Part shown: in pieces, positions 1 to 53,677 of the stretch
Layout of the letters: each line of letters opens with the position of its first letter
Numbering within the stretch: the stretch's first letter is position 1
Origin: a virus
Reading direction: 5' to 3' (one strand)
IMG/VR virus record: IMGVR_UViG_3300045988_182168
Coordinates: 1-53,677 of that record
DNA length: 53,677 bases
Position numbers and translations under genes: made by a program
Notes under the pieces: generated by a model
The model's database searches: none
The model's input: only the letters and a program-made list of their open reading frames with translations
Told to the model about the DNA's origin: nothing

Positions 1-69
<69 letters not shown>

Positions 70-125
70 TTAATAAAAATTTAATAAATAATGAATAAAT
101 ATCACAATGTTATAAAAAATGTGAT

Positions 126-410
126 GTGTGTATGGCTGATGATTTGGTAATTTTGGCTCAGTTTGTGAAACTGGGAAGATTACGAAAAAAAGTATTCATG
201 GAATTGGCACAAAAAGAAATTTCTCAAATATGTAAAGTAGGAGAAAAGAAAGGGAAGTATTGTACAAGTTCAACTTATCATGCAGTGTATGATTTGATTG
301 ATAAAGGTTTAGTGGAGTATGTTGATCCAGATAGTAAAAGAAGAAAAGAGGTACGTTTAACTGATTTGGGTTATAATGTTTTTGAAAAATTAGATATTGT
401 GTGTTGGTGA
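126..410 (+). CDS. winged-helix (MarR/PadR-like) DNA-binding protein
   Basis: 94-aa ORF. 'STYHAVYDLIDKGLVEYVDPDSKRRKEVRLTDLG' resembles the recognition helix plus beta-wing of wHTH regulators. First gene after the ATT/iteron region. Confidence 0.5.
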   Translation: MCMADDLVILAQFVKLGRLRKKVFMELAQKEISQICKVGEKKGKYCTSSTYHAVYDLIDKGLVEYVDPDSKRRKEVRLTDLGYNVFEKLDIVCW

Positions 411-417
411 GGATATA

Positions 418-660
418 ATGGGTAAAGTAGTTTTTAATATTGTTGAAACTGATTATGATGTTAGTAAGGATGAGGAAAAGTATCAGAAATTCAGGAAAGA
501 TTATCTTGAGAATTTAAGTGTTGGTGTTTGTAGGTTGCAGGAGCAGTATGGTTTGACTAGTTATAGGAGAGAGAAATTTATAAATCGTATCAGGTGTGAG
601 GATCATGTTAGGCGTCGTAGTAATGGTAGGTTTACTGTTTTAGAAAAGGTGGAATCATGA
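418..660 (+). CDS. hypothetical early protein
   Basis: ORF. ATG 418 follows a GGTGAGG SD-like site just after the upstream stop (410). Confidence 0.45.
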   Translation: MGKVVFNIVETDYDVSKDEEKYQKFRKDYLENLSVGVCRLQEQYGLTSYRREKFINRIRCEDHVRRRSNGRFTVLEKVES

Positions 661-839
661 AGGATGTATGGCATGAGGTATTAAGAGATAAGCATGAGAG
701 TTTTAAATGGAGTTTACTTATAGACACGGCAATTGAAACAGTGAGGATGTATAAGCAGGATTATCTGTTAAGTAAGTATGGTGTAGCGGAACCAAGTCAA
801 AGACAACCAGTCCGGAATAAAAAGGAGATCCAAAAATGA
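657..839 (+). CDS. hypothetical early protein
   Basis: ORF with ATGA start/stop overlap with the upstream gene. Confidence 0.45.
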   Translation: MKDVWHEVLRDKHESFKWSLLIDTAIETVRMYKQDYLLSKYGVAEPSQRQPVRNKKEIQK

Positions 840-1083
840 GTTGTAATGATATACTTGAAAAATTAGAAAAAGAAGGAATAATATCTGTGAAGGAGTAATT
901 GATTCTTATCTGTTATGTAAACATGCTGAAGAATTATTTGGAAAATCATACCTAAAAGAACATAATATAGTGTTGGATGATGATAAAAAAGAAGCAAAGA
1001 TATGTAAAAAAGGAAGTTGATAAAAATGAAAACATTGAAGTTTAAACCGTATTTCTTTGAACCTTTAAGAAGTAGGAAAAAAA

Positions 1084-1368
1084 ATGGCTACAATAAGAAA
1101 ATCTGATAAAGGATTGAAAAAAGGTGACCTTGTAGAATGTTGGTTTGAGGGGACGGGTTTTTGTCTGCTTCGGGTAGTACGGAGAGTTGAACAGGTTAGA
1201 TTTAAAGATTTGAAACATAATCATGCTTGGTTTGAAGGTTATAGGCATGTTGATTTGTTGAAACATGAGTTAAAAAGTATTTATCCAGATATATGTGGGG
1301 ATACTGTTTTGTTTCAGATTATATTTGAAAGACCAACACTACCATTACAACCTTTCAAAATTAAATAG
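1084..1368 (+). CDS. hypothetical early protein
   Basis: 94-aa ORF in the co-oriented gene string. No recognisable motif. Confidence 0.4.
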   Translation: MATIRKSDKGLKKGDLVECWFEGTGFCLLRVVRRVEQVRFKDLKHNHAWFEGYRHVDLLKHELKSIYPDICGDTVLFQIIFERPTLPLQPFKIK

Positions 1369-1381
1369 GAGGATATTGAAA

Positions 1382-1528
1382 ATGAATAATGAAGAAATTA
1401 ATGAATTAACTGCCAAGATTGAGTCTTGTTGGGATGAGAATAATCCTGGTGATGTAAGAAGTTTTGATGAAAGGTTAAAACAGAAGTTAACTCCTGAGGA
1501 GTATGAGTTAATAACAAGTTGGAGATAA
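1382..1528 (+). CDS. small acidic hypothetical protein
   Basis: ATG 1382 preceded by TAGGAGGA. In frame with tracked ORF 1295-1528, whose 5' part overlaps the previous gene. Confidence 0.5.
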   Translation: MNNEEINELTAKIESCWDENNPGDVRSFDERLKQKLTPEEYELITSWR

Positions 1529-1699
1529 TGGGGGGAGAATATAGTATGATGGATGGTTGGGTAGTTTTTAGTGTAAGTGTAATTATTAGTTGTTGTTTAG
1601 TGTTATGTCTTACTGATTTTTTTGATGATTAAGATAGGTTATATTGTAATCAGGAGTTTTTATGAAAGAAGTTAAAAAATACATGGAGGATAAATATGC

Positions 1700-1999
1700 A
1701 TGATTGATGAGAAATTATTACTATATTTTATTAAAACAAGAAGCAGGGAATTTGAAGAACAATCTTTTACTACTTATAAAGAATGCACAGGTAGTTTGAG
1801 AGACATGGAGTATGATGATGTTATAATTCATAGTATTAATCTTCATACTTTGATGCATGTTACTCGTATTCTTAATGAGTTGATTGAAATGATTGAAGAT
1901 GGTAAATTCAACACTTCTGAAAATTCAGTTTCTTGTTGTGGTGGAGAATGTGGAAAAACAATAACTTTAATCTATATGAAAGAGTATATATTAGTTTAA
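1700..1999 (+). CDS. hypothetical early protein
   Basis: 99-aa ORF, GGAGG about 10 nt upstream. Confidence 0.4.
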   Translation: MIDEKLLLYFIKTRSREFEEQSFTTYKECTGSLRDMEYDDVIIHSINLHTLMHVTRILNELIEMIEDGKFNTSENSVSCCGGECGKTITLIYMKEYILV

Positions 2000-2181
2000 G
2001 TAGAACAGTCTCCAATTTTGAATGCATAAATGAAGAATTAAAACAAGAAACCATACATGAAGCATTAAAAAAATCACAAGTAATTAATGAATATGTGAAA
2101 TATCAGGGTAAACTTTTACCTTTTCACATGTTTGTTTTTGAAGTGAAGAAAAACCTACTATCCAAAAATTTAGAAAGATGA
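1933..2181 (+). CDS. hypothetical protein, start uncertain
   Basis: Open frame fills 2000-2181. The tracked start overlaps the previous ORF by 67 nt and there is no clear SD. Confidence 0.25.
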   Translation: MLWWRMWKNNNFNLYERVYISLSRTVSNFECINEELKQETIHEALKKSQVINEYVKYQGKLLPFHMFVFEVKKNLLSKNLER

Positions 2182-2185
2182 TAGG

Positions 2186-2500
2186 ATGTTATTGAAGAAA
2201 ACATTAAATGATCCACAAACAAGATTCTACATCAGCAAATGCAAATACTGTGGCAGAGTATTTATTAAGTTTGAGAATAAAACAGGGTATTGCAGGGAAG
2301 CTTGCAGGACCTGGGCGGTACGTGAGCAGAAAGCAAAGTATCAACAAAAACGTAGGAAATTAATTAATGATGGGGAGTTAATTAGTAATGAGAATAATAA
2401 ATTAGGTACTAGTTATTTATCTAAACATCGGAACAGTAATTTTAATAAAGAGTTGGTTAGTATTCGTAGAGAAGCTAAACGTATAGGTGTGACTTTATGA
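2186..2500 (+). CDS. zinc-ribbon protein with basic tail
   Basis: 'CKYCGRVF...CREACRTW' gives four Cys in two knuckles, followed by a Lys/Arg-rich region. Confidence 0.5.
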   Translation: MLLKKTLNDPQTRFYISKCKYCGRVFIKFENKTGYCREACRTWAVREQKAKYQQKRRKLINDGELISNENNKLGTSYLSKHRNSNFNKELVSIRREAKRIGVTL

Positions 2501-2757
2501 ATAAAAATATTAATAAAATAAAAATATAGATAAATTAAAAGAGTGAGAGTTGAATTATTTATGGATAATTTTAATAGATGTTTGTTAAGTATATTATAAA
2601 ATAATTATTTTGAACTTGCAAATGATTAAATATTGTAATTGTTTATGAAATGATGAATGAACTAAAAGCCATTAATTACAATTGAAAATATGTAATTGTA
2701 TCACATAATCTTCTAAATTCAGTAACTTTAAATTATATTAAATCATATATAATTAAT

Positions 2758-2853
2758 ATGTCATCAAATCGAAATTACAGTCCATTAACTATTAAATTAC
2801 TATTTGGATCTGCTGGTGGGCGTTGTTCGATGTGCAAAACAAAAATAGTCTAA
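2758..2853 (+). pseudogene. 5' fragment of the HNH gene in a different frame (MSSNRNYSPLTIKLLFGSAGGRCSMCKTKIV*)
   Basis: ATG 2758 opens a 31-codon frame. Its 'GGRCSMC' looks like the N-terminal Cys knuckle normally preceding the HNH core found in ORF 2823-3518. The frames overlap in the A-rich tract 2836-2850. Confidence 0.55.
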
Positions 2854-3518
2854 ATGCAACTGAAAATGATGGGGTTGCTCAAATAGGTGAAATAGCACAT
2901 ATTATTGGCTCAAGTGAATATGGACCAAGAGGTGATGGCAACTTTCCAGAAGACAAATTAGATGACTATGAAAATTTAATATTATTATGCCCCTCATGTC
3001 ACAAAAAAATTGATAAACAACCAAATTCTTATTCTCCATCCGGGTTACATGAAATAAAAAGTAATCATGAAAAATGGGTGGATGAACAGTTGGAAGTATC
3101 AAATCTTGAAATTTCTTCAAAAGAATTAGACCTAATAATTAAAAACATTTCTTCTGGAGATTATGAATCTTCATTTTCATTTGAAGAATTTGAGCATATT
3201 GATGTTTCAGATAAAATTGATAAAAATGATTTTAGTAATCAGGTTAAAAGGTTTTTAGATATAGGGCTTATGAAAACATATGAAGTTAAATCATTTGTAA
3301 CCGAGATGGATAAGTTAGATAAAAATTTTATCAATAGATTAAAATCATTTTTTAAAGTTAAGTATTTAGAACTTAAAGAAAAATATGAGGATAATGATGA
3401 AATATTTTTGGAATTATGGAATTATATAAAAAAAGATGCAAATTCATTTATAGAAGAAGCAGCGGCATTATCGGTATTATGTTATATGTTTGAATTATGT
3501 GAGGTTTTTGAAAAATGA
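2823..3518 (+). CDS. HNH nuclease with C-terminal helical domain (effector of ABC-3C-like module), apparently frameshifted at its 5' end
   Basis: 'GEIAHIIGSSEYGPRGD...YENLILLCPSCHKKID' HNH motif. The tracked start is a TTG. The stop overlaps the next gene's start (ATGA at 3515). Confidence 0.7.
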   Translation: MFDVQNKNSLNATENDGVAQIGEIAHIIGSSEYGPRGDGNFPEDKLDDYENLILLCPSCHKKIDKQPNSYSPSGLHEIKSNHEKWVDEQLEVSNLEISSKELDLIIKNISSGDYESSFSFEEFEHIDVSDKIDKNDFSNQVKRFLDIGLMKTYEVKSFVTEMDKLDKNFINRLKSFFKVKYLELKEKYEDNDEIFLELWNYIKKDANSFIEEAAALSVLCYMFELCEVFEK

Positions 3519-3748
3519 TTTTGCCAAACAAATTCCTAGAAGAAAAAGATTCATTATTATATGTTGGAGCATTATTGCTGGATAAATTAGATGTTCCCTC
3601 TTCTGTTTCAGAATTATGGAATCAAGTAAATGATAATAAATCTGTGAACAATTATGAGAGGTTTATTATTACTCTCGACATGTTATATGTTCTTAATTTA
3701 ATCGAACTCAAAAATGATAAAATTAGGAGAATTAATAATGATTCATGA
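3515..3748 (+). CDS. small helical middle component of ABC-3C-like module
   Basis: 77-aa ORF overlapping both neighbours. Size and position match ABC-3C middle components as I recall them. Confidence 0.55.
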   Translation: MILPNKFLEEKDSLLYVGALLLDKLDVPSSVSELWNQVNDNKSVNNYERFIITLDMLYVLNLIELKNDKIRRINNDS

Positions 3749-5444
3749 ATTATATGCTAATAAAAGTAGTTTTAAAAAGATACAGTTTAATAAAGGTATT
3801 AATATAATATTGGCAGAGGGTGATGATAATACTGAAAATTCTAGAAATGGACTTGGAAAAACTACATTAGTACATATAATTCATTTTTGCTTAGGCGGAA
3901 CTCCAAATAAAAAATATTTGCCTGAAGACACATTTAATGATTGGGAATTTACAATTAGCATAGATATATCTAATGAGAAAATTTATGCTAAGAGGTCATT
4001 TAATGAAAAATCAATTATTATTGTTGAAGGAAATTTTAGTAAGTTTCCTTTAAAACCTACTTACTCTGAAGAAAAAGAAATTTATTTTTATACTCTGAAT
4101 GAATGGAAAGAGGTTTTAGGAACTTCATTATTAGGTTTGAAAAATGAAAAGGAATTTAGATTTAAACCTACATTTAGGAAAGTGATTAGTTATTTTATAC
4201 GCAGAGATGAAGATATCAAGAAATCTCCTTTCAAAACAAGTTCTACACATAAAAACATTGATGTAATTGATTGTACAAGTTTTTGTGTGGGTCTTGATTG
4301 GAAATTAATGTCTAAATATAAGGAATATGGAGATGAAATAAAAAGATTAAATGAAAATTTTTCTAACTTAAAGAGTATTCATGGATCAAAAGGGCAGCTA
4401 GTTCCAGAAATGAATAGATTAAAGAAAGACCTAACTAAAATTAAAGAGGATTTAGATAATTACAAAGTTCATGAGTCTTATAGACAAATTGAAAAATCTG
4501 CAGATATATTAAGCAAAGAAATTCAAGAGTTGGTTGAAAAAACTATTTTTTTAAATAAAAAAATTGACATATATGAAGAGTCTATTAAAGAAGAAAATAT
4601 TGATGATATTAATGTAGAAGAGATATATAATGAAATAAATTTTTATTTTCCGGAAAATGTTAAAAAAACATTAAGAGAATCTAAAGAATTTCATAAAAAT
4701 ATAATCTTTAATAGAACTAATTTTTTAAAAACTGAAATCCAATCAATAAAAAATGATTTATCATTAATTAATCAGGAAATTGAAATTAAATCTGATAAAA
4801 AAGCTGGATATATGGATATTTTAAATAATTTTGGAGCTTTAAACGAATATAATAATATGCAAAAATATTATACTGAACAAAAAAGTGAATATGAGTTAAT
4901 TGTAAATATTATCAAGCAATTTGATGAAATTACTAATAAAAAAAATAAATTAAAAGTAAAATTATTAGAGTTAGAATCTAGATTTCAAATCAATTATGAT
5001 GAAAATATAAATCATTTAAATTCTTTAATCGATATTTTTAGTGATAATTCATCTTATTTATATGATGTTCCAGGAGATTTAATTATTGAATGTTCTGAAA
5101 AAGGATTTGAATACAATGTGGATATTCCTAGAATAAATAGTACTGGAAAAACTAAAATGATTGTCTTATGTTATGATTTAATGTTGTTAGAAAATTTTGT
5201 TGGTTATAATTACATAGATTTCTTAATTCATGATAGCAATATTTTTGATGGTGTTGATTCTAGACAATATGCTAGTGCTTTAAATTTAATTTATGAAAAA
5301 ACAACAAAATTTGATATGCAATACATATGTATGTTGAACTCTGATTCTATTCCAGACAATTTAAATTTCAATATTGAAGATCATGTTGTTTTAGAATTGA
5401 ATGACAATTCAATTGAAGGAACATTGTTGGGTTTTGAATTTTAA
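3738..5444 (+). CDS. coiled-coil ABC ATPase (DUF2326-like, ABC-3C ATPase)
   Basis: ATG 3738 after AGGAGA. Walker A 'NGLGKTTL', long heptad-rich middle region, C-terminal 'FLIHDSNIFDGVD' Walker B/D-loop. Confidence 0.75.
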   Translation: MIHELYANKSSFKKIQFNKGINIILAEGDDNTENSRNGLGKTTLVHIIHFCLGGTPNKKYLPEDTFNDWEFTISIDISNEKIYAKRSFNEKSIIIVEGNFSKFPLKPTYSEEKEIYFYTLNEWKEVLGTSLLGLKNEKEFRFKPTFRKVISYFIRRDEDIKKSPFKTSSTHKNIDVIDCTSFCVGLDWKLMSKYKEYGDEIKRLNENFSNLKSIHGSKGQLVPEMNRLKKDLTKIKEDLDNYKVHESYRQIEKSADILSKEIQELVEKTIFLNKKIDIYEESIKEENIDDINVEEIYNEINFYFPENVKKTLRESKEFHKNIIFNRTNFLKTEIQSIKNDLSLINQEIEIKSDKKAGYMDILNNFGALNEYNNMQKYYTEQKSEYELIVNIIKQFDEITNKKNKLKVKLLELESRFQINYDENINHLNSLIDIFSDNSSYLYDVPGDLIIECSEKGFEYNVDIPRINSTGKTKMIVLCYDLMLLENFVGYNYIDFLIHDSNIFDGVDSRQYASALNLIYEKTTKFDMQYICMLNSDSIPDNLNFNIEDHVVLELNDNSIEGTLLGFEF

Positions 5445-5535
5445 TACATATCTTTTTAATATGTTCTATAAATGCTCTTGATTTTTAGATATTGTCTTTT
5501 TTTATCACTTATTAATAACCCTTATTTTTTATTTT

Positions 5536-5570
5536 TTTTTCTATTTTTCCACTTTATATTATTGAAGAGG
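5536..5570. repeat. 35-bp direct repeat copy 1 (contains TATA-like TTTATATT)
   Basis: tttttctatttttccactttatattattgaagagg, identical to 6998-7032. Confidence 0.9.
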
Positions 5571-5636
5571 AAAAAAATTTTTTTCATAATTATATGTGGG
5601 AGGATATTATTGGATGCTAATACATTTTTTAAAAAC

Positions 5637-5762
5637 ATGAAACATGCAGAAATAGAGTGTCCTGTTTGTGAAAAACTGAAAAAAGATTGCAAAAAGGTTT
5701 ACTATGATGAGTGGCATGAGGAGTATGTTTGTAAAAAATGTGGATTAGTAATTAAAAAATAA
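5637..5762 (+). CDS. small zinc-ribbon protein
   Basis: 'CPVCEKL...CKKCGLVI' gives two CxxC knuckles. The 5' part of tracked ORF 5472-5762 is poly-Phe low complexity over the repeat, so ATG 5637 (or TTG 5610 after GGGAGG) is preferred. Confidence 0.45.
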   Translation: MKHAEIECPVCEKLKKDCKKVYYDEWHEEYVCKKCGLVIKK

Positions 5763-6220
5763 ATTAAGTAGAGTATTTATAAACTCCAGTTCATATTTTA
5801 ATATATATTCGCCTTTAAATTATTAAATCTTATAATTTCTACATTCAAATAAAAAAAAATACATGTTTATTTAGCTTCAATAAATAATTTATCCAAAATA
5901 TGAGATTATAAATTTTTTATTATCTCTCTATTAATCATTAGTAAAAAAATATTCAGTTTTTTTGGGTTTCCTCCAAAATAAAGTGTTAATCATAATTGTG
6001 GTAAGAATTTTAAACACGTTTAATTAATATTCTTTCAGTTGAATTTATGGAAAAATATTTTTATCTTCTTCAAAAAAAAGAGGCATGTATCTCAGTTTAG
6101 AATTAGTGTAAATCATGAAAAAGAGAAAAATGTTTGTAATAAAAAGTAGGATGGGGGATAAAAATTGGGATATTTTTTTCGTTATTTTTTTTTCTTTTTG
6201 ATTTACATTTTATAATAAAT

Positions 6221-6296
6221 GTTGGTAATAGCTATTTTTTTTATTGTGATATTAGTAACCACTCAAAAGTTGAGGGTGCAATTCCCTCCACCAACA
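6221..6296 (+). other. degenerate tRNA-like element (acceptor stem plus T-arm only)
   Basis: 76 nt. GTTGGT/ACCAAC acceptor pairing and a perfect T-arm GAGGG-TGCAATT-CCCTC. The D and anticodon regions are AT-rich and do not fold. Confidence 0.5.
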
Positions 6297-6306
6297 ATCC
6301 AAATAT

Positions 6307-6381
6307 GGGTGGATAGTATCAATCTGGTAATATGTATGGCTCCAGACCATAGGATGCAGGTTCAAATACCTGTTTCACCCA
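6307..6381 (+). tRNA. tRNA-Trp (anticodon CCA), no encoded CCA end
   Basis: Hand fold: acceptor GGGTGGA/TTCACCC, D-stem GTAT/ATAT, anticodon stem TATGG/CCATA with loop CTCCAGA, T-stem GCAGG/CCTGT. The T-loop appears to be 8 nt with a 4-nt variable loop. Confidence 0.7.
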
Positions 6382-6412
6382 TTCAATAATTTTTTTTTTA
6401 GGAGATGAAAAA

Positions 6413-6583
6413 ATGACTTTTAATAACACAACATTGGCAATAGTCGGAATAATAATTATAGGAATTTTAAGTACATATATGGGGAATAATGAATTGGCAG
6501 CAGTAGCTTTAGGAGGAATTGTAGGTTGGATTTCAAGAAGTTATTCTAATTCTGGAGGGATAGTTAATGATCCAAAATGTTAG
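6413..6583 (+). CDS. small membrane protein (56 aa)
   Basis: ATG 6413 after AGGAGA. 'LAIVGIIIIGILSTY' and 'AAVALGGIVGWI' are hydrophobic segments. Below the ORF-track size cutoff. Confidence 0.45.
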   Translation: MTFNNTTLAIVGIIIIGILSTYMGNNELAAVALGGIVGWISRSYSNSGGIVNDPKC

Positions 6584-6872
6584 TCAAGTAAGAGATTTGC
6601 AGGATAAATATTGTAAACAGGAATCTCGTATAAGTAAATTGGAAGCAAGTGATCAGTTTCAGAATAAGCAATTGGAAAAGTTAATTAAGAAGATGGATGA
6701 AAGTATTGCAATTCAAACAAGGCAGTTGGCTCTTCAGGAAGAACAGGCTAATGATGAGAATCAATTATTTACTATCCGTAGTGGAGTGTTCATAGCGTTT
6801 ATTGGTGCGTTGATAGTGTTTTTGATTGATGGGTTTCAGTTTGTAGTTGTGAATTTTTTAAAATTAATATAG
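6567..6872 (+). CDS. coiled-coil protein with C-terminal transmembrane anchor
   Basis: 101-aa ORF. Heptad-like N-terminal half, then 'GVFIAFIGALIVFLIDGFQFVVVNFL'. Confidence 0.5.
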   Translation: MIQNVSQVRDLQDKYCKQESRISKLEASDQFQNKQLEKLIKKMDESIAIQTRQLALQEEQANDENQLFTIRSGVFIAFIGALIVFLIDGFQFVVVNFLKLI

Positions 6873-6997
6873 TGTTTAACTTTTATGATAAAATTATAGT
6901 ATTTTGTTCACTATGAAAATAAAAAACCCCGTGTTTTAAATTTTAGTGTTTAATAATTACTAGTTTTTATTATAACATTATTCAATTATAACCTATC

Positions 6998-7032
6998 TTT
7001 TTCTATTTTTCCACTTTATATTATTGAAGAGG
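6998..7032. repeat. 35-bp direct repeat copy 2
   Basis: Identical to 5536-5570. Confidence 0.9.
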
Positions 7033-7220
7033 GATACATATTAATTAAGAGAAAAACGAGTAAAATAATGTTTTTTTTTATATTTTATTTCCTTTTAAAT
7101 AATAACAATTCTCATTCTTATACATTTTTATACATAATATAAAAAAACATTCATAATCTCTTCTTAATATTCTCTCTTATTTTATAATAATTTTTACAAA
7201 ATTTCATAAAAAAATTCTCT

Positions 7221-7263
7221 AAACATTTAATGTTTCACTGAAACATTTCAGTGAAACGTTTCA
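7221..7263. promoter_or_regulatory. nested palindromes on GTTTCA/TGAAAC half-sites upstream of the terminase genes
   Basis: GTTTCACTGAAA-ca-TTTCAGTGAAAC (7232-7257) is a perfect 12-bp inverted repeat. Flanked by AAACATT-t-AATGTTT and TGAAACGTTTCA. Confidence 0.6.
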
Positions 7264-7312
7264 AAATTATATCATTACATTACAAAAAAAAGTTAACTGG
7301 ATGTGCACGAAC

Positions 7313-7864
7313 ATGGCAAGAAAAAATAAAGTAGAATCCAGCCCACATTATAATGAAATAATCAAACGATTATCATGTGGAGAATCTGGAAGAAGTGTTT
7401 CTCGTTGGCTGGAAAACACATATAATGAAAAGATTTCTTTTGCTGCTTTAAATAGATACAAATCAAAAAATATTAAAATAGAAGATAGAGTTGAAGCTGA
7501 ACTGAATAAAAGACAAGAACTTAAAAATAAAACGGAAAATGCAGTTCAAAGTCAAGCAGATAAAATTGAAGCTGCTGAAGACACTATGAGTATTGTTGCA
7601 CAAACTATTGCAGATAATATGGAGGGTGTTGCTAAAGTAGCTAGTGAATTACCAACTATTTTTTTGCGGGCTAAACAAAATGCTAGGGATCCAAATTCGA
7701 AAACTGAATGGAAAGATGTTGCAAATATTTCTATTCAAGCTAATAAGATATATAATGATTACTTCAAACATGAAGAAGATAATATTGAAATTAATATTAA
7801 TGAAGGGTTTGGAGAATTAGCAGATGCCATCAAAAAATCGAGGGAAATATATAAAGCCCATTAA
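7313..7864 (+). CDS. terminase small subunit (putative, HTH)
   Basis: Lies immediately upstream of, and overlaps, the large terminase gene. 'SGRSVSRWLENTY' is HTH-like, followed by a coiled-coil middle. Confidence 0.5.
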   Translation: MARKNKVESSPHYNEIIKRLSCGESGRSVSRWLENTYNEKISFAALNRYKSKNIKIEDRVEAELNKRQELKNKTENAVQSQADKIEAAEDTMSIVAQTIADNMEGVAKVASELPTIFLRAKQNARDPNSKTEWKDVANISIQANKIYNDYFKHEEDNIEININEGFGELADAIKKSREIYKAH

Positions 7865-9137
7865 AAGTTTTGAGTATGGTGTATTCAGTAAGAAAGCATT
7901 AGATTTTTTGGATAATAGTGATGTATTCCTGAACATTCTGCATGGGTCAGTAAGGTCAAGTAAAACAACCAATGCTAATGTCAGATGGTTAAACTTCCAA
8001 GCAAATAGCCCTCATGATAAATTTCTCCTGACAGGTAAAACAAGAGATACTATTGAACGGAATGTTATTGAAGATCTAATCAAAATGGTTCATGGTAAAT
8101 TATATTATGACTATGATAAATATGATGGTTACTTGGACATTGGAGATAAAAGAACTTATATTGTTGGATTCAATGATGAGGGAGCAACTGCTAGAATACA
8201 AGGTATGACTGTTGCAGGATGGTATGGTGATGAAGCTGCCACAGCACCAGAATCAGCCATCAAAATGGCAATGTCGAGGTGTAGTCTTTCAGGGGCACAA
8301 ATATTCTTGACAATGAACCCTGACAGTCCTTATCATTATATTTATAAACAATACATCAATAATCCTGAATTACGAAAGAAAGGTATTGCTAAAGTATGGC
8401 ATTTCACTCTAGAGGATAATCCGAACTTAACTCCAGGATATATTGATAATCTGAAAGCATTATACAGTGCAAGCAAGCTTCAATATGACAGATATATTCT
8501 TGGAAGATGGGTTATTGCTGAAGGAGCTATTTATGATAAATTTGTTGAATCTGAAAACACTTTCAGATATAGGCCTAAACTTCATGATATTAATATTTGC
8601 TGTGATTATGGAGTTAGCACAGTCACCACGTTTGGTGTAATGGGTATCAAGAGAGATGTTGTTGAAGGAAATTCATATTACTTGTTAGATGAAACATATT
8701 ATGATGCTGAAGTTGAAGGAGTTACTCAATCTGATGATGAAAGAGTGGATGATATTGTGACCTTACAAAACCAGTATAAACTTGATAGTAATAATACATT
8801 GTATTTACCTCACGATGCAGCATCATTAAAGACTGCCTGTGAAAAAGATAAAAGAATCAGGATGGAAGTTAAAACATACACTCCTGATGTTAATGCAGAT
8901 ATTGCAACAATACAAAGCCTCATAGCTACCCGTAGATTCAAGATACATGTGAACTGTAAGAACAGTATTGAACAAGCTCAAACTTACTGTTGGGATAAAC
9001 AATCCCAACAACGTGGAGAAGATAAACCATTAAAACAAGATGATCACTGTCCCGATATGTGGCGTGGTGGAATCTGTGGACCAATGAAAACAGCTAAAAA
9101 ACAAATTTATCATGCACCACGGAGAATTAAATTATGA
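7824..9137 (+). CDS. terL: terminase large subunit (PBSX/Terminase_3-like)
   Basis: Walker A-like 'HGSVRSSKTT', Walker B 'WYGDEAA', C-terminal nuclease-like region. Size and position fit. Confidence 0.85.
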   Translation: MPSKNRGKYIKPIKSFEYGVFSKKALDFLDNSDVFLNILHGSVRSSKTTNANVRWLNFQANSPHDKFLLTGKTRDTIERNVIEDLIKMVHGKLYYDYDKYDGYLDIGDKRTYIVGFNDEGATARIQGMTVAGWYGDEAATAPESAIKMAMSRCSLSGAQIFLTMNPDSPYHYIYKQYINNPELRKKGIAKVWHFTLEDNPNLTPGYIDNLKALYSASKLQYDRYILGRWVIAEGAIYDKFVESENTFRYRPKLHDINICCDYGVSTVTTFGVMGIKRDVVEGNSYYLLDETYYDAEVEGVTQSDDERVDDIVTLQNQYKLDSNNTLYLPHDAASLKTACEKDKRIRMEVKTYTPDVNADIATIQSLIATRRFKIHVNCKNSIEQAQTYCWDKQSQQRGEDKPLKQDDHCPDMWRGGICGPMKTAKKQIYHAPRRIKL

Positions 9138-10423
9138 ATTGGAAAAACAATAGAATAGTTAAAGGAATAAAGAATCTTCCAGCTATTCGTGAACCTAAAA
9201 GGTCTGAAGCAGACAAATTAAGATTAAGTCACCTTTGGGCACTACAACCAAGAGTAAAAGATATTGGTTTAAATATTGGAACATACTTTGAAGCAGGGGA
9301 TATGCCATGGGTAAGAGTTTGCAGAAGAGTCATAAAGAATAGAGTTATCTCCCTGGGTTATCAAGTTACTAATCCTGACGAATCATTCAATCATCCATCA
9401 ACTGTCAACTACTTAAATAATTTACTGAAAAATCCTATGGGAATATATGCGGGGGAATTCTTTGAAACATATATTACACGTATGTTAGATAGCTTCCTAG
9501 TTACGGGAGATGGTTTTGCACGTGTGCATTATAATGAAGTATTTGAGGGTATACCTGAAGGATTAGAATTCATTCCTTTTGAATGGATGATGTATGATTA
9601 TACAACTGACCAATGGGGTTTGAAATATAATAATGTTCGTTTTGAAAATGATGAGATAATTCATTTCCATGAACCGGGAATACGAGGGGAAAAATGGGGA
9701 ACTAGTCTCATTGATTCACTAGCTAGATATCTTGCTTTACAATTGTATGGTTTGAAATATAATACCAGCGTTTTTGAAAATAATGGTATTAATCCTAAAG
9801 CTGTGATGAATTATGATCTTAATATTGAATATGATGATTTATTGCGTGAGATTGAAAGATTAGAAAAGGATCGTAAGGAAAATCCTGACGGTGTTCTGAT
9901 TGTTCAAGGTGCTGAGTATATACAAACACAGACTAGTAATAAGGATATGCAATACATTGACTTGGAACACTTAGTGAGGGATATTACATTATCCATATAT
10001 GGAGTTACTCCTGCAGAAGCAGGAATTATCGAGTCAGGTAATCTTGGAGGAGGTACTGGTCAATCACAAAAAGAAACAGTGAAAGCAAATTTAAGTGGTT
10101 GGTTGAAATTATTTGAAGGTGCACACAACAAAGTCTTTGGCCGTTCAGGGTTTGAAGAACTATTTGGATTCACAGAGATGGACTTGGAAGACAAAGAAAA
10201 ACGAGCATCTATTGAAGATAAACAACTTAGAAATGGATCTACATTTGTTAATGAAATTCGTGCAGGTTATGGTCTTGACCCTGTTGATTGGGGGGATAGA
10301 CCATTATCTTATGCAGGTAATAATGGTTTAAATGAACTTAACTCTGAACCAGATGCTCAAAAACAATTACAAACTTATCGCAAAGCATTAACTATTGAAA
10401 GATTAAAGGCTGATTACCAATGA
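9134..10423 (+). CDS. portal protein
   Basis: 429 aa, ATGA-coupled to terL. Position and size typical of HK97/SPP1-type portals. Confidence 0.75.
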   Translation: MNWKNNRIVKGIKNLPAIREPKRSEADKLRLSHLWALQPRVKDIGLNIGTYFEAGDMPWVRVCRRVIKNRVISLGYQVTNPDESFNHPSTVNYLNNLLKNPMGIYAGEFFETYITRMLDSFLVTGDGFARVHYNEVFEGIPEGLEFIPFEWMMYDYTTDQWGLKYNNVRFENDEIIHFHEPGIRGEKWGTSLIDSLARYLALQLYGLKYNTSVFENNGINPKAVMNYDLNIEYDDLLREIERLEKDRKENPDGVLIVQGAEYIQTQTSNKDMQYIDLEHLVRDITLSIYGVTPAEAGIIESGNLGGGTGQSQKETVKANLSGWLKLFEGAHNKVFGRSGFEELFGFTEMDLEDKEKRASIEDKQLRNGSTFVNEIRAGYGLDPVDWGDRPLSYAGNNGLNELNSEPDAQKQLQTYRKALTIERLKADYQ

Positions 10424-11928
10424 CAACTGCGGCAAGTGAACATAGAATATGCACAAACAAACTTCTCATGGATATCATAGAGTTTGATAAAGCATTATTC
10501 GATACTTCTAATTTATCTGTTGACGAAATAAAATACTTCAACAGCATCATAGATGGATTTAATAATCAAACTCAATTCTATATTGATTGGTTAGATTCAG
10601 ATGAAGCACGAAGAATCTTCTATGAAAACGAACAATACAACGACCATACATTTGCTAAAATAGATGAACAGATTAAAGAAATAGTTCATGATACCAGTTT
10701 AAAAGCAGATGAAATCATATCACGTATCTATGATTCAGGATTACAGGCAGGTGCTGATGAGATAAAAAGAACCCGATACTATAACGATGCAACAAAATAT
10801 GGTCTACATTTTCTACAATCATATAACTTTGAATTAATCAGCAATGTTAATGATGATTTGAAAAACCATATACGGGAAGAAATATTCGCAGGTATTGCTG
10901 CTGGTGAAGGAATGCCGGAAGTAGCTAAGCGAATATTAGATGCTACTAATCATTCATTAACTGGTAAAACATTATCTGCTCGTCAAAGAGCTATGATGAT
11001 TGCTCGTACTGAATCAGCACGTGCAATGACACAAGGTCGTTTGCAGTCTTATGCTAATTATGGTGTACATGAGGTTAAGATTTTAACTGCGGGTGATGAT
11101 AATGTATGTGCTATTTGTCGAGAAGCAGAAACAAAGATTTATCTTATAGAGAATGCAGGTGATTTAGTACCTTTCCATCCATTATGCAGATGCTCCGTGA
11201 TGGCATATATAAGACATGGAATTCTAGTTAGAAGGCCATTAGAAAATCCTAAGTTTATGGATTGCACTCCGAATAATAAAAATGATAAAGTTGAAAGGCC
11301 AGAAATTAAATGGACAACAAAATCATTACGAAAACAATTAGAATCCATTGCAGATCCTGAAGATTTAGATAATTTAACAGATGAAGTCATGAAATATATG
11401 TATGGTCTGCAAAATAAAAATATGGAATATTTAAATGCAGTTGATGGGGAAGGTAATGTAATTTGCAATCAATTTACACAAAACAACATGGGAAGTGTAG
11501 ATTTATGTGAAAAAGCAAAATTAGTAAATAACTTATTTATGGTGATACATAATCATCCGGGTGGAAATCCGTATCACTCATTAGCAGATGTTGAAATGTT
11601 TACCCTTTATAATCTGAAGTATAGCATTTCATTTACTGAAAATAAAGGAATCAAAATTTTTAAAAATCAAAATTTCAAGAAATTTGATGATGATTCTGCA
11701 TATAAAATTAATAAAATATGGAAGGATAGTTATCAAGAAATAAAAGATGAATGTTATTTTGTACGTAAAAATGAGTTCAATAATGTAAAAAAATATTCTA
11801 CAAATAAAGCTAGGGATAATGCTATGATTATTGATGAATATTTCATTGAGAATTTATATCGTATTGTTAATACATCAAATAAACAATTTTCTAAATATCA
11901 TGTTGAAGTAAGCTATATCAATCCATAA
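10420..11928 (+). CDS. MuF/SPP1 gp7-like head morphogenesis protein fused to a C-terminal JAB/MPN (JAMM) domain
   Basis: 'ARTESARAMTQGR...VCAICRE...PFHPLCRCSV' MuF core. C-terminal 'HNHPGGNPYHSLAD' matches the HxHx7Sx2D JAMM motif exactly. Confidence 0.8.
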   Translation: MTTAASEHRICTNKLLMDIIEFDKALFDTSNLSVDEIKYFNSIIDGFNNQTQFYIDWLDSDEARRIFYENEQYNDHTFAKIDEQIKEIVHDTSLKADEIISRIYDSGLQAGADEIKRTRYYNDATKYGLHFLQSYNFELISNVNDDLKNHIREEIFAGIAAGEGMPEVAKRILDATNHSLTGKTLSARQRAMMIARTESARAMTQGRLQSYANYGVHEVKILTAGDDNVCAICREAETKIYLIENAGDLVPFHPLCRCSVMAYIRHGILVRRPLENPKFMDCTPNNKNDKVERPEIKWTTKSLRKQLESIADPEDLDNLTDEVMKYMYGLQNKNMEYLNAVDGEGNVICNQFTQNNMGSVDLCEKAKLVNNLFMVIHNHPGGNPYHSLADVEMFTLYNLKYSISFTENKGIKIFKNQNFKKFDDDSAYKINKIWKDSYQEIKDECYFVRKNEFNNVKKYSTNKARDNAMIIDEYFIENLYRIVNTSNKQFSKYHVEVSYINP

Positions 11929-11986
11929 TTATATATAATAATTGGTATAATACTTTAATTAAGTAATTAATATTTGAGGGATTGAT

Positions 11987-12166
11987 ATGAGTGGACCTTT
12001 TTATGATCTTTCAGTGACTGAATTGATGGCTTATGATATTACTTGGGATATGAGTACTACTGAAGAGCGTCATCAGCTTGAAGAACAAATTAAAGCTGAA
12101 GACCCTAAAAAATGGGAAGAATTCAAACGTGAAATGATTCTAATTTATGGATCTTTAGAATATTAA
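11987..12166 (+). CDS. small acidic hypothetical protein (59 aa)
   Basis: ATG 11987 after TGAGGG. Below the ORF-track cutoff, translated by hand. Confidence 0.35.
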   Translation: MSGPFYDLSVTELMAYDITWDMSTTEERHQLEEQIKAEDPKKWEEFKREMILIYGSLEY

Positions 12167-12172
12167 TTTTCT

Positions 12173-12358
12173 TTATTTTTTTTTGGATTTAATCATTTTT
12201 TTGCTTGTTCTTTTTCCTTTGGGATTTGGTTTGTAAGGATTTTGAACTTTTGGTTCTTTGACTGGCTTTTCTTGTTTTTCAGTCAAAATTATCACCTCCA
12301 TTTTATATTTTGTTATTTTAATTTTTTTATTTTCTAATCTATATAAACCATCTTTCAA
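12173..12358 (-). CDS. lysine-rich hypothetical protein (doubtful)
   Basis: 61-aa minus-strand ORF in a long non-coding gap. No convincing SD. Confidence 0.2.
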   Translation of the reverse strand: MKDGLYRLENKKIKITKYKMEVIILTEKQEKPVKEPKVQNPYKPNPKGKRTSKKMIKSKKK

Positions 12359-12372
12359 TTTTTTTTATCGTA

Positions 12373-12415
12373 TGGTGGAAATTATCTTGGCAGGGTTCGA
12401 TTCCCTGATCCACCA
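12373..12415 (+). other. tRNA-like minihelix (acceptor stem plus canonical T-arm, D and anticodon arms missing)
   Basis: TGGTGGA...TCCACCA acceptor pairing around CAGGG-TTCGATT-CCCTG. Confidence 0.5.
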
Positions 12416-12914
12416 CAAAAAAAATAAAATAATGTGTGAACTGAACTTTTTATAAATAGGAAAAAAAGGTTTTAAGACTGGTGTCTAAAACATATTTTCC
12501 CATTTCTTAAATAGTTAAAACAATATTTTAAGTACCTTCTTTCCCAGAGTAAACTGGGTTAACAAATCCTTTATACACCAGTTAACTTCTATCAGCTAAT
12601 AATTTTCCCCTTTTTTTGAAACACATAGTTTGGGAAAAAAACACCATAAAAATAATTTTGAGGTTTTAAAAGAAAAAAAAGAATATCCAATTTTTGTGCA
12701 TACAAACGAATTTTTTTTATATTCTTATGTAAATTAATTTATAAAAAAACTATCAATATTTTCTTTAATATAATCTCAAAATTATTTAATTCACTTCTTT
12801 TTTTTATTATCATCATGTGGGATTGCTACTTATTAAAAAAAATATTATATAAGGGTTTAAATCCCTAATCCCACTTCTCTAAAAAAAAATAATAATATTG
12901 TAGTTGAAATAATT

Positions 12915-13982
12915 ATGACAGTTAAAACTGAAGACAAGCTGCTATTCAAATGGTATGCTCCATCAACACATAAATCATATAATTTAAATGATGATGGAAC
13001 GTTAACCATAGAAGGAGTGGCATCTACAACAAATCGAGATTTAGAAGGAGATGTTATTCTTCAATCTGCAATTGATTCAATGAAGATTCAACTAACTACA
13101 ACTAGAAAAAATCTTCATGGGGATCACGAGTATACTCTCTTAAAAGGAATCCTTGGAGCTATTACTAAAGTTGTAGATTCAGATAATAATGTCTTGAAAA
13201 TCCGAGCCACAATCTTATCTAAATTTGCTCCTCTTATTAAGGAGATGTTAGACATTGGTGTGCAGCTTGGATTAAGTATAGGTGGTAGAATAAAAGACTA
13301 TGACCAAACCAATGATGGGTGGGAGATAAAGGATATTGACCTTTTTGAGATTAGTCTTACAGGCATGCCAGCTAACTATGACACATTCGGAACAGTCACC
13401 ACAGCTAAAAATGTGGATGTTGTTGAAACTAAATGTTTAGCTGGAGCATGCCATATTTTAAGAAAAAACATGGAGTCAAACAAAATGCCAGGAGAAAATA
13501 ATTCTCAGAACAATGGACCATATGTTACTGAAGAACAAGTTAAAAGTATCTGCAAAGATTTTATGGATGAATATCTTGCAGAAAACAAAGAAGAAATTCA
13601 AAGTACTGTGATTGAAGCAGTTAAAGCAGATATTGAAAGAATTATTGATGAAAAGATTAGAGAGTTAACTGAACCTCAACCTCCAGCAAACAATAACAAT
13701 AATGGAGACAATGTAGGGGAAAAAGCTCTTGTTGAAGAGTTAAAATCCTTAAAATCAGAACTTTTAGATGAAATCAATAAAAACAAATTCACTGATGAAG
13801 ATTTCCAAAAAGGATTAGCAGATTATATTAACAAAAATCGTAATCCGAACCCAACTCCAGCACCGCAAAACCACAGCGATGATGAAGGTGAAGTGAATAC
13901 AACTAAAACTTTCACTACTGAAGAAATCTTCAAAAACATTGGAGCTAATCAAAAATCCTCTGGATTATTATCCAGATTATGA
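12915..13982 (+). CDS. HK97-family prohead serine protease with C-terminal scaffold-like coiled coil
   Basis: 'TIEGVASTTNRDLEGDVI', 'LHGDHE', 'GLSIGG' and 'EISLTGMPAN' match the S78/U35 prohead protease pattern. Acidic helical C-terminal half. Confidence 0.85.
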   Translation: MTVKTEDKLLFKWYAPSTHKSYNLNDDGTLTIEGVASTTNRDLEGDVILQSAIDSMKIQLTTTRKNLHGDHEYTLLKGILGAITKVVDSDNNVLKIRATILSKFAPLIKEMLDIGVQLGLSIGGRIKDYDQTNDGWEIKDIDLFEISLTGMPANYDTFGTVTTAKNVDVVETKCLAGACHILRKNMESNKMPGENNSQNNGPYVTEEQVKSICKDFMDEYLAENKEEIQSTVIEAVKADIERIIDEKIRELTEPQPPANNNNNGDNVGEKALVEELKSLKSELLDEINKNKFTDEDFQKGLADYINKNRNPNPTPAPQNHSDDEGEVNTTKTFTTEEIFKNIGANQKSSGLLSRL

Positions 13983-14004
13983 ACAAACAAGGAGGAATAA
14001 ACAT

Positions 14005-15243
14005 ATGTCTGAAGAAATGACATTAAAAGATTTACAATCCAATTTCATGGATTTGAACAGTGGTATGCAAGAATTACAAAAAGCAATGCAAACAACAATG
14101 AATGCAAATGCAGTAATGCCTGTTGAATGGGATCCTGAACTCAAGAAAAGAGTATCATTACAAACCCCATATCTGGAATTCCTAAAAAGCCAAGGTTGTG
14201 TAAAATCAACAGCAAAAGTAAAAGTAGGGTACAAATTAAAAGAAAACAAAACCAGAACTAACTTCATGTTAGAAGATGATGAAATTCAATCTTACACCCC
14301 ATCTGACTTTGATAAAAGAGTAGCTTTCATGAAGATATTGCACTACAATATTAACATGGGAGATATTGCAGAAAAAGCAGCTGAATTTGATTTATTCAAA
14401 GATGACCTTGAAGATGGTTTAATTGATATGGCAAACACATTAGATTACACTTTACTTGAAGGAGCTGGTGAAGAAGAAACTAAAGATTTCAAAGGTTTAT
14501 TCAAAACTATCCACACTAACACATTTGACTTAGGAGGGGACTTATTAACTAAAGATGATATTGTTTCTATTGTTGAAGCTATCATTCAAGAAAATGGTTA
14601 TCCAACTGGATTAGTCGCTACTCCAGAAGTAGCAAATCAAATAAATGATTTGTACTTCCCAGGAACTGTTAAACCATTAGAATATGAATTAACTGCAGGA
14701 TACAAAGTAACTGGTATTTACACTGCAGCAGGAAACATCATTCCAATCATTGTTGATAGGCATGTTGACACTAGTAAAGGTGAAAAATTAGCGGTTGTTG
14801 ATACATCAAGTATTAAAGTACGCGAATTCCAACCTCCTACTGTTGTACCATTTGCTAAAACTAAATTAGCTACAAGTCAATCAATTATTCAAGTTATTAC
14901 TCAATATAATGATGCTGAATATAAAAATGGTATGATTACTGGTATTGGTCGTGATGAAGACAGAAAAACTAAAACAAAATTAGGTAACATTAACTTTAAC
15001 ATCATGGGCACTGATGGCAAACCGGTTAAAGGAGCTAAAGTCAGTTTTACTGATAAAAAGAACAATGTTTTCAAATCAGGAACTAGTAACAATCGTGGAT
15101 TAGCTGAAATGATTCAGGTACCATATGGAACATACAAGGTAGATTATGATACAATCCCATCTGGTTACACTAAAATTGATATTGCAGATTATGATGTATC
15201 TGCAGCTGAATCTAGAGTTAGCTTAATACTCACTAAAAACTAA
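14005..15243 (+). CDS. major capsid protein (HK97 fold inferred) with C-terminal Ig-like/CarboxypepD_reg-like domain
   Basis: ATG 14005 after AAGGAGGA. Follows the protease. The C-terminal ~85 aa 'GNINFNIMGTDGKPVKGAKVSF...VPYGTYKVDYDTIPSGYT' form a separate beta-sandwich-like module. Confidence 0.75.
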   Translation: MSEEMTLKDLQSNFMDLNSGMQELQKAMQTTMNANAVMPVEWDPELKKRVSLQTPYLEFLKSQGCVKSTAKVKVGYKLKENKTRTNFMLEDDEIQSYTPSDFDKRVAFMKILHYNINMGDIAEKAAEFDLFKDDLEDGLIDMANTLDYTLLEGAGEEETKDFKGLFKTIHTNTFDLGGDLLTKDDIVSIVEAIIQENGYPTGLVATPEVANQINDLYFPGTVKPLEYELTAGYKVTGIYTAAGNIIPIIVDRHVDTSKGEKLAVVDTSSIKVREFQPPTVVPFAKTKLATSQSIIQVITQYNDAEYKNGMITGIGRDEDRKTKTKLGNINFNIMGTDGKPVKGAKVSFTDKKNNVFKSGTSNNRGLAEMIQVPYGTYKVDYDTIPSGYTKIDIADYDVSAAESRVSLILTKN

Positions 15244-15272
15244 AACATACTCTAAAAAGGAGGCTCGTAATT

Positions 15273-15662
15273 ATGGCTATTGAATTACCTCCTTTCTCTA
15301 AAATTTACAAACAAAGAGAAGGAGTAGACAAATTTTTCTATGATAAATTAGTTGAAGTGGTTGAAGTAGTTAATGCATTAACTGAAGCTAAAACCAGTAA
15401 AGTTAACCTCTCAGTAAAAGATGATAATGCCGAGGGGGTTGCTGGGGCTCAAGTAACTTTAACCAGTGGTGGAAATACTTACACTTCGGGGGATACAGGT
15501 AATGCTGGAGGAGCATCAATTAATAAGGTTCCTTATGGAGTATATTCAGTAACTGTCACTGTACCTGAAGGATACACTGCATTAGCATCCTATGATAATG
15601 TTACTGTTAACTCCGAAAATACTAGTGTAAATTTAACTGTTAATAAGAATACAACTATCTGA
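15273..15662 (+). CDS. head decoration protein (putative) with the same Ig-like module
   Basis: 'VNLSVKDDNAEGVAGAQVTLTS...VPYGVYSVTVTVPEGYT' parallels the capsid C-terminal domain. Confidence 0.5.
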   Translation: MAIELPPFSKIYKQREGVDKFFYDKLVEVVEVVNALTEAKTSKVNLSVKDDNAEGVAGAQVTLTSGGNTYTSGDTGNAGGASINKVPYGVYSVTVTVPEGYTALASYDNVTVNSENTSVNLTVNKNTTI

Positions 15663-15746
15663 GAGGAAACTCCAGAACAATGATAAAGTATTCACATAAA
15701 TAATATTTTTTTTTTAAAAATAAATGCTTTGGGAGTTTTTAGAATT

Positions 15747-16325
15747 ATGCAAAACATGAATATTGATACTGAATGTGTAAAATCGTTTTTAACTTCCAAA
15801 AACATTTCTCCAGAATCTTATGATGATGAAACAATAACTAAAATGCTTGAAATTCAATTGAGAAAAATTGAATCCGAAACTGGAATAAATATATTTCCAG
15901 TAGCACATGTTGATACTGAATTCAATTTCAACTGGGATAGTCAAGATTACAACATCAAACATTATCCAGTTCAAACAATATTCCAAGTCAAAGTAGATTG
16001 TACAAGAATATACCCGAAGGATTATATTCTTGATAAGGAAAATGGTAAGTTAAGATTCTTGAAGAAATTAGAGGAAGGAGAAGCATTAATTGTACAATAC
16101 ACAAGTAAAGAATCAGATAGTTTCATTAATTCAAAGATATTGCCATTGGCTTATGATATGCTTCTATATGAGTTAGACTCATCTCCAACCAAAAATGCAT
16201 CCAGTGTGAAAGAAAAAGATGTATCTCTTAACTTTGATACAAATAACTCTTTAATTGCATTAATAAATCAGCGCATGAACACCTTGAAAAATAGTAGGCG
16301 AAAACCACTTACAAGGATGTTATAA
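15747..16325 (+). CDS. head-tail connector (gp6-like)
   Basis: Position after the capsid genes. N-terminal region resembles gp6-like connectors. ATG 15747 after GGGAG. Confidence 0.5.
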   Translation: MQNMNIDTECVKSFLTSKNISPESYDDETITKMLEIQLRKIESETGINIFPVAHVDTEFNFNWDSQDYNIKHYPVQTIFQVKVDCTRIYPKDYILDKENGKLRFLKKLEEGEALIVQYTSKESDSFINSKILPLAYDMLLYELDSSPTKNASSVKEKDVSLNFDTNNSLIALINQRMNTLKNSRRKPLTRML

Positions 16326-16327
16326 TT

Positions 16328-16684
16328 ATGATTCCTTTTTTCAATAATGCTACTATAAAATTATATTCTTATAATGAATGTGATGAAGATTTTTTTGGAG
16401 AAAAACATGAATATCAATGTAAAGGCGAATATCCTGCAGATGTCCAACCATTATCTCCAGAATCATCTCAAAGAGTTTTTGGTAAAATTTTACAAGATAC
16501 ATATAATGTTTACTTGAATATTAATGTCCCAATTAAAGATACAGACTTAATAAGGATTCCTGATGAAGGTACTTTTGAAATAGTAGGATCTGTGGAAACA
16601 TGGAATCATGGTTTGATAAATCATAAAAAACTCACAATCAAAAAACTTAGAAAAGAGGAGATTAATTATGAGCATGTCGATTAA
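16328..16684 (+). CDS. head-tail adaptor / head closure protein
   Basis: 118 aa. Position and size match the Phage_H_T_join class. Confidence 0.5.
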   Translation: MIPFFNNATIKLYSYNECDEDFFGEKHEYQCKGEYPADVQPLSPESSQRVFGKILQDTYNVYLNINVPIKDTDLIRIPDEGTFEIVGSVETWNHGLINHKKLTIKKLRKEEINYEHVD

Positions 16685-17111
16685 TATCCAATTTAGTAAA
16701 CATTTTGAACAGGTGGTTGGTGCAGACATTACTAAAATAGCCGATAAAGCATTGCAAAGAACTATTGCCGAAGCAGATAGCATATGTCAACAAGAAGCAC
16801 CTGTAAAAACAGGAAACCTTAGAAGGAGTATTGGAACTTCCCATCCAAGTATTTGTAGGGTTTGTTTAACATCTAATGCTAAATATTGGAGAGTTATACA
16901 ATATGGTTCAAAGGCACATACTATAACTGGAAATCCATTATTAGCTTGGAAAGGAAAAGAGGATGGTAAAATGCATTTTGCAAGAAAAGTTAATCATCCA
17001 GGTACTGAAGCTAATCCTTTTGTCACACGTACTGCAAAGAGGATTGTTGGAGAAAATATTATTCAACTAAATATTCAGGACATACTTATTGCTGAAGGTA
17101 TAATGGGGTGA
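16668..17111 (+). CDS. HK97 gp10-like neck/tail component
   Basis: 'QQEAPVKTGNLRRSI' matches the gp10-family P-x-x-TG-x-L-R-x-S signature. Confidence 0.65.
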   Translation: MSMSINIQFSKHFEQVVGADITKIADKALQRTIAEADSICQQEAPVKTGNLRRSIGTSHPSICRVCLTSNAKYWRVIQYGSKAHTITGNPLLAWKGKEDGKMHFARKVNHPGTEANPFVTRTAKRIVGENIIQLNIQDILIAEGIMG

Positions 17112-17118
17112 AATATTA

Positions 17119-17730
17119 ATGTATCCTATTGTAAATGCATTTTGGGAACTTCTTAAAGGTAACATTACTTATGAAGATAAAACAATTCCTATTGTGAAAA
17201 GATTAAAATCAAAAGATAAAACCCCTTGCATTACTCTTGACATTGCTTCAGACATGCAAATAAATAGAGATTATCGGACAGATAAAACTCAAAGAATTGT
17301 ACTTGAACATAGTGCTGAAATATGGGTTAATATATGGTGTGACACAGAAGAAGAAAGACATACTATATTAAGTCAAATAAGATTACTGTTTTTCAAAGCA
17401 TTAGGAAATCATTACACTACATGCAGCCATTACAATGATGGAACATGCAACTTTTTAGATAGGGAATGTGAGGCATTAACTGTCATGAATGGTAGATCCG
17501 CAAAGAGCCAATGCCCACATCCAAAAAGAAATGATTACACTAGTTGGTTCAAAAAACATCATATCATCAAAAGATCATTCAGATTATCAGGTATTTCTGA
17601 AATGGATGAACTGGATGTTGCAGAACCAGTTTTGAGAACATTAATCAAATTTGATTTGAATTATATTATGTCACATGACCTTGGAGGAATTGTGGCAACT
17701 GATTTAACAATTGAAGATGATTTAAGATGA
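17119..17730 (+). CDS. Cys-rich neck/tail completion protein (putative)
   Basis: 203-aa ORF between the neck and sheath genes. Confidence 0.35.
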   Translation: MYPIVNAFWELLKGNITYEDKTIPIVKRLKSKDKTPCITLDIASDMQINRDYRTDKTQRIVLEHSAEIWVNIWCDTEEERHTILSQIRLLFFKALGNHYTTCSHYNDGTCNFLDRECEALTVMNGRSAKSQCPHPKRNDYTSWFKKHHIIKRSFRLSGISEMDELDVAEPVLRTLIKFDLNYIMSHDLGGIVATDLTIEDDLR

Positions 17731-17996
17731 CAAAGAAAAAACAAGAACCATTAGATGAAGTTAAAGAAATTAAAACTCCTGCAACTCAGAAAAGAATACT
17801 ATATGAATTAGTAGCTGAATCTCCATTACGTGAATATGTCATTGTTGGAGCATTAGCTAAAGCAGGTTTATTGTCTCAATTTGAGCAAGAGAAAAAAGAA
17901 TATGGTTATCAAGATGTGAAACCATCTATTACTGAAAAAGAATTTGATAAAATATTATCAGATTTCTTAGGAAACTCAAAAAATAAAAAGATATGA
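17727..17996 (+). CDS. hypothetical structural-module protein
   Basis: ATGA-coupled 89-aa ORF. Confidence 0.35.
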   Translation: MTKKKQEPLDEVKEIKTPATQKRILYELVAESPLREYVIVGALAKAGLLSQFEQEKKEYGYQDVKPSITEKEFDKILSDFLGNSKNKKI

Positions 17997-18020
17997 ATAA
18001 AAAAACAATGGTGATTATGA

Positions 18021-19193
18021 ATGACAATTGAACAAACACCTAATATTACATCTATTGAAACAGACCATGATCCAATGGTGAATGGTGAAGGTGCAGTTAT
18101 CCCTTTGATTATTGGGCAAACTGGAAACACAGTGGAAGCAGATAATATTCAAATCAAAAAGTATAGGAATATAGAACAAGTTGGCTCTAGTATTGAAAAT
18201 GGAGGAATTGGAAATGCAGAGGCTAACATGACTTACCAATTTTGTAAAAAATTTTTAAAAGAAACTAAAAAAGTCTACAGTGATGATATTGGTTTACCTT
18301 TTATTTATGTTATCGATATGGGGAGTATAGATTTCACCAATGGGGATGCGTGGGCAGAAGCATTCAATGTAGCAATGACTCAACAAGATGTTGGTGAAAT
18401 TAATATTGTGGGCTTTAAAAAAGAAGATAAAACTAAATCAATAACTGATGATGAAATAGCTACCATTGTTGGAATAATGTCTTCTTTGAATGAGATTATG
18501 GTCAATGATTCAAAAAAAGGAAGACCAAAAAATGCATTATTTACTGTTGAATATTCAACAGATGAGGATATGATGAAAATCACTGATGATTCTAAGGCAA
18601 CTTTTATTCAAAAAAGTAGAATCTGGCCATGTGTATCTGACTTTTATCCTGAAATGTGTGCAAGATTCTGTTTAACCCCATACGATGAGGAACCGGGTTT
18701 TTATGATTTCAGAAGCGTATCTGCTGAAGATGTTATAATTAGAACTGATAATCAAGAGGAATTGCTTCAAAATGCAGGTATCAATTTCATCAGAGTGGAG
18801 ATGGAGGGAAATATTGAACATGCGAAATTATGTCTTGGAGTATCTTCTGCAATGGCACGTGCTGAAAGACCTGCTGATGCGTTACCTCATTTCAGAAGAA
18901 ATACTGATCATCTTTTAAGAAGAATTCATTTTGCATGTTATCCTCAATTGAAACGTAACGAGTTAAAAGTTAATTTCAAAATGTTACAATCAGATGTTGA
19001 TGATATTGTTGATGAGGAAATTAGAAAAGGGGCAATGCAAAAAGGAACCCAGGCAATAGTTTCAGAATCACCTTCAAGTATGCCTAACTTACATATTAAA
19101 ACTATATCAAAACCTGTTAATTCAACATTGTACATTGTCTCTGAGATGTATATATCCCCACCAGATATTCTTGCAGGGGAAGTCACTAACTAA
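18021..19193 (+). CDS. tail sheath protein (XkdK-like)
   Basis: 390 aa. Followed by a tube-sized gene, chaperone and tape measure, with gp25-like and baseplate-J genes downstream. Confidence 0.6.
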   Translation: MTIEQTPNITSIETDHDPMVNGEGAVIPLIIGQTGNTVEADNIQIKKYRNIEQVGSSIENGGIGNAEANMTYQFCKKFLKETKKVYSDDIGLPFIYVIDMGSIDFTNGDAWAEAFNVAMTQQDVGEINIVGFKKEDKTKSITDDEIATIVGIMSSLNEIMVNDSKKGRPKNALFTVEYSTDEDMMKITDDSKATFIQKSRIWPCVSDFYPEMCARFCLTPYDEEPGFYDFRSVSAEDVIIRTDNQEELLQNAGINFIRVEMEGNIEHAKLCLGVSSAMARAERPADALPHFRRNTDHLLRRIHFACYPQLKRNELKVNFKMLQSDVDDIVDEEIRKGAMQKGTQAIVSESPSSMPNLHIKTISKPVNSTLYIVSEMYISPPDILAGEVTN

Positions 19194-19214
19194 AAAAAAA
19201 TGGAGGATTATATT

Positions 19215-19622
19215 ATGACTGATCAAACTGTTGAATTTATTGAAAAAACCTATGACATGGCAATATTAAAATTTAATGAAAAATTAATCCCAGGTAAAGG
19301 AATTAAATTTTCAGGTAAATGGAAAAGAGAAAGGATTAAAGTTGATAATGCAAAGCATGGTGTGGGATGGAAAACTTCTGATGAAGAATATAGTGGGGAG
19401 TTATCTGATATTCCATATAAATATTGGGATGATGTGCAAGAGATTATCGAGGAATTGGATTCAAATCCATTAGCATTAAACATTGCTTGTTATAATATTA
19501 TCGATGATGGGGAATATGAAGAAAGAGGAGTATTGAGATACGCCACAATTACAGATTTTGATAGTACTGCTGTTGATGGTACTTTTGGTATTAAATTTGA
19601 AGCATTATTATTTAAACATTAA
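19215..19622 (+). CDS. tail tube protein
   Basis: ATG 19215 follows GGAGG 8 nt upstream. 135 aa, directly after the sheath gene. Confidence 0.55.
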   Translation: MTDQTVEFIEKTYDMAILKFNEKLIPGKGIKFSGKWKRERIKVDNAKHGVGWKTSDEEYSGELSDIPYKYWDDVQEIIEELDSNPLALNIACYNIIDDGEYEERGVLRYATITDFDSTAVDGTFGIKFEALLFKH

Positions 19623-19693
19623 TAACAAATGCTTTTTATTATTTTTATTTTTTTTTACAAGATTTTTAAAATCGACAAAGGAGTTAATCGTAT

Positions 19694-20458
19694 ATGTCAA
19701 AAGAAGTTGTTACTGGTGATGAAAAAGAATTTATGGATGACTTTTTATTGGACAGTCAATATCTTACAGAGTGTAAGCAATTACCTTTGGATGTCTTGGA
19801 TGAAGATGAATTTGCTGTTGTTGAAAAATGTTTAAATCAAGAAGATTTAACAGATGAGGAATTAACTTTTTTGAAAAAGGTTCTTTATAGATATAGGGAA
19901 GCTATGAAAAAGTTGGATGTAGCTAACAGTGAAGAGAATGTGGAAACGGTCCGTAAGCATATTAAATCTGAAAAAGAATTATTGGCTTTAATTGATGAAT
20001 TGGAAGAGAATTACAAACTTCAAATGGTATATTGTTTGAGGAATGGTGAAGAAGTAATACTTGACCTCATAGTCAAACCCTTGACTGATAGTCAAGCAAT
20101 CAGTGAGATGCAGACTCATGCAAATCTATTTAAAGAATTGAACACTAATGAACGTGTCGTTTGGAGTAAAGTAATGCAAGGTCAAACGGTATATACTGAA
20201 GAAGAAAAGAAACTTGCAGAACACATTGCTGATAAATATGAAGAACAAGAATATGATATGGAACATAAAACACAGGGAATGAGAGAATTCCTTGCAAGAC
20301 AGGTTGAATTTGAAAACACTAGTTTCAAAACATATAATCAAAAATTAAAATTTTGGAATAAGATAGAAGTCACAACTGTAATAGATCTGTATCAGAAAGT
20401 CAGAAAAATGCTTCATATTGATGAGCAGAAAACAGAGGAATTATTTCTCAATGAGTGA
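19694..20458 (+). CDS. tail assembly chaperone (putative)
   Basis: Acidic helical 254-aa ORF immediately upstream of the tape measure gene. Confidence 0.45.
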   Translation: MSKEVVTGDEKEFMDDFLLDSQYLTECKQLPLDVLDEDEFAVVEKCLNQEDLTDEELTFLKKVLYRYREAMKKLDVANSEENVETVRKHIKSEKELLALIDELEENYKLQMVYCLRNGEEVILDLIVKPLTDSQAISEMQTHANLFKELNTNERVVWSKVMQGQTVYTEEEKKLAEHIADKYEEQEYDMEHKTQGMREFLARQVEFENTSFKTYNQKLKFWNKIEVTTVIDLYQKVRKMLHIDEQKTEELFLNE

Positions 20459-20645
20459 TAGTTTCATGGGGGAAGTTTATTTTAGAGTATCACAACATCT
20501 AGGAATTGTAATAAGTGAAGTAATCAGAAAAAAATTCACTCCCGACATGATGTTATTAATACATAAATACAGCAATATAGTTCGTAATGAATATAAAGAA
20601 TATCAAAAAATACAGGAAGAACTCAATAAAAACAAATTTAAATAA
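20451..20645 (+). CDS. small protein between chaperone and tape measure
   Basis: ATG 20451 overlaps the chaperone stop. Occupies the position of the T part of a G/GT chaperone pair. Confidence 0.35.
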   Translation: MSDSFMGEVYFRVSQHLGIVISEVIRKKFTPDMMLLIHKYSNIVRNEYKEYQKIQEELNKNKFK

Positions 20646-20657
20646 ATAGATGATATT

Positions 20658-23600
20658 ATGGCTACTTTAGAAGACATACTGCTTAATATTGGTGCAACAG
20701 ATAGTGCAAGTAATGTATTTAAAAATGTTGGATCTAATGCACAAAGCATGGCATCTACAGTTACTAATGCACTTAACAGTGCAAACACAGGATTTCAAAA
20801 TTTAAGCAATGTTAGTGACAATCTTATAGCCAGTTTATCTAATGGGAAATCCGCAGCGGATTTATTATTTGCTACAACAAGCAAAGCTGAAACAAACAGT
20901 GTACTTGTCAACATGATGAGTGATAATGCAGCTGCAGCAGAAAAATTAAACAAACATATTGATGAGGTTACGAACACTAGTCTTGTAAGTATGCAGAATT
21001 TGATTCCTGCAATGAATGCATTTAAAACAGCTACTGGTGCAACAGATGCTCAGATATATGATGCAACAGATGGAATAGCTGCATTTGGTGCAAAAGTATT
21101 GGCACAGACAGGTTCAGTTGAGTTATCAGAGCAAGCAATGATGGACCTCTCTAAAGGTATTAAAGGAGCATGTGCATCATTAGACCAGTATGGTATTACA
21201 ACAGATGCACTGAAAAGAACTGGCTTATGGAATGGAGAGGAAAGTGATATCAAAGGTTATATTGCAGCAGTACAACAATTAACTGGAGATACATCTGCAT
21301 TAATGGAAACCAATGAAGGTTTAGATGCAAGATTAGGAAAAGCTTTTAGCAGTGCTGGTAAAAAAATAGGTAATGAATTTTTACCTCAAATTAAAAGTGT
21401 TAAACAAGCATTCTTGGACTTAAATTCATCTACCGGGGGAGATTTTGCTGCAAGTATTATTGTTGCTGCTCAGGGGATAGATATATTTAGTCAAGGAATG
21501 GGTTTTGCAGCTCAAACTGCTCAAGGTATAAAAAGTATTAGAGATGCTTTTAGTGCAGTTAGTGATGGTGTGGGTATTGCTACTGATTGGTTAAATAAAT
21601 TTCGTGCTGCTGAAGAGGCAGCATCTGCAGTAGATATTGCTGATACTCTGTCTGAGTTGACTCCTGAAGCAATTCAAGAGGCTGCTGCATTTGGTGGAGG
21701 AAATATTAGTTTTAAAAATTCGTCTCTAGATATTAATGATACTGAAATGTTACAGGATATGATAGATTATCAAGTTGCTTCCTCTGAAGGGAGTTTGTCT
21801 AAGATGGCTGTGTTGGAAGAGAAATATGGGCACATGAATCTTTCTGCGAATGCATTAAAATCTGAATCAGAAATAGTTGCAGAAGTTATGGGTGATATTC
21901 CTGATACAAAAGGAATGTCTAAAATTTCAAAGGCTACTGAAGATGTGGTTGAAGATGCTAGCAAAATGGGAAATGTGGGTTCTAAAGCAGCAAGTGCAGG
22001 GGCAGGAATGCAAGCTAGTTCTGGAGGGTTATCTGCAATAAGTGCAGGTGCATCATCAATGTTAGTGCCTTTACTAACAATCGCTGTAGTAATAGCTGTG
22101 ATGATTCCTGTTGTAACTGCATTAGCTGCCGAAGCATTACTGTGTATGAAAGGAATACAAATGTTAGTGGATGCACTTGACTTTGGAGGCATTGATATTG
22201 ATGATGACTTGGAAGGCATTAAAAAGATTGGTGAAGTTATATTGAACATAGGCATTGTAATGACAGAAATGACATTCACTGCAACAATGACTGGAATATA
22301 TGGTTTTGTTCAAGGATTATTCATGATAATTAATCCAATTCAATTAGCAGTAAATCAAATAAAAACTGTAGTTCCAATTATTAATCAATTAGCAACAGTT
22401 GGAGATATTAATGATAGTATTCCCGGTAAACTTCAAAAGTTAGGAGCTAGTTTACAATCTATTTCGGCTGCAACAAATGCTATGACTTCAACTAGTGTCA
22501 CTGTGGGATGGGGTAATTTTGTCGCATGGATTTTTAATTTTAGCAACACCACAGATGCAGTTAGACAAGCTAAAGATGAATTGATAAAAGCTGCAGATTC
22601 AATAAATCAATTGAAAGGATTGCCTGACATTGATGGTGGAGTTGCTTCCAGATTGAAAAGTGTTGGGGACTCTTTAAAAGGAGTTTCTGATAGTATTAGA
22701 GCATTACGTAGTATTCGTGATGATCAAAACTGGGATGGTTTTGTCACTGGTTTATTTGGAGGGGTTGATATTCAAACTGCATTAACTCAAGTAAAATCTG
22801 ATATTGTCAAAGCTGCTGATACTCTTAAAAACTTTAGTAATCTCCCGGATATCCCCCAAGATGTGGGTAGTAAATTAAGAAATATTGGCGACTCTTTGAA
22901 AGGAGTTTCTGATAGTATCAAGTCATTGCGTTCATTAAGGGATGATATGAATTGGGATAATGCAATAGTGGGGTTATTTAGAGGTGCAGATATCACTTCT
23001 ACTTTGAATAATGTTAAAAGCACATTAACAAATGCTGCTAGGACATTAGCAACATTCAACAGCATTCCTAATGTTCCCCCAGGTATTGCAACAAAAGTAA
23101 CAAGAGTAGCTGATGCTACAAAAGTAGTTGGTAATGCAGTACGTGCAATGCAAGGAGTCAATATTCCTAATGTTGTTACACTATCAATGTTACCTGCAAA
23201 GATTACTTCTGCTAAAAATGTATTGCAAAAAACAGCTACTGAATTAATAGGATTGCAAAGTGTTCCTACAGTACCTGATGGATTATACACTAAAGTTGCT
23301 AGAATAGGTACTTCCTCTAGAAATGTAGGTAATTCTGTTAATATTATCAAGGGTATTCCACAAGTAAATCAAAGTGCAGGAGGTAAAGTTCAACGTGCAG
23401 TATCAGTAATTAAAAAAGCAGCTAAGGAATTAAATAAATTAAAAGGCACTAATGTTAATGATGTGGGAGGAATATTATCTAGTGTCCGTAAGGCTTTAAA
23501 TCAATTACGTGGAACATTATCTAGTATGGGTGGAAGCTTCAAAGGAGCAGCACATGGAATAGGTGCAGGTATAAAAGCAGGTGTTGTATCAGGTATGAGT

Positions 23601-24251
23601 GGATTATCCGGGGGAGTTCATGCTCAAGCATCAGCTGCAATGGGAGTGTTCCAAAGTACTATGGTAGGAGGTGCAAGAAATGCAGGTAATGGTGCTAGAG
23701 CTGCTTTTCAAGGTAGTTTCAAATTAGCAAATATTGCTCAAGCTGAAATGGGGTATGCTGTTCAAGCAGTTAAAAATGGTAGTGGTGCTTTAGCAGATGC
23801 ATGTAGAATAGCCGCGGAAAAAGCCGTGGCTGCTGCTAAAGAAGGAGCAGATTCACATTCCCCTGGTGCTATTGCTAGAATGTGGGGTCAAGAAATAGGA
23901 GAATACTCTGTTCAAAAAGTATTGTCTGGAGCATCATTACTTGTACGGACTGTAAGGGACACTTCAAGAAGAGTAGTTGGTGCATGGGGTTCACCAAATC
24001 TAGGTATTGGAACCAATCTTGAAAGATTAAATAATATCCCTAATCCTAATGCTTTGCAAGGTATGGGATTACTAAGTAAAATAATGCCACAAATGCAAAA
24101 CACTAATAAAACTATTATATTTAATATTGGTAATGGTGCATTTCAGTTAGATGCACGTAATTTAACTCAAACTGAATGTCAAAAAATAGTGACTCTTGGA
24201 TTAGAAGGAATAAGACAAGTTCAAGATGTTAACATTAGAGGGGTTAGATAA
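20658..24251 (+). CDS. tail tape measure protein
   Basis: 1197 aa, Ala/Gly/Ser-rich with hydrophobic middle segments and ~66-aa internal repeats ('GDSLKGVSDSI..LRS.RDD.NWD'). Canonical position. Confidence 0.85.
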   Translation: MATLEDILLNIGATDSASNVFKNVGSNAQSMASTVTNALNSANTGFQNLSNVSDNLIASLSNGKSAADLLFATTSKAETNSVLVNMMSDNAAAAEKLNKHIDEVTNTSLVSMQNLIPAMNAFKTATGATDAQIYDATDGIAAFGAKVLAQTGSVELSEQAMMDLSKGIKGACASLDQYGITTDALKRTGLWNGEESDIKGYIAAVQQLTGDTSALMETNEGLDARLGKAFSSAGKKIGNEFLPQIKSVKQAFLDLNSSTGGDFAASIIVAAQGIDIFSQGMGFAAQTAQGIKSIRDAFSAVSDGVGIATDWLNKFRAAEEAASAVDIADTLSELTPEAIQEAAAFGGGNISFKNSSLDINDTEMLQDMIDYQVASSEGSLSKMAVLEEKYGHMNLSANALKSESEIVAEVMGDIPDTKGMSKISKATEDVVEDASKMGNVGSKAASAGAGMQASSGGLSAISAGASSMLVPLLTIAVVIAVMIPVVTALAAEALLCMKGIQMLVDALDFGGIDIDDDLEGIKKIGEVILNIGIVMTEMTFTATMTGIYGFVQGLFMIINPIQLAVNQIKTVVPIINQLATVGDINDSIPGKLQKLGASLQSISAATNAMTSTSVTVGWGNFVAWIFNFSNTTDAVRQAKDELIKAADSINQLKGLPDIDGGVASRLKSVGDSLKGVSDSIRALRSIRDDQNWDGFVTGLFGGVDIQTALTQVKSDIVKAADTLKNFSNLPDIPQDVGSKLRNIGDSLKGVSDSIKSLRSLRDDMNWDNAIVGLFRGADITSTLNNVKSTLTNAARTLATFNSIPNVPPGIATKVTRVADATKVVGNAVRAMQGVNIPNVVTLSMLPAKITSAKNVLQKTATELIGLQSVPTVPDGLYTKVARIGTSSRNVGNSVNIIKGIPQVNQSAGGKVQRAVSVIKKAAKELNKLKGTNVNDVGGILSSVRKALNQLRGTLSSMGGSFKGAAHGIGAGIKAGVVSGMSGLSGGVHAQASAAMGVFQSTMVGGARNAGNGARAAFQGSFKLANIAQAEMGYAVQAVKNGSGALADACRIAAEKAVAAAKEGADSHSPGAIARMWGQEIGEYSVQKVLSGASLLVRTVRDTSRRVVGAWGSPNLGIGTNLERLNNIPNPNALQGMGLLSKIMPQMQNTNKTIIFNIGNGAFQLDARNLTQTECQKIVTLGLEGIRQVQDVNIRGVR

Positions 24252-24253
24252 TT

Positions 24254-24709
24254 ATGGTTGATATGAATAAACATATTATTCCTAATAGTGAGCATAATCT
24301 TGAAATAGATGGATTTGCTTTTTACATTGATGATTGGGATCTTAATGTGGCTACACCTATGAGGGAATTGAACGAAACTCAAATAGCTTTAGGGGTGCCT
24401 TTTGTGTCAAGAGGTAAATTTATTCCTCGTGAAGGAACTTTTTATACTACAATTTTTATTGAGCCTCATCATCCTGACATTTATTATAAAACTTTCACTA
24501 GATTGAACAATAAACTATGTGAGGTTTATTGTCCATTATTGGGGGGTATTTTCACAGCGAGTGTTCAAATTAAATGGCAGAAAGATACTCCCACCACTTT
24601 GAAATTACAAATATCTGTCAAAGAAGTTATTACTAATGGAAAATCAAATATTCCTGGTGAAGAATCATTGGAAAACTTGGATACGGTTATTGTGAAAAAT
24701 GGAGGTTAA
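24254..24709 (+). CDS. tail/baseplate protein (XkdP position)
   Basis: 151-aa ORF directly after the tape measure gene. Confidence 0.4.
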   Translation: MVDMNKHIIPNSEHNLEIDGFAFYIDDWDLNVATPMRELNETQIALGVPFVSRGKFIPREGTFYTTIFIEPHHPDIYYKTFTRLNNKLCEVYCPLLGGIFTASVQIKWQKDTPTTLKLQISVKEVITNGKSNIPGEESLENLDTVIVKNGG

Positions 24710-24713
24710 TAAG

Positions 24714-25772
24714 ATGGTTTCTGCATATGCTATTCCAAGATATCTCCTTGAAATTTACAAGACGGATGAAGAAAACTTTGAGCCTTATGTTCCCAATACA
24801 AGTAACAATGAAGAAGAATCTGTTAAAGATAAAGTTAAAGAAGAAGGTAACAAAGAAACAGATGAAGAAACATATGATGTTGAAGAAAACAAAGATGGTT
24901 TCACACTTCATCAAGGAGAAATCCAAGAAATTTATTATTACAGAAATTTACATTCTATAGGGTGGGATCATGATTATGAAGATATGTCTAATAGTGGGTC
25001 ATGTGAAATACCTTACTTCGAAACAGATTTGTCTCAATGTTATCTTGGAGTTAGATTGTTACTTAGAGCAGATTGGGAGGAATATAATGAAAAAAGAGTA
25101 TTAAAAGAATTACCTCCGGCAATCCTCGGATTCATTACTGAAGAAAGATTCAATAATGGTTTAACTAGCCTTAGTTTATCAGGTATGGATAAAACACTTG
25201 AAGAAGAATACCAATTTGAATTTACTCAAATGAAACGTTCTGAAATCATTACTGAAATGATTAAAACTGCTAATTTAAAACCTGATGTTGATGTTACAGG
25301 ATTACAAGATGATGTGATAGATTATAGTAATGTCAATAGTGGGGATGGGGATTCTGGAGGGGTTGGTGGAAACTATGCTTCAATCAACGACTTTGTGAAA
25401 AAAGCTATTAAAGGAAAGAAAGGAGATAGAGCTAAAGCAGAAGCAATTCATAATGCTTTGAAAGCGATTATTAGATATAGTTCTTATTCATGCAGTAATT
25501 ATCCTCGTGATCCTGAAGCTTGTTTGAAAAATGCAAGTCATTTGAACTGTGCTGATACTAGTTGTTTGACTTGTACTTGTTTTAAAGCAGCTAAACTAAC
25601 TGCAAGAGTTGTTCATGGACCTAATCATTTTTGGACAGAAGTGCAAATTGCTGGTCAGTGGATAGCTTCAGATTTAACTGGTTGTGAAGGTTGTGAATCA
25701 AGAAGAAGTTTGGGTCAAGTTTGGAATAATTCTAATAAAGATCGTGTCTGTGGAGATTTTCCTAGTTGTTAA
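24714..25772 (+). CDS. baseplate-associated protein with C-terminal transglutaminase-like cysteine peptidase core
   Basis: ATG 24714 after GGAGG. 'NCADTSCLTCTCFKAAKLTARVVHGPNHFWTEVQIAGQWIASDLT' gives the Cys...His...Asp spacing of the transglutaminase core. Confidence 0.6.
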   Translation: MVSAYAIPRYLLEIYKTDEENFEPYVPNTSNNEEESVKDKVKEEGNKETDEETYDVEENKDGFTLHQGEIQEIYYYRNLHSIGWDHDYEDMSNSGSCEIPYFETDLSQCYLGVRLLLRADWEEYNEKRVLKELPPAILGFITEERFNNGLTSLSLSGMDKTLEEEYQFEFTQMKRSEIITEMIKTANLKPDVDVTGLQDDVIDYSNVNSGDGDSGGVGGNYASINDFVKKAIKGKKGDRAKAEAIHNALKAIIRYSSYSCSNYPRDPEACLKNASHLNCADTSCLTCTCFKAAKLTARVVHGPNHFWTEVQIAGQWIASDLTGCEGCESRRSLGQVWNNSNKDRVCGDFPSC

Positions 25773-25786
25773 AATGGTGATTATAT

Positions 25787-27064
25787 ATGTCAGAGGTTGT
25801 AGTAGGTTGTGATAGAAATGATGGTAATGATGCAAAGGTGCAGAATGCAGTATGTGATGCTTTGCAAAAAGCAGGACATAATGTAGAAAAATTAGCTATT
25901 GCTCCTAATCCATTTGCGGCTTATTCTTACAGTTCAAGAGCGACCGGCAAAATAGGAGTGTTCATTATAGCTGCAGGCACATATTCAATCGCAGACTATT
26001 ACTACGGTGCAGCTAAAAATGGTAATAGTTTTAAGTTTGCCGTGTTTGCTATTCGGGGGGACATTTCAAGTCAAATAGCTGGGCGTGAACCAGGCTTCAG
26101 TAGTAGACCTATTGGTGCTGATGCAGATTGCCCAGCAAGGCTATGTGCTAATATTCGTGGTTTAACATTCAAACAAATGAATCAAAAATTAAAAGACAAA
26201 GTAAAAATCGTCGGGGGTTCTTCAGCTCAAGAAATAGCAAAAAATGTTGTTAATGCTATTGGTGGAGGTTCTACAGAAGATGGTGGAGATTCATCAGCTT
26301 CAACAATTAAAGATGCTATAAAAGAAGTAGCTAGTTTTTGGGATGGTGAGATTGAAATCACAGTAGATCAAGATACTGTTCGTGTACGTAAAATTCCTGA
26401 ACCTGAAAGAGATCATTTGGAGAATAATATTATTGAAGGAATAAATGTTCACTTGAATAGTATTAGTGTTCAGGATTATCATCCAGATACAATAAATATC
26501 TTGAAAGTTCATTGGCCCGGGGGAGATGACATTGTATTATCTGACAAAGCATTAATCAGCAGGTTTGGTGAAAAGCCAAAAGAAACTGATGCAGTTAAAA
26601 TGATTGTTAAAGAAGATAATGTGGATTCATCATCAACAACTACTCCTTCTACTGATGCAGAAACAGCAACTGATGATACAACATCTCCTGAAGATAGTGG
26701 AGAAACAACATCTCCATCAACATCATACGAAGAAGTACCCTGTGAAACATATGATGAAGCATTAAGCTTCGCCAACCTCGAATGGGCAAAAATCAGAAGA
26801 AACAATGGGCATGAAATAGAGCTAAAAGTTATTGGAGATTATCACTATAAACCTGGGTGGGTTTATGTGAAACTATATTCGTATCCTACAGACATGTGGA
26901 TGTATATCAAAGCTGTTAACCATGAAATTTCAGAGAATGGTGAATTTAATACAAACCTCACATTGGTAGATTATCCTCCAAGTCTTGGAGAATGGAATGA
27001 AGATTCAAATGAAGAAGAATTAGATGAAGAGGAAGAAGCCCCTACTGAGGATGTGGAAACATGA
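25787..27064 (+). CDS. baseplate hub-like protein (putative)
   Basis: 425 aa with a Ser/Thr/acidic linker. Position upstream of the gp25-like and J genes. Confidence 0.35.
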   Translation: MSEVVVGCDRNDGNDAKVQNAVCDALQKAGHNVEKLAIAPNPFAAYSYSSRATGKIGVFIIAAGTYSIADYYYGAAKNGNSFKFAVFAIRGDISSQIAGREPGFSSRPIGADADCPARLCANIRGLTFKQMNQKLKDKVKIVGGSSAQEIAKNVVNAIGGGSTEDGGDSSASTIKDAIKEVASFWDGEIEITVDQDTVRVRKIPEPERDHLENNIIEGINVHLNSISVQDYHPDTINILKVHWPGGDDIVLSDKALISRFGEKPKETDAVKMIVKEDNVDSSSTTTPSTDAETATDDTTSPEDSGETTSPSTSYEEVPCETYDEALSFANLEWAKIRRNNGHEIELKVIGDYHYKPGWVYVKLYSYPTDMWMYIKAVNHEISENGEFNTNLTLVDYPPSLGEWNEDSNEEELDEEEEAPTEDVET

Positions 27065-27750
27065 GAACTACCAATAACATCACATTAACCAATAAAAGAC
27101 AATATGACCCATTGAAATTATTAGTTAATCAGATTATTGATGATCGTAAAATTGAAGAAACAATTAATAAAACGGTGGATGCTTCAAAAATTAGAACTGG
27201 TAAATTATTAAAATTTTACCCGTACCTTGATAAAGCTGAAGTACAGTTGAATAATATTACTAAACCCGTTCTTTGCAGAATGTTTCATAGGTTTGGAGGT
27301 AGTTTAATTGATTTTTTCACCCCTGAAGGGGAAAATGCTTTTTGTGAAACTTTGAAAGAACCTTGCATACTTCCAAGAGAACAATTACATGTTCTTGTTG
27401 CAGACATTTCAAATGAAGATGCTAAAGAAATGTTAATGTTAGGGTACTACCATCCAGAAGATATTGTTGGTATTAAACCAGCAGATCAAAATTATTTCAA
27501 ACTCACGAACATTGGTGCAACAAACATATGGGGAATTGAAATAGGTAATGGTGAAATTAAAATAAATACGATGGCTGGAATCACATATACTGAAGGAGAA
27601 TTCCATGCAGATAATACTGAAGTGAATTATGCGGATATTAAGAACATCTACACCAAGAAAGAAGTTTACACTAAAAAAGAAGTTGATGACCTCATAGCCC
27701 AAATGAAACAAGAAATAACTGATGAAATAATAAATGATGAGGGTGAATAA
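27061..27750 (+). CDS. baseplate/spike protein (putative)
   Basis: ATGA-coupled 229-aa ORF in the baseplate block. Confidence 0.35.
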   Translation: MRTTNNITLTNKRQYDPLKLLVNQIIDDRKIEETINKTVDASKIRTGKLLKFYPYLDKAEVQLNNITKPVLCRMFHRFGGSLIDFFTPEGENAFCETLKEPCILPREQLHVLVADISNEDAKEMLMLGYYHPEDIVGIKPADQNYFKLTNIGATNIWGIEIGNGEIKINTMAGITYTEGEFHADNTEVNYADIKNIYTKKEVYTKKEVDDLIAQMKQEITDEIINDEGE

Positions 27751-27752
27751 AA

Positions 27753-28196
27753 ATGTTACCCATTGACTATGAATCAGATGATTATAAGTTTAATAAAACA
27801 TTGCATAGGGATGTTAAAATATCTCCGAATCAATGGAACAATAAATGGGATTTACAATTTGAAGATGGAGATTTTAAAATCGTATCTGGTCATGATAGTT
27901 TAAGAAATGCTATAAATATTGCAATTATGACTAGATATAAAGAATTGAAAAATGAATTATATAGTCCAGATTTTGGTTGTAAAATTCATGAACTAACAAA
28001 AGCTAAAAAATCTATAATTGTTCAAAAGAAAATTGCTTATTATTGTGAAAATGTTTTGAAAGAAATGAGAAGAATCAAAACTGTTAATGAAATAATAGTT
28101 ACTGATAATAAGGATAATAATGCTCATAAATATGGGGTGTTTTTCAATATTACAAGTATTACCGATGAAGTGATTAGTGGAAGTGTTAATTTATGA
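27753..28196 (+). CDS. baseplate wedge protein, gp25/GPW-like
   Basis: 'SGHDSLRNAINIAIMTRYKELKNELYSPDFGCKIHEL' matches the GPW_gp25 pattern. Confidence 0.7.
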   Translation: MLPIDYESDDYKFNKTLHRDVKISPNQWNNKWDLQFEDGDFKIVSGHDSLRNAINIAIMTRYKELKNELYSPDFGCKIHELTKAKKSIIVQKKIAYYCENVLKEMRRIKTVNEIIVTDNKDNNAHKYGVFFNITSITDEVISGSVNL

Positions 28197-29362
28197 GTAA
28201 TTACGATTTTGAAAAAACTACATTGGAACATTACAAAGAAATTTTTAAGAAGAAATTAGAAGATGGGTCAGATTATCATCTGATTAGTTCTGATGAAAAT
28301 TTCCTAGATTATATTGAAAATCGTGAGGATATTAGTAATTGGTTTGTGATGGATTCTAGTTTGAATGCTGAAAGGCTTGCTGAGTTATTTGAATTTATCA
28401 ATCAAGTGTATTTATCTTCAAAAGTAGAGGTTCCAACTAAATCAGGTAATCTTGTTGTCGGGGCTACTGGTAGGGATTTAGATGCTATTGGTAAACTATT
28501 TGCATGTCCAAGACCAACCTCTACTAAAGCTGGTGTTGAATTAACATTTACTTTAGATAGGGGTTTGCCTTCTGATGTTACTGAACCTGCAGGTGTTCAA
28601 GTTACAAGTAAATCTGGTGTAATCTTTGAAACTGTTGAAGATATATATTTTGCTGCAGGTAATACTGAATGCACTGTTCAAGCTTTTGCTATTAACTCAG
28701 GAACTGGAAGCAGAGTTGCCGCGAATACATTGACAAAGGTTTTGTCAAGAGTGGATAATATCCCTGTTGCTTTTAGTGTTACTAATTTAACAAGTGCTGC
28801 AGGAGGTAGTGATGCTTATGGTGATGATGATTATCGTGATTTAATTAAAAATTGGATTAAAGTCCATTTGAAAGGTCATCATTATGCTTATATCAATTAT
28901 TTTGCACGTGTTGATGGTGTTGATAGTTACAAATTGATTCCTAATTGGGCAGGTACAGGAACTATTAAGATTGTTGTTGATCCTGGAGATCCATATACTT
29001 TGAATAAAATTTATGATGAAATTAACAATGATGTGACTCAAGAAACAGAATCAATTGTGTTGATGGCACCTATTTTAAAAACTGTTGATGTTTATGCGGT
29101 TTGCAATGTTGATATTGATACTATTAATCATTACAGTAATAATGAGAAAGCAGATATTGCTAGTAAGATTACTGCGACCATTAATAGATATATTGATAAT
29201 ATGAAGTTAGGTGAGGATTTCATCCCCCATAAATTGGCTGTTTATTTAGATAATGAAATTCCAGAATTGAAAAATATTGATTTTACTTATCCTGAAGCAC
29301 CAATTACAATTAATGATGAAGAGAAAAGTGTTGCAGGAACTATTGAAATTACACTGGAATAA
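28193..29362 (+). CDS. baseplate J-like protein
   Basis: 389 aa directly after the gp25-like gene. Size and order as in PBSX XkdT / P2 gpJ. Confidence 0.65.
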   Translation: MSNYDFEKTTLEHYKEIFKKKLEDGSDYHLISSDENFLDYIENREDISNWFVMDSSLNAERLAELFEFINQVYLSSKVEVPTKSGNLVVGATGRDLDAIGKLFACPRPTSTKAGVELTFTLDRGLPSDVTEPAGVQVTSKSGVIFETVEDIYFAAGNTECTVQAFAINSGTGSRVAANTLTKVLSRVDNIPVAFSVTNLTSAAGGSDAYGDDDYRDLIKNWIKVHLKGHHYAYINYFARVDGVDSYKLIPNWAGTGTIKIVVDPGDPYTLNKIYDEINNDVTQETESIVLMAPILKTVDVYAVCNVDIDTINHYSNNEKADIASKITATINRYIDNMKLGEDFIPHKLAVYLDNEIPELKNIDFTYPEAPITINDEEKSVAGTIEITLE

Positions 29363-29387
29363 TAATGAATTTTTTGGTGATATTTTC

Positions 29388-32192
29388 ATGTATAAAAGTT
29401 TAGAATATTTGCTGAAAAAATATCCTTTCTTTTTGGATAAAAAAGAAGAGAGTAATTTTACTAAAACTAAGAAAGTTTTCAATAATCGATTGCAAAATAT
29501 AAATAATGATTTGTTTAAGGTTTATCTTGCAGGTAAATTGGAAAAACATCTTTTGATTTGGAAAGTTCAAGAACAACCTCATTATTTTGATATTTATTTC
29601 CATGTTAGTTTTGATTATATTAAATCTGTTGAGATTATCAGAAATTATATTAAAATTAGTTCGCAGGAAATTAAGCTGGATGATGGCACTACTAAAATTG
29701 TAGAGTTTAAGGAAGAAGTTGATGAAGTCATATATACTGAAACATTTGAATATGAAGATGAAATTAATAAGTTTGAATATCTTTATGAAGGATACTCGCA
29801 AACTATCATTCCAGAAGATAAATATAAAATAAATGTGGAAACATATGAAGAATATTCATTAACAAAAGGATTCCCAGAAAACAATCAAAGATATGGTGAT
29901 GAATATGACCATGACTACAGCCTAGATGCATTTGGAATATTATACAACATACCCAGAAAACAATACATTACTGTGAATGAAAGTCAATATTCGAAAACAG
30001 AACCACCATACAACAACCAAACAACAGAAGATGATTACCATTACTTGAAAAGAATACTCTATTACATCGAACATTTACATGACACTCCACTTCCAGTATT
30101 AGAAATCTATAAACTATTTGGGATAAAAGCTAAAATGCTCAATCGTGAAAGGTTAATAGCAAGAATGATTGATATTGAAAGACACATGGTTGATGGAGAG
30201 TATAATAGGGAATGGATTCCTCAAAGATGGGAACACAAAGACCAATGGTGCAACAAAGATGATGAACAATTATTCTTCCTAGCTAATGTAAACAACCCCT
30301 CACCAGTCCAAGGACAAAAATTTACATTTGATTTTAAAGTATTGGACAGTCTTGCAAAGGAAATCTGGAATACTCAATCATATAATCTAATTAATGAAGA
30401 AATATTTGAAGACTCTGAAACACCATTTTTAATTGTCCCATATATCAACAATAATGTGGTTCCGAATTTAATATTATATTCTGATAAAAAATGGACATTA
30501 AACACTGATGATATCAATCATGAAAATGCAATATTCAATTTCAAATTATTCAAAAACATTGAAGAAATAGAACAAGACCTAATAATTACAAAAGGAATTT
30601 ATGAAGTTGGTGAAAATGACATTGTTTCTGAAGAAATATTAATAACTGTAAGAGGATGTAACACTGCAGATTGGTATGTAAATCCGATAGGAGGAAATGA
30701 TAAAAACAAAGGAACAACAAAAACAACTGCATTCAAAACAGTGGATAAAGCTTTATCAAACGTAAATGGGGAGAAAAACATCATCACATTGATGTCTGGA
30801 GAATATTCATTATCAAAAACATATCAAATCACAAATGACACCAACATCATCACATGCCCAAATGATGATGTAATCATATGGTGTGAAACCCCTACATTTT
30901 TCAGAGTAATGCAAGACAGAAAATTATATCTTCAAAATGTTACATTAAGACATAACTGTGGTTTATTATATGCCAAAGACACATTATTCACAAACAACAA
31001 TAATGTCAACACTTCATTAGATGTTAAAGTCCATAAAAAATATAATATGGTCGAAACAAAAATATCTAATTTCATCATTCCAGAAGATTTAATTTACTCT
31101 GATAAATATACCATTACTGGAAAACTCGTTACAACAGAGGATACTGCAATAGATAATGAAGAAATAGATTTATACATTGATGAGGAACTTCAGTCAACTG
31201 TAACAACAAATGAAAAGGGTGTTTTCACATTTAACAATATTTCATTCATGGATACAGATACACATAATTTCCAAGTAAAACATAACGACCACAAAAATAA
31301 TGATGGGAAAAATTACTGCCGCTGTGAATCTGAAACTGTTTCTAGAAAAGTTGGAATAATGCCAACAACATTGACTGCAAGTGTAAGTAATGAAACTAAA
31401 TTAACCAATGTTTTGACTGAAGAAAATAGAGAAATACATGCTTTAATTAAATCATTCAAGATTAAAGACCATAATAACAAAATCGCTCCTGGAAAACTAC
31501 AACTAATTGAAAATAAATCAATACTTGAAACAATAGACACTACAAATAAATTTAATTACATTCCACAGACAACAGGAGTTCATGAATATACATTAAAATA
31601 TATTCCTGATTATGGGTATGAAGCGAGAACAATTACATTAACAACAACTGTGGTAAAAACAAATGTTGTCATTAGAATTGCTCAGGAGCAACAATATTAT
31701 TCATTGAAAGATACTATCACAGTTAACGGCACTATTGAAACTGAAGACGGGTTCGCTCTTGGATATGGTGTGCTCAAAATAGGATTCTCATCACAATCTA
31801 ATATTGATCATCACAATGGAATATATTCAAAAACATTTACTAATCCAGGACTTGGATTATACACATGCACAGTATCATATGTTGAAAATTCATTCTTCAA
31901 AGCAGCAACAAAAAATTACTCATTCACAGTAATTGAAGTCGAAACTCTTGTCCATGATATTACTCGGTCTGGAGAACATCAGGATGTAATTATTCTTGAT
32001 GAAATACCTAATGACTTGTCAAATTATGGTGCAAATGATTTGATTCTCGTGCCTTCAGGAAATTATAAACAATTATTGCTTCAAGATACATTAGACACAA
32101 CAGAATTAACAGATGATGACATGATTTTGTTGAATGATGATTCTAATGAATTGGATGTTTTAATTATTGAAATAGATGAGGAGGAAGATTAA
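29388..32192 (+). CDS. large baseplate/tail-fibre protein with beta-helix (pectate-lyase-like) and Ig-like regions
   Basis: ATG 29388. The N-terminus resembles tail protein I/XkdU-type proteins. 'WYVNPIGGNDKNKGTTKTTAFKTVDKALSNVNGEKNIITLMSGEYSL' is the typical start of right-handed beta-helix adhesin-like domains. Confidence 0.6.
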   Translation: MYKSLEYLLKKYPFFLDKKEESNFTKTKKVFNNRLQNINNDLFKVYLAGKLEKHLLIWKVQEQPHYFDIYFHVSFDYIKSVEIIRNYIKISSQEIKLDDGTTKIVEFKEEVDEVIYTETFEYEDEINKFEYLYEGYSQTIIPEDKYKINVETYEEYSLTKGFPENNQRYGDEYDHDYSLDAFGILYNIPRKQYITVNESQYSKTEPPYNNQTTEDDYHYLKRILYYIEHLHDTPLPVLEIYKLFGIKAKMLNRERLIARMIDIERHMVDGEYNREWIPQRWEHKDQWCNKDDEQLFFLANVNNPSPVQGQKFTFDFKVLDSLAKEIWNTQSYNLINEEIFEDSETPFLIVPYINNNVVPNLILYSDKKWTLNTDDINHENAIFNFKLFKNIEEIEQDLIITKGIYEVGENDIVSEEILITVRGCNTADWYVNPIGGNDKNKGTTKTTAFKTVDKALSNVNGEKNIITLMSGEYSLSKTYQITNDTNIITCPNDDVIIWCETPTFFRVMQDRKLYLQNVTLRHNCGLLYAKDTLFTNNNNVNTSLDVKVHKKYNMVETKISNFIIPEDLIYSDKYTITGKLVTTEDTAIDNEEIDLYIDEELQSTVTTNEKGVFTFNNISFMDTDTHNFQVKHNDHKNNDGKNYCRCESETVSRKVGIMPTTLTASVSNETKLTNVLTEENREIHALIKSFKIKDHNNKIAPGKLQLIENKSILETIDTTNKFNYIPQTTGVHEYTLKYIPDYGYEARTITLTTTVVKTNVVIRIAQEQQYYSLKDTITVNGTIETEDGFALGYGVLKIGFSSQSNIDHHNGIYSKTFTNPGLGLYTCTVSYVENSFFKAATKNYSFTVIEVETLVHDITRSGEHQDVIILDEIPNDLSNYGANDLILVPSGNYKQLLLQDTLDTTELTDDDMILLNDDSNELDVLIIEIDEEED

Positions 32193-32456
32193 ATGGCTTG
32201 TAAATATGCTAGAGGGAAATATAATATTACTCCAAATGATTATGATCTCACTTTTGATTATAATGAAATTCCCTCTAACATTGATATGGAAGATGCTATT
32301 AATTTAAGTGCAAGATTACAAAATTTAATGCCTTTGACGAAAATTTTGCATTTGAACTTAGACACGAAATCTACTTCGGATTTGGAGTTAATTACTCTAC
32401 ATTCAAATGCAAAAATTACTTTTAACAATCAAACAATGGAGTTGAAATTCGTATGA
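32193..32456 (+). CDS. hypothetical tail protein
   Basis: 87-aa ORF tightly packed in the fibre block. Confidence 0.35.
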   Translation: MACKYARGKYNITPNDYDLTFDYNEIPSNIDMEDAINLSARLQNLMPLTKILHLNLDTKSTSDLELITLHSNAKITFNNQTMELKFV

Positions 32457-33133
32457 TTAATGTGAATGGAGAATATTATTTCAAGGTACACTTGCAATCG
32501 ATGTTCCTAAATGAAATATTGGAAATCAAAAGGACTAATCTTATTACTTTTCGTGGTGAAGCATTCTTCATGAATAGATGGTTGAATGAAGAATTTGAAC
32601 CAATAAAATATATTTGCCTGGGAAAAGGAACTGCTAACCCTCGTAAATCTGATGAAAAGTTATCCATGCAAACAGTACAGAAAACCTGTAAAACACAGGT
32701 GGATTTAATAAACAAACAAATTATTTTATCGGCAGATTTCACAGCTTTGGAAATACAAGATACTACTGAAATTGGCGTTAAAACTGCATGTGATAGATTA
32801 GTAAGTCATGATTCATATACAATAATTTCATCAATTTTAGATAATGTTACAAGTACTGTTCATTTAGATTACTATTTCAAAATGGGAACAGGTAGTGTAC
32901 GTGGAAATTGGAAAGTATCTGATGAAGAAAATAATGTTTATCGGATTTATGAACCAAATACTGTTGTAGGAGTAATTGAAAACAATACGAATAGTGGATA
33001 TGTAAGGAAAACAAGTATTGCAGAATTAACTCCTGGAAGCTATTACTATAATAAAAATACTAAGGATTTATATATTAAAAATAGTTCAAATTCAGATCCT
33101 AATAATGATGAAATAATTGTTCAAACAATATGA
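32453..33133 (+). CDS. hypothetical tail protein
   Basis: ATGA-coupled 226-aa ORF. Confidence 0.4.
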   Translation: MINVNGEYYFKVHLQSMFLNEILEIKRTNLITFRGEAFFMNRWLNEEFEPIKYICLGKGTANPRKSDEKLSMQTVQKTCKTQVDLINKQIILSADFTALEIQDTTEIGVKTACDRLVSHDSYTIISSILDNVTSTVHLDYYFKMGTGSVRGNWKVSDEENNVYRIYEPNTVVGVIENNTNSGYVRKTSIAELTPGSYYYNKNTKDLYIKNSSNSDPNNDEIIVQTI

Positions 33134-33145
33134 GGGAGATAAATT

Positions 33146-35443
33146 ATGGCAAACTGTCCTGCAAAATATAAAAACCTTGGTTTAACCAGTTTCGATGAAC
33201 AAAAAGACATCACTGTTCAAATGCTAAGGCAAATATGTATGAATGATGAATGGTTGAAACAAGAAATAGAAAAAGTGAAATATGAAACCCCTGCAGTAAA
33301 CAGAAAACGATTCAGTCCTATTGCAGTAGATTCAAACAATAGTTATGGGTACAAAATAAGTAGTAATAATGATGTTGTTTTTGACTCTTCAACAAGTAAA
33401 GAAGTAGAAATTGATTTCAGTGATTTAAGTTTGATTGATACAGCAAAAACTACATGTGCTATTGAATCTATTATTGATAATGGTCAAATAATCAATCAAG
33501 CAAAAGTAAAAAAACAAACTACTTCATCTGTAGATAAATCAACTAGAAACTATAGTCCATGGGCTGTGAAAGATTCATCAGGGAATATTATTGGTGGAGA
33601 CATGATAGCTAATGAACATTGGTATGTTGGTTTTGACCGAAATAGACATTATGAAACAAGACCTAATTGGTTGGAAAATCAATTAAACAATGAAATACCT
33701 AGTGTTGGGAGGGCTCAAACTTTTGAAGCTAAAAAAACGGGTTTACTTGAATCTGTTGTGTTGAATATTAAAGTTAATGAAGGTCAAGATAAATATAATA
33801 CTGCTTCACCACTAATTGTTCAAATAAGAAAAACAATCGATAAAGATGGAGTATTATATCCTGAAGAATTGGCTTGCGGGTATGATGGAAAATATTCAGT
33901 CCTTGCCGAGCAAGAAATAAGATTTATCAATACTAGTCCAAATATTGTTAGTATACCATTTGATCATCCATGTACTGTTGAAAAAGGTCAAACTTATGCT
34001 ATTGTAGTTTTATCTCCATTAAGTCATCCAACACACACCTATTGGGTAGGTGGTTGGAACAAACATTGTCATGCTGATGTTTATACAGAAGGGGATGCAT
34101 TTTTTACTTTCAACAATGGTATGACTTGGATAAAGTATGGGAAAGATGATGATGTGGAATATCATCAGGGAAAATATGCTCCGCAGGATTTTGCATTTCA
34201 AGCACATATTAGGGAGTTTAAAACTGGTTATATTACTAATACTGATGAATGGTTATATTTGAAACCTATATTCAGTAATCCTGTTAAAAGGGTTAGGATA
34301 AATGCAATTGATACTGGAGAAGCAAGTGATGGTAATCTTCAATTGGAATATTGGGGTAGTAATGATGGGAGAAATTGGACAAAATTCACTAATAATCAAT
34401 TATATTTCAATATTCCTAATTGTATGACTTTTATTAAGGTTCGTATGAGAACTAAGATTAATGATACTCCCATCATCGAGTATATGCGTGTAGAATTAGA
34501 GACAGATATTCCTGAACAGATGTATGTGAGAACGCATTATTACTTCCCAAAAACAAGTGCAATGTTGGGAGCTAATGCGTGGGCTAAAGTAAATGCCCCT
34601 TTTAAAGTAGAACCGTCCGTTTCTTGTGAAGCGGAAATTATTAGAAACTGCGAAGTAATGGAGCATTTTGTAATCATAGAACCTAAAGACATACAAAACT
34701 TTACATGGTTAAATGAGATAGATGCAATTAAAGTCACAGGTAAAACGAATAGTCAAAATCGCAAATATTTAATTGATCATCCAAGTGCTGTGGAAGCATT
34801 AAAAGAACATCAAATATATGTTACTGGATACATGGAAAATGAAGTTTATGTTCCTGGATTCTTTGATGGGTTTGAATTCACATCATCTCCAGCATATCCA
34901 ATAATAGAATGTACACTACAACCAATCACGGGTAAAACAAAAATTTATGGTGAATGGTATGATTTCACATTTGATTATGAGAATGATAAATTAACATTTT
35001 TCAGTAATGTTCTTCAAACAATTGCCCCGGGAACATTAACTATTAAATATAATCCTTTATTCATTGACCACTTGGCAAATGAAGAAATGCCATTAATATT
35101 AGATTATTTCAAAGAAACAATACAAATCACAGAAGATATGTTAAATAATCGTAAGATTCCATTAAGGGCTCCGGCATTAGATCCGCTTAGAGATATATTT
35201 TTGAATGGTGAAGAAATCATAGAAGACAATGATTTCACAATGGATTATACTACTAATGAATTATGTTTCCCTGTAGTGAACATTGATGATCAAGCTACAA
35301 TATTATCATTAAATGATATTCTTGAAGTAGTGTACACTCCAAGTCTGGATGATGCGGGAATAAGTATTGGATATTATGCCACACGTGAGAATATTAGAAA
35401 ACAATGTTATATAAAACCAAATTACATGGAATTCAAAACATAG
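33146..35443 (+). CDS. large tail fibre / receptor-binding protein (putative)
   Basis: 765-aa ORF in the fibre block. No recognisable catalytic motif. Confidence 0.45.
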   Translation: MANCPAKYKNLGLTSFDEQKDITVQMLRQICMNDEWLKQEIEKVKYETPAVNRKRFSPIAVDSNNSYGYKISSNNDVVFDSSTSKEVEIDFSDLSLIDTAKTTCAIESIIDNGQIINQAKVKKQTTSSVDKSTRNYSPWAVKDSSGNIIGGDMIANEHWYVGFDRNRHYETRPNWLENQLNNEIPSVGRAQTFEAKKTGLLESVVLNIKVNEGQDKYNTASPLIVQIRKTIDKDGVLYPEELACGYDGKYSVLAEQEIRFINTSPNIVSIPFDHPCTVEKGQTYAIVVLSPLSHPTHTYWVGGWNKHCHADVYTEGDAFFTFNNGMTWIKYGKDDDVEYHQGKYAPQDFAFQAHIREFKTGYITNTDEWLYLKPIFSNPVKRVRINAIDTGEASDGNLQLEYWGSNDGRNWTKFTNNQLYFNIPNCMTFIKVRMRTKINDTPIIEYMRVELETDIPEQMYVRTHYYFPKTSAMLGANAWAKVNAPFKVEPSVSCEAEIIRNCEVMEHFVIIEPKDIQNFTWLNEIDAIKVTGKTNSQNRKYLIDHPSAVEALKEHQIYVTGYMENEVYVPGFFDGFEFTSSPAYPIIECTLQPITGKTKIYGEWYDFTFDYENDKLTFFSNVLQTIAPGTLTIKYNPLFIDHLANEEMPLILDYFKETIQITEDMLNNRKIPLRAPALDPLRDIFLNGEEIIEDNDFTMDYTTNELCFPVVNIDDQATILSLNDILEVVYTPSLDDAGISIGYYATRENIRKQCYIKPNYMEFKT

Positions 35444-35454
35444 GAGCTGATTAA

Positions 35455-36270
35455 ATGGAATTTGAAACAAATGTTACAAGTAGAGATGATGAAGGCCATA
35501 TTATTGGTGCTGATGTGAATTTTTATGATGACTCTGGAAATCGTGTTCATCAAGTAGTAATCTGTGAAGAACAACAATTGCAAGATTTGGTTGATGCAAT
35601 TGAAGAATTAGATACACGTTATGTAAGACCTGATGAATTAAAGAATATACTTGCTAATGCTGCTGAAGATACTGTGATTAATGCTACAAAATTAAATGAT
35701 TTGAATAGTGCTTCTTTTGCATTAAGGAATCATAATCATGATTCAAAATATTGTGGGAAATATCATGCTTCAACTGCAAATGAGTATGGTGTAGGGAATC
35801 AATCAGAGTATGGGCATGTGAAAACAAGAAATAATTTAACAGCACCTAATTTCATAGGAGGTGAAGCTTTAGCTGCTTATCAAGGCACACTTTTGAATCA
35901 GCGTTTAGCTTCTGTGGAATCTTCTTCAGACGAACTTGCTGAAAAATATTATCGGAATAGTTTACGTATCAAAATAGGCAGGTGGAGTGATAATCAAGGT
36001 GAAGATGGAACTAGAATTCAAATAGCGCACGGTTCGGGTAATGGTATTTATGCCCAATTATATTGTGATAAACCAGGGTTTAAGATAAATAATAGAGATT
36101 TGATTCTTGTAATAAATGGGGTGCCATATGTAAGAACAACAGATAATAATGGTAAATCAGAAAAACTAACAATAAAATTGGATAAAGGAACTTACCTCAT
36201 GTCTGCATTTAGTAGGGGCCATGATGGAGTAAATTCTTCCTTTACTCAGAAAATTGTTGAGGTATTATAA
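35455..36270 (+). CDS. tail fibre protein
   Basis: 271 aa. 'LRNHNHDSKY' HxH motif shared with the downstream fibre genes. Confidence 0.45.
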   Translation: MEFETNVTSRDDEGHIIGADVNFYDDSGNRVHQVVICEEQQLQDLVDAIEELDTRYVRPDELKNILANAAEDTVINATKLNDLNSASFALRNHNHDSKYCGKYHASTANEYGVGNQSEYGHVKTRNNLTAPNFIGGEALAAYQGTLLNQRLASVESSSDELAEKYYRNSLRIKIGRWSDNQGEDGTRIQIAHGSGNGIYAQLYCDKPGFKINNRDLILVINGVPYVRTTDNNGKSEKLTIKLDKGTYLMSAFSRGHDGVNSSFTQKIVEVL

Positions 36271-36312
36271 AATTTAATCTTAATTATTAAGGAGTGGGGG
36301 GTATGATATTTT

Positions 36313-36927
36313 GTGATAGAAATACAATTAAAAGCTGAAAATCAGCGCCTCAAAAGAACAGATAAAGAACCAATTGTAGGATATTCCAAAAATATAATCA
36401 AAGCAAAATTCACAATCGAAGGAGACATTTGGAAGGATGTAGATAAATTTGCTATTTTCACAGATGCATTTGACAACAAAACAACCGTACATTTAGGGCC
36501 TGAATCTAATTGTAATTGTATTGTTCCATCATCATGTTTGAAAACTAGTTTTTTTAAAATAACCGTTTATGGTGGGAATTTAATCCTTACAAATGCAATT
36601 ACTATTCCTTTAGTGGAAAGTGAGTATTCTAGAAAACATCACAGTAATTATGACGATTGTAGTAAAGATATTTTTGTAGAAATCTTTCAGCATATAAACT
36701 CTAAAGTAGATAATATTCTTTTTGATGAGGGGTGCCTTCATATTTTTAGTAATGGAGTCCTTATTGATTCAGTTTATTTACCATTTCTAAATGAAGTTCA
36801 AGTACATGAATATGTTAAGGAACAGATAGAAGGGTACATTACATATAATCAATTGAATAAATTTCTCAAAGAACAAGGCTATATAAAAAGTGTTTATATG
36901 ATTGGTGATGAAATAGTATTCAAATAA
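36313..36927 (+). CDS. hypothetical fibre-module protein (GTG start)
   Basis: The frame opens at 36307 and GTG 36313 is its only start, after GGAGTGGGGGG. Confidence 0.4.
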   Translation: MIEIQLKAENQRLKRTDKEPIVGYSKNIIKAKFTIEGDIWKDVDKFAIFTDAFDNKTTVHLGPESNCNCIVPSSCLKTSFFKITVYGGNLILTNAITIPLVESEYSRKHHSNYDDCSKDIFVEIFQHINSKVDNILFDEGCLHIFSNGVLIDSVYLPFLNEVQVHEYVKEQIEGYITYNQLNKFLKEQGYIKSVYMIGDEIVFK

Positions 36928-36958
36928 AAAAAAATTTTTTAAAAGGAGTATAATAATT

Positions 36959-37867
36959 ATGCCGGAAACAAACCAAAACTCAGAAATAAGATTAAATATG
37001 GGGCAGTGGTTAGCTTCAAAAAACAAAGAAGATAAAAGCAATAAAGTAACCAGTATTTCTGCAGCATCTACTGACACCCAATATCCTAGTGCAAAATGCA
37101 TGCATGATGAATTAAAAAATAAAGCTGATGCAGAGGATATACCAACAAAAACATCTGCCTTAGCCAATGATGGTGATGGGTCCAATCCTTTTATTACTCA
37201 ACATCAAGACATATCTGGTAAAGAAGATAAAAGCAATAAAGTTAGTAAGTGGAGTACAACACCTACTAACAATAATTTCCCATCAGAAAAATTAGTTAAA
37301 GATAGTTTAAATAATAAAGCAGATTCATCCAGCCTTGCTACTGTCGCAACAACTGGAGATTATGATGATTTAAGTAACACACCAACAATCCCTACTGTTG
37401 TTGATACAGTTCAAAATAACAATAATAATGCTGTAACATCTAATGCAGTTTATGATGCATTAGAATTAAAAGCTAATGCAGGACATACACATTCTACTAG
37501 TGAAGTATTAGACCCTGTAGCACATCCGAATATTGGGACTGCTGCAAATGCAACCCAATCAACAATTAATAGGGCTGTAGATAATACAATACAATCTCTA
37601 TTGCATGTTGATATGATAGTGCCTGTTGAAACTAAACCAACACCTAATAAATCAACTATGAACAGGTTATATCTTGTTCCAGAAACTGATCCTCAAACAG
37701 ATGATGAGTATCAGGTATGGTGTACTATTCGCAGCGGAACTGAGGGTAATTATCAGTATGATTGGAAAAAATTAGATCCTGTTAGATTGGACTTGTCAGG
37801 GTATGTGCGTAAATCAGATGTTAGTTTAGCTATTGAAAATGATGAGATTGTATTGAATTTAGGTTAA
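36959..37867 (+). CDS. tail fibre protein
   Basis: Repeated 'EDKSNKV' and 'Y/FPS.K' fibre-like motifs plus 'AGHTHSTSE'. Confidence 0.55.
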   Translation: MPETNQNSEIRLNMGQWLASKNKEDKSNKVTSISAASTDTQYPSAKCMHDELKNKADAEDIPTKTSALANDGDGSNPFITQHQDISGKEDKSNKVSKWSTTPTNNNFPSEKLVKDSLNNKADSSSLATVATTGDYDDLSNTPTIPTVVDTVQNNNNNAVTSNAVYDALELKANAGHTHSTSEVLDPVAHPNIGTAANATQSTINRAVDNTIQSLLHVDMIVPVETKPTPNKSTMNRLYLVPETDPQTDDEYQVWCTIRSGTEGNYQYDWKKLDPVRLDLSGYVRKSDVSLAIENDEIVLNLG

Positions 37868-37953
37868 TATCTAATAAAATTTAATTTAAATTCTTTTTAT
37901 TTTATTTTTTTTAATTTTGTATATATTATTTTTTTTTTAGGAGTTGATTTATT

Positions 37954-39057
37954 ATGGCAGAGATAAGAAAAACAAATATTTTTAAGTATTTAAAAACAAA
38001 ATATAACAATGTAGCGTCTATAGTTAAGATGAATGGTACTCAATCAGCAGGGAGTAGTGATTATATTGCAAGGGCAGATCATGTGCATCCTGTGGATACT
38101 TCAAGAGCAGCATCTAATCATAGTCATGGTAGTTTGGTTAATGATGGGGCATTGAACAGTGACATTACATCAGTTAACAAAGTTGCAGTAACGGATGCAA
38201 CAAATAAGTTGAAAACAATCAGTAAGTTACCATTGAATAACGTAACACATCAAGACATTTCAGGTAAAGCAAATGTAAATCATAGTCATGGTTCTGCATC
38301 TTCATCAGCAAATGGTTTTTTGTCTAAAGAGGATAAATCTAAACTTGATGGTATTGCTACAAACGCTAATAAAACAGTTGTTGATAGTTCATTGAGTAGT
38401 TCATCAACTAATCCTGTACAGAATAAAATCGTGACTAATGCGTTGAATGGTAAAGCTAACAGTAGTCACAGTCACAGTATCAGCAATATTACTAATCTTC
38501 AATCATCATTGGATAGTAAATCAGAAACAGGGCATACTCATGATGACCGTTATTATACTGAAACAGAAATGAATACTAAGTTGAATGGTAAAGCTAACAG
38601 TAGTCACAGTCACAGTATCAGCAATATTACTAATCTTCAATCATCATTGGATAGTAAATCAGAAACAGGGCATACTCATGATGACCGTTATTATACTGAA
38701 ACAGAAATGAATACTAAGTTGAATGGTAAAGCTAACAGTAGTCACACACATACTGCATCTCAAATATCTGACTTAACAGTATCAACACATATACTTGCAA
38801 ACGGAGCAAGACTATACAAATACGGAAAAATCGTATTGGCAGTATTTAATAACTACCAATATTCAGGAAAAACACCATATGTGTGGACAGATTTATTTAA
38901 TATACCTTCAGCTTACAGACCAATATCTACTGACAATATATATGGACATATGTTAGGTACAAATGGGCAAATTGTAGCAGGGTCTAATAAAATTGAACTA
39001 TATCCTCCACAATCAAGCGGGGGTCTTTTTGGACATATTCTTTGGGTAACATCTTAA
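37954..39057 (+). CDS. tail fibre protein with multiple HxH motifs and an internal perfect tandem duplication
   Basis: 'DHVHP', 'NHSHG' x2, 'SHSHS' x2, 'GHTHDD' x2, 'SHTHT'. Confidence 0.6.
   Translation: MAEIRKTNIFKYLKTKYNNVASIVKMNGTQSAGSSDYIARADHVHPVDTSRAASNHSHGSLVNDGALNSDITSVNKVAVTDATNKLKTISKLPLNNVTHQDISGKANVNHSHGSASSSANGFLSKEDKSKLDGIATNANKTVVDSSLSSSSTNPVQNKIVTNALNGKANSSHSHSISNITNLQSSLDSKSETGHTHDDRYYTETEMNTKLNGKANSSHSHSISNITNLQSSLDSKSETGHTHDDRYYTETEMNTKLNGKANSSHTHTASQISDLTVSTHILANGARLYKYGKIVLAVFNNYQYSGKTPYVWTDLFNIPSAYRPISTDNIYGHMLGTNGQIVAGSNKIELYPPQSSGGLFGHILWVTS
38443..38746 (+). repeat. 138-bp in-frame tandem repeat, 2.2 copies, 100 percent identical
   Basis: Units start at 38443, 38581 and 38719. 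Compared by eye base by base. Confidence 0.9.
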
Positions 39058-39091
39058 TAATTTAAATATAGATAAATTTATATAAAATATT

Positions 39092-40156
39092 ATGTATATG
39101 AATAGAATTAAATATTTAGATGCGATAAAATTTATAGCTATTTTAAGTATTATATGTATTCATGTAGCTATTATTTGGCCTTATTCTGAAATTAAGGGTT
39201 ATAATATTTCAGGTTTTTCAGAATTTTGTCGTTTTGGTGTTCCTTTATTTTTAATGGTGAGTGGAGCTCTATTGCTTGGAAGAGAACATGATTTACGCTC
39301 TTTTTTAGAGAAAAGATTAACAAGAATTATAATTCCATTTATATTTTGGGCAATAATATTTGCAGTTTTCATTTTAATATTATTCTTTTCATTAAAGAAT
39401 AATTATTTGAATAATTATCCTTTAGAGTGGGGATGGTATTTTTGGATGGTTTTAGGAGCATATTTAACAATTCCTATTATTAATGAATTTATTGTTAATA
39501 AAGGGATGAGAGGAGCTAAATATTTTATTGTATTATTTATAATTTCATCATTATTTTATCAAATACTTATATTTTTCAACATATCTTCTTTTGTTGATTT
39601 AAGATTTTTTTTAGGTCCTATAAATTATATTGTTTTGGGGTTTTATCTTTCAAATAAAAAATTTTCTTTATCAACAAATAAAATTATTATTTTATCTTTG
39701 ATATTATTCATAATTACTAGTTTATGTAAAGTTGGTTTGAATTTAGTATCATGGGAGAATACTCATTTAATTATTAATGATAATAATTTATGTTTACTTT
39801 CATATTTAGATGTAAGTATTTTTGAGATTATACAGTCTTCAAGTATGTTTTTGATAATTAAGGGTTTGTATTCAAATGATAATGGTTTTCTTAAAAAGAT
39901 TAAAGATTCATTTTTAGAAAATAGTATTATTAAAAAGTTTATATTGTCTGTGAGTAAAGCTAGTTATGGTATGTATCTTTCACATGTGTTTTTTATCACT
40001 TTAGCAAATTATTATTTAGCAAATATTCCTCTTACAGGTACTCAAAATGCTTTATTGATTGTTGTATTATCAATAATAATCTTTTTAAGTTCATGGATTC
40101 TTATAGTGATTACAAGTAAAATTCATTTGATTAAAAAAGTATGTGGATATCATTAA
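39092..40156 (+). CDS. membrane acyltransferase family 3 (OafA/Oac-like)
   Basis: 'NRIKYLDAIKFIAILSIICIHV' N-terminal signature and about 10 hydrophobic segments over 354 aa. Confidence 0.7.
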   Translation: MYMNRIKYLDAIKFIAILSIICIHVAIIWPYSEIKGYNISGFSEFCRFGVPLFLMVSGALLLGREHDLRSFLEKRLTRIIIPFIFWAIIFAVFILILFFSLKNNYLNNYPLEWGWYFWMVLGAYLTIPIINEFIVNKGMRGAKYFIVLFIISSLFYQILIFFNISSFVDLRFFLGPINYIVLGFYLSNKKFSLSTNKIIILSLILFIITSLCKVGLNLVSWENTHLIINDNNLCLLSYLDVSIFEIIQSSSMFLIIKGLYSNDNGFLKKIKDSFLENSIIKKFILSVSKASYGMYLSHVFFITLANYYLANIPLTGTQNALLIVVLSIIIFLSSWILIVITSKIHLIKKVCGYH

Positions 40157-40449
40157 TTTTTTTTTATTTCCAATAAAGAAAACTATTCTTTTTTTTAACT
40201 ATCTAATATATTTTTTTTTAAACAAAGATAATTCTTCAATGAGGATATCTTTTTTTTATCATATTTAATTTATTTTTTTAAGTTAGCATCATTTTTATTT
40301 TAAACTACTTTAAAAAATGATTTGGAAGGGGGGGGGAAGAAAGTGTAATAACAGTACCTTTTGTTTGAATGATGAATGGATTATTTTTAAATATTTTTTT
40401 TTAAAATGCAACAGAATAAATACTATTTTTTTTTAAAGGAGCGTAAAAC

Positions 40450-41376
40450 ATGACTAGAGAGTATATTAATTATACAAATTATAGTTATATGTGCAATAGA
40501 ATTGCTTACTGGCTTGTTAATAATAATAAAAAATTCAATACAAGAAATGTATATGGATATATGAACCGTAGTGCAGATTACGGTACAATAATTCGTGTGA
40601 TTAAAGAAAGAGGTACAAATTACCCATCTGACAGTCTTATAACTGAATTTGTGGAATGTGCCATACATGACAATAAAGATTTAAGCTTTTTACCAAATTA
40701 TGTGGTTGATAAAAATGGTAAGAAGTATATGAAAGATACTTATGTTGATATGTGTCGCAGAGTATCAGCATATGAAGTATTACATGGTGTGAGTCCTGCA
40801 ATAGTATATTTAACTGGCAATACATCAGTACAAAATACTACAAACAATAATAAATTATATAATTATTTAACAACTTCAGGCTGTGCAGGTATGGGACAAT
40901 GCACACCATATAATTGTGCTTGTAATAGTCTACAACAATGTTTTTATAGATTAACTGGGATTCAGGTATCAGAATCCACTATTGCAAGTGTAGCTGGAAC
41001 AACAACCTCAGGTACTGGACATCCAGGTATTAATACAGCTGTTGCATGGTTTAATCGCAAATATGGACAGAACATTAAAATTACTTGGAAAAACTTTAAG
41101 GATTTAGGAGGTTCTGATTCAGCAAGATGGAATAAATTAAACCAGTATGCATCAAATGGAGCTGTATTTTGCCACATATTATACCGTAATAAATGGGGAC
41201 ATTATGAAGTGCTTAAATCAGTGAATGGTAATAATGTAACTGTTTTAAATAGTTTAGGGAACAGATGTCACAAGCCAGCGTACTGTGGATATATAGAGAC
41301 CCGTAGTAAGTCAAATCAATTATCTTATATGAGGGGAATTAGCCAACCGAGTGTTGCAATCTTAACAAAAGGGTGA
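40450..41376 (+). CDS. pseudomurein endoisopeptidase (PeiW/PeiP-like, peptidase C71) with N-terminal pseudomurein-binding repeats
   Basis: 308 aa, the size of PeiW/PeiP. Repeats of type 'YVDMCRRVSAYEVLHGVSPAIVYL'. C-terminal 'GQCTPYNCACNSLQQ' (Cys) and 'WGHYEVL' (His). Confidence 0.75.
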   Translation: MTREYINYTNYSYMCNRIAYWLVNNNKKFNTRNVYGYMNRSADYGTIIRVIKERGTNYPSDSLITEFVECAIHDNKDLSFLPNYVVDKNGKKYMKDTYVDMCRRVSAYEVLHGVSPAIVYLTGNTSVQNTTNNNKLYNYLTTSGCAGMGQCTPYNCACNSLQQCFYRLTGIQVSESTIASVAGTTTSGTGHPGINTAVAWFNRKYGQNIKITWKNFKDLGGSDSARWNKLNQYASNGAVFCHILYRNKWGHYEVLKSVNGNNVTVLNSLGNRCHKPAYCGYIETRSKSNQLSYMRGISQPSVAILTKG

Positions 41377-41381
41377 GAATT

Positions 41382-41567
41382 ATGGCAGAAATGAAAGAAG
41401 GTTTAAAAGAAACATTAGATAATTTACAACAAGAATGTAATAAATTGTATGAAGAAGATGGTTTGATAGATGAAGTTATGGATTTGCAATTGGTAATTAA
41501 TTCATTGAGAAACAAGTTTGATTTAGTTGATGAATCAGAACAGGTATATGATGAATTTGTACAATAA
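41382..41567 (+). CDS. small acidic coiled-coil protein
   Basis: ATG 41382 just after the pei stop. 61 aa. Confidence 0.4.
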   Translation: MAEMKEGLKETLDNLQQECNKLYEEDGLIDEVMDLQLVINSLRNKFDLVDESEQVYDEFVQ

Positions 41568-41600
41568 AAATGAATTAATAACATAATTGGGAACTGTTGG

Positions 41601-41639
41601 AAGTTTATCAACTAATGGTTGATAAACTTATTTTTTTTA
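41601..41639 (+). terminator. stem-loop plus T-run at the end of the late operon
   Basis: AAGTTTATCAAC-taatg-GTTGATAAACTT followed by ATTTTTTTT. Confidence 0.65.
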
Positions 41640-41836
41640 TTCAATAATTTAATTATGCATGAATCCCCTTTAAAAAGAGTATATAAATCAATTTTTTTAT
41701 CCAGTAGAATATTCTTTTTTTTGACAGTATTCGTCATATAATTTTGGCAAAACAACAAATAGTGATTCATAAGGTTTTAATCTTAATGAATATTATATTA
41801 AGATTATTAGATGATAAAAACAAAGGAGAAGATATA

Positions 41837-42133
41837 ATGAGTGAAGAATGTTATTATACCATAGAAAGAGATGATTGTAAGGTTAGTTATATTATTGAAT
41901 GGACTGATGAGGAAGGAGAATTGTTCTTTTTAGATGATGCTAACCAAAGATGCACTTTAGATGACTTACATATTTCATTTGTTGACAAAGATTTCCAAAA
42001 AGAATATGAGGAGTTTTTGCTTATCATTAATCACATTAGTGAGTCTGAATTAAATTTACTTGACTATAGTGCAGATTTAGAAGTAGAGGAAACCATTAAA
42101 GTTTTAGGATTAACAATTAAAAGAATAAGTTAA
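41837..42133 (+). CDS. acidic hypothetical protein
   Basis: ATG 41837 after AAAGGAGA, in frame with tracked ORF 41744-42133. Confidence 0.45.
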   Translation: MSEECYYTIERDDCKVSYIIEWTDEEGELFFLDDANQRCTLDDLHISFVDKDFQKEYEEFLLIINHISESELNLLDYSADLEVEETIKVLGLTIKRIS

Positions 42134-42197
42134 TTATTAATCTATTTCTTTTTTTTAAAACCCAATATAATATTTGTTATAATTATTGGTAATAAAA

Positions 42198-42423
42198 AAA
42201 GGAGAAGATGTTTAAATCTCCTCCTTTATTATTCTGATTTCTAATTATTTTTAAATCCCATAAATAAGATATTTTTTTTATTCTTATCCCAATGTTGGTC
42301 TGATTTTTCTTATAGGATTCGTTTTATCAAAAGAGGTAGGAGGATTGACCTACCTCTTAATAAGACTATATAGGACTGATTAAATTATAAAATCAGTCAA
42401 TACTTACAAATATTTTGTAAGTA
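42198..42423. other. cluster of four strong hairpins in a non-coding region
   Basis: 42198-42227 (12 bp, 1 mismatch), 42331-42358 (10 bp perfect), 42374-42398 (8 bp), 42401-42423 (10 bp perfect). Confidence 0.6.
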
Positions 42424-42649
42424 CATTTACTTTTTATGTTATCCTTTTTATATATAGTTTGTGTTTGTATTTTATGGTGTAAATAATTGAAAGAAAACGA
42501 ATCTACAGTTAATTATCTTGAAACTAAAAATATGATTAAAGAAGATTTGACAAATTTTAAAAAATTCCGATCATATATTAAAATTTAAATATATTATATT
42601 ATTGAATAAAAATAAAAAAATAAGGATATTAATCAAAATATAATAATTT

Positions 42650-42898
42650 TTATCTTTTTTTGAATTTATCTAAAACATTACATAACCCATCATCAAACAA
42701 CATTTCCTCAATAGCAGACAACCTATTATTCATAGTCTTCACTTCAACCTCTTTTTCCTGATATTTACCTTCTAACTCCAAATATTCTGGAGATTTATAA
42801 GTAATATTATTCCAATTAATCATCAAACAATCAAGATGATTAATATATTCTTCACGGAGTTTTTCAGGATCTTCCATAAAACAGTAACTTATGAACAA
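42650..42898 (-). pseudogene. 3' fragment of a second tyrosine integrase gene
   Basis: 'SYCFMEDPEKLREEYINHLDCLMIN..ITYKSPEYLELE' aligns by eye with the C-terminus of the intact integrase, 'EVYFMTNPADLKQEYIQHLPALSIN..ITVKSPEFLKLE'. Identity is clear but partial. Confidence 0.65.
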
Positions 42899-43090
42899 CC
42901 TGCATTCACATTGAAAAGTGGAGATATCTATAAGAACATCTCGTGGAGTGAATTAAAAAAAGCAGAAGTAGGTACTCAATGGAGCAATAGTGAAACAGCA
43001 ACAGTAATATACAAAGATGAATTTGGTGCACTTATAAGATTTATAGATTCTTACAAGGATGCTTATTTAAATTACTTCCACTTTTTATAA
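42890..43090 (+). pseudogene. 3' fragment of a paralogue of gene 45643-45975
   Basis: 'EQPAFTL...WSNSETATVIYKDEFGALIRFIDSYKDAYLNYFHFL' versus 'EQPIFTI...WGNEKQNATIVFKDKQGAFIRFNDEDEVFLEYYHFI'. Lacks the N-terminal RHH part. Confidence 0.6.
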
Positions 43091-43291
43091 ATGCAGTACA
43101 AGGATAATGGTTTAATTTTTGGGGGGGATAAAATTTAAAACCTATTTTTGATATAATATTTAATCGAGTAGAATGTTTTAAGTATGTTATAATTAACTCA
43201 TTGTAGACACGACAGTAGACATATTATCACATACTTATCAAATGCACTCTACATCAAACAATATAAAAAGAGAAAAATAGATTTGATAAAT

Positions 43292-44446
43292 ATGAGAACC
43301 ACTGAAGAAATCCTAAATGAGATCCATTCTGTTAAAAATCATAAAAAAACAACACAGCACATTTACAAACATTCAATAAATAAATATTGTGAATTGAATA
43401 AGTTATCATTAGCCGAATTAATCGAAGAAGCAGAAAAAGAAGAAGAACAGGGTATACGATGGAAACATCGTACATTAAAAAGAAGATTATTAAATTTTCG
43501 CAAGTATTTGATGGATAATTATTATTATAACACTGTATCAAATACTTTCACACCAGTTCTTGTTGTATATAAATATTTTGAAATTGAAATACATGATCTG
43601 CCACGAATTGATAAAAAAAGTTATAATAATCCCAAACCTATCAGTTTTAAAGATTTACCTGATAAAGAAGTTATTCGTGAAGCAGTTAATATATGTACTT
43701 CTACCATGAAGGCTATTATATTATTCATGAGTAGTTCAGGTTGTGCCAGAAGAGAAACATTAAATTTAACTGTAATGGACTATATGAACGCAACTAAAGA
43801 ATACCATAATACAGACAATATTATGGAAATGATAGATGTGTTAAATAATATTGATAATGTTGTCCCTACTTTTAATATTTTAAGGCAAAAAACACAGAAA
43901 TATTATATTACATATTGCAGTCCAGAAGCAGTCACAGCTATAAATCATCACTTATTATCAAGACAAAATTTAACACCAGAATCCCAACTATTCAAAATAC
44001 ATGAAGACTACCTAAACCAACAATTCATTAAAATAAACAATGAATTAGGATTAGGAAAAGCAGGAAACTACAACAGATTCCGCAGCCACATGCTCAGAAA
44101 ATTCCACGCCTCAACACTATATAATGATGGTATGAGTCTGGACAAAGTAAATGACCTGCAAGGCAAATCAAAAAACAGTACTGATGAAGTATATTTCATG
44201 ACCAATCCTGCTGATTTAAAACAGGAATATATTCAACATTTACCAGCATTATCAATTAATACAGAAGTTGAAAAGATCACTGTTAAATCTCCAGAATTTT
44301 TAAAATTAGAAACAGAAAATCGTGAAAAAGATGAAAAAATCAAAGATTATGAAAAATTAATCTATGATATTGATGAAAGATTACGAAATATTGAGAAAAA
44401 AGAAGAAAATTTCAAAGAAAATGACTTTGAAAATTTATTAATTTAA
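43292..44446 (+). CDS. int: tyrosine recombinase / integrase
   Basis: 'GCARRETLNL' (Arg), 'RSHMLRKFHAS' (H-x-x-R...H), 'DEVYFM' (Tyr). The ATG at 43292 is in frame with the tracked TTG at 43283. Confidence 0.8.
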   Translation: MRTTEEILNEIHSVKNHKKTTQHIYKHSINKYCELNKLSLAELIEEAEKEEEQGIRWKHRTLKRRLLNFRKYLMDNYYYNTVSNTFTPVLVVYKYFEIEIHDLPRIDKKSYNNPKPISFKDLPDKEVIREAVNICTSTMKAIILFMSSSGCARRETLNLTVMDYMNATKEYHNTDNIMEMIDVLNNIDNVVPTFNILRQKTQKYYITYCSPEAVTAINHHLLSRQNLTPESQLFKIHEDYLNQQFIKINNELGLGKAGNYNRFRSHMLRKFHASTLYNDGMSLDKVNDLQGKSKNSTDEVYFMTNPADLKQEYIQHLPALSINTEVEKITVKSPEFLKLETENREKDEKIKDYEKLIYDIDERLRNIEKKEENFKENDFENLLI

Positions 44447-44515
44447 AAATTTTTTGACAAGGTTTATATGTTTAATAAAAGATATTTATTAAATAACTAT
44501 TTTGGAGGAAGTTAA

Positions 44516-44791
44516 ATGAAAAAGGATGCAAGAAGCTTAAGAGTGCTTCAAGAGGGGATTTCCCTTAAAGAAGTTTTTAATGTTGATTTTTTAAAAAAAC
44601 TTGAAGAAAACTTTGAAAATCTTGAAGTTATACCTATAAATGCAGCTTTTGTTTTAAAAGATGGGGAAATAAATAAGGATATTCTTACTTTATCTTATAG
44701 GAATGATGAAGAAATAAAAAGTAATACAGTTCTTATTGATGTTCAAAATAATCCTGAAACATTGGATATTATTAGAAAAACTTTAGAATAA
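44516..44791 (+). CDS. hypothetical protein
   Basis: 91-aa ORF after GGAGGAAG. Confidence 0.45.
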   Translation: MKKDARSLRVLQEGISLKEVFNVDFLKKLEENFENLEVIPINAAFVLKDGEINKDILTLSYRNDEEIKSNTVLIDVQNNPETLDIIRKTLE

Positions 44792-44810
44792 ACATTTATA
44801 GGTGGTGTCT

Positions 44811-45170
44811 ATGGTGTATTCAGTTGATAAAAATTATGGATATAATAAACCTTCTAATATTGTAGGGGATTTTTTTAAAAATAAGTTTTTTAAAAAATCA
44901 TCCACAGAGTCTTTTGAAAGTAAAATCACTGAATTTTATGATGAACTTATAAAAATTTCTGACAATTTAGGATTAGGAAAAAATATATCTATTGATACAG
45001 TGTATGATGGATTATATCCTGAAAAAGTATTTACAATTAATGTTCCATTTCATATTGATAGGAAAGAAAAATATTCTCTGTTAGACCAAATTATTAATGA
45101 TATGGTTATCTTTTCAAAGGAAAATAATATGTTTGATTTCTATAAAGATACCTATATTTTAATTAAATAA
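44811..45170 (+). CDS. hypothetical protein upstream of the HEPN-like gene
   Basis: ATG 44811 after AGGTGG. No nucleotidyltransferase GS/DxD motif seen. Confidence 0.45.
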   Translation: MVYSVDKNYGYNKPSNIVGDFFKNKFFKKSSTESFESKITEFYDELIKISDNLGLGKNISIDTVYDGLYPEKVFTINVPFHIDRKEKYSLLDQIINDMVIFSKENNMFDFYKDTYILIK

Positions 45171-45174
45171 TTTA

Positions 45175-45600
45175 TTGGGGGTTTTATACATTAATATTGA
45201 AAAATACCCTCAATATGAATTATATAAATTCACTAAGCAGTTATATGAAAATAAAGAAGAATTAATCCCTGAAAATTGCGATAATCGTTGTGTGTTTAGT
45301 ACTATTATCAATAGGTGCTATTACAGTGCTTATTTATATGTTAGTTTGTGGCTTCAGGAAGTTTATAAATTTAAACCATTGTCTAAAGAAGACTTTGGTG
45401 AAAATGAGTTTATTACAGAACATAGGCAAGTTCAATATGAACTTCTTGAGGTCAATCAGTATTCTGTTAGGAATAAACTATATGATTTATTTAATTTAAG
45501 AAAAAAAGCAGATTATGATCCTTTTTATAATATCTCTGAAGGTGAATTGGATGATGCTATGTACCTTATGGAACAAATTTTTAAAACTTTAAAAATTTGA
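45175..45600 (+). CDS. HEPN-fold protein (UPF0332-like)
   Basis: 'NRCYYSAYLYVSLWL' and 'LRKKADYD...DDAMYLMEQIFKTL' resemble the SRaYYA / R-x-x-aDY pattern I recall for this family. TTG start, uncertain. Confidence 0.5.
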   Translation: MGVLYINIEKYPQYELYKFTKQLYENKEELIPENCDNRCVFSTIINRCYYSAYLYVSLWLQEVYKFKPLSKEDFGENEFITEHRQVQYELLEVNQYSVRNKLYDLFNLRKKADYDPFYNISEGELDDAMYLMEQIFKTLKI

Positions 45601-45642
45601 GGTTTTATGGATTTATTTTTAATATTAAAAAAAAGAATGGTT

Positions 45643-45975
45643 TTAGATGAAGTGGTAGTATTCTAGGAATACTTCATCTTCATCATTGAATCTTATAAAT
45701 GCTCCTTGTTTATCTTTAAATACTATTGTTGCGTTTTGTTTTTCGTTTCCCCATGTTTTACCTGTATTGTTGTTTTTCAGGTCTGTGAATGTTATAGGGG
45801 TGTTGTTTATTGTGAATATTGGTTGTTCTTTTATGAACTCGTAGTTTTCGTTTACTGTTCGAGGTATTAGTTGTTCTAGTGTTTCGTTTAGTGATTTGCA
45901 GTTGTTTTGTATTTTTATTAATTGTATTTTTTCAGCTATTTCTTTTTTTATTCTTATGCTGGTGTAGTCAGTCAT
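45643..45975 (-). CDS. ribbon-helix-helix (CopG/Arc-like) DNA-binding protein with an extra C-terminal domain; repressor candidate
   Basis: N-terminal 'TSIRIKKEIAEKIQLIKIQNNCKSLNETLEQLI' fits a beta-strand plus two helices. Minus-strand orientation beside the integrase block. Confidence 0.5.
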   Translation of the reverse strand: MTDYTSIRIKKEIAEKIQLIKIQNNCKSLNETLEQLIPRTVNENYEFIKEQPIFTINNTPITFTDLKNNNTGKTWGNEKQNATIVFKDKQGAFIRFNDEDEVFLEYYHFI

Positions 45976-46041
45976 TTTTTATCATCTTCCTTTTTTAGGT
46001 TTTATAATATAAAAAAAATATGGAGGGGGTTAGATTAATGG

Positions 46042-46058
46042 GTTTCAGTAGGTGAAAC
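46042..46058. promoter_or_regulatory. GTTTCA-n5-TGAAAC inverted repeat upstream of the RHH gene
   Basis: Same half-sites as the palindromes at 7221-7263. About 65 bp upstream of the RHH start codon. Confidence 0.4.
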
Positions 46059-46079
46059 TTATTAAAATAACCAATCATT

Positions 46080-46217
46080 TTAATATATTATTGAATGTAT
46101 TATATTTATAATTCCTATTATGAAAAAGATGATCCATAATATTTTTGTATTTTTTGCTTGTTTTAATATTAATACTGCTATAATTAATTGTATTAAAATT
46201 AATATTGTAAATATCAT
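46080..46217 (-). CDS. 45-aa very hydrophobic peptide
   Basis: Minus-strand AAGGAGG, then a spacer, then ATG. Hand translation: MIFTILILIQLIIAVLILKQAKNTKILWIIFFIIGIINIIHSIIY. Confidence 0.4.
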   Translation of the reverse strand: MIFTILILIQLIIAVLILKQAKNTKILWIIFFIIGIINIIHSIIY

Positions 46218-46732
46218 GTTTAATTTTCCTCCTTAATTTTAATTGTGTATAAACTTTTATATATTTGAAAGAAGTAATATGTCAAATGTAAGAGGGGATT
46301 TTATTCCCTCCTACTTGCCCATAGCATGATAATCCATGTTATGATTTGACACATCACTTCTAATATGTCTATGTTATCACCTCCATGTATTTCTATTATT
46401 ATATTGTACTGCATAGTATATAAAGGTTTCTATTTTTTTAATTAAAAATATCAATACATTTTAATAACAAAAAAAGATAAAAAATATTCATTATAAAAAT
46501 GAACAATAATCTAACAGTTCACAAAACTAATTAAACACCAAAATTTAGAACACATTGTGTTTCATTTTTTCATACTGAATAATGTTTAGTGTTTTATTAT
46601 TTTCATTGAATATACTGTATTTTTAAGGTTTATTTTTTGAATAGAAACATTTATATTAACTTATAACATAAATATAAAAACAAGAACCACATTTAGAAAA
46701 TGAAAATATAATCTTTTGGAGGATAGATAATA

Positions 46733-47533
46733 ATGAATTCATTAAGAAAAAATTTTAATGAATATATACAAATAATGGATAATCATGATATGTATAATGA
46801 AAGTGTTATTAATATTGATAGTTGTAATTTTTTAACCCCAACAATTATTGCCCCATTAATAAGCTTAATGTATAATTATAATAAAAAAATAAAAAACCAT
46901 GAAAATCCTGTTGTTGAGGATTATTTTAATAAAGCAGTAGGCATAACAAAACCTAAAGACACAACTTTACCTTTCAGATTTTTGGATGAAGCCACTGATA
47001 ATTCAGAAGAGTTAACTAAAGAAATATTAAATATTATTAAACCAGCTAAAGAAGAAACACAAGCTTTAAAATATTTATTTCATGAAGTAATAAGTAATGT
47101 TTATGATCATTCAGAGTTTGATAATGGTTTTGTAATAGGTCAAACATATCCAACCCCCAACATTACTGATTTTTCATTTATGGATAATGGGATAAGTATT
47201 CCAGGGTCACTTAAAGAATTTAACATACCTTTTAAGAATGATTGTGATGCAATTATTAAAGCTATAAATGGAGAATCAACTAAAACTGATCCAGTAGGTT
47301 ATGTTGAAAGAGGAACTGGATTAAATAGTGTGATTAATATTGTCACTCGTGGAGCTAGAGGTTCAGTACTCATTGCTTCAGGTAAAGGTTTAATTGAAAT
47401 AAATAGAAATAGAATATTTTCAAAAGAAATTCCCCAAGATTATATTAAGGGGACATTAGTTAATTTAAGATTACATAATAATAGAAAAATTGATATTTAT
47501 GAGCATATGGGACATGTTGAATATGTATTATGA
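46733..47533 (+). CDS. GHKL (histidine-kinase-like) ATPase, RsbW/SpoIIAB-like
   Basis: N-box 'HEVISNVYDH', G1 'DNGISIPG', G2 'GTGLNSV'. GGAGG SD. Confidence 0.7.
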   Translation: MNSLRKNFNEYIQIMDNHDMYNESVINIDSCNFLTPTIIAPLISLMYNYNKKIKNHENPVVEDYFNKAVGITKPKDTTLPFRFLDEATDNSEELTKEILNIIKPAKEETQALKYLFHEVISNVYDHSEFDNGFVIGQTYPTPNITDFSFMDNGISIPGSLKEFNIPFKNDCDAIIKAINGESTKTDPVGYVERGTGLNSVINIVTRGARGSVLIASGKGLIEINRNRIFSKEIPQDYIKGTLVNLRLHNNRKIDIYEHMGHVEYVL

Positions 47534-47575
47534 ATTTATAATTGAAAATAAAATTTATGTGGATGGTGATAAAAA

Positions 47576-47839
47576 ATGAATGAAATTGAGATTTTATTAG
47601 AAAAAGAAATTGATTCAGATTTAGGATCAAGAAATAAAATTGAAGAATTATATAAGAATATTGATTCTAATGTTTCAAAAGTTGTGATGAATTTTAAAGG
47701 AGTAGAATTTATGGGAAGGAGTTTTGCTCAAGAATATTTAAATCAAAAACATAGTGCTTCTTTTGAAGTGGTGGAGGTTAATGTTCCTGATGATGTTCAA
47801 AAATTATTTAATGTTATTTTAAAATTAAATGGATTATAA
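47576..47839 (+). CDS. STAS-like small protein (DUF4325-like)
   Basis: 87 aa. 'KVVMNFKGVEFMGRSFAQEY' resembles the STAS-like DUF4325 core that I recall pairing with GHKL ATPases. Confidence 0.55.
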   Translation: MNEIEILLEKEIDSDLGSRNKIEELYKNIDSNVSKVVMNFKGVEFMGRSFAQEYLNQKHSASFEVVEVNVPDDVQKLFNVILKLNGL

Positions 47840-47906
47840 AAAGTTAATGTTGTTACAAATTGTAGCCAATTAGAAAAAAATAATATGTGTGGGGGATTGT
47901 TGAAAA

Positions 47907-49118
47907 ATGGATGAAAATATACAAGATTTTCCAGAAAGTCCTTTTGAACCATGGAGACCAGTATCTCCAGATAAGTTTAAAGGAAGAAAAAAAGACATTA
48001 GTAAAATCACTAGATATTTACCAAAAGTTAAAAATCAAGGAACACCAGAACATTTTTTTATAACTGGAAAAAGAGGAATGGGTAAAACATCTTTTATAAA
48101 TTATGTTTCAAGAAGAGTGGAAGAAGATTTTCAAATGATTCCCATCCATATTAACAATAGTGGAGGGAAAACTATTGATGAGTTAATACAAAAGTTACTT
48201 GATGAATTATTAATGGAATTTAAAAAGGATTACTTAGGTAAAAGTATAATTGATAAGATTTTGAATAATATTAATGAATTCAAAGTTGCAGGGACTGGGG
48301 TGTCTTTAAAAGAAAATAATAGTATAATTAAGAATATTAAAAAGCATTTTGCAGATTTTTTAATAACTACTTGTAAAGAATTGCCTGAAGATTATGGGAT
48401 ATTTATAGTTATTGATGATCTTAATGGTTTATCTGAGAATGAAAAGTTTACAGATTGGTATAAAGGATTATTTGAAACATTAACTTTTAATGATTATCAT
48501 ATTCCAATCGTGTTTACTTTAATAAGTTATCCTCATGAATTTGACAAATTATGTTTAATTAATGAATCTTTTTCTAGAATGTTTCATTTAATAGAAATTG
48601 ATAACTTAGAAGATTATGATATTGAAGATTTTTTTAAAACTTCATTTAATAATGTGGGGATTGAGTTTGAAGATGGGTATAAATCTATAGAACCTATGGT
48701 TTATTTTTCATGGGGTATGCCTTTAATAATGCAACAAATAGGGGATTCTATTTTTTGGAATGCTCAAGATAATTTAAAAATAAATGAAGATGTGGTGTCT
48801 TTAGGTATTGTTGATGCAACTGATGAATTAGGGAAAAAACAATTAAAATCAAAATTAAATAAAATTAGGAGTGATACATATTTAGATATATTTCTTAAAT
48901 TGGGTGATAAAAGGTTAATGACTTTTAAAAAATCGGAGGTAAAAGATTTTTTGACAATTGATGAAAATAGAGTTTTCAATGATTTTTTAAAGAGAGCTAA
49001 AGAACTTGAGATAATAGAGTCTATTGGTAGAAATAATAGTGGGGAATATGGTTTTGTAAATAGATTATATTTCACATATTTCATGATGTTATCAAATGTT
49101 AAAAATCTAAAAAAATAG
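47907..49118 (+). CDS. AAA/STAND-like ATPase (archaeal ATPase / ORC-Cdc6-like) with C-terminal wHTH-like region
   Basis: 'FKGRKKDI...FFITGKRGMGKTSFINY' Walker A and 'IFIVIDDLNGL' Walker B. Confidence 0.7.
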   Translation: MDENIQDFPESPFEPWRPVSPDKFKGRKKDISKITRYLPKVKNQGTPEHFFITGKRGMGKTSFINYVSRRVEEDFQMIPIHINNSGGKTIDELIQKLLDELLMEFKKDYLGKSIIDKILNNINEFKVAGTGVSLKENNSIIKNIKKHFADFLITTCKELPEDYGIFIVIDDLNGLSENEKFTDWYKGLFETLTFNDYHIPIVFTLISYPHEFDKLCLINESFSRMFHLIEIDNLEDYDIEDFFKTSFNNVGIEFEDGYKSIEPMVYFSWGMPLIMQQIGDSIFWNAQDNLKINEDVVSLGIVDATDELGKKQLKSKLNKIRSDTYLDIFLKLGDKRLMTFKKSEVKDFLTIDENRVFNDFLKRAKELEIIESIGRNNSGEYGFVNRLYFTYFMMLSNVKNLKK

Positions 49119-49157
49119 AAGAACAATTAAATGCAAAATAAGTAAATTATGTATAAA

Positions 49158-49199
49158 GTGTAGGTGGTCGTAGGAATGGCAGTTCCTCACACCTAACAC
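49158..49199. other. double-stem hairpin with TGGCAG loop (copy 1)
   Basis: Outer GTGTAGGTG/CACCTaACAC, inner AGGAA-TGGCAG-TTCCT. Shares the 12-mer GAATGGCAGTTC with 50955-50994. Confidence 0.6.
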
Positions 49200-49316
49200 T
49201 GGCTACGATAAAAAAAGTCTAACATAACAAGTGAGAAAATTTTTAGTAACCACTTTTATTTATAGTGTTGGTGAGTATATAATAATTACTAATATTATTT
49301 AAAAAAAGTTAAAAGT

Positions 49317-49478
49317 TTATTCTAATTTTTTCACTTTAATTTCTTGAGTATTCAAGTCTAATTCCCATTCTACTTCATCTCCTTTTTGTAATGAGAGAGC
49401 GTCCCTAATTGTTTTTGGGATTGAAGTAGTCAATGATCCTGCTACGGATTGGACTTTTGTTGTATATTTCAATTTCAT
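49317..49478 (-). CDS. AbrB/MazE/SpoVT-type DNA-binding protein (53 aa)
   Basis: Hand translation MKLKYTTKVQSVAGSLTTSIPKTIRDALSLQKGDEVEWELDLNTQEIKVKKLE. 'SLTTSIPKTIRDALSLQKGDEVEW' is the looped-hinge-helix signature. GGAG SD. Confidence 0.6.
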   Translation of the reverse strand: MKLKYTTKVQSVAGSLTTSIPKTIRDALSLQKGDEVEWELDLNTQEIKVKKLE

Positions 49479-49535
49479 ACACTCCATTATATTTATAATT
49501 ATATTTATAATTATAATATTATATATAGATTTCTA

Positions 49536-50907
49536 ATATATTTGTCACTTTCAAAAACTTGTGTGATTTGAATTTTCACTAGTTTTTGAGTCACGAATTT
49601 TTTTCGTTCTATTTTTTCTTTATTTTTAATTTAAAAGCAGTAAAATTAATATATTAAGTGGAGCTAATATATTAATATGTCTAGTATCAAAATAAAAGCT
49701 CCATATGAATTTATGGAGTCAAAACAATTTAAACTTTTCGATTTTGTTCCTGAGTTTTCTGAATTCCGTCAATTTGATGATCTTTCTCGATTTGGTTGCG
49801 AAAATATTGAGAATAATCTTATCAGATTGGAAAAAAGAGGTAAAATACATTTTGAGAATAGAGTTGCAATTTGTCCATCTTGTAAATCACATAATGCTGT
49901 TAAAAATGGTACTTATGAACGTAAACTTATTTTTTTAAGAATTGGAGAACAAATTTGCACTATTCAAAAATATAAGTGCATAAAATGCGGTAAAGTCTTT
50001 TATACTGATTTATTATCTCTTGTTTATTCTAATTCAAATATTACATTGCCTGTTATTGAATGTATTGAGAATTTATATCAAATTTATGGAGCAGGGCTCC
50101 ATAAAATACGATTTGATTTAAAACAACAACATAACATCGAAATCTCACATCAAAGCATTGAAAACATCTTATTGAACTCTAATTATCAATTTAACTATGA
50201 TAATTGGACTTATTCTGGATATTACTTATTTGATAGTCTTTGGGTTAAAATTAATGGTGAATGGAATTATATTTTAGCCTTATTCGACGTTAAATTGAAT
50301 ACTCTCGTTTCCGTCAAATTGGTCGAATCAGAAGATTCTAAGACCATTTATCAATTTTTAAACGAATCTCTAAGAAATCAGAAAAAAATATCAATAGGCA
50401 CAGACTTAAAACACGAATATCGTGAAGCCATCGATAAATTAAAAGTAAAACACAATTTCTGCAAATTTCACGTGAAACAAGCAGTAAACAAAAGATTTAA
50501 AGATTACTTTGACAAAAATCCATTATCTGAAGACGAAAAAGACATATTAAATTGTTTAAAACAGGACATTTATAAAATATTGGATGCAAAAGACTTAAAT
50601 ACTGCTAAAGAACTTAGAAACGAATTAATAAACAAAAAATATACAAAAAACAAGTTCACAAACAAAATTCTTTGGAAATTCATCATTCCTTACTTCAAAA
50701 AATTAACGACACACCTGGAAAACACGAACATCCCATCAACAAACAATAAAATCGAAAATATCTTCCAAAAAGTATTCCCAAAACACATAAAAAGAACAAT
50801 GAAAATAGAACAAGGACTTCTAGCCAGATTCATGCTAAAACTAAATTATTGGAATTTAAACAATGAAAAAGAAAAAAATCACACAAGTTTTTGAAAGAGC
50901 CATATAT
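49536..50907 (+). mobile_element. insertion sequence (~1.37 kb) with terminal inverted repeats
   Basis: Perfect 22-bp inverted core, CTTTCAAAAACTTGTGTGATTT at 49548-49569 versus 50876-50897, extended imperfectly to ATATAT ends. Possible TTCTA flanking duplication (49531-49535, 50908-50912). Single transposase ORF. Confidence 0.75.
49677..50894 (+). CDS. transposase (zinc-finger N-terminus, DDE-like core)
   Basis: 'CPSCKSHN...KCIKCGKVF'. Candidate acidic residues in 'LFDSLWV', 'IGTDLKHEY' and 'NNKIENIFQK'. The 3' end runs into the right inverted repeat. Confidence 0.7.
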   Translation: MSSIKIKAPYEFMESKQFKLFDFVPEFSEFRQFDDLSRFGCENIENNLIRLEKRGKIHFENRVAICPSCKSHNAVKNGTYERKLIFLRIGEQICTIQKYKCIKCGKVFYTDLLSLVYSNSNITLPVIECIENLYQIYGAGLHKIRFDLKQQHNIEISHQSIENILLNSNYQFNYDNWTYSGYYLFDSLWVKINGEWNYILALFDVKLNTLVSVKLVESEDSKTIYQFLNESLRNQKKISIGTDLKHEYREAIDKLKVKHNFCKFHVKQAVNKRFKDYFDKNPLSEDEKDILNCLKQDIYKILDAKDLNTAKELRNELINKKYTKNKFTNKILWKFIIPYFKKLTTHLENTNIPSTNNKIENIFQKVFPKHIKRTMKIEQGLLARFMLKLNYWNLNNEKEKNHTSF

Positions 50908-50954
50908 TTCTATATACAAAACTTTATATACTTTAAAAACAAAGTAGTAAATAA

Positions 50955-50994
50955 CAAGTTGAAATTCAGAATGGCAGTTCTGAAACAAAACTTG
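50955..50994. other. double-stem hairpin with TGGCAG loop (copy 2)
   Basis: Outer CAAGTT/AACTTG, inner TCAGAA-TGGCAG-TTCTGA. Confidence 0.6.
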
Positions 50995-51010
50995 AAAAAA
51001 TTCATAACAA

Positions 51011-51157
51011 ATGATAAAAATGGATAAGATTGAAGTTTTTGGAAGGTTAACTTCCAAAGAAGAAATTGAACATGTATTTTTAAAAGCGAAAAAACTTCAG
51101 GCTCAAAACAGAGTCTATGAAGAAGAACTCCAAAAATTCAGGAGTGTGGGCGTATGA
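51011..51157 (+). CDS. small hypothetical early protein (48 aa)
   Basis: Hand translation MIKMDKIEVFGRL...FRSVGV. The stop overlaps the next ATG (ATGA). Confidence 0.35.
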   Translation: MIKMDKIEVFGRLTSKEEIEHVFLKAKKLQAQNRVYEEELQKFRSVGV

Positions 51158-51378
51158 GTTGCAAATACAACAACTCAATGTATACGATTACTCCACCTGA
51201 AGATGAGGTCGAGTTTGATTATCTTGAACAGATATTATTGTCTGAAGATTATGAAACCCAGGAAGAAATAGATCATAGGTTGGCTGATGAATATAAGCAA
51301 TTTCAAATCTATGAATTGTCTGATGAGCAAATGTTGGAGTTTGTTCGTGCAGGTGAACTAGCTTACGGGGGTAAATGA
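51154..51378 (+). CDS. strongly acidic small protein
   Basis: 74-aa ORF rich in Asp/Glu. Confidence 0.45.
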   Translation: MSCKYNNSMYTITPPEDEVEFDYLEQILLSEDYETQEEIDHRLADEYKQFQIYELSDEQMLEFVRAGELAYGGK

Positions 51379-51654
51379 ATGTTCACTCCTGAATTTTGGA
51401 AAAATGAAAACAAAATTGGTAATGCCTTATACAGGATCAACCAGTCACCTTACAAGGATTACTGTGAAATAGATGAACTGTTCGTTTTTCTAGCACAGGA
51501 ATATCCTGAACAAAGAGAATTGTTCGAAACATTATATGCTGAGTATGCAGAGTATGTTGAAGAACAAACTAGATTAAGGGAATTGAAAAATTTCCTTAAT
51601 ACTCCGGGTATGAAAAAAGAAGTTAAGTATAAAGTGTTGGAGGCTCGATTATGA
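51379..51654 (+). CDS. hypothetical early protein
   Basis: 91-aa ORF starting directly after the previous stop. Confidence 0.45.
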   Translation: MFTPEFWKNENKIGNALYRINQSPYKDYCEIDELFVFLAQEYPEQRELFETLYAEYAEYVEEQTRLRELKNFLNTPGMKKEVKYKVLEARL

Positions 51655-51830
51655 GTCTCTTCCATAAAACTCCTACTCCAGTTCGACTTCATAAAAAAGT
51701 GTCCTGGAGAGAAAAATATGAAGTTGAAATAATCTTTGCAAAAGGAATAATTTTAATAATTTTATTATTCATTTTTGCATTCTGTATTGTGGGACAGATG
51801 GATCCCTACACTAATGGGTGTTTAGTATGA
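51651..51830 (+). CDS. small membrane-anchored protein (59 aa)
   Basis: ATGA overlaps at both ends. 'GIILIILLFIFAFCIV' is a hydrophobic segment. Below the ORF-track cutoff. Confidence 0.4.
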   Translation: MSLFHKTPTPVRLHKKVSWREKYEVEIIFAKGIILIILLFIFAFCIVGQMDPYTNGCLV

Positions 51831-52192
51831 TTACTTATGATCAGCAAAACAGGTTTTACAATCAGGCATTGGAAATTGTTGAAAAAATGGGTGGACGTAT
51901 TTCTGCTCATGGAAACTTACATGGTATTTTCTTATCTGTAATTGTTTTTCATGACAGTACTTATGAGAAAACACGTGATATTATGAATACTTTACAGGAA
52001 TTGTGTGGGGGGGAAATACATTATCATGATTACTGGGTGTCAAAAGGTTTCATTCCACACTCTCAAGCATCTTTGGAGAATATTGAGGAATCTAAAGTGT
52101 TGGAGATTATTGGTGAGTTACAGGATGATGAGTATTACAGTATTGATGATGAATACCATGATTTAGATGATGGGGGTATTATAAATGGGTGA
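51827..52192 (+). CDS. hypothetical early protein
   Basis: ATG 51827, ATGA-coupled, in frame with tracked ORF 51818-52192. Confidence 0.45.
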   Translation: MITYDQQNRFYNQALEIVEKMGGRISAHGNLHGIFLSVIVFHDSTYEKTRDIMNTLQELCGGEIHYHDYWVSKGFIPHSQASLENIEESKVLEIIGELQDDEYYSIDDEYHDLDDGGIING

Positions 52193-52832
52193 AGTTCAGG
52201 ATTTAAGTCATAATATATGTAGTATGAGTATTTATGAAAAATTAGCTAGGATACAGGAAGAAGTAATGAATACTTCATTTAGTAAGAGTGGGGAGAATAA
52301 GTTTCAGAAGTATGATTATTTTGAGTTGGAGGATCTTCTTCAAAAAATCATACCTTTAACTATTAAATATGAAACAACCATCATGTTTAGTTTTACTGAG
52401 CATGGTGTGTTAAAGTTAAAAGATTGGAATCCTGAGAAAGGTGAGGTTAGTATCAGGGTACCGTTCCCTGAACTTGAAGCAATTAACAGGGGTACTAATA
52501 AAATTCAGTCTACTGGGGCATACATCACTTATTTAAAGAGATATCTGTTGATGAACATGTTTCTTATTATGGAGAAGGATATTGTAGATTCAAACACTAA
52601 TAATGCGGGTGTAAAAAAGGAAACTAATACATCTAAAAAAGAAGTTTCTGATAGTGATCCAGTGCAAAAGGTTATGGGGTATATTCATAGTAAGGATAAA
52701 ACAATTGAGATTACTCCTTTAATGGTTAATCAGAATCGTATGAAGATGGTGAAATCTGGTGATTTAACTAAAGATGAATCTAAAATAGTTTTTGAATGGT
52801 TTAAAAAACAGGAGAAGGAGGCTAAAACATAA
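52185..52832 (+). CDS. ERF-family single-strand annealing protein (putative)
   Basis: 'FQKYDYFELEDLLQKIIPL...' and 'IQSTGAYITYLKRYLLMNMFLI' resemble the ERF 'Y-x-Y...G-x-x-x-TY-x-x-RY' pattern. Confidence 0.55.
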   Translation: MGEVQDLSHNICSMSIYEKLARIQEEVMNTSFSKSGENKFQKYDYFELEDLLQKIIPLTIKYETTIMFSFTEHGVLKLKDWNPEKGEVSIRVPFPELEAINRGTNKIQSTGAYITYLKRYLLMNMFLIMEKDIVDSNTNNAGVKKETNTSKKEVSDSDPVQKVMGYIHSKDKTIEITPLMVNQNRMKMVKSGDLTKDESKIVFEWFKKQEKEAKT

Positions 52833-52852
52833 CCTCCAATAATCCTGTTTGT

Positions 52853-53011
52853 GTGAGGTTAGTTTTCGCACAATTTAAAGCATCAGGCAGTACTGGTAGT
52901 AATACTGTGAATTATGATGATGTGGATGGTTGGTGGTGTAGCTGTGAAGACTTTCACTACCGTAAACATGAGTGTAAACATATAAGAGAATGTAAAAAGA
53001 TTTTGAGGTGA
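52853..53011 (+). CDS. SWIM zinc-finger small protein, start uncertain
   Basis: 'WWCSCEDFHYRKHECKH' fits the CxC...CxH SWIM signature. The frame is open from 52826, only a GTG start (52853) is available, and there is no SD. Confidence 0.4.
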   Translation: MRLVFAQFKASGSTGSNTVNYDDVDGWWCSCEDFHYRKHECKHIRECKKILR

Positions 53012-53484
53012 TTTATAATGGGTAGTAGATGTCATTTTCCAAAGGAGTATAGAGTATCTGCAAGAGTCACTGGGAAAACTTATAGATTACTAAAAGAAAT
53101 ACCGTACTCTTATGGGGAAATTTTAGCATTTGGAGCAGATTATATGGCTTCTGAAATTCAGAGGCTTAAATGGGAAAAAGGAGAATTGGAAGTGGATATT
53201 GAAGATTTAAAAAAACAGCTTCATGAAAAGAAAGGACATCTAAAAGCTGTTAATAATCGTTTAAGATTTAAATCTCCACAATCCTTAAATCCTGATGAAT
53301 TGCAGGAATTAATTCAAGATGCTGCTAAAGAGTATGCTGATGAAGTGTATGATACTCATAAAGAGAATAGTCTTGAGAGAATTAAAAATGAAAAAATTCA
53401 AATGAGTGTTCATAGAACTGCTAGAGGGTGGGGTTATGATCCTAATGAATTTTTAAAATGGGTGATATTTTATTTAAATGAAAA

Positions 53485-53677
<193 letters not shown>

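Follow-up and report, generated by a model that had tools for sequence, protein, structure and literature searches.

ABC-three-component (ABC-3C) systems, as set out by Krishnan et al. (2020) and in the Pfam definitions, consist of an ABC ATPase with Walker A and B motifs and a coiled-coil insert, a small middle component, and an effector in which a variable N-terminal domain is joined to a family-specific C-terminal domain (CTD). The literature now equates them with type II Lamassu, the short form of which is recognized by the ATPase Walker B signature hhhhD[Q/S/T/E] and has HNH as a listed effector type specific to it. Cryo-EM structures and biochemistry have been published for Cap4-type Lamassu; in Lamassu the CTD of LmuA is sequestered by LmuB2-LmuC with a stoichiometry of A1B2C1, and the solved systems are triggered by DNA ends or by intermediates of replication and not by the loss of a partner. 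The HNH nucleases of Cap5 and SPARHA belong to a clade activated by tetramerization via an N-terminal helix, and this clade has been noted on ABC-3C effectors. Work on Lamassu has been confined almost wholly to bacteria, and a 2025 survey lists only seven archaeal genomes. We found no published experiments on the HNH/DUF2326 subtype and no paper describing a Lamassu or ABC-3C system on an archaeal virus, in line with the initial annotation of the locus described here, which knew of none on a methanogen virus. Its further remark that the mechanism had not been experimentally resolved is outdated, because ABC-3C now counts as type II Lamassu, with Cap4-type systems solved.

The window analyzed here is a stretch of 53,677 nt (IMG/VR record IMGVR_UViG_3300045988_182168, positions 1 to 53,677) in which three plus-strand genes occupy 2758-5444. 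We consider it probable that these genes form a self-contained, horizontally mobile ABC-3C/type II short Lamassu operon (PDC-M68) that a temperate tailed Methanobrevibacter smithii virus carries as accessory cargo at a variable intergenic site, with a mechanism assigned by homology and a nuclease-dead copy in the window. Recognition of the triad as an ABC-3C module, already proposed from the sequence, is borne out by Pfam, as all three ABC-3C-specific families score above their curated cutoffs: DUF2326 (PF10088) in the ATPase (108 bits, E 4e-31, cutoff 28.7), MC6 (PF20293) in the middle component (49.7 bits, cutoff 27.2), and CTD10 (PF20275) in the effector fragment of the window (37.2 bits, cutoff 28.1), in which HNH_2 (26.1 bits) and HNH (24.8 bits) also exceed theirs. 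ATPase, middle component, and effector with its CTD are thus all present. In PADLOC, adjacent genes match the PDC-M68A model (208.7 bits for the window fragment, from profile position 32; 232.1 bits for an intact allele, over positions 3-251 of 253) and the PDC-M68B model (502.1 bits over the full length of the ATPase), and it is under candidate PDC-M68, not Lamassu, that PADLOC v2 files the triad. With Pfam scores above curated cutoffs and a full-length PDC-M68B match of this size, the triad is not a chance arrangement. NCBIfam gave no family-level match for any of the three proteins and PADLOC none for the middle component; RefSeq auto-annotation labels the Methanobrevibacter smithii proteins "ABC-three component system protein," "middle component 6," and "DUF2326." The protein family is therefore already known and named ABC-3C in RefSeq, and the triad is no new kind of system.

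The last gene (3738..5444, plus strand) encodes a 568-aa Rad50/SMC-like ABC ATPase of the DUF2326/YydD family that resembles short LmuB by Pfam, PADLOC, and Foldseek; the initial annotation had rightly described it as SMC/Rad50-like, with a Walker A motif, a long heptad-rich middle, and membership in DUF2326. Walker A ("RNGLGKTT") covers residues 36-43 (3843-3866), and Walker B and the D-loop (FLIHDSNIFDGVD) cover residues 495-507, with Walker B "FLIHDS" at 5220-5237 and H498, D499, and S500 invariant. In length and in its Walker B motif ("LIHDS") the protein agrees with short-Lamassu LmuB, an SMC/Rad50-like ATPase of ∼600 aa carrying hhhhD[Q/S/T/E], and two PADLOC LmuB models match it with 39.7 and 39 bits (E 6e-11 and 1.5e-10). 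Because Ser replaces the Walker B Glu, ATP turnover may be slow or absent. The AlphaFold2 model (mean pLDDT 87.9) has a split head and long helical arms spanning approximately residues 188-442 (∼4299-5063), and its best Foldseek match was YydD (9a6c_A; E 6.5e-29, TM 0.63), followed by Salmonella LmuB (9hqu_A; E 5e-13 to ∼1e-13) and by Rad50/SMC proteins. Fold comparison was needed to see the relationship to LmuB, because a profile search against PDB sequences reached it with only E 0.04. A tblastn search with the ATPase against 50,697 GenBank phage records returned no match, a result that is uninformative on other isolated viruses.

The small middle gene noted initially, a 77-aa ORF at 3515..3748 (plus strand), encodes an LmuC-like middle component by its match to MC6; it also matches MC7 (39 bits) and phrog_6259, and the exact protein, named "ABC-3C middle component 6" in RefSeq, occurs on 348 contigs. 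Among the 80 best relatives in reference genomes, 76 have a ∼75-aa ORF directly upstream of the ATPase, homologous to the middle component in 73 of the 76, and the CTD is common to all 65 adjacent effector ORFs, 52 with an HNH N-terminal domain and 13 with other N-terminal domains. Divergence rates are equal across the three genes, and at a dS of ∼0.5 dN/dS is 0.17 for the effector, 0.08 for the middle component, and 0.13 for the ATPase; all three are under purifying selection.

The effector HNH domain is homologous to those of SPARHA (9om4, E 2e-22) and Cap5 (E 8e-12), whose clade combines a catalytic His within an HNH fold, zinc coordination by CxxC...CxxCH, and a dimerization helix at the N-terminus, and it superposes on the activated Cap5 tetramer with an rmsd of 2.6 Å. 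In a model of the intact protein these elements correspond to a helix at residues 9-19, to C23/C26/C78/C81, and to H48, N73, and H82; within the family C23 is invariant and C26 nearly so. The only structural match of the effector CTD was the C-terminal domain of YydB (9a6c_B; 143 columns, rmsd 3.5 Å, E 0.04), and comparison with solved LmuA gave no significant match (E 3). The YydB domain that the effector CTD resembles is the one that contacts YydD in 9a6c.

The initial annotation treated the ORF at 2823-3518 as the whole HNH gene. The motifs are indeed there, but the ORF covers only the 3' part of the gene, which in over 300 near-identical contigs begins at the ATG at 2758 and encodes a 253-aa protein, and ∼95% of contigs carry the effector at this full length. 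In the window, one T present in intact relatives is missing after 2850 (2850..2851, plus strand; GTCTAAAT in the window, GTCTTAAAT in relatives; likewise GTCTAAATG versus GTCTTAAATG in L002-L012), so that the frame opened at 2758 stops at a TAA (2851-2853) after 31 codons and the remainder of the gene lies in the -1 frame. The 5' fragment (2758..2853, plus strand; MSSNRNYSPLTIKLLFGSAGGRCSMCKTKIV), whose 31-aa product has been deposited as DAY53149.1, holds the N-terminal helix and the first HNH CxxC, and the 3' fragment (2832..3518, plus strand; 228 aa from a GTG at 2832, or 231 aa from a TTG at 2823) retains the HNH catalytic core (∼2890-3092) and the CTD10 docking domain (∼3135-3512). Because the deletion detaches the helix and the first zinc-binding CxxC (C23/C26), the window copy of the effector is probably nuclease-dead, and, with its effector gene frameshifted, a superinfection-exclusion or abortive-infection module of the kind first suggested, when the lesion was missed, would probably not be working in the window itself. 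The middle component and ATPase genes are intact there. The deletion recurs in an ENA contig (ERZ27263473:k119_27198) that is 100% identical over 10.3 kb; only 6 contigs, which may derive from one sample, represent the viral lineage of the window, and it is conceivable that a read-level error in a single sample produced the deletion. We also considered programmed -1 frameshifting, or an error in the A-run at ACAAAAATAG (2839-2848), and rejected both: relatives place the missing T at 2851, a canonical slippery heptamer is absent, and the frame is simply open in more than 300 contigs.

The lesion is not an isolated one. At least five other independent HNH knock-outs were found in relatives, and the six independent knock-outs all lie in the HNH domain, no more than 250 nt into the effector gene, several of them on virus-sized (∼54 kb) contigs. 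A possible association of broken effectors with virus-only contigs is a lead drawn from few contigs that were not randomly chosen. Middle component and ATPase were intact in all six effector-lesion lineages checked; in L007 there is an independent lesion in the ATPase gene. A broken effector in the window and in at least five other lineages may also indicate that carriers can do without the module, or pay a cost for it, instead of profiting from it.

The genes are arranged as an operon. Of the three overlapping plus-strand ORFs reported initially, the overlaps at 3515-3518 and 3738-3748 stand, and only the extent of the first ORF had to be revised as above: the effector stop and the middle component start share an ATGA (3515-3518), and the end of the middle component overlaps the ATPase start (3738-3748). 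A ribosome-binding site, GTGAGGT (3499-3505), precedes the middle component and another, AGGAG (3725-3729), the ATPase, which together with the conserved "MI" N-terminus of homologs places the ATPase start at 3738. Judged from sequence, a TATA-like box (TTTAAATTATAT; 2727..2738, plus strand) ∼20 nt upstream of the effector ATG is a possible archaeal promoter for a leaderless transcript, and an oligo-T tract after the ATPase stop (5521..5550, plus strand), within which the right end of the insert lies, is likely an archaeal terminator. Coupled starts, ribosome-binding sites, and the oligo-T tail are all operon signals. Scans for sigma-70 promoters (36 sites versus 32 expected) and intrinsic terminators (0) are uninformative for an archaeal virus, and an Rfam scan of 1-9000 found only tRNA.

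The cassette is accessory cargo and not a core viral function. The whole insert, comprising leader, three genes, and terminator region, spans 2528..5533 (plus strand), as delimited by siblings with an empty site or an alternative insert: in L105 the sequence up to 2527 is joined to that from 5534 onward with 3 nt between, and in L101, L103, and L107 an alternative insert of ∼583 bp takes up the space from ∼2534 to ∼5523. Its GC content of 23.8-25% (23.8% for 2393-5585) departs from the 30.3% of the rest of the window. The moron position read from gene order alone is thus supported by presence and absence among near-identical genomes and by deviating composition, in addition to the putative promoter and oligo-T signals of its own. 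The cassette is also absent from 20 of the 21 IMG/VR relatives sharing the flanking gene, among them L101, whose large terminase (TerL) is 100% identical to that of the window virus, which argues against a conserved core module. It is likewise missing from MSTV1 (Methanobrevibacter smithii tailed virus 1), an isolated, infectious virus whose backbone is 92-96% identical to the window in the early, integrase, and Orc1/Cdc6 regions and in which ∼560 bp of different sequence occupy the site; the two share the habit, among gut methanogen viruses, of carrying accessory conflict genes in variable regions, and the published MSTV1 analysis describes HEPN toxin-antitoxin loci, antitoxins, and methyltransferases in hypervariable regions with no mention of ABC-3C or Lamassu. 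Elsewhere, a relative with 87% identity sits in the head module of another virus, between a Mu-F-like head gene and the capsid gene, and one with 51% identity lies in an archaeal chromosome, where its neighbors are TBP, topoisomerase, and FEN1 genes and not viral ones; the cassette is found as well in proviruses, on contigs of up to 1.95 Mb. Transposon-like mobility was considered and rejected, the insert borders having neither terminal inverted repeats nor a clear target-site duplication, and the repeats there being AT-rich chance matches.

From the solved Lamassu, Cap5, and SPARHA systems we infer the trigger, the sequestration and release step, the stoichiometry, and the defense phenotype of the intact form; the transfer is by analogy, because similarity to solved LmuB is weak in sequence (E 0.04) and the match between the CTD and LmuA is insignificant (E 3). 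A dimer of the Rad50-like ATPase and the 77-aa middle component would hold one effector monomer through its CTD10 domain and thereby keep the HNH nuclease from self-association. Once the ATPase/middle component head engages aberrantly structured DNA on an incoming replicon, for instance ends or intermediates of replication, the effector would be released, and by analogy it would be activated when its N-terminal helices drive tetramerization of the HNH domains. The active nuclease would make double-strand breaks and abort the infection, protecting the lysogen population and so the provirus. A point against this reading is that a tailed virus makes DNA ends in its own replication and packaging, a possible self-trigger of the cassette.

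The cassette may instead be in conflict with its own carrier, as the clustering of the six knock-outs in the HNH domain, with middle component and ATPase spared, could suggest. An intact Lamassu would sense the replication or packaging intermediates of the virus itself, so that only effector-null variants replicate freely and intact copies mark quiescent proviruses; we regard this as unlikely, if worth keeping in mind. If it is true, the locus would offer a natural system in which to study self/non-self discrimination by a Lamassu that a virus carries. The retained core of ATPase and middle component, with or without the CTD, might also have a role independent of the nuclease.

It is unlikely that the locus in the window is a decaying, nonfunctional remnant, a pseudogene on its way out in which the intact middle component and ATPase have no role. 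The frameshift at codon 32, the independent lesions in other lineages, including the one in the L007 ATPase, and an insertion site that is a hot spot of cargo gain and loss would all fit, but the middle component and ATPase remain intact in the window and in every effector-lesion lineage checked, most contigs keep the full-length effector, and dN/dS is well below 1 for the three genes. Decay would in any case concern the window copy only and is compatible with a mobile ABC-3C/short Lamassu cassette as the explanation for the family.

We think it improbable that the cassette serves mainly for addiction or selfish maintenance rather than for sensing foreign DNA, with the sequestered nuclease as a toxin directed at cells that lose or silence the provirus. 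By analogy with the solved systems it would be a toxic nuclease kept inactive by partner proteins, toxin-antitoxin-like loci are already known from the hypervariable regions of MSTV1-type viruses, and recurrent loss of the nuclease with retention of its partners is what would be expected of a costly toxin. The solved Lamassu systems, however, sense DNA ends or replication intermediates and not partner loss, a Rad50 head and coiled coil of the DNA-sensor type are conserved under purifying selection, and no differential-stability antitoxin is evident.

Service to the DNA metabolism of the virus itself, be it recombination or repair by a Rad50/SbcC-like ATPase and nuclease in the manner of T4 gp46/47 or an HNH accessory to terminase packaging, is highly improbable: the ATPase model does match phage "recombination endonuclease subunit"/Rad50-like proteins in BFVD (E ∼1e-16) and Rad50/Mre11 complexes in the PDB, and the cassette lies just upstream of the terminase genes (∼1.9 kb from a small-terminase-like ORF at 7301-7864 and 2.4 kb from the large terminase gene at 7824), but TerL-identical siblings and infectious MSTV1 do without it, the effector is knocked out in the apparently complete window genome and several others, the triad occurs in cellular chromosomes away from viral genes with a swappable effector N-terminal domain, the YydD/DUF2326 match far exceeds those to viral Rad50-like proteins, an Mre11-type phosphoesterase partner is absent, and the HNH domain belongs to the Cap5/SPARHA immune clade.

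The mobile ABC-3C/short Lamassu cassette is present in hundreds of gut-metagenome contigs, and its carriers are proviruses of the dominant human-gut methanogen, so that it may plausibly influence how viruses of the gut archaeome compete with one another. It provides an example of defense cargo on an archaeal virus and of the HNH subtype of Lamassu/ABC-3C, and the empty-site, intact, and effector-null alleles constitute ready-made natural controls for tests of function and cost.

Among described systems, PDC-M68 of PADLOC-DB v2 is matched at full length and with high scores (232 bits for A with the intact effector, 502 bits for B), the difference being that PDC-M68 is an untested computational candidate of two models, with none for a middle component. 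The closest ATPase structure is that of Bacillus subtilis YydB-YydC-YydD (PDB 9a6c, an integrative YydD-YydB model), whose YydD belongs to the same DUF2326 family (the "YydD" of JGI names), although identity is only 19% and the N-terminal domain of YydB, which we take to be a metallophosphoesterase, is not HNH; the literature searched yielded no work on the function of YydBCD. With CBASS Cap5 and SPARHA HNH-APAZ the intact effector shares an N-terminal helix ahead of a CxxC...CxxCH zinc finger and, putatively, the control of the nuclease by oligomerization, but where the regulatory partner is in Cap5 a SAVED domain binding cyclic nucleotides and in SPARHA an Argonaute binding guide and target, in the cassette it would be an ABC ATPase and middle component acting via CTD10. 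Type II short Lamassu (LmuA-LmuC-LmuB; V. cholerae DdmABC/Lamassu Vc-Cap4; Salmonella LmuACB, PDB 9hqu/9hqx) differs in that the effector of the solved systems is Cap4 rather than HNH, that solved LmuB is of the DUF3732 rather than the DUF2326/YydD type, with an identity of only 12-14%, and that here the middle component has 77 aa and the carrier is an archaeal virus. Each nevertheless consists of three genes, one for an effector that joins a killing domain at its N-terminus to a docking domain at its C-terminus, one for a small middle component, and one for a Rad50/SMC-like ATPase of ∼570-600 aa, and the ATPase of the cassette shares the Walker B hhhhD[S], lacks a CxxC zinc hook (as read by eye from its sequence), and matches LmuB in HMMs and in fold.

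Three overlapping plus-strand ORFs, which the initial annotation had read as an ABC-3C-like conflict module, are present in the window with the motifs quoted for them: an effector ORF at 2823-3518 (the 3' part of its gene), a 77-aa middle component (MC) at 3515-3748, and a 568-aa Rad50-like ATPase at 3714/3738-5444, with an ATG at 3738. The effector stop and MC start share ATGA at 3515-3518, with GTGAGGT just 5', the MC and ATPase genes overlap by 11 nt, AGGAG at 3725-3729 precedes the ATPase ATG, and the sequence after the ATPase stop is T-rich. Pfam profile searches gave matches above curated cutoffs to DUF2326 (108 bits), MC6 (49.7 bits), and CTD10 (37.2 bits) as well as HNH/HNH_2, and the PADLOC models of candidate system PDC-M68 matched both the effector fragment (PDC-M68A, 208.7 bits) and the whole length of the ATPase (PDC-M68B, 502 bits). 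The triad also matched PHROGs 37652, 6259, and 5467. These matches show that the ORFs are not chance, and the assignment to ABC-3C/Lamassu is confirmed. In RefSeq these proteins, assigned to M. smithii, already bear the names 'ABC-three component system protein', 'ABC-3C middle component 6', and 'DUF2326 domain-containing protein'.

The AlphaFold2 model of the ATPase (pLDDT 87.9) has a split nucleotide-binding head and long helical arms. Among PDB folds it resembles B. subtilis YydD most closely (9a6c_A, E 6.5e-29, TM 0.63), followed by an Smc head, LmuB of Salmonella Lamassu (9hqu/9hqx, E ~1e-13), an LmuAB-DNA complex, and many Rad50s; PADLOC LmuB HMMs match it at E 6e-11, and its profile reaches just E 0.04 against PDB sequences. 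The modelled intact effector (pLDDT 79.8) can be superposed on the activated Cap5 tetramer with an rmsd of 2.6 A. Structure comparison of its C-terminal helical domain gave a single match, to YydB of the YydD-YydB model (E 0.04 over 143 columns of 9a6c_B), and no significant one to solved LmuA. In the family alignments, effector residues C23, H48, N73, C78, H82, and D86 and ATPase residues H498/D499/S500 are invariant, and the effector tail FELCEVFEK is strongly conserved.

Because PDC-M68A, a profile of 253 positions, was matched only from position 32 onward, the region upstream of 2823 was inspected. An ATG at 2758 starts a 31-codon ORF (ending GGRCSMCKTKIV and a stop) in a different frame from 2823-3518, while in a 98.8%-identical IMG/VR contig (L002) and ten ENA contigs (L003-L012) the effector is an intact 253-aa protein from this ATG that spans PDC-M68A positions 3-251 (232 bits). 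A single T is missing after 2850 in the window (GTCTAAAT vs GTCTTAAAT in relatives); the resulting frameshift was overlooked when 2823-3518 was taken for the effector gene. NCBI TPA records and the 53,677-bp JGI contig carry the same deletion, as does an ENA assembly matching the window at 100% identity across 10.3 kb; since the exact window lineage is found on only six contigs, one sample may underlie them all. The TPA products are misnamed: DAY53149.1 (window 2758-2850) as 'Recombination endonuclease VII' and DAY53150.1 (2823-3515) as an 'AcrIIC3' protein, a name that falsely implies anti-CRISPR activity and probably traces to a match to a PDB complex containing HNH. The separated 31-aa peptide holds the N-terminal helix (residues 9-19) together with C23/C26, and by comparison with SPARHA and Cap5 the loss of these elements should abolish Zn-site integrity and tetramerisation. 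The window cassette is most likely an effector-null allele.

Effector inactivation has recurred. Six independent lesions were verified at the nucleotide level, all in the HNH-coding 5' end of the gene (nt 1-250 of 762) and all with the 77-aa MC and 568-aa ATPase intact: ΔT at nt 94 (codon 32) in the window, Y55* in L002, ΔA at nt 125 (codon 42) in L137, a 10-bp deletion at codon 73 in L136, +A at codon 83 in L135 (a 173-kb contig), and a 5' deletion in L131/L132 (two samples). About 95% of contigs have an intact effector, and ATPase lesions number one verified (L007) and one further, likely case (P0058). A rough binomial test, worked out by hand, gives p ~0.01 with lesion ascertainment unequal between the two genes, so enrichment in the effector is no more than suggestive. 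Plain decay of the window copy is compatible with a defensive function of the intact cassette, and an addiction module is possible but unsupported. Since a tailed virus makes DNA ends itself, its tolerance of a DNA-end or replication sensor is a puzzle, on which the knock-out series may bear.

The genome carrying the cassette is a mosaic. Window positions 417-2392 and 43203-49147 are 92-96% identical to the relative MSTV1 (Methanobrevibacter smithii tailed virus 1), and 33105-41640 shares 85.5% identity with the methanogen virus Caudoviricetes sp. vir080 (Methanobacteriales); the terminase/portal/head region (7824-~33000) had no megablast match to either virus. Segment 43203-49147 (95.6% identical to MSTV1 1-5219, annotated with a XerC-type recombinase, DNA-binding proteins, a putative toxin-antitoxin HEPN-domain protein, and Orc1/Cdc6) would be a second conflict-type locus of the same genome. 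All large ORFs lie on one strand. The contig ends (1-69 and 53609-53677) are the same (ATT)n microsatellite with a 69-nt exact overlap, which suggests that the contig probably represents a complete, circular viral genome of ~53.6 kb, broken by the assembler inside the trinucleotide repeat.

MSTV1 has no counterpart to window 2393-5585, and only 1 of 21 IMG/VR relatives with the upstream 104-aa gene and enough downstream DNA carries the cassette. In relative L105 the site is empty, window 2527 being joined to 5534 with 3 nt between (L105 5623-5625), and L101, whose TerL is 100% identical, has an alternative insert of 583 bp (L101 7348-7930); together these bound the insert at 2528-5533. The presence/absence polymorphism raised by the initial annotation is therefore real, and the cassette is not a core module. 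The site is a three-state hot spot in near-identical viruses (empty, ~0.58-kb alternative insert, 3.0-kb Lamassu cassette); MSTV1 (L001) occupies it with 4617-5177, and six-frame view of the ~0.58-kb insert revealed no long plus-strand ORF. The cassette insert has a GC content of ~24% vs 30% for the rest of the window, and no transposon-like ends were found at its borders. The cassette is widespread: the exact 77-aa MC is present on 348 contigs (663 index blocks), and cassette contigs of up to 1.95 Mb indicate integrated proviruses.

Several features adjoin the cassette. An exact 35-nt direct repeat, TTTTTCTATTTTTCCACTTTATATTATTGAAGAGG, containing a TATA-like box and conserved in relatives, occurs at 5536-5570, starting 3 nt past the right border and upstream of a Zn-ribbon ORF, and at 6998-7032, ahead of the small-terminase region; the repeat resembles a viral promoter element present in two copies. 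The Zn-ribbon ORF (5472-5762), directly downstream of the cassette and conserved in MSTV1 and all relatives, carries at its C-terminus a zinc ribbon of the TFIIB type (25 bits in Pfam, slightly under the cutoff of 29) and may encode a viral transcription factor. A plus-strand tRNA-Trp (anticodon CCA; ARAGORN, Rfam 44.7 bits) lies ~860 nt downstream of the cassette at 6306-6382, and ORF 6219-6389, which overlaps it, is probably spurious. In one provirus the gene for a 511-aa DDE transposase of an IS element (L009 8744-10279, minus strand) has inserted ~800 nt past the cassette, where it separates the Zn-ribbon region from the terminase genes.

The three genes evolve together as a unit. Among three diverged copies (100%, ~87%, and ~50% identity) divergence is equal across all three genes, with dN/dS of 0.17, 0.08, and 0.13 at dS ~0.5. 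In another methanogen virus (L013 5020-7710; L014 3454-6144) the 87%-identical triad lies within the head-morphogenesis module, flanked by a Mu-F-like gene and the gene for the major capsid protein, so the same cassette occupies unrelated sites in different viruses; a relative occurs in a rumen Methanobrevibacter genome assembly (L018), and a 51% triad adjoins TBP, topoisomerase, and FEN1 genes in an archaeal chromosome. When one genome was scanned per species, at least 547 ATPase relatives turned up, spread over many bacterial phyla and over several archaea, Methanobrevibacter, Methanobacterium, and Thermococci among them, and a protein search added Methanoplanus limicola. Among the best 80 of these at least 547 relatives, a ~75-aa ORF lies directly upstream of the ATPase in 76 (homologous to the MC in 73) and an effector ORF is adjacent in 65; all 65 share the CTD, with an HNH N-domain in 52 and another in 13. 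This is the modular effector swap that defines ABC-3C/Lamassu. A viral recombination or packaging function is rejected because the cassette is missing from identical-terminase siblings and MSTV1 and because the triad is present in cellular genomes with swappable effectors.

The locus is best explained as the moron of a temperate M. smithii virus, a type-II Lamassu/ABC-3C operon of the short kind that encodes an HNH-CTD10 effector, an MC6 middle component, and a DUF2326 ATPase. The initial view that the mechanism is not resolved is outdated: ABC-3C is now regarded as type II Lamassu, and in Cap4-type systems LmuB2-LmuC sequesters a LmuA monomer that, once released, tetramerises into an active nuclease. 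Transferred only by homology, this mechanism would have the intact cassette sense a DNA structure and release its nuclease, most likely resulting in abortive infection or superinfection exclusion. Our literature search found no paper tying Lamassu/ABC-3C to Methanobrevibacter or archaeal viruses, and the MSTV1 paper does not mention either. The triad adds to a known family in an under-explored host-virus system. The ATPase Walker B, LIHDS, has the signature published for 'short' LmuB, and the effector types that the same publication assigns to short Lamassu alone include HNH. Across residues ~8-112 the effector shows homology to the HNH of SPARHA (9om4, E 2e-22) and of CBASS Cap5 (E 8e-12 and weaker), placing this stretch in the HNH clade that, according to the SPARHA paper, is activated by tetramerisation via an N-terminal helix and is also found on ABC-3C effectors. 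In cyanobacterial loci (L037-L039, L044, L050, L051, L054, L070, and L094), the effector-position protein of ~210 aa keeps the CTD, with a charged, coiled-coil-like N-terminus replacing HNH, and resembles the published 'effector-less' short-Lamassu clade.

Follow-up and report, generated by a model that had tools for sequence, protein, structure and literature searches.

Temperate phages are known to deliver enzymes together with their DNA by means of MuF-anchored effectors. The MuF toxins described on temperate phages carry nuclease, metallopeptidase, ADP-ribosyltransferase (ART) or RelA C-termini (Jamet et al. 2017, PMC5576092); a JAB domain is absent from the main text of that study and from the examined part of its supplements. 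No prior description was found in the literature on MuF with JAB, on RadC with phage or on phage JAB anti-defence. Here we describe a MuF gene with a C-terminal JAB domain in a viral stretch of 53,677 nucleotides (IMG/VR record IMGVR_UViG_3300045988_182168; hereafter the window). The hosts of this virus are archaeal, Methanobrevibacter-type methanogens (Methanobacteriales), and the integrase encoded in the window indicates that it is temperate. No INPHARED phage was matched when 20 kb of the window were searched by megablast. The MuF-JAB gene (10420..11928, + strand, 502 aa by ORF and translation) is the third of a TerL - portal - MuF head module, in which Pfam places TerL at 7824-9137 and the portal at 9134-10423, and its ATG overlaps the portal stop codon (ATGA). 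An S78 prohead protease (12915-13982) and the MCP (13939-15243) follow further downstream. Phage_Mu_F (PF04233) matched aa 149-261 (10864..11202, + strand) with E=2.8e-14 and 54.3 bits against a cut-off of 29.6, and PHROG minor head and head morphogenesis families also matched the protein. The peptides on which the first-pass annotation had based a MuF-type minor head protein, namely ARTESARAMTQGR at aa 195, VCAICRE at aa 229 and PFHPLCRCSV at aa 251, were all found, so that this assignment, with the gene directly after the portal and Pfam above threshold, is well founded. Comparison with lambda gpK gave only 26% in HHalign, which is weak evidence for clade placement because the annotated K is N-terminally short. 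The MuF domain is followed by a linker of low pLDDT (aa ~262-295; 11203..11304, + strand) with a conserved P-x-E-N-P motif at aa 273-277, common to the vir080 protein and to P0002, P0008 and P0010. The full-length AF2 model has a pLDDT of 58.7, falling below 50 over aa 247-291, and the packing of the domains against each other is not readable from it. With one effector domain after MuF, the protein falls outside the polyvalent proteins, which carry several (Iyer et al. 2017, PMC5512222).

The C-terminal part of this gene belongs to an exchangeable cassette. Using blastn we found that two IMG/VR viruses, L031 and L032, are ~99% identical to the window over 7420-11226 and 97-98% identical from 12267 onward, while the intervening 11227..12266 (+ strand), made up of the JAB-coding 3' portion of MuF, a 59-aa gene and ~100 bp, is replaced by 2.15 kb encoding a C-terminus with an HExxH motif, an ORF of 179 aa and a membrane ORF of 180 aa. 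On the left, the recombination breakpoint separates codons 269 and 270 (nt 11226/11227), and the alternative HExxH C-termini carry HEMAH or HEMGH. A third type of C-terminus, an ADP-ribosyltransferase (ADPrib_exo_Tox, E 3.6e-11), is present in vir080, whose MuF part shares 54% and 49% identity with those of the JAB-bearing P0007 and P0008 but only 36% with that of the window; P0005, in turn, joins an unrelated N-terminus to a JAB domain that is 33% identical. The relationships of N- and C-terminal halves are thus incongruent, which indicates, as judged from sequence, that the halves are shuffled between MuF scaffolds. As the JAB end and the small gene are exchanged as one unit in near-identical viruses, we argue that the domain would be an injected effector and not a building block of the capsid. 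A variable, effector-type C-terminus had been anticipated in the first-pass annotation, and the JAB, HExxH and ART alleles, with flanks ~99% identical, bear this out. The cassette swap rules out that the C-terminus is a conserved structural part of MuF. PHROG envelopes reaching aa ~480 (phrog_115, phrog_595 and phrog_4728) had suggested such a conserved C-terminus, which we rejected as a general statement because of the same swap.

Alignment A1, the AF2 model, HHalign and Foldseek searches of BFVD delimit a divergent JAB/MPN+ (RadC-like) zinc-hydrolase domain at aa ~296-502 (11305..11925, + strand). The JAB region reported earlier is therefore present, with a length of ~205 aa instead of ~170 aa. 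Its JAMM motif HNHPGGNPYHSLAD, H377-N-H379-P-G-G-N-P-Y-H-S387-L-A-D390, lies exactly where it had been claimed, at aa 377-390 (11548..11589, + strand), and H.H.{7}S..D occurs only once in the six-frame translation of the whole window; the chance expectation is ~0.0013 per protein of such size and composition, the pattern being present in 228 of 200,000 shuffles. Among 18 homologues at 21-35% identity (alignment A1) H377, H379 and D390 are invariant, conservation reaches at least 90% at E336, N378, S387 and K400, and motif residues are the only invariant positions. The upstream JAMM glutamate, the absence of which had been named as grounds for dismissing the domain, is Glu336 (11425..11427, + strand) at the start of strand b2; it is supported by its conservation, the model strand E57-61 begins right after it, and it is invariant in alignment A4. 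The glutamate, the HNH and the aspartate are kept in all six MuF fusions. The family is rare. A word-indexed search with the C-terminal 222 aa recovered only one 96%-identical fragment and the family profile only 9 proteins, so an exhaustive HMMER search was needed, which gave 24 matches in 1.84e9 representatives; four of these (P0011, P0014, P0017 and P0023), long repetitive proteins, were discarded as spurious, leaving 20 credible ones that include five further MuF fusions. No match was obtained when P0022 was searched against phages by tblastn. The JAB domain is found both fused to MuF and as standalone proteins, the latter falling in phrog_13287. Standalone genes sit among genes for ParB_N, DNA methylase, Metallophos, radical-SAM and ASCH proteins, adjoin a standalone ADP-ribosyltransferase and also occur as tandem paralogues. 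We conclude from these sequences that the domain is a very divergent JAB/MPN+ zinc hydrolase with its catalytic residues intact and presumably active, and that it represents a new class of warhead for MuF, one without a curated family.

Furthermore, profile comparisons favoured JAB and RadC. HHalign of alignment A1 with 11 RadC JAB domains gave a probability of 96.5% (E 7.6e-10) over only 47 core columns, and 83% with YicR alone. RadC models were matched most often, by 10 of the 18 family members in Pfam and 8 of the 18 in NCBIfam, all below the curated thresholds (Pfam RadC 14-15.3 bits against a cut-off of 22.1; Prok-JAB 12.1-13.5 bits against 25). JAB enzymes account for 15 of the 21 PDB profile matches, including the top eight (AfJAMM, AMSH/sst2 and RadC), all of them sub-threshold, with E 0.17-0.2 for the AfJAMM and AMSH/sst2 types; one member of 18 weakly matched the haloarchaeal desampylase model (E 0.017), and a single-sequence phmmer search of the PDB returned nothing relevant. 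Thus the profile check proposed in the first-pass annotation with JAB, RadC and Prok-JAB models came out in favour of the family, at scores that stay under the curated thresholds. The AF2 model of the domain (pLDDT 92.1, pTM 0.89) has a core of a-b-b-b-a-b-b, that is, a helix, a strand just after E336, a strand, a strand ending in HxH, a helix starting with S..D and two more strands, beyond which come a four-helix bundle specific to the family (aa 424-493, nt 11689-11898) and one last strand. This predicted order fits that of JAB domains, whose three-layer a/b core has the Glu on b2, HxH at the end of b4 and S..D at the start of a3. Foldseek matched the model in BFVD to phage proteins annotated RadC, JAB or MPN (probability 0.90-0.97, target TM up to 0.57) and, at their C-termini, to phage 'minor capsid proteins' of 520-630 aa (E 5e-5 to 2e-4). 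On the other hand, Foldseek against the PDB gave no JAB structure at E <=10 among the 50 matches listed, and the only matches there were to deaminase folds, non-significant, with a best E of ~2 and TM of 0.4 or less. We do not claim the JAB fold as proven because of this result; the suggested structure comparison was consistent with the domain in element order and in the BFVD matches and failed to reach a solved JAB structure. It may be noted that many phage 'minor capsid proteins' in BFVD share the C-terminal fold of the window protein.

The 59-aa gene of the cassette (11987..12166, + strand) belongs to a family of small (54-67 aa), apparently helical proteins linked to JAB genes. An ORF of 59-63 aa follows each of the five other MuF-JAB genes, and a profile of these ORFs also matched the neighbouring ORFs of standalone JAB genes, with E 1e-8 to 2e-6 in L023 and L024 and, once the search was iterated, in L002 too; no match was obtained in the vir080 ART locus. 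The small gene co-varies with the warhead, with 59-63 aa for JAB, 179 or 103 aa for HExxH and 128 aa for ART. Most of the partner proteins carry an N-terminal F-D-G-G-Y-G motif, which the window's own partner lacks. The 59-aa protein matched no Pfam or PHROG family, and Rfam found only sub-threshold tRNA-like matches in the intergenic region. The conserved neighbourhoods indicate a new partner family that is genetically linked to JAB at both fused and standalone loci, and the 59-aa protein is a putative immunity protein or inhibitor, or an adaptor.

Taken together, these results make it slightly more likely than not that the gene encodes a polymorphic effector of the MuF type, equipped with a new JAB warhead and accompanied by a cognate partner, in a tailed virus of Methanobrevibacter-type methanogens. 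The N-terminal part (aa 1-~270) would act, by analogy with characterised MuF proteins, as a minor head protein of the MuF/SPP1-gp7 type, present in few copies at the portal and leaving the capsid together with the DNA, so that a pre-made enzyme may enter the host cell at infection. The JAB enzyme would then attack a target of the host or of its defences, most probably a protein in which it hydrolyses a peptide or isopeptide bond. The small partner may bind the JAB domain and keep it harmless, or escort it, in cells that make virions or harbour the provirus. Recombination swaps the JAB and 59-aa cassette for other pairs of warhead and putative partner, with the putative HExxH metallopeptidase or the ADP-ribosyltransferase.

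The substrate is where the main alternatives diverge. The first-pass annotation had proposed a deconjugating peptidase, and we consider it unlikely that the injected JAB domain is a deubiquitinase-like isopeptidase that strips conjugates of the SAMP, Bil or CBASS-Cap2 type and thereby disarms host immunity. Every biochemically characterised JAB/MPN+ enzyme known to us is a peptidase or isopeptidase acting at the C-terminus of a Ubl or sulfur carrier; AfJAMM and AMSH/sst2 are the top PDB profile matches, the 'KY' strand after helix a3 resembles that of AfJAMM, one family member weakly matches a desampylase, and the alternative warheads of sister viruses are protein-modifying enzymes. The F-D-G-G-Y-G of most partners could also mimic a Gly-Gly tail, but the window's own partner is without the GG motif. 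By every sequence method, moreover, the nearest family is RadC, and not Cap3, BilC or the desampylase; RadC is not known to us to deconjugate anything. No Ubl, E1 or E2 gene was present among the window ORFs scanned, literature searches yielded no phage JAB protein described as an anti-Ubl factor, and the MuF-JAB architecture is not tied to archaeal SAMPylation because it is also present in a bacterial Dorea phage. Iyer et al. (2017, PMC5512222) have further argued that RadC lacks the groove for a ubiquitin tail and may act in nucleic-acid processing. A more elaborate version, in which JAB and the ~60-aa partner form a viral deconjugase and pseudo-substrate pair, the partner filling the Gly-Gly groove until packaging and the enzyme, delivered by the capsid, removing ubiquitin-like or similar C-terminal-glycine conjugates (SAMP, Bil or CBASS-Cap2 type) from viral or immune proteins to which the host has attached them, is quite doubtful. 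It is a possible, though not a probable, alternative that the injected domain acts like RadC on nucleic acids or nucleotides, as a nuclease, end-processing enzyme or signal-nucleotide hydrolase, and not on proteins. The HNHPSG signature, the V-x-[VL]-P-x-E helix before it and the HHalign result all point this way, as do the genomic neighbours of the standalone relatives and the fact that the only PDB fold hints are nucleotide or nucleic-acid deaminases; but those hints are non-significant (E above 2), the L-D-H motif that is invariant in RadC after helix a3 is missing in the JAB family, and we know of no nuclease activity demonstrated for any RadC or JAB protein. Iyer et al. (2017, PMC5512222) predict that RadC itself processes nucleic acids, and nucleases make up over half of the MuF toxins known (Jamet et al. 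2017, PMC5576092).

Two further readings dispense with a host target altogether. The location of the gene inside the head module, and the label 'head maturation protease' on some PHROG MuF families (phrog_595), would suit a morphogenetic protease that acts on a virion protein, be it MuF itself, scaffold or portal, as the head matures; processing of a virion protein had also been suggested earlier. We regard this as very improbable because near-identical viruses do without the domain and have unrelated domains in its place, and because the window encodes a canonical S78 prohead protease; standalone homologues, besides, lie outside structural modules and in tandem paralogue arrays. The phrog_595 label reflects the MuF part, since the ART-bearing vir080 protein also receives it. 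Finally, the missing match to any curated JAB model at threshold or to any solved JAB structure could be taken to mean that the motif is fortuitous, or that the C-terminus is a non-catalytic structural extension of MuF. This explanation is hardly tenable and is effectively refuted by the conservation of the motif in divergent homologues, by the HHalign match to RadC and by the cassette swap; the low chance expectation of the motif and the occurrence of the domain on its own and on exchanged MuF scaffolds also count against it.

Under the preferred reading, a MuF effector with a JAB warhead, such a system would operate in viruses infecting methanogens of the human and ruminant gut, where genomes ~99% identical to each other show a clean cassette swap. 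Few prokaryotic domains that lack a known activity are, to our knowledge, as widespread as RadC-like JAB domains, and an exchangeable JAB effector with a cognate partner would be a tractable handle on what they do. If the substrate turned out to be a Ubl conjugate, this would suggest that methanogens have Ubl-based immunity; the deconjugase and pseudo-substrate pair, if true, would be the first counter-defence against Ubl systems to be packaged in advance, with the implication that gut methanogens and Firmicutes use Ubl-based immunity against viruses.

Compared with RadC (PF04002; E. coli YicR; PDB 2qlc), the window family shares the signature E...H-N-H-P-S-G-x3-P-S-x2-D and the preceding V-x-V-x-P-x-E helix, its own consensus IHNHPSxxPxxSxxD with V-x-L-P-x-E before it aligning column for column, and its structural matches are phage RadC models. 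It differs in lacking the L-D-H motif, the G-x-Y-x-S-F C-terminus and the HhH N-terminal domain, and in having a KY strand, the four-helix bundle extension and two N-terminal helices; D87, H88 and S98, invariant in RadC alignment A2, have no equivalent, and K400-Y401 stand there instead. We therefore rejected membership of RadC, as the L-D-H and Y-x-S-F elements are missing and the best Pfam score of 15.3 bits lies below the gathering threshold of 22.1. The JAMM/MPN+ isopeptidases (AfJAMM 1oi0, HvJAMM1 desampylase, CBASS Cap3, BilC and AMSH) have the same catalytic constellation and core secondary-structure order, and the AfJAMM alignment runs through helix a3 and the KY strand; but there was no significant sequence or fold match to them, and the window JAB is fused to a capsid protein, without a Ubl, E1 or E2 gene or a conjugation operon. 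The closest single counterpart is gp13 of Dorea phage DO134P1 (OP172779, annotated as a hypothetical protein), which likewise has 502 aa, follows the portal, matches MuF in Pfam (2e-14) and ends in a domain of the window's JAB family (HHalign 93.6%) with the motif HNHPSGGSFSFTD. It differs in its bacterial host (Firmicutes), an SPP1-type portal and a JAB loop one residue shorter, and no homologue of the 59-aa partner was detected in DO134P1. With gp13, the MuF-JAB architecture is on record in a cultured phage of bacteria. Two genes downstream of gp13, DO134P1 carries a Tad2-like anti-Thoeris gene. With the MuF polymorphic toxins (PMC5576092, PMC5512222), from which it differs in its JAB warhead and in its archaeal host, the locus has in common a MuF gene after the portal, a variable enzymatic C-terminus that is exchanged between close relatives, a temperate virus, a small downstream gene that co-varies with the warhead, as a putative immunity gene would, and sister alleles, ART and HExxH, that are classic MuF toxin types.

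The MuF-JAB gene (10420..11928, plus strand) encodes a protein of 502 aa from an ATG start, and its 5' end overlaps the stop codon of the gene before it. Its neighbours constitute a standard head module, in which the terminase large subunit (7824-9137) and the portal (9134-10423; PF04860) precede it, and a 59-aa ORF (11987-12166), an S78 prohead protease (12915-13982) and an SU10-type major capsid protein (13939-15243) follow. A MuF domain was recognized at aa 149-261 (Pfam, E 2.8e-14, above threshold), and the first-pass annotation had correctly placed all three MuF peptides as well as the motif HNHPGGNPYHSLAD (11548-11589). This motif is the single occurrence of H-x-H-x7-S-x2-D in the six-frame translation of the window, its chance expectation being ~0.0013 per protein of the same composition. 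Within the same module, a single 434-aa frame (13939-15243, the longest ORF) encodes both the SU10-type capsid domain and a SpaA/prealbumin-like (CarboxypepD_reg-like) domain; it has a TTG start and an overlap with the protease gene. For L010 (8957-10214) and L011, these domains are called as separate 323-aa and 99-aa genes, and the difference could be a fusion, a frameshift or a matter of gene calling.

Curated Pfam models cover just ~20-30 residues around the motif of the C-terminal domain, all below threshold, with RadC reaching 14-15.3 bits (cut-off 22.1) and Prok-JAB 12.1-13.5 bits (cut-off 25). A word-indexed search of 5.8 billion proteins returned a near-identical fragment as its sole match, and when 1.84 billion cluster representatives were scanned exhaustively with HMMER, 24 matched, 20 of them credible, comprising five more MuF fusions of 500-560 aa (P0002, P0005, P0007, P0008 and P0010) and standalone proteins of ~185-270 aa. 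When 18 of the credible homologues were aligned (21-35% identity), H377, H379 and D390 were the sole invariant positions and E336, N378, S387 and K400 were conserved in at least 90%, which, read from the alignment, is the exact JAMM constellation; the upstream glutamate, on whose presence the first-pass annotation had made its JAB assignment depend, is E336. Among sub-threshold profile matches to the PDB, 15 of 21 were JAB enzymes, the top eight being AfJAMM, AMSH/sst2 and RadC, and RadC was matched by ten of the 18 family members in Pfam and by eight in NCBIfam. HHalign comparison of the family profile with a RadC profile, for which ten RadC domains of phages were combined with E. coli YicR, gave 96.5% probability (E 7.6e-10), with the aligned core V-x-L-P-x-E ... 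IHNHPSG-x-P-x-S-x-x-D. Homology of the C-terminal domain to the JAB superfamily is therefore well supported by sequence comparison. The family shares with RadC the HNHPSG signature and the preceding helix, but the invariant L-D-H motif and the C-terminus of RadC are absent and are replaced by a K-Y strand resembling that of AfJAMM; for this reason membership of the RadC family was rejected, and the domain is, as judged from these features, a separate, uncurated JAB family. Its standalone members are assigned to phrog_13287, a PHROG family without assigned function.

The confident AlphaFold2 model of the domain (pLDDT 92.1, pTM 0.89) runs from two helices through a strand starting just past E336, a second strand, a short helix and a strand ending in HxH to a helix that has S..D at its start; two further strands lead into a four-helix bundle, and one last strand completes the series. 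As modelled, this is the element order of the JAB core with a family-specific extension. Foldseek searches of viral models returned uncharacterised phage proteins of ~230 aa (E down to 6e-7) and C-termini of phage 'minor capsid proteins' of 520-630 aa, followed by RadC-, JAB- or MPN-annotated proteins (probability 0.90-0.97). Against the PDB, no JAB structure was found among the matches listed, and deaminase-fold matches were non-significant. The modelling thus supports the JAB fold only indirectly.

Contrary to an outcome that the first-pass annotation had named as a refutation, the C-terminus is not a conserved structural part of the MuF protein, and the decisive case is provided by two IMG/VR sister genomes, L031 and L032. 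Both match the window at ~99% identity across 7420-11226 and at 97-98% from 12267 on, while the 1,040-bp interval between (11227-12266), carrying the JAB domain, the 59-aa gene and ~100 bp, is swapped for 2.15 kb that supply a C-terminus with a HEMAH motif and two ORFs, one of 179 aa and one for a 180-aa membrane protein (L031 3808-5959, IMGVR_UViG_3300045988_181258). On the left, the breakpoint separates codons 269 and 270, immediately ahead of a conserved P-x-E-N-P linker. A Methanobrevibacter MAG (L028 2995-5039, Methanobrevibacter sp. RGIG3316) has a 71% identical MuF part with another HExxH C-terminus (HEMGH), a 103-aa ORF downstream and the same 180-aa membrane protein, which the window lacks. 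These HEMAH/HEMGH domains gave weak metallopeptidase matches (DUF6782/BSP) and are, from their motifs, putative zincin metallopeptidases, the 179-aa and 103-aa ORFs being putative immunity genes. The nearest deposited virus, Caudoviricetes sp. vir080 (host Methanobacteriales, human gut), matches only aa 5-286 of the MuF-JAB protein (35% identity), and its own MuF protein ends in an ADP-ribosyltransferase domain (PF03496, E 3.6e-11). The two halves are also incongruent, as the MuF part of vir080 shares 54% and 49% identity with its counterparts in the JAB-bearing P0007 and P0008 and just 36% with that of the window, and in P0005 a 33% identical JAB domain is joined to an unrelated N-terminus.

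About 100 bp beyond the right breakpoint of the cassette, just within the conserved DNA, lies a tRNA-like minihelix (12373-12415) with acceptor stem TGGTGGA/TCCACCA and T-arm CAGGG-TTCGATT-CCCTG, without D or anticodon arms, and a weaker one lies at 12817-12875. About 60 nt around the former (12364-12422) are 90% identical in L028, though the flanks are just ~74% identical. Fold z-scores were -1.6 and -2.5, and Rfam gave no match above threshold in this region, only sub-threshold mascRNA, tRNA and tmRNA. The minihelix may serve transcript processing, mark a recombination hotspot or be left over from an att-like site.

The JAB domain and the small downstream gene are genetically linked. An ORF of 59-63 aa lies directly downstream in all five other MuF-JAB loci, and a profile of such ORFs, run on a set of 3,427 ORFs, picked out (E 1e-8 to 2e-6) direct neighbours of standalone JAB genes in L023 and L024, two phage contigs, and after iteration a homologue in L002; neither the vir080 locus with its ART nor the Dorea phage described below yielded a homologue. 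Members of this family (window 11987-12166; L023 4207-4392 and 6615-6833; L024 7761-7949 and 9416-9628; L002 10255-10461) have 54-67 aa, and every one adjoins a JAB-family gene. Most carry an N-terminal F-D-G-G-Y-G, whose GG is lost in the window's copy, and a helical K-x-E-D-P-x-x-[YW]-x-E-[FY] segment; neither Pfam nor PHROG gave a match, and the family may be an inhibitor or a pseudo-substrate. The standalone JAB genes occur as two or three tandem paralogues interleaved with partner genes in unrelated phage contigs of ~37% GC (L023 2057-6836; L024 7761-10335; L002 7977-13741). In one paralogue (L002 13016-13738) HxH is no longer present, and one locus adjoins a standalone ADP-ribosyltransferase; these genes look effector-like.

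The architecture is not limited to archaeal viruses, as gp13 of the cultured Dorea phage DO134P1, a 502-aa hypothetical protein encoded after an SPP1-type portal, combines MuF (Pfam 2e-14) with the JAB family of the window (HHalign 93.6%). Two genes past it, within the head module, lies a Tad2-like (Thoeris anti-defence 2) gene (L025 5518-6012, OP172779; PF11195, E 3.5e-25), and its presence points to the stretch behind MuF as a hotspot for accessory or anti-defence genes. A 99%-identical MuF-JAB copy was also noticed on a 5.5-kb contig (L026, CAKOYB010000022.1) of a Hadza gut MAG labelled 'uncultured Clostridia bacterium', probably a binning error since all other relatives indicate Methanobrevibacter/Methanobacteriales hosts. 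Upstream of the head module, the window carries an ABC-three-component-like pair (2823-5444). Its HNH nuclease (2823-3518) bears a CTD10/CTD11 domain, the companion is a DUF2326/AAA_23 ATPase (3714-5444), and the two are probably a defence system belonging to the provirus or to its flank; a tRNA-Trp gene (6306-6382) follows. Towards the other end are a phage-tail-repeat protein (37954-39057), an Acyl_transf_3 membrane acyltransferase (39092-40156), an AAA_16/KAP-type ATPase (47907-49118) and an IS240-type DDE transposase (49677-50894); this right-hand portion of the window may derive from the host or an island.

The best-supported explanation of these observations is that a few MuF-JAB copies would be packaged with the portal and enter the cell together with the DNA, where the predicted JAB hydrolase would act on a host target, while the ~60-aa partner would neutralise or chaperone it in the producer or lysogen. 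The MuF match, the JAMM conservation and the HHalign match to RadC uphold the fusion proposed in the first-pass annotation, and the cassette swap upholds its effector nature; the processing of a virion protein, also proposed there, is unlikely, because such a morphogenetic protease would hardly be swapped between sister genomes and a separate S78 protease is encoded. We lean towards peptide or isopeptide hydrolysis, because to our knowledge all characterised JAB enzymes are peptidases and the warheads of the sister viruses modify proteins. Deconjugation of host ubiquitin-like modifiers is a minority possibility, as neither Ubl, E1 nor E2 context was found among the window ORFs scanned, affinity to Cap3, BilC or desampylase is absent apart from one weak match, and the closest homology does not favour it. 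A substrate made of nucleic acid or nucleotides, which Iyer et al. (PMC5512222) predicted for RadC, is the less probable choice, although it deserves appreciable weight beside peptide hydrolysis.

No description of a MuF-JAB fusion was found in the literature searched, and the methanogen-virus papers examined do not mention it. Jamet et al. (PMC5576092) list nuclease, metallopeptidase, ART and RelA as MuF C-termini, and neither JAB nor RadC appears in the text and supplementary files examined. What is new is thus a warhead family with its partner family, in archaeal and some bacterial viruses, and what is known is the MuF effector kind; the gene is unsurprising in kind, yet its natural cassette swap is a clean one, and through it the biochemistry of RadC-like JAB domains becomes tractable. 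Akin to the MuF polymorphic toxins and effectors of Jamet et al. 2017 (PMC5576092) and Iyer et al. 2017 (PMC5512222), it unites a capsid-anchoring MuF domain, a recombining and putatively enzymatic C-terminus and a co-varying downstream gene in a temperate virus, which here encodes an integrase (43283-44446).

Follow-up and report, generated by a model that had tools for sequence, protein, structure and literature searches.

Among described systems, the closest to the locus analyzed here form the CapK/CapS-VapK/VapS family, in which a serine kinase activated by single-stranded DNA (ssDNA) phosphorylates a STAS substrate (Chambers et al., EMBO J 2026, PMC13373217). In both kinases an aromatic residue positioned between the STAS and GHKL domains stacks on ssDNA (W68 in CapK, F54 in VapK), and the switch, which in bacteria has been shown to respond to DNA damage, has been described in bacteria only, always with a built-in output in the form of a wHTH domain or a PIN toxin (PMC13373217). 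VapS inhibits the protein encoded directly downstream, and VapKSC protects against a phage by about 2 logs, with 36% of vapKSC loci lying near defense genes (PMC13373217). CapK/CapS pairs, found in CBASS, Bub, Thoeris and other immune operons, likewise combine a STAS-GHKL kinase with a STAS substrate in a phospho-serine switch, and feature an N-terminal HTH domain in CapK and a C-terminal wHTH domain, acting as a transcriptional repressor, in CapS. A GHKL serine kinase acting on helix 2 of a single-domain STAS protein is also at the core of the SpoIIAB/SpoIIAA and RsbW/RsbV systems, where the kinase lacks the additional N-terminal STAS-like domain shared by CapK and VapK, and where a sigma factor and a PP2C phosphatase complete the circuit. 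In archaeal viruses, the lysogeny region of Methanobrevibacter smithii tailed virus 1 (MSTV1) encodes a proposed lysogeny repressor (ORF6) and a proposed lysis-lysogeny or induction activator of the Orc1/Cdc6 type (ORF7), roles that constitute a transcriptome-based hypothesis only (PMC11375127), and in SNJ2 damage by mitomycin C activates the viral Orc1/Cdc6 protein in a post-translational step yet to be identified (PMC10123103).

We analyzed a viral DNA stretch of 53,677 nucleotides (IMG/VR record IMGVR_UViG_3300045988_182168, hereafter the window), which is a relative of MSTV1. The host is an archaeon, at about 25% G+C. The original prediction had singled out three co-oriented plus-strand genes as a candidate undescribed partner-switching trio, and its description of the open reading frames holds exactly in coordinates and translations. 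In our analysis, gene 1 (46733..47533, 266 aa) encodes a VapK/CapK-like putative serine kinase, gene 2 (47576..47839, 87 aa) a VapS-like STAS-only protein (DUF4325) and gene 3 (47907..49118, 403 aa) an AAA+ ATPase that resembles Orc1/Cdc6 and ends in a winged helix. The three translations contain the quoted motifs HEVISNVYDH, DNGISIPG, GTGLNSV, VVMNFKGVEFMGRSFAQEY, ITGKRGMGKTSF and IVIDDLNGL, and the respective starts are preceded by the Shine-Dalgarno-like sites GGAGG, GGTGAT and GGGGGA. The intergenic gaps measure 42 bp (genes 1 and 2) and 67 bp (genes 2 and 3), and neither contains a long T-run or an evident terminator. The open reading frames are not chance occurrences, as a public collection indexes the gene 1 protein, letter for letter, in 710 of its blocks and the gene 1 profile matches 2,949 clusters at 50% identity, whose members with taxonomy include M. 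filiformis and a Micrarchaeota MAG.

Two domains make up the gene 1 protein, a STAS-like one at the N terminus (about residues 1-100) and a GHKL one at the C terminus. Its earlier assignment to the GHKL superfamily is borne out by invariant N, G1 and G2 boxes and by the folds matched by its AF2 model (pLDDT 85), namely SpoIIAB (1tid_C, TM 0.71 on target), Hsp90-N and GyrB, with SpoIIAB ranking first among the compact structures matched (TM 0.58-0.71 on target). The boxes comprise E118/N122 (47084-47098), D151/G153 and R193-G194-x-G196, and E118, N122, D151, G153 and G194 are invariant among archaeal, phage and E. coli members. Searched alone against Pfam, NCBIfam and PDB sequences gene 1 yields nothing significant, its profile has no match in the PDB and its N-terminal part has no direct STAS domain match in the window protein; the STAS assignment comes from the Pfam match of a homologue, from the alignment to VapK and from the alternating strand/helix pattern of the model. 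Specifically, a Burkholderia phage homologue matches both Pfam STAS (E=1.5e-7) and HATPase_c, a Streptococcus phage homologue matches the SpoIIAB-type Pfam model HATPase_c_2, and gene 1 itself matches phrog_3364. The relationship to VapK was established through structure prediction and the VapK sequence only, the latter taken from a supplementary AF3 file: BLASTP against E. coli VapK covers both domains (E=3e-7 over 247 aa), and hhalign gives a probability of 84.7%. In this alignment the gene 1 stretch CNF33LTP coincides with CRF54LRP of VapK, defining a common motif C-x-F-L-x-P, and F33 (46829-46831) thus aligns as the presumptive counterpart of the ssDNA-contacting F54; the position is aromatic (F or W) in 16 of 19 diverse members and Leu in a few. 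A PADLOC match of gene 1 to DrmA is weak (E=3.5e-4) and was treated as non-specific.

The gene 2 product is a STAS-only protein of 87 residues that features neither a wHTH domain nor a C-terminal extension. The DUF4325 label attached to it earlier needs qualification: the window protein itself scores below the Pfam threshold (17.5 bits vs 23), and the family assignment stands through its homologues, psiM100 ORFC included, which score above threshold, and through the gene 2 family profile, whose top PDB match is Escherichia VapS (9z7o_A, E=2.3e-5). From the alignment of S49 (47720-47722) to the VapS phosphorylation site S48, Ser49 is the putative phospho-acceptor; Ser or Thr occupies this position in 114 of 120 homologues by pattern, with two further Ser recovered by inspection and Ala in the remaining four. 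NCBIfam searches return weak matches to SpoIIAA and anti-sigma antagonist models (SpoIIAA at 16.5 bits vs a cut-off of 114.75), and tblastn searches of plasmids with a VapS fragment yielded only a truncated DUF4325 gene in Leptotrichia.

Compared with its bacterial relatives, the pair preserves the kinase-substrate core of the switch. As in VapK/VapS, the kinase gene is followed directly by a small DUF4325-type STAS gene; VapK and gene 1 share the same STAS and GHKL layout with no HTH domain (about 290 vs 266 aa), the N, G1 and G2 boxes are conserved, and the acceptor (S48 to S49) and aromatic (F54 to F33) positions correspond. The overall similarity is nevertheless remote (only about 23% identity, hhalign probability 85%), and whereas VapKSC has been described in bacteria, genes 1 and 2 belong to an archaeon or archaeal virus. 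Further unlike VapKSC, for which the VapS-VapC structure is available (9Z7O), no VapC/PIN gene is found in the window or in related loci, and the VapS C-terminal inhibitory helix (residues 94-116) is missing from gene 2. The DNA-binding domains of CapK (N-terminal HTH) and CapS (C-terminal wHTH) are both missing as well, which makes direct transcriptional control by gene 2 unlikely. Pfam searches detect neither PIN nor wHTH domains in the cassette, which contains neither of the two described output modules, the CapS wHTH or the VapS C-terminal helix with VapC, and the earlier remark that no effector domain is obvious is correct for the cassette. The partner-switching logic proposed for genes 1 and 2 is supported by their homology to VapK/VapS and CapK/CapS (PMC13373217), and the family can no longer be called undescribed, having been named and characterized in 2026. 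What genes 1 and 2 represent is an archaeal and viral form of this known kinase-substrate switch, new in being STAS-only and in having no effector.

The linkage between the two genes is nearly universal. A gene 2 homologue lies directly 3' of gene 1 in 65 of the 67 metagenome loci with downstream room, and the same order is found in every genome or phage locus with downstream room, across proviruses, archaeal chromosomes and bacterial prophages. In 22 of 25 loci gene 2 is the better conserved of the two, a pattern that fits an external conserved partner. In rumen Methanobrevibacter the pair stands alone on the chromosome in conserved non-viral contexts, including a conserved site flanked by a TctA transporter on one side and pilus-assembly genes on the other, and in bacterial prophages it occupies moron positions, beside paratox in Streptococcus, next to an integrase and BrnTA in a Burkholderia phage, and adjoining CI and integrase in Francisella KIRK. 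In Methanothermobacter, psiM100 fragment IFa carries a homologous pair, ORFB/ORFC, as does the MTH315/MTH316 locus (31% and 36% identity; BLASTP of gene 2 against ORFC, E=8e-16). IFa is an insertion in a defective provirus and is missing from the sister phage psiM2. The psiM100 ORFB/ORFC and MTH315/MTH316 products are annotated as hypothetical proteins only. Some metagenome neighbors of the pair are restriction-modification methylases, AbiEii and STAND NTPases, with many others being housekeeping genes; PIN genes are not enriched among 71 neighbors, the annotated neighbors include no PP2C phosphatase/SpoIIE, and no phosphatase that could reset the switch is seen nearby. Scans of IMG/VR returned few loci (4 and 3).

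Within the window, genes 1 and 2 form a swapped cassette (slot A, 46687..47920, plus strand, delimited by BLASTN against MSTV1 and by junction alignments) that stands in place of MSTV1 positions 3452-3994, which carry the wHTH gene ORF6: the flanks are 98% and 88% identical between the two viruses, and BLASTN finds no similarity inside the cassette. The backbone segment immediately upstream (46600..46686, plus strand) ends at the left recombination junction of the slot and contains a TATA-like TTTATATT and a junction word, AACATAAATATAAAAACAAGAA, that is found in all 10 MSTV1-like loci inspected. The window, MSTV1 and three related loci (L037, L042 and L043) are identical up to 46686 and diverge by cassette beyond it. 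This segment also precedes ORF6 of MSTV1, the provirus gene with the highest expression (PMC11375127), and we infer that it is a candidate promoter from which the cassette would probably be expressed. A recombination junction falls between genes 2 and 3, and gene 3 constitutes slot B.

Gene 3 is homologous to MSTV1 ORF7 (88% identical in nucleotides; 84-85% identical) and sits at the same genomic position. The earlier view of an ORC/STAND-like ATPase with a wHTH-like C terminus agrees with our results: gene 3 exceeds the Pfam AAA_16 threshold (39.8 bits vs 32.6), its profile finds Cdc6-1 as best PDB match (2qby_A, E=5.8e-8), and its AF2 model (pLDDT 81.5), which includes AAA+ base, lid and C-terminal winged helix, has archaeal Orc1/Cdc6 proteins as top folds (1w5t, 2v1u, 2qby and 1fnn; TM about 0.45-0.5, with E=9e-9 for the full-length model against 1w5t_A). 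The curated Orc1/Cdc6 family thresholds (TIGR02928/PRK00411) are not reached, the TIGR02928 match being confined to the N-terminal part (40.8 bits vs a cut-off of 181.3), NB-ARC STAND structures score nearly as high as ORC against the model, and the 'DD' of the Walker B motif (IVIDD, with Walker A GKRGMGKTS) resembles STAND/Arch_ATPase proteins, which together point to a divergent Orc1/Cdc6-like or ATPase_2 protein rather than a canonical initiator. PADLOC matches of gene 3 to PtuA, SspC and others are generic to P-loop proteins and were treated as non-specific. Given this homology to the proposed lysis-lysogeny activator, the earlier statement that the locus is remote from replication functions is doubtful.

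The three genes are not conserved as a unit: genes 1 and 2 move as a pair, and gene 3 next to them is separate and independently exchanged. MSTV1 has gene 3, with a wHTH gene replacing the pair, and L043 has a 153-aa membrane protein in the pair's place, upstream of a gene 3 relative. Conversely, genes 1 and 2 also occur, 100% identical, upstream of unrelated cassettes devoid of gene 3: of 10 places carrying the identical pair, gene 3 follows in five, the 153-aa membrane protein with a Bro-N protein in four and other content in one. A gene 3 relative is missing from all 78 metagenome loci with the pair and present beside it in one of 18 genome loci, and the combination is confined to MSTV1-like proviruses (the window, L014, L030-33 and the five identical-pair places), being found in no bacterial phage examined nor in psiM100, where the pair is instead followed by an unrelated third ORF. 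That ORF, ORFD (492 aa), was considered as a gene 3 analogue and rejected, as it has zero similarity to gene 3 and no ATPase domain. Likewise, 143-aa genes downstream in L132 and L134, considered as displaced copies of MSTV1 ORF6, are not ORF6. The proposed trio is thereby contradicted, since no co-occurrence is seen outside one M. smithii provirus lineage and gene 3 is swapped independently even there, an outcome that keeps a mis-defined 'system' out of catalogues. Exchange of downstream cassettes independently of the pair is a feature shared with CapK/CapS.

These data support a model, which we consider likely, where genes 1 and 2 constitute an autonomous mobile phospho-switch of the CapK/CapS-VapK/VapS family with a target in trans, and gene 3 belongs to a separate cassette. 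By analogy with the bacterial systems, the gene 1 STAS-GHKL protein would act as a serine kinase activated by ssDNA and would phosphorylate its STAS-only substrate, the gene 2 product, at Ser49 in the second helix of the STAS fold, thereby altering what the latter binds. The partner, and with it the output, would be encoded outside the cassette, with a conserved factor of the host or the virus as the most likely candidate. The cassette itself sits in a single slot of the lysogeny/accessory region, which is hypervariable, of an MSTV1-like M. smithii provirus, and its transcription would probably start at the same backbone promoter as that of ORF6 in MSTV1.

A prophage-borne defense, abortive-infection or superinfection-exclusion role is a tentative possibility, whereby phage ssDNA would trigger the kinase and lead to growth arrest or interference, either through a trans-encoded effector held by gene 2 or because gene 1, after using up gene 2 as a buffer, would phosphorylate other proteins promiscuously. 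Such a role would be in line with the phage protection by VapKSC and the proximity of 36% of vapKSC loci to defense genes, with the location of the pair in a region described by the MSTV1 authors as hypervariable and rich in defense and counter-defense genes (PMC11375127), with its moron positions in the Streptococcus, Burkholderia and Francisella KIRK prophages and with the methylases, AbiEii and STAND NTPases among some of its metagenome neighbors; moreover, the pair alternates with a small membrane protein and adjoins a HEPN toxin-antitoxin-like cassette. However, PADLOC models return nothing beyond the weak DrmA match, no effector is present, PIN genes are not enriched nearby, and the many housekeeping neighbors and the conserved chromosomal site in rumen Methanobrevibacter argue against it. 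The classical SpoIIAB/RsbW arrangement, in which gene 1 would sequester a transcription factor, such as TFB/TBP or one of the virus's own regulators, until displaced by unphosphorylated gene 2, reprogramming host or viral transcription, appears very unlikely. It could account for SpoIIAB being the best compact structural match, for the HATPase_c_2 match of the Streptococcus phage homologue and for the weak SpoIIAA-type matches of gene 2, yet the extra STAS-like domain of gene 1 is common to CapK/VapK and not found in SpoIIAB/RsbW, the closest sequence relatives are VapK/VapS rather than RsbW/RsbV, and neither a sigma factor nor a PP2C phosphatase is present at this locus. Archaea are not known to have sigma factors.

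We also weighed a lineage-specific three-component system following VapKSC logic with Orc1/Cdc6 replacing VapC, where ssDNA arising from DNA damage would activate the gene 1 kinase, and phosphorylated gene 2 would release or activate gene 3 to induce the provirus. The co-orientation of the genes with short, apparently terminator-free gaps, the recurrence of the intact trio in many M. smithii proviruses and the exact replacement of the proposed repressor ORF6 by the pair, upstream of the proposed activator ORF7, are compatible with it, as are the post-translational activation of the SNJ2 Orc1/Cdc6 by mitomycin C damage, the ssDNA activation of CapK-type kinases and the inhibition by VapS of a downstream-encoded protein. 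We nonetheless judge it unlikely: the same pair, 100% identical, precedes unrelated cassettes without gene 3, MSTV1 gene 3 functions without the pair, across 78 diverse loci the pair is never linked to a relative of gene 3, a recombination junction separates genes 2 and 3, and gene 2 lacks a VapS-like C-terminal inhibitory extension. An SNJ2 Orf7-like gene, part of the Orf4/Orf7/Orf8 module of that virus (PMC10123103), was not identified here. A broader proposal, that in MSTV1-like proviruses the archaeal lysis-lysogeny switch receives its DNA-damage input, so far missing, from the pair, which functionally replaces ORF6, with phosphorylation of gene 2 by ssDNA-activated gene 1 unleashing whichever Orc1/Cdc6-like ATPase or Bro-N antirepressor-like protein lies downstream, seems similarly improbable, and a link of the pair to Orc1/Cdc6-driven induction is possible but unsupported. 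Were that proposal correct, it would define a RecA/LexA-independent, kinase-based induction pathway for archaeal viruses and name the post-translational step postulated for the SNJ2 Orc1/Cdc6.

What is new is the existence of a stripped-down, STAS-only two-gene form, widespread by its gene 1 profile (about 2,900 clusters at 50% identity) and present in archaea and archaeal viruses, together with the mobility of its cassette, which passes through a hotspot of recombination in an M. smithii provirus that is very prevalent in the human gut. M. smithii is the main human-gut methanogen, and the kinase sequence itself recurs in the 710 collection blocks noted above. The findings raise the question of what a DNA-damage-type kinase switch targets when no effector is attached to it. 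They also place such a sensor directly beside an Orc1/Cdc6-like gene proposed to trigger archaeal virus induction, so that damage sensing by archaeal proviruses, a long-standing gap, becomes experimentally approachable.

The flanking elements are as originally described, with a small reverse-strand gene upstream and an insertion sequence downstream. The former (45643..45975, minus strand) is a divergent backbone gene homologous to MSTV1 ORF5 within a segment of 98% identity; it has no match in a Pfam search, and ORF5 is termed a VapB-like antitoxin or DNA-binding protein by the MSTV1 authors (PMC11375127). Between gene 3 and the insertion sequence lies a gene absent from the original description, for a MazE/AbrB-like small DNA-binding protein (49317..49487, minus strand; Pfam MazE_antitoxin, E=7e-8, above threshold), a backbone gene that heads the early operon and follows the variable slots in most related proviruses. 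The insertion sequence (49538..50907, plus strand) encodes a DDE transposase (49677-50894; Pfam DDE_Tnp_IS240 match) and is bounded by 32-nt terminal inverted repeats that are 91% complementary (49538-49569 and 50876-50907); it lies outside the kinase-STAS module and is missing from the same site in MSTV1 and in L030/L037.

We show here that a putative VapK/CapK-like STAS-GHKL serine kinase (gene 1, 46733-47533, 266 aa) and an STAS-only protein of the DUF4325 type (gene 2, 47576-47839, 87 aa) form a unit, and that the trio they make with the Orc1/Cdc6-like AAA+ ATPase downstream (gene 3, 47907-49118, 403 aa) does not. The coordinates of these three co-oriented forward-strand ORFs are confirmed, all motifs quoted in the original prediction are present in their translations, and the good SD sites it described correspond to purine-rich ribosome-binding sites ahead of gene 1 (GGAGG), gene 2 (GGTGAT) and gene 3 (GGGGGA). 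The intergenic gaps measure 42 bp between genes 1 and 2 and 67 bp between genes 2 and 3, and neither contains a long T-run. The exact protein sequence of gene 1 occurs in 710 indexed blocks of a public assembly collection, and a profile search retrieves 2,949 clusters of gene 1 relatives at 50% identity (860 at E<=1e-10), which argues that genes 1-3 are not chance ORFs; nearly all of the profile-matched clusters are 255-285 aa long and matched end to end.

Gene 1 alone gives no significant match in Pfam, NCBIfam or PDB sequence searches. Its AF2 model (pLDDT 85) matches Hsp90-N, GyrB and SpoIIAB, with the anti-sigma kinase SpoIIAB as the best compact match (1tid_C, TM 0.71 on target, probability 1.00), and the Bergerat-fold boxes E118-x3-N122-x3-H126, D151-x-G153 and R193-G194-x-G196 are invariant in an alignment of gene 1 relatives (n=23). 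Residues 1 to about 100 form an alternating strand/helix domain, and the equivalent region of a Burkholderia phage homologue matches Pfam STAS (E=1.5e-7). Gene 2 reaches 17.5 bits against Pfam DUF4325, under the 23-bit threshold that is cleared by its bacterial-phage homologues (up to 56 bits) and by ORFC of the defective Methanothermobacter provirus psiM100, to which it is 36% identical (E=8e-16). Gene 3 clears the Pfam AAA_16 threshold and its profile matches Sulfolobus Cdc6-1 (2qby_A, E=5.8e-8); its AF2 model (pLDDT 81.5) is matched best over its full length by archaeal Orc1/Cdc6 structures (1w5t, 2v1u, 2qby, 1fnn), with NB-ARC STAND domains scoring close behind, and ends in a C-terminal helix-hairpin winged helix. 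The structural reading of the original prediction was accurate, and ORF7 of Methanobrevibacter smithii tailed virus 1 (MSTV1), an 84-85% identical homologue of gene 3, was likewise annotated as Orc1/Cdc6 by the MSTV1 authors (PMC11375127). On a Methanobrevibacter chromosome (related loci L034/L035, 5001-7474), a 60%-identical gene 3 homologue immediately precedes a canonical Cdc6 gene (AAA_16 plus Cdc6_lid), indicating that the Orc1/Cdc6-like gene 3 family is not virus-specific; the kinase-STAS pair is absent there, and a separate single-domain STAS gene is found about 2 kb off.

The closest described relatives of genes 1 and 2 are reported by Chambers et al. (EMBO J 2026; PMC13373217), where CapK (HTH-STAS-GHKL) is an ssDNA-activated serine kinase whose target is a conserved serine in helix 2 of CapS (STAS-wHTH), and where phosphorylation splits the CapS dimer, lifting repression of adjacent immune operons. 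In the related three-gene system VapKSC from the same study, VapK (STAS-GHKL, no HTH) is paired with VapS, an STAS domain with a short C-terminal helix that keeps the VapC PIN toxin inactive, and VapK F54, with predicted ssDNA stacking, is needed for protection (PMC13373217). Genes 1 and 2 are homologous to VapK and VapS, with the catalytic, acceptor and putative ssDNA-contact residues intact. The best PDB match of a profile built from gene 2 relatives is Escherichia VapS (9z7o_A, E=2.3e-5), itself a DUF4325 protein, and gene 2 S49 aligns exactly with the VapS phospho-acceptor S48 once the 18 tag residues of the crystallised 9z7o_A chain are subtracted from the numbering. Gene 1 aligns with both domains of E. 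coli VapK (residues 1-286, from the AF3 model file of Chambers et al.) by BLASTP (E=3e-7, 23% identity over 247 aa) and by hhalign (probability 84.7%, E=6.7e-6), which places CNF33LTP of gene 1 opposite CRF54LRP of VapK. The GHKL catalytic residues do not vary among the archaeal, phage and E. coli members compared, and 16 of 19 sequences have an aromatic residue at the F33 position. A comparison of 120 gene 2 homologues shows serine (112), threonine (2) or alanine (4) at the acceptor site of the 118 that fit the search pattern; the two outside the pattern carry serine there too. The four close homologues with alanine at the predicted phospho-acceptor (FMGRAFAQE; proteins P0110, P0113, P0124 and P0150, of 120) could be non-phosphorylatable, 'locked' variants, or the acceptor could be dispensable in some members. 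With the kinase-substrate family already known and named in 2026 (PMC13373217), the pair can no longer be called undescribed, as it originally was; what is new is its STAS-only, effector-less two-gene form, the presence of this form in archaea and archaeal viruses, its movement as a cassette within a recombination hotspot of a provirus that is very prevalent in the human gut, and its position adjoining a putative induction ATPase, gene 3.

Linkage between genes 1 and 2 is obligate and gene 3 is independent of it. Gene 2 lies directly 3' of gene 1 in 18/18 loci from species-representative genomes, in 65 of the 67 metagenome loci whose sequence extends far enough downstream, in psiM100, in Bacteroides, Streptococcus and Burkholderia prophages, and in other M. 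smithii proviruses. MSTV1 has gene 3 (88% nucleotide identity) and carries a 143-aa wHTH/RhuM-like ORF6 where the pair sits in the window. Conversely, of ten distinct places encoding a 100% identical gene 1 and, after it, an 87-aa gene 2, five have gene 3 as the cassette 3' of the pair, four have a 153-aa membrane protein together with a Bro-N protein, and one has a 146-aa protein with a SHOCT protein; in proviruses L004 and L005-8 the pair is followed directly by a reverse-strand MazE-like gene. In locus L043 a 98% identical copy of that 153-aa membrane protein takes the pair's place 5' of a gene 3 relative, and none of the 78 metagenome loci carrying the pair has a gene 3 relative. The trio originally proposed as a candidate system therefore does not hold as one, its third member being swapped independently; the idea of a partner switch is essentially right for genes 1 and 2.

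By analogy with the characterized kinases (PMC13373217), gene 1 would be an ssDNA-activated serine kinase that phosphorylates gene 2 on S49, and this modification would alter the binding choice of gene 2. Unlike CapS, gene 2 lacks a wHTH, and unlike VapS it lacks the C-terminal helix; since identical gene 2 copies moreover have unrelated genes 3' of them, the most probable target is a conserved factor of the host or the virus that is encoded at another site. Conservation is also higher for gene 2 than for gene 1 at 22 of 25 loci (among L002-L029), typically by 15-25 percentage points, with identities to the window proteins of 68% versus 39% in L023 and 85% versus 67% in L012, which suggests from sequence comparison that gene 2 contacts a conserved partner besides its kinase. 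As the pair cassette starts right after the backbone segment that in MSTV1 precedes ORF6, whose expression in lysogens exceeds that of every other provirus gene (PMC11375127), the pair is probably expressed during lysogeny.

A defence or abortive-infection cassette with a trans-acting effector is possible, if on the doubtful side, and is compatible with this ssDNA-responsive kinase-substrate explanation because it concerns the output only. That gene 2 might control gene 3, and hence induction, in a lineage-specific true trio is attractive because ORF6/ORF7 have been proposed as a lysis-lysogeny switch (PMC11375127), and the viral Orc1/Cdc6 of SNJ2 is activated by mitomycin C damage via a postulated post-translational step (PMC10123103); the modular exchange described here speaks against an obligate link, however, and we consider such a trio improbable. 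Least credible is a classical sequestration switch of the anti-sigma type, which is unlikely in an archaeon and for which no phosphatase partner is seen among the annotated neighbors.

Beyond this provirus the surroundings of the pair are diverse. In nine rumen Methanobrevibacter genomes a shorter pair (about 230 + 88 aa) occupies a conserved non-viral site between a TctA transporter and, on the other side, methyltransferase and type-IV-pilus-like assembly genes. Bacterial prophages carry the pair at typical moron positions. In a Streptococcus prophage it follows the lysis genes and adjoins paratox; in a Burkholderia phage it is flanked by integrase and BrnTA, and in Francisella KIRK by CI and integrase. 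The immediate neighbors in 57 non-redundant metagenome loci are heterogeneous, about half of them on the opposite strand, and 71 scanned neighbors match 76 Pfam families of mixed character, both defence-type (restriction-modification methylases, AbiEii, nucleotidyltransferases, RhuM, a few STAND/AAA NTPases) and housekeeping (IMPDH, TFB, FtsZ, Thi4); the 25 commonest families do not include PIN. The inserted fragment IFa of psiM100 (L002, 4682-7474), a long-known difference between this provirus and phage psiM2, consists of the pair (ORFB and ORFC) and an unrelated 492-aa ORFD, begins inside a triple 125-bp direct repeat, and illustrates independently that the pair travels as cargo.

By BLASTN the window is a relative of MSTV1 (PP537965), with 92-98% backbone identity across the integrase, lysogeny and early regions and window position 43203 corresponding to MSTV1 position 1; integrated identical copies of the region adjoin a cation-efflux or a TPR gene in M. 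smithii chromosomes. The same (ATT)23 microsatellite at both ends (1-69 and 53609-53677, an exact 69-nt overlap) makes the contig appear circularly permuted or closed at a trinucleotide repeat, and synteny with relatives continues across the ends. Replacement of MSTV1 ORF6 by the pair has its breakpoints at 46686 and 47921, and the junction word AACATAAATATAAAAACAAGAA, directly before the variable segment, is common to all MSTV1-like loci. The independent exchange of the pair and gene 3 implies that a conserved promoter-like segment is followed by two or more neighboring slots, each exchangeable on its own.

The 153-aa protein with predicted membrane segments, which has no Pfam family, is a mobile cassette of its own (L037 7168-7629; L043 4396-4857; L127, L128, L130 and L134), found either 3' of the pair with Bro-N or replacing the pair before a gene 3 relative, and may be a superinfection-exclusion or effector protein. 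A second variable slot directly follows the integrase (44516-45600; compare L030 and L125, 1248-1926): in both the window and MSTV1 it is filled by a HEPN-containing, toxin-antitoxin-like cassette of three genes (91, 122 and 141 aa), in otherwise near-identical proviruses by an MJ0788-like gene with a DUF2283 gene, and in L133 by a different set again, including a weak PIN_4 match. Within the 757-bp intergenic region 5' of gene 1, positions 46121-46373 lack an MSTV1 counterpart, and L037, L042 and L043 have in this region a 92-aa ORF that is not intact in the window. Just 3' of gene 3, an imperfect, G+C-richer inverted repeat (GTGTAGGTGG...CACACCTAACAC, 49155-49200; surroundings about 25% G+C), which could be a terminator, small RNA or recombination site, is kept in L037 (82%) although that locus lacks gene 3. 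Finally, an insertion sequence at 49538-50907, with 32-nt terminal inverted repeats (91% complementary) and a 405-aa DDE_Tnp_IS240-type transposase bearing an N-terminal zinc ribbon, lies between a MazE-like gene and the early operon, a site where MSTV1 and other relatives lack it.
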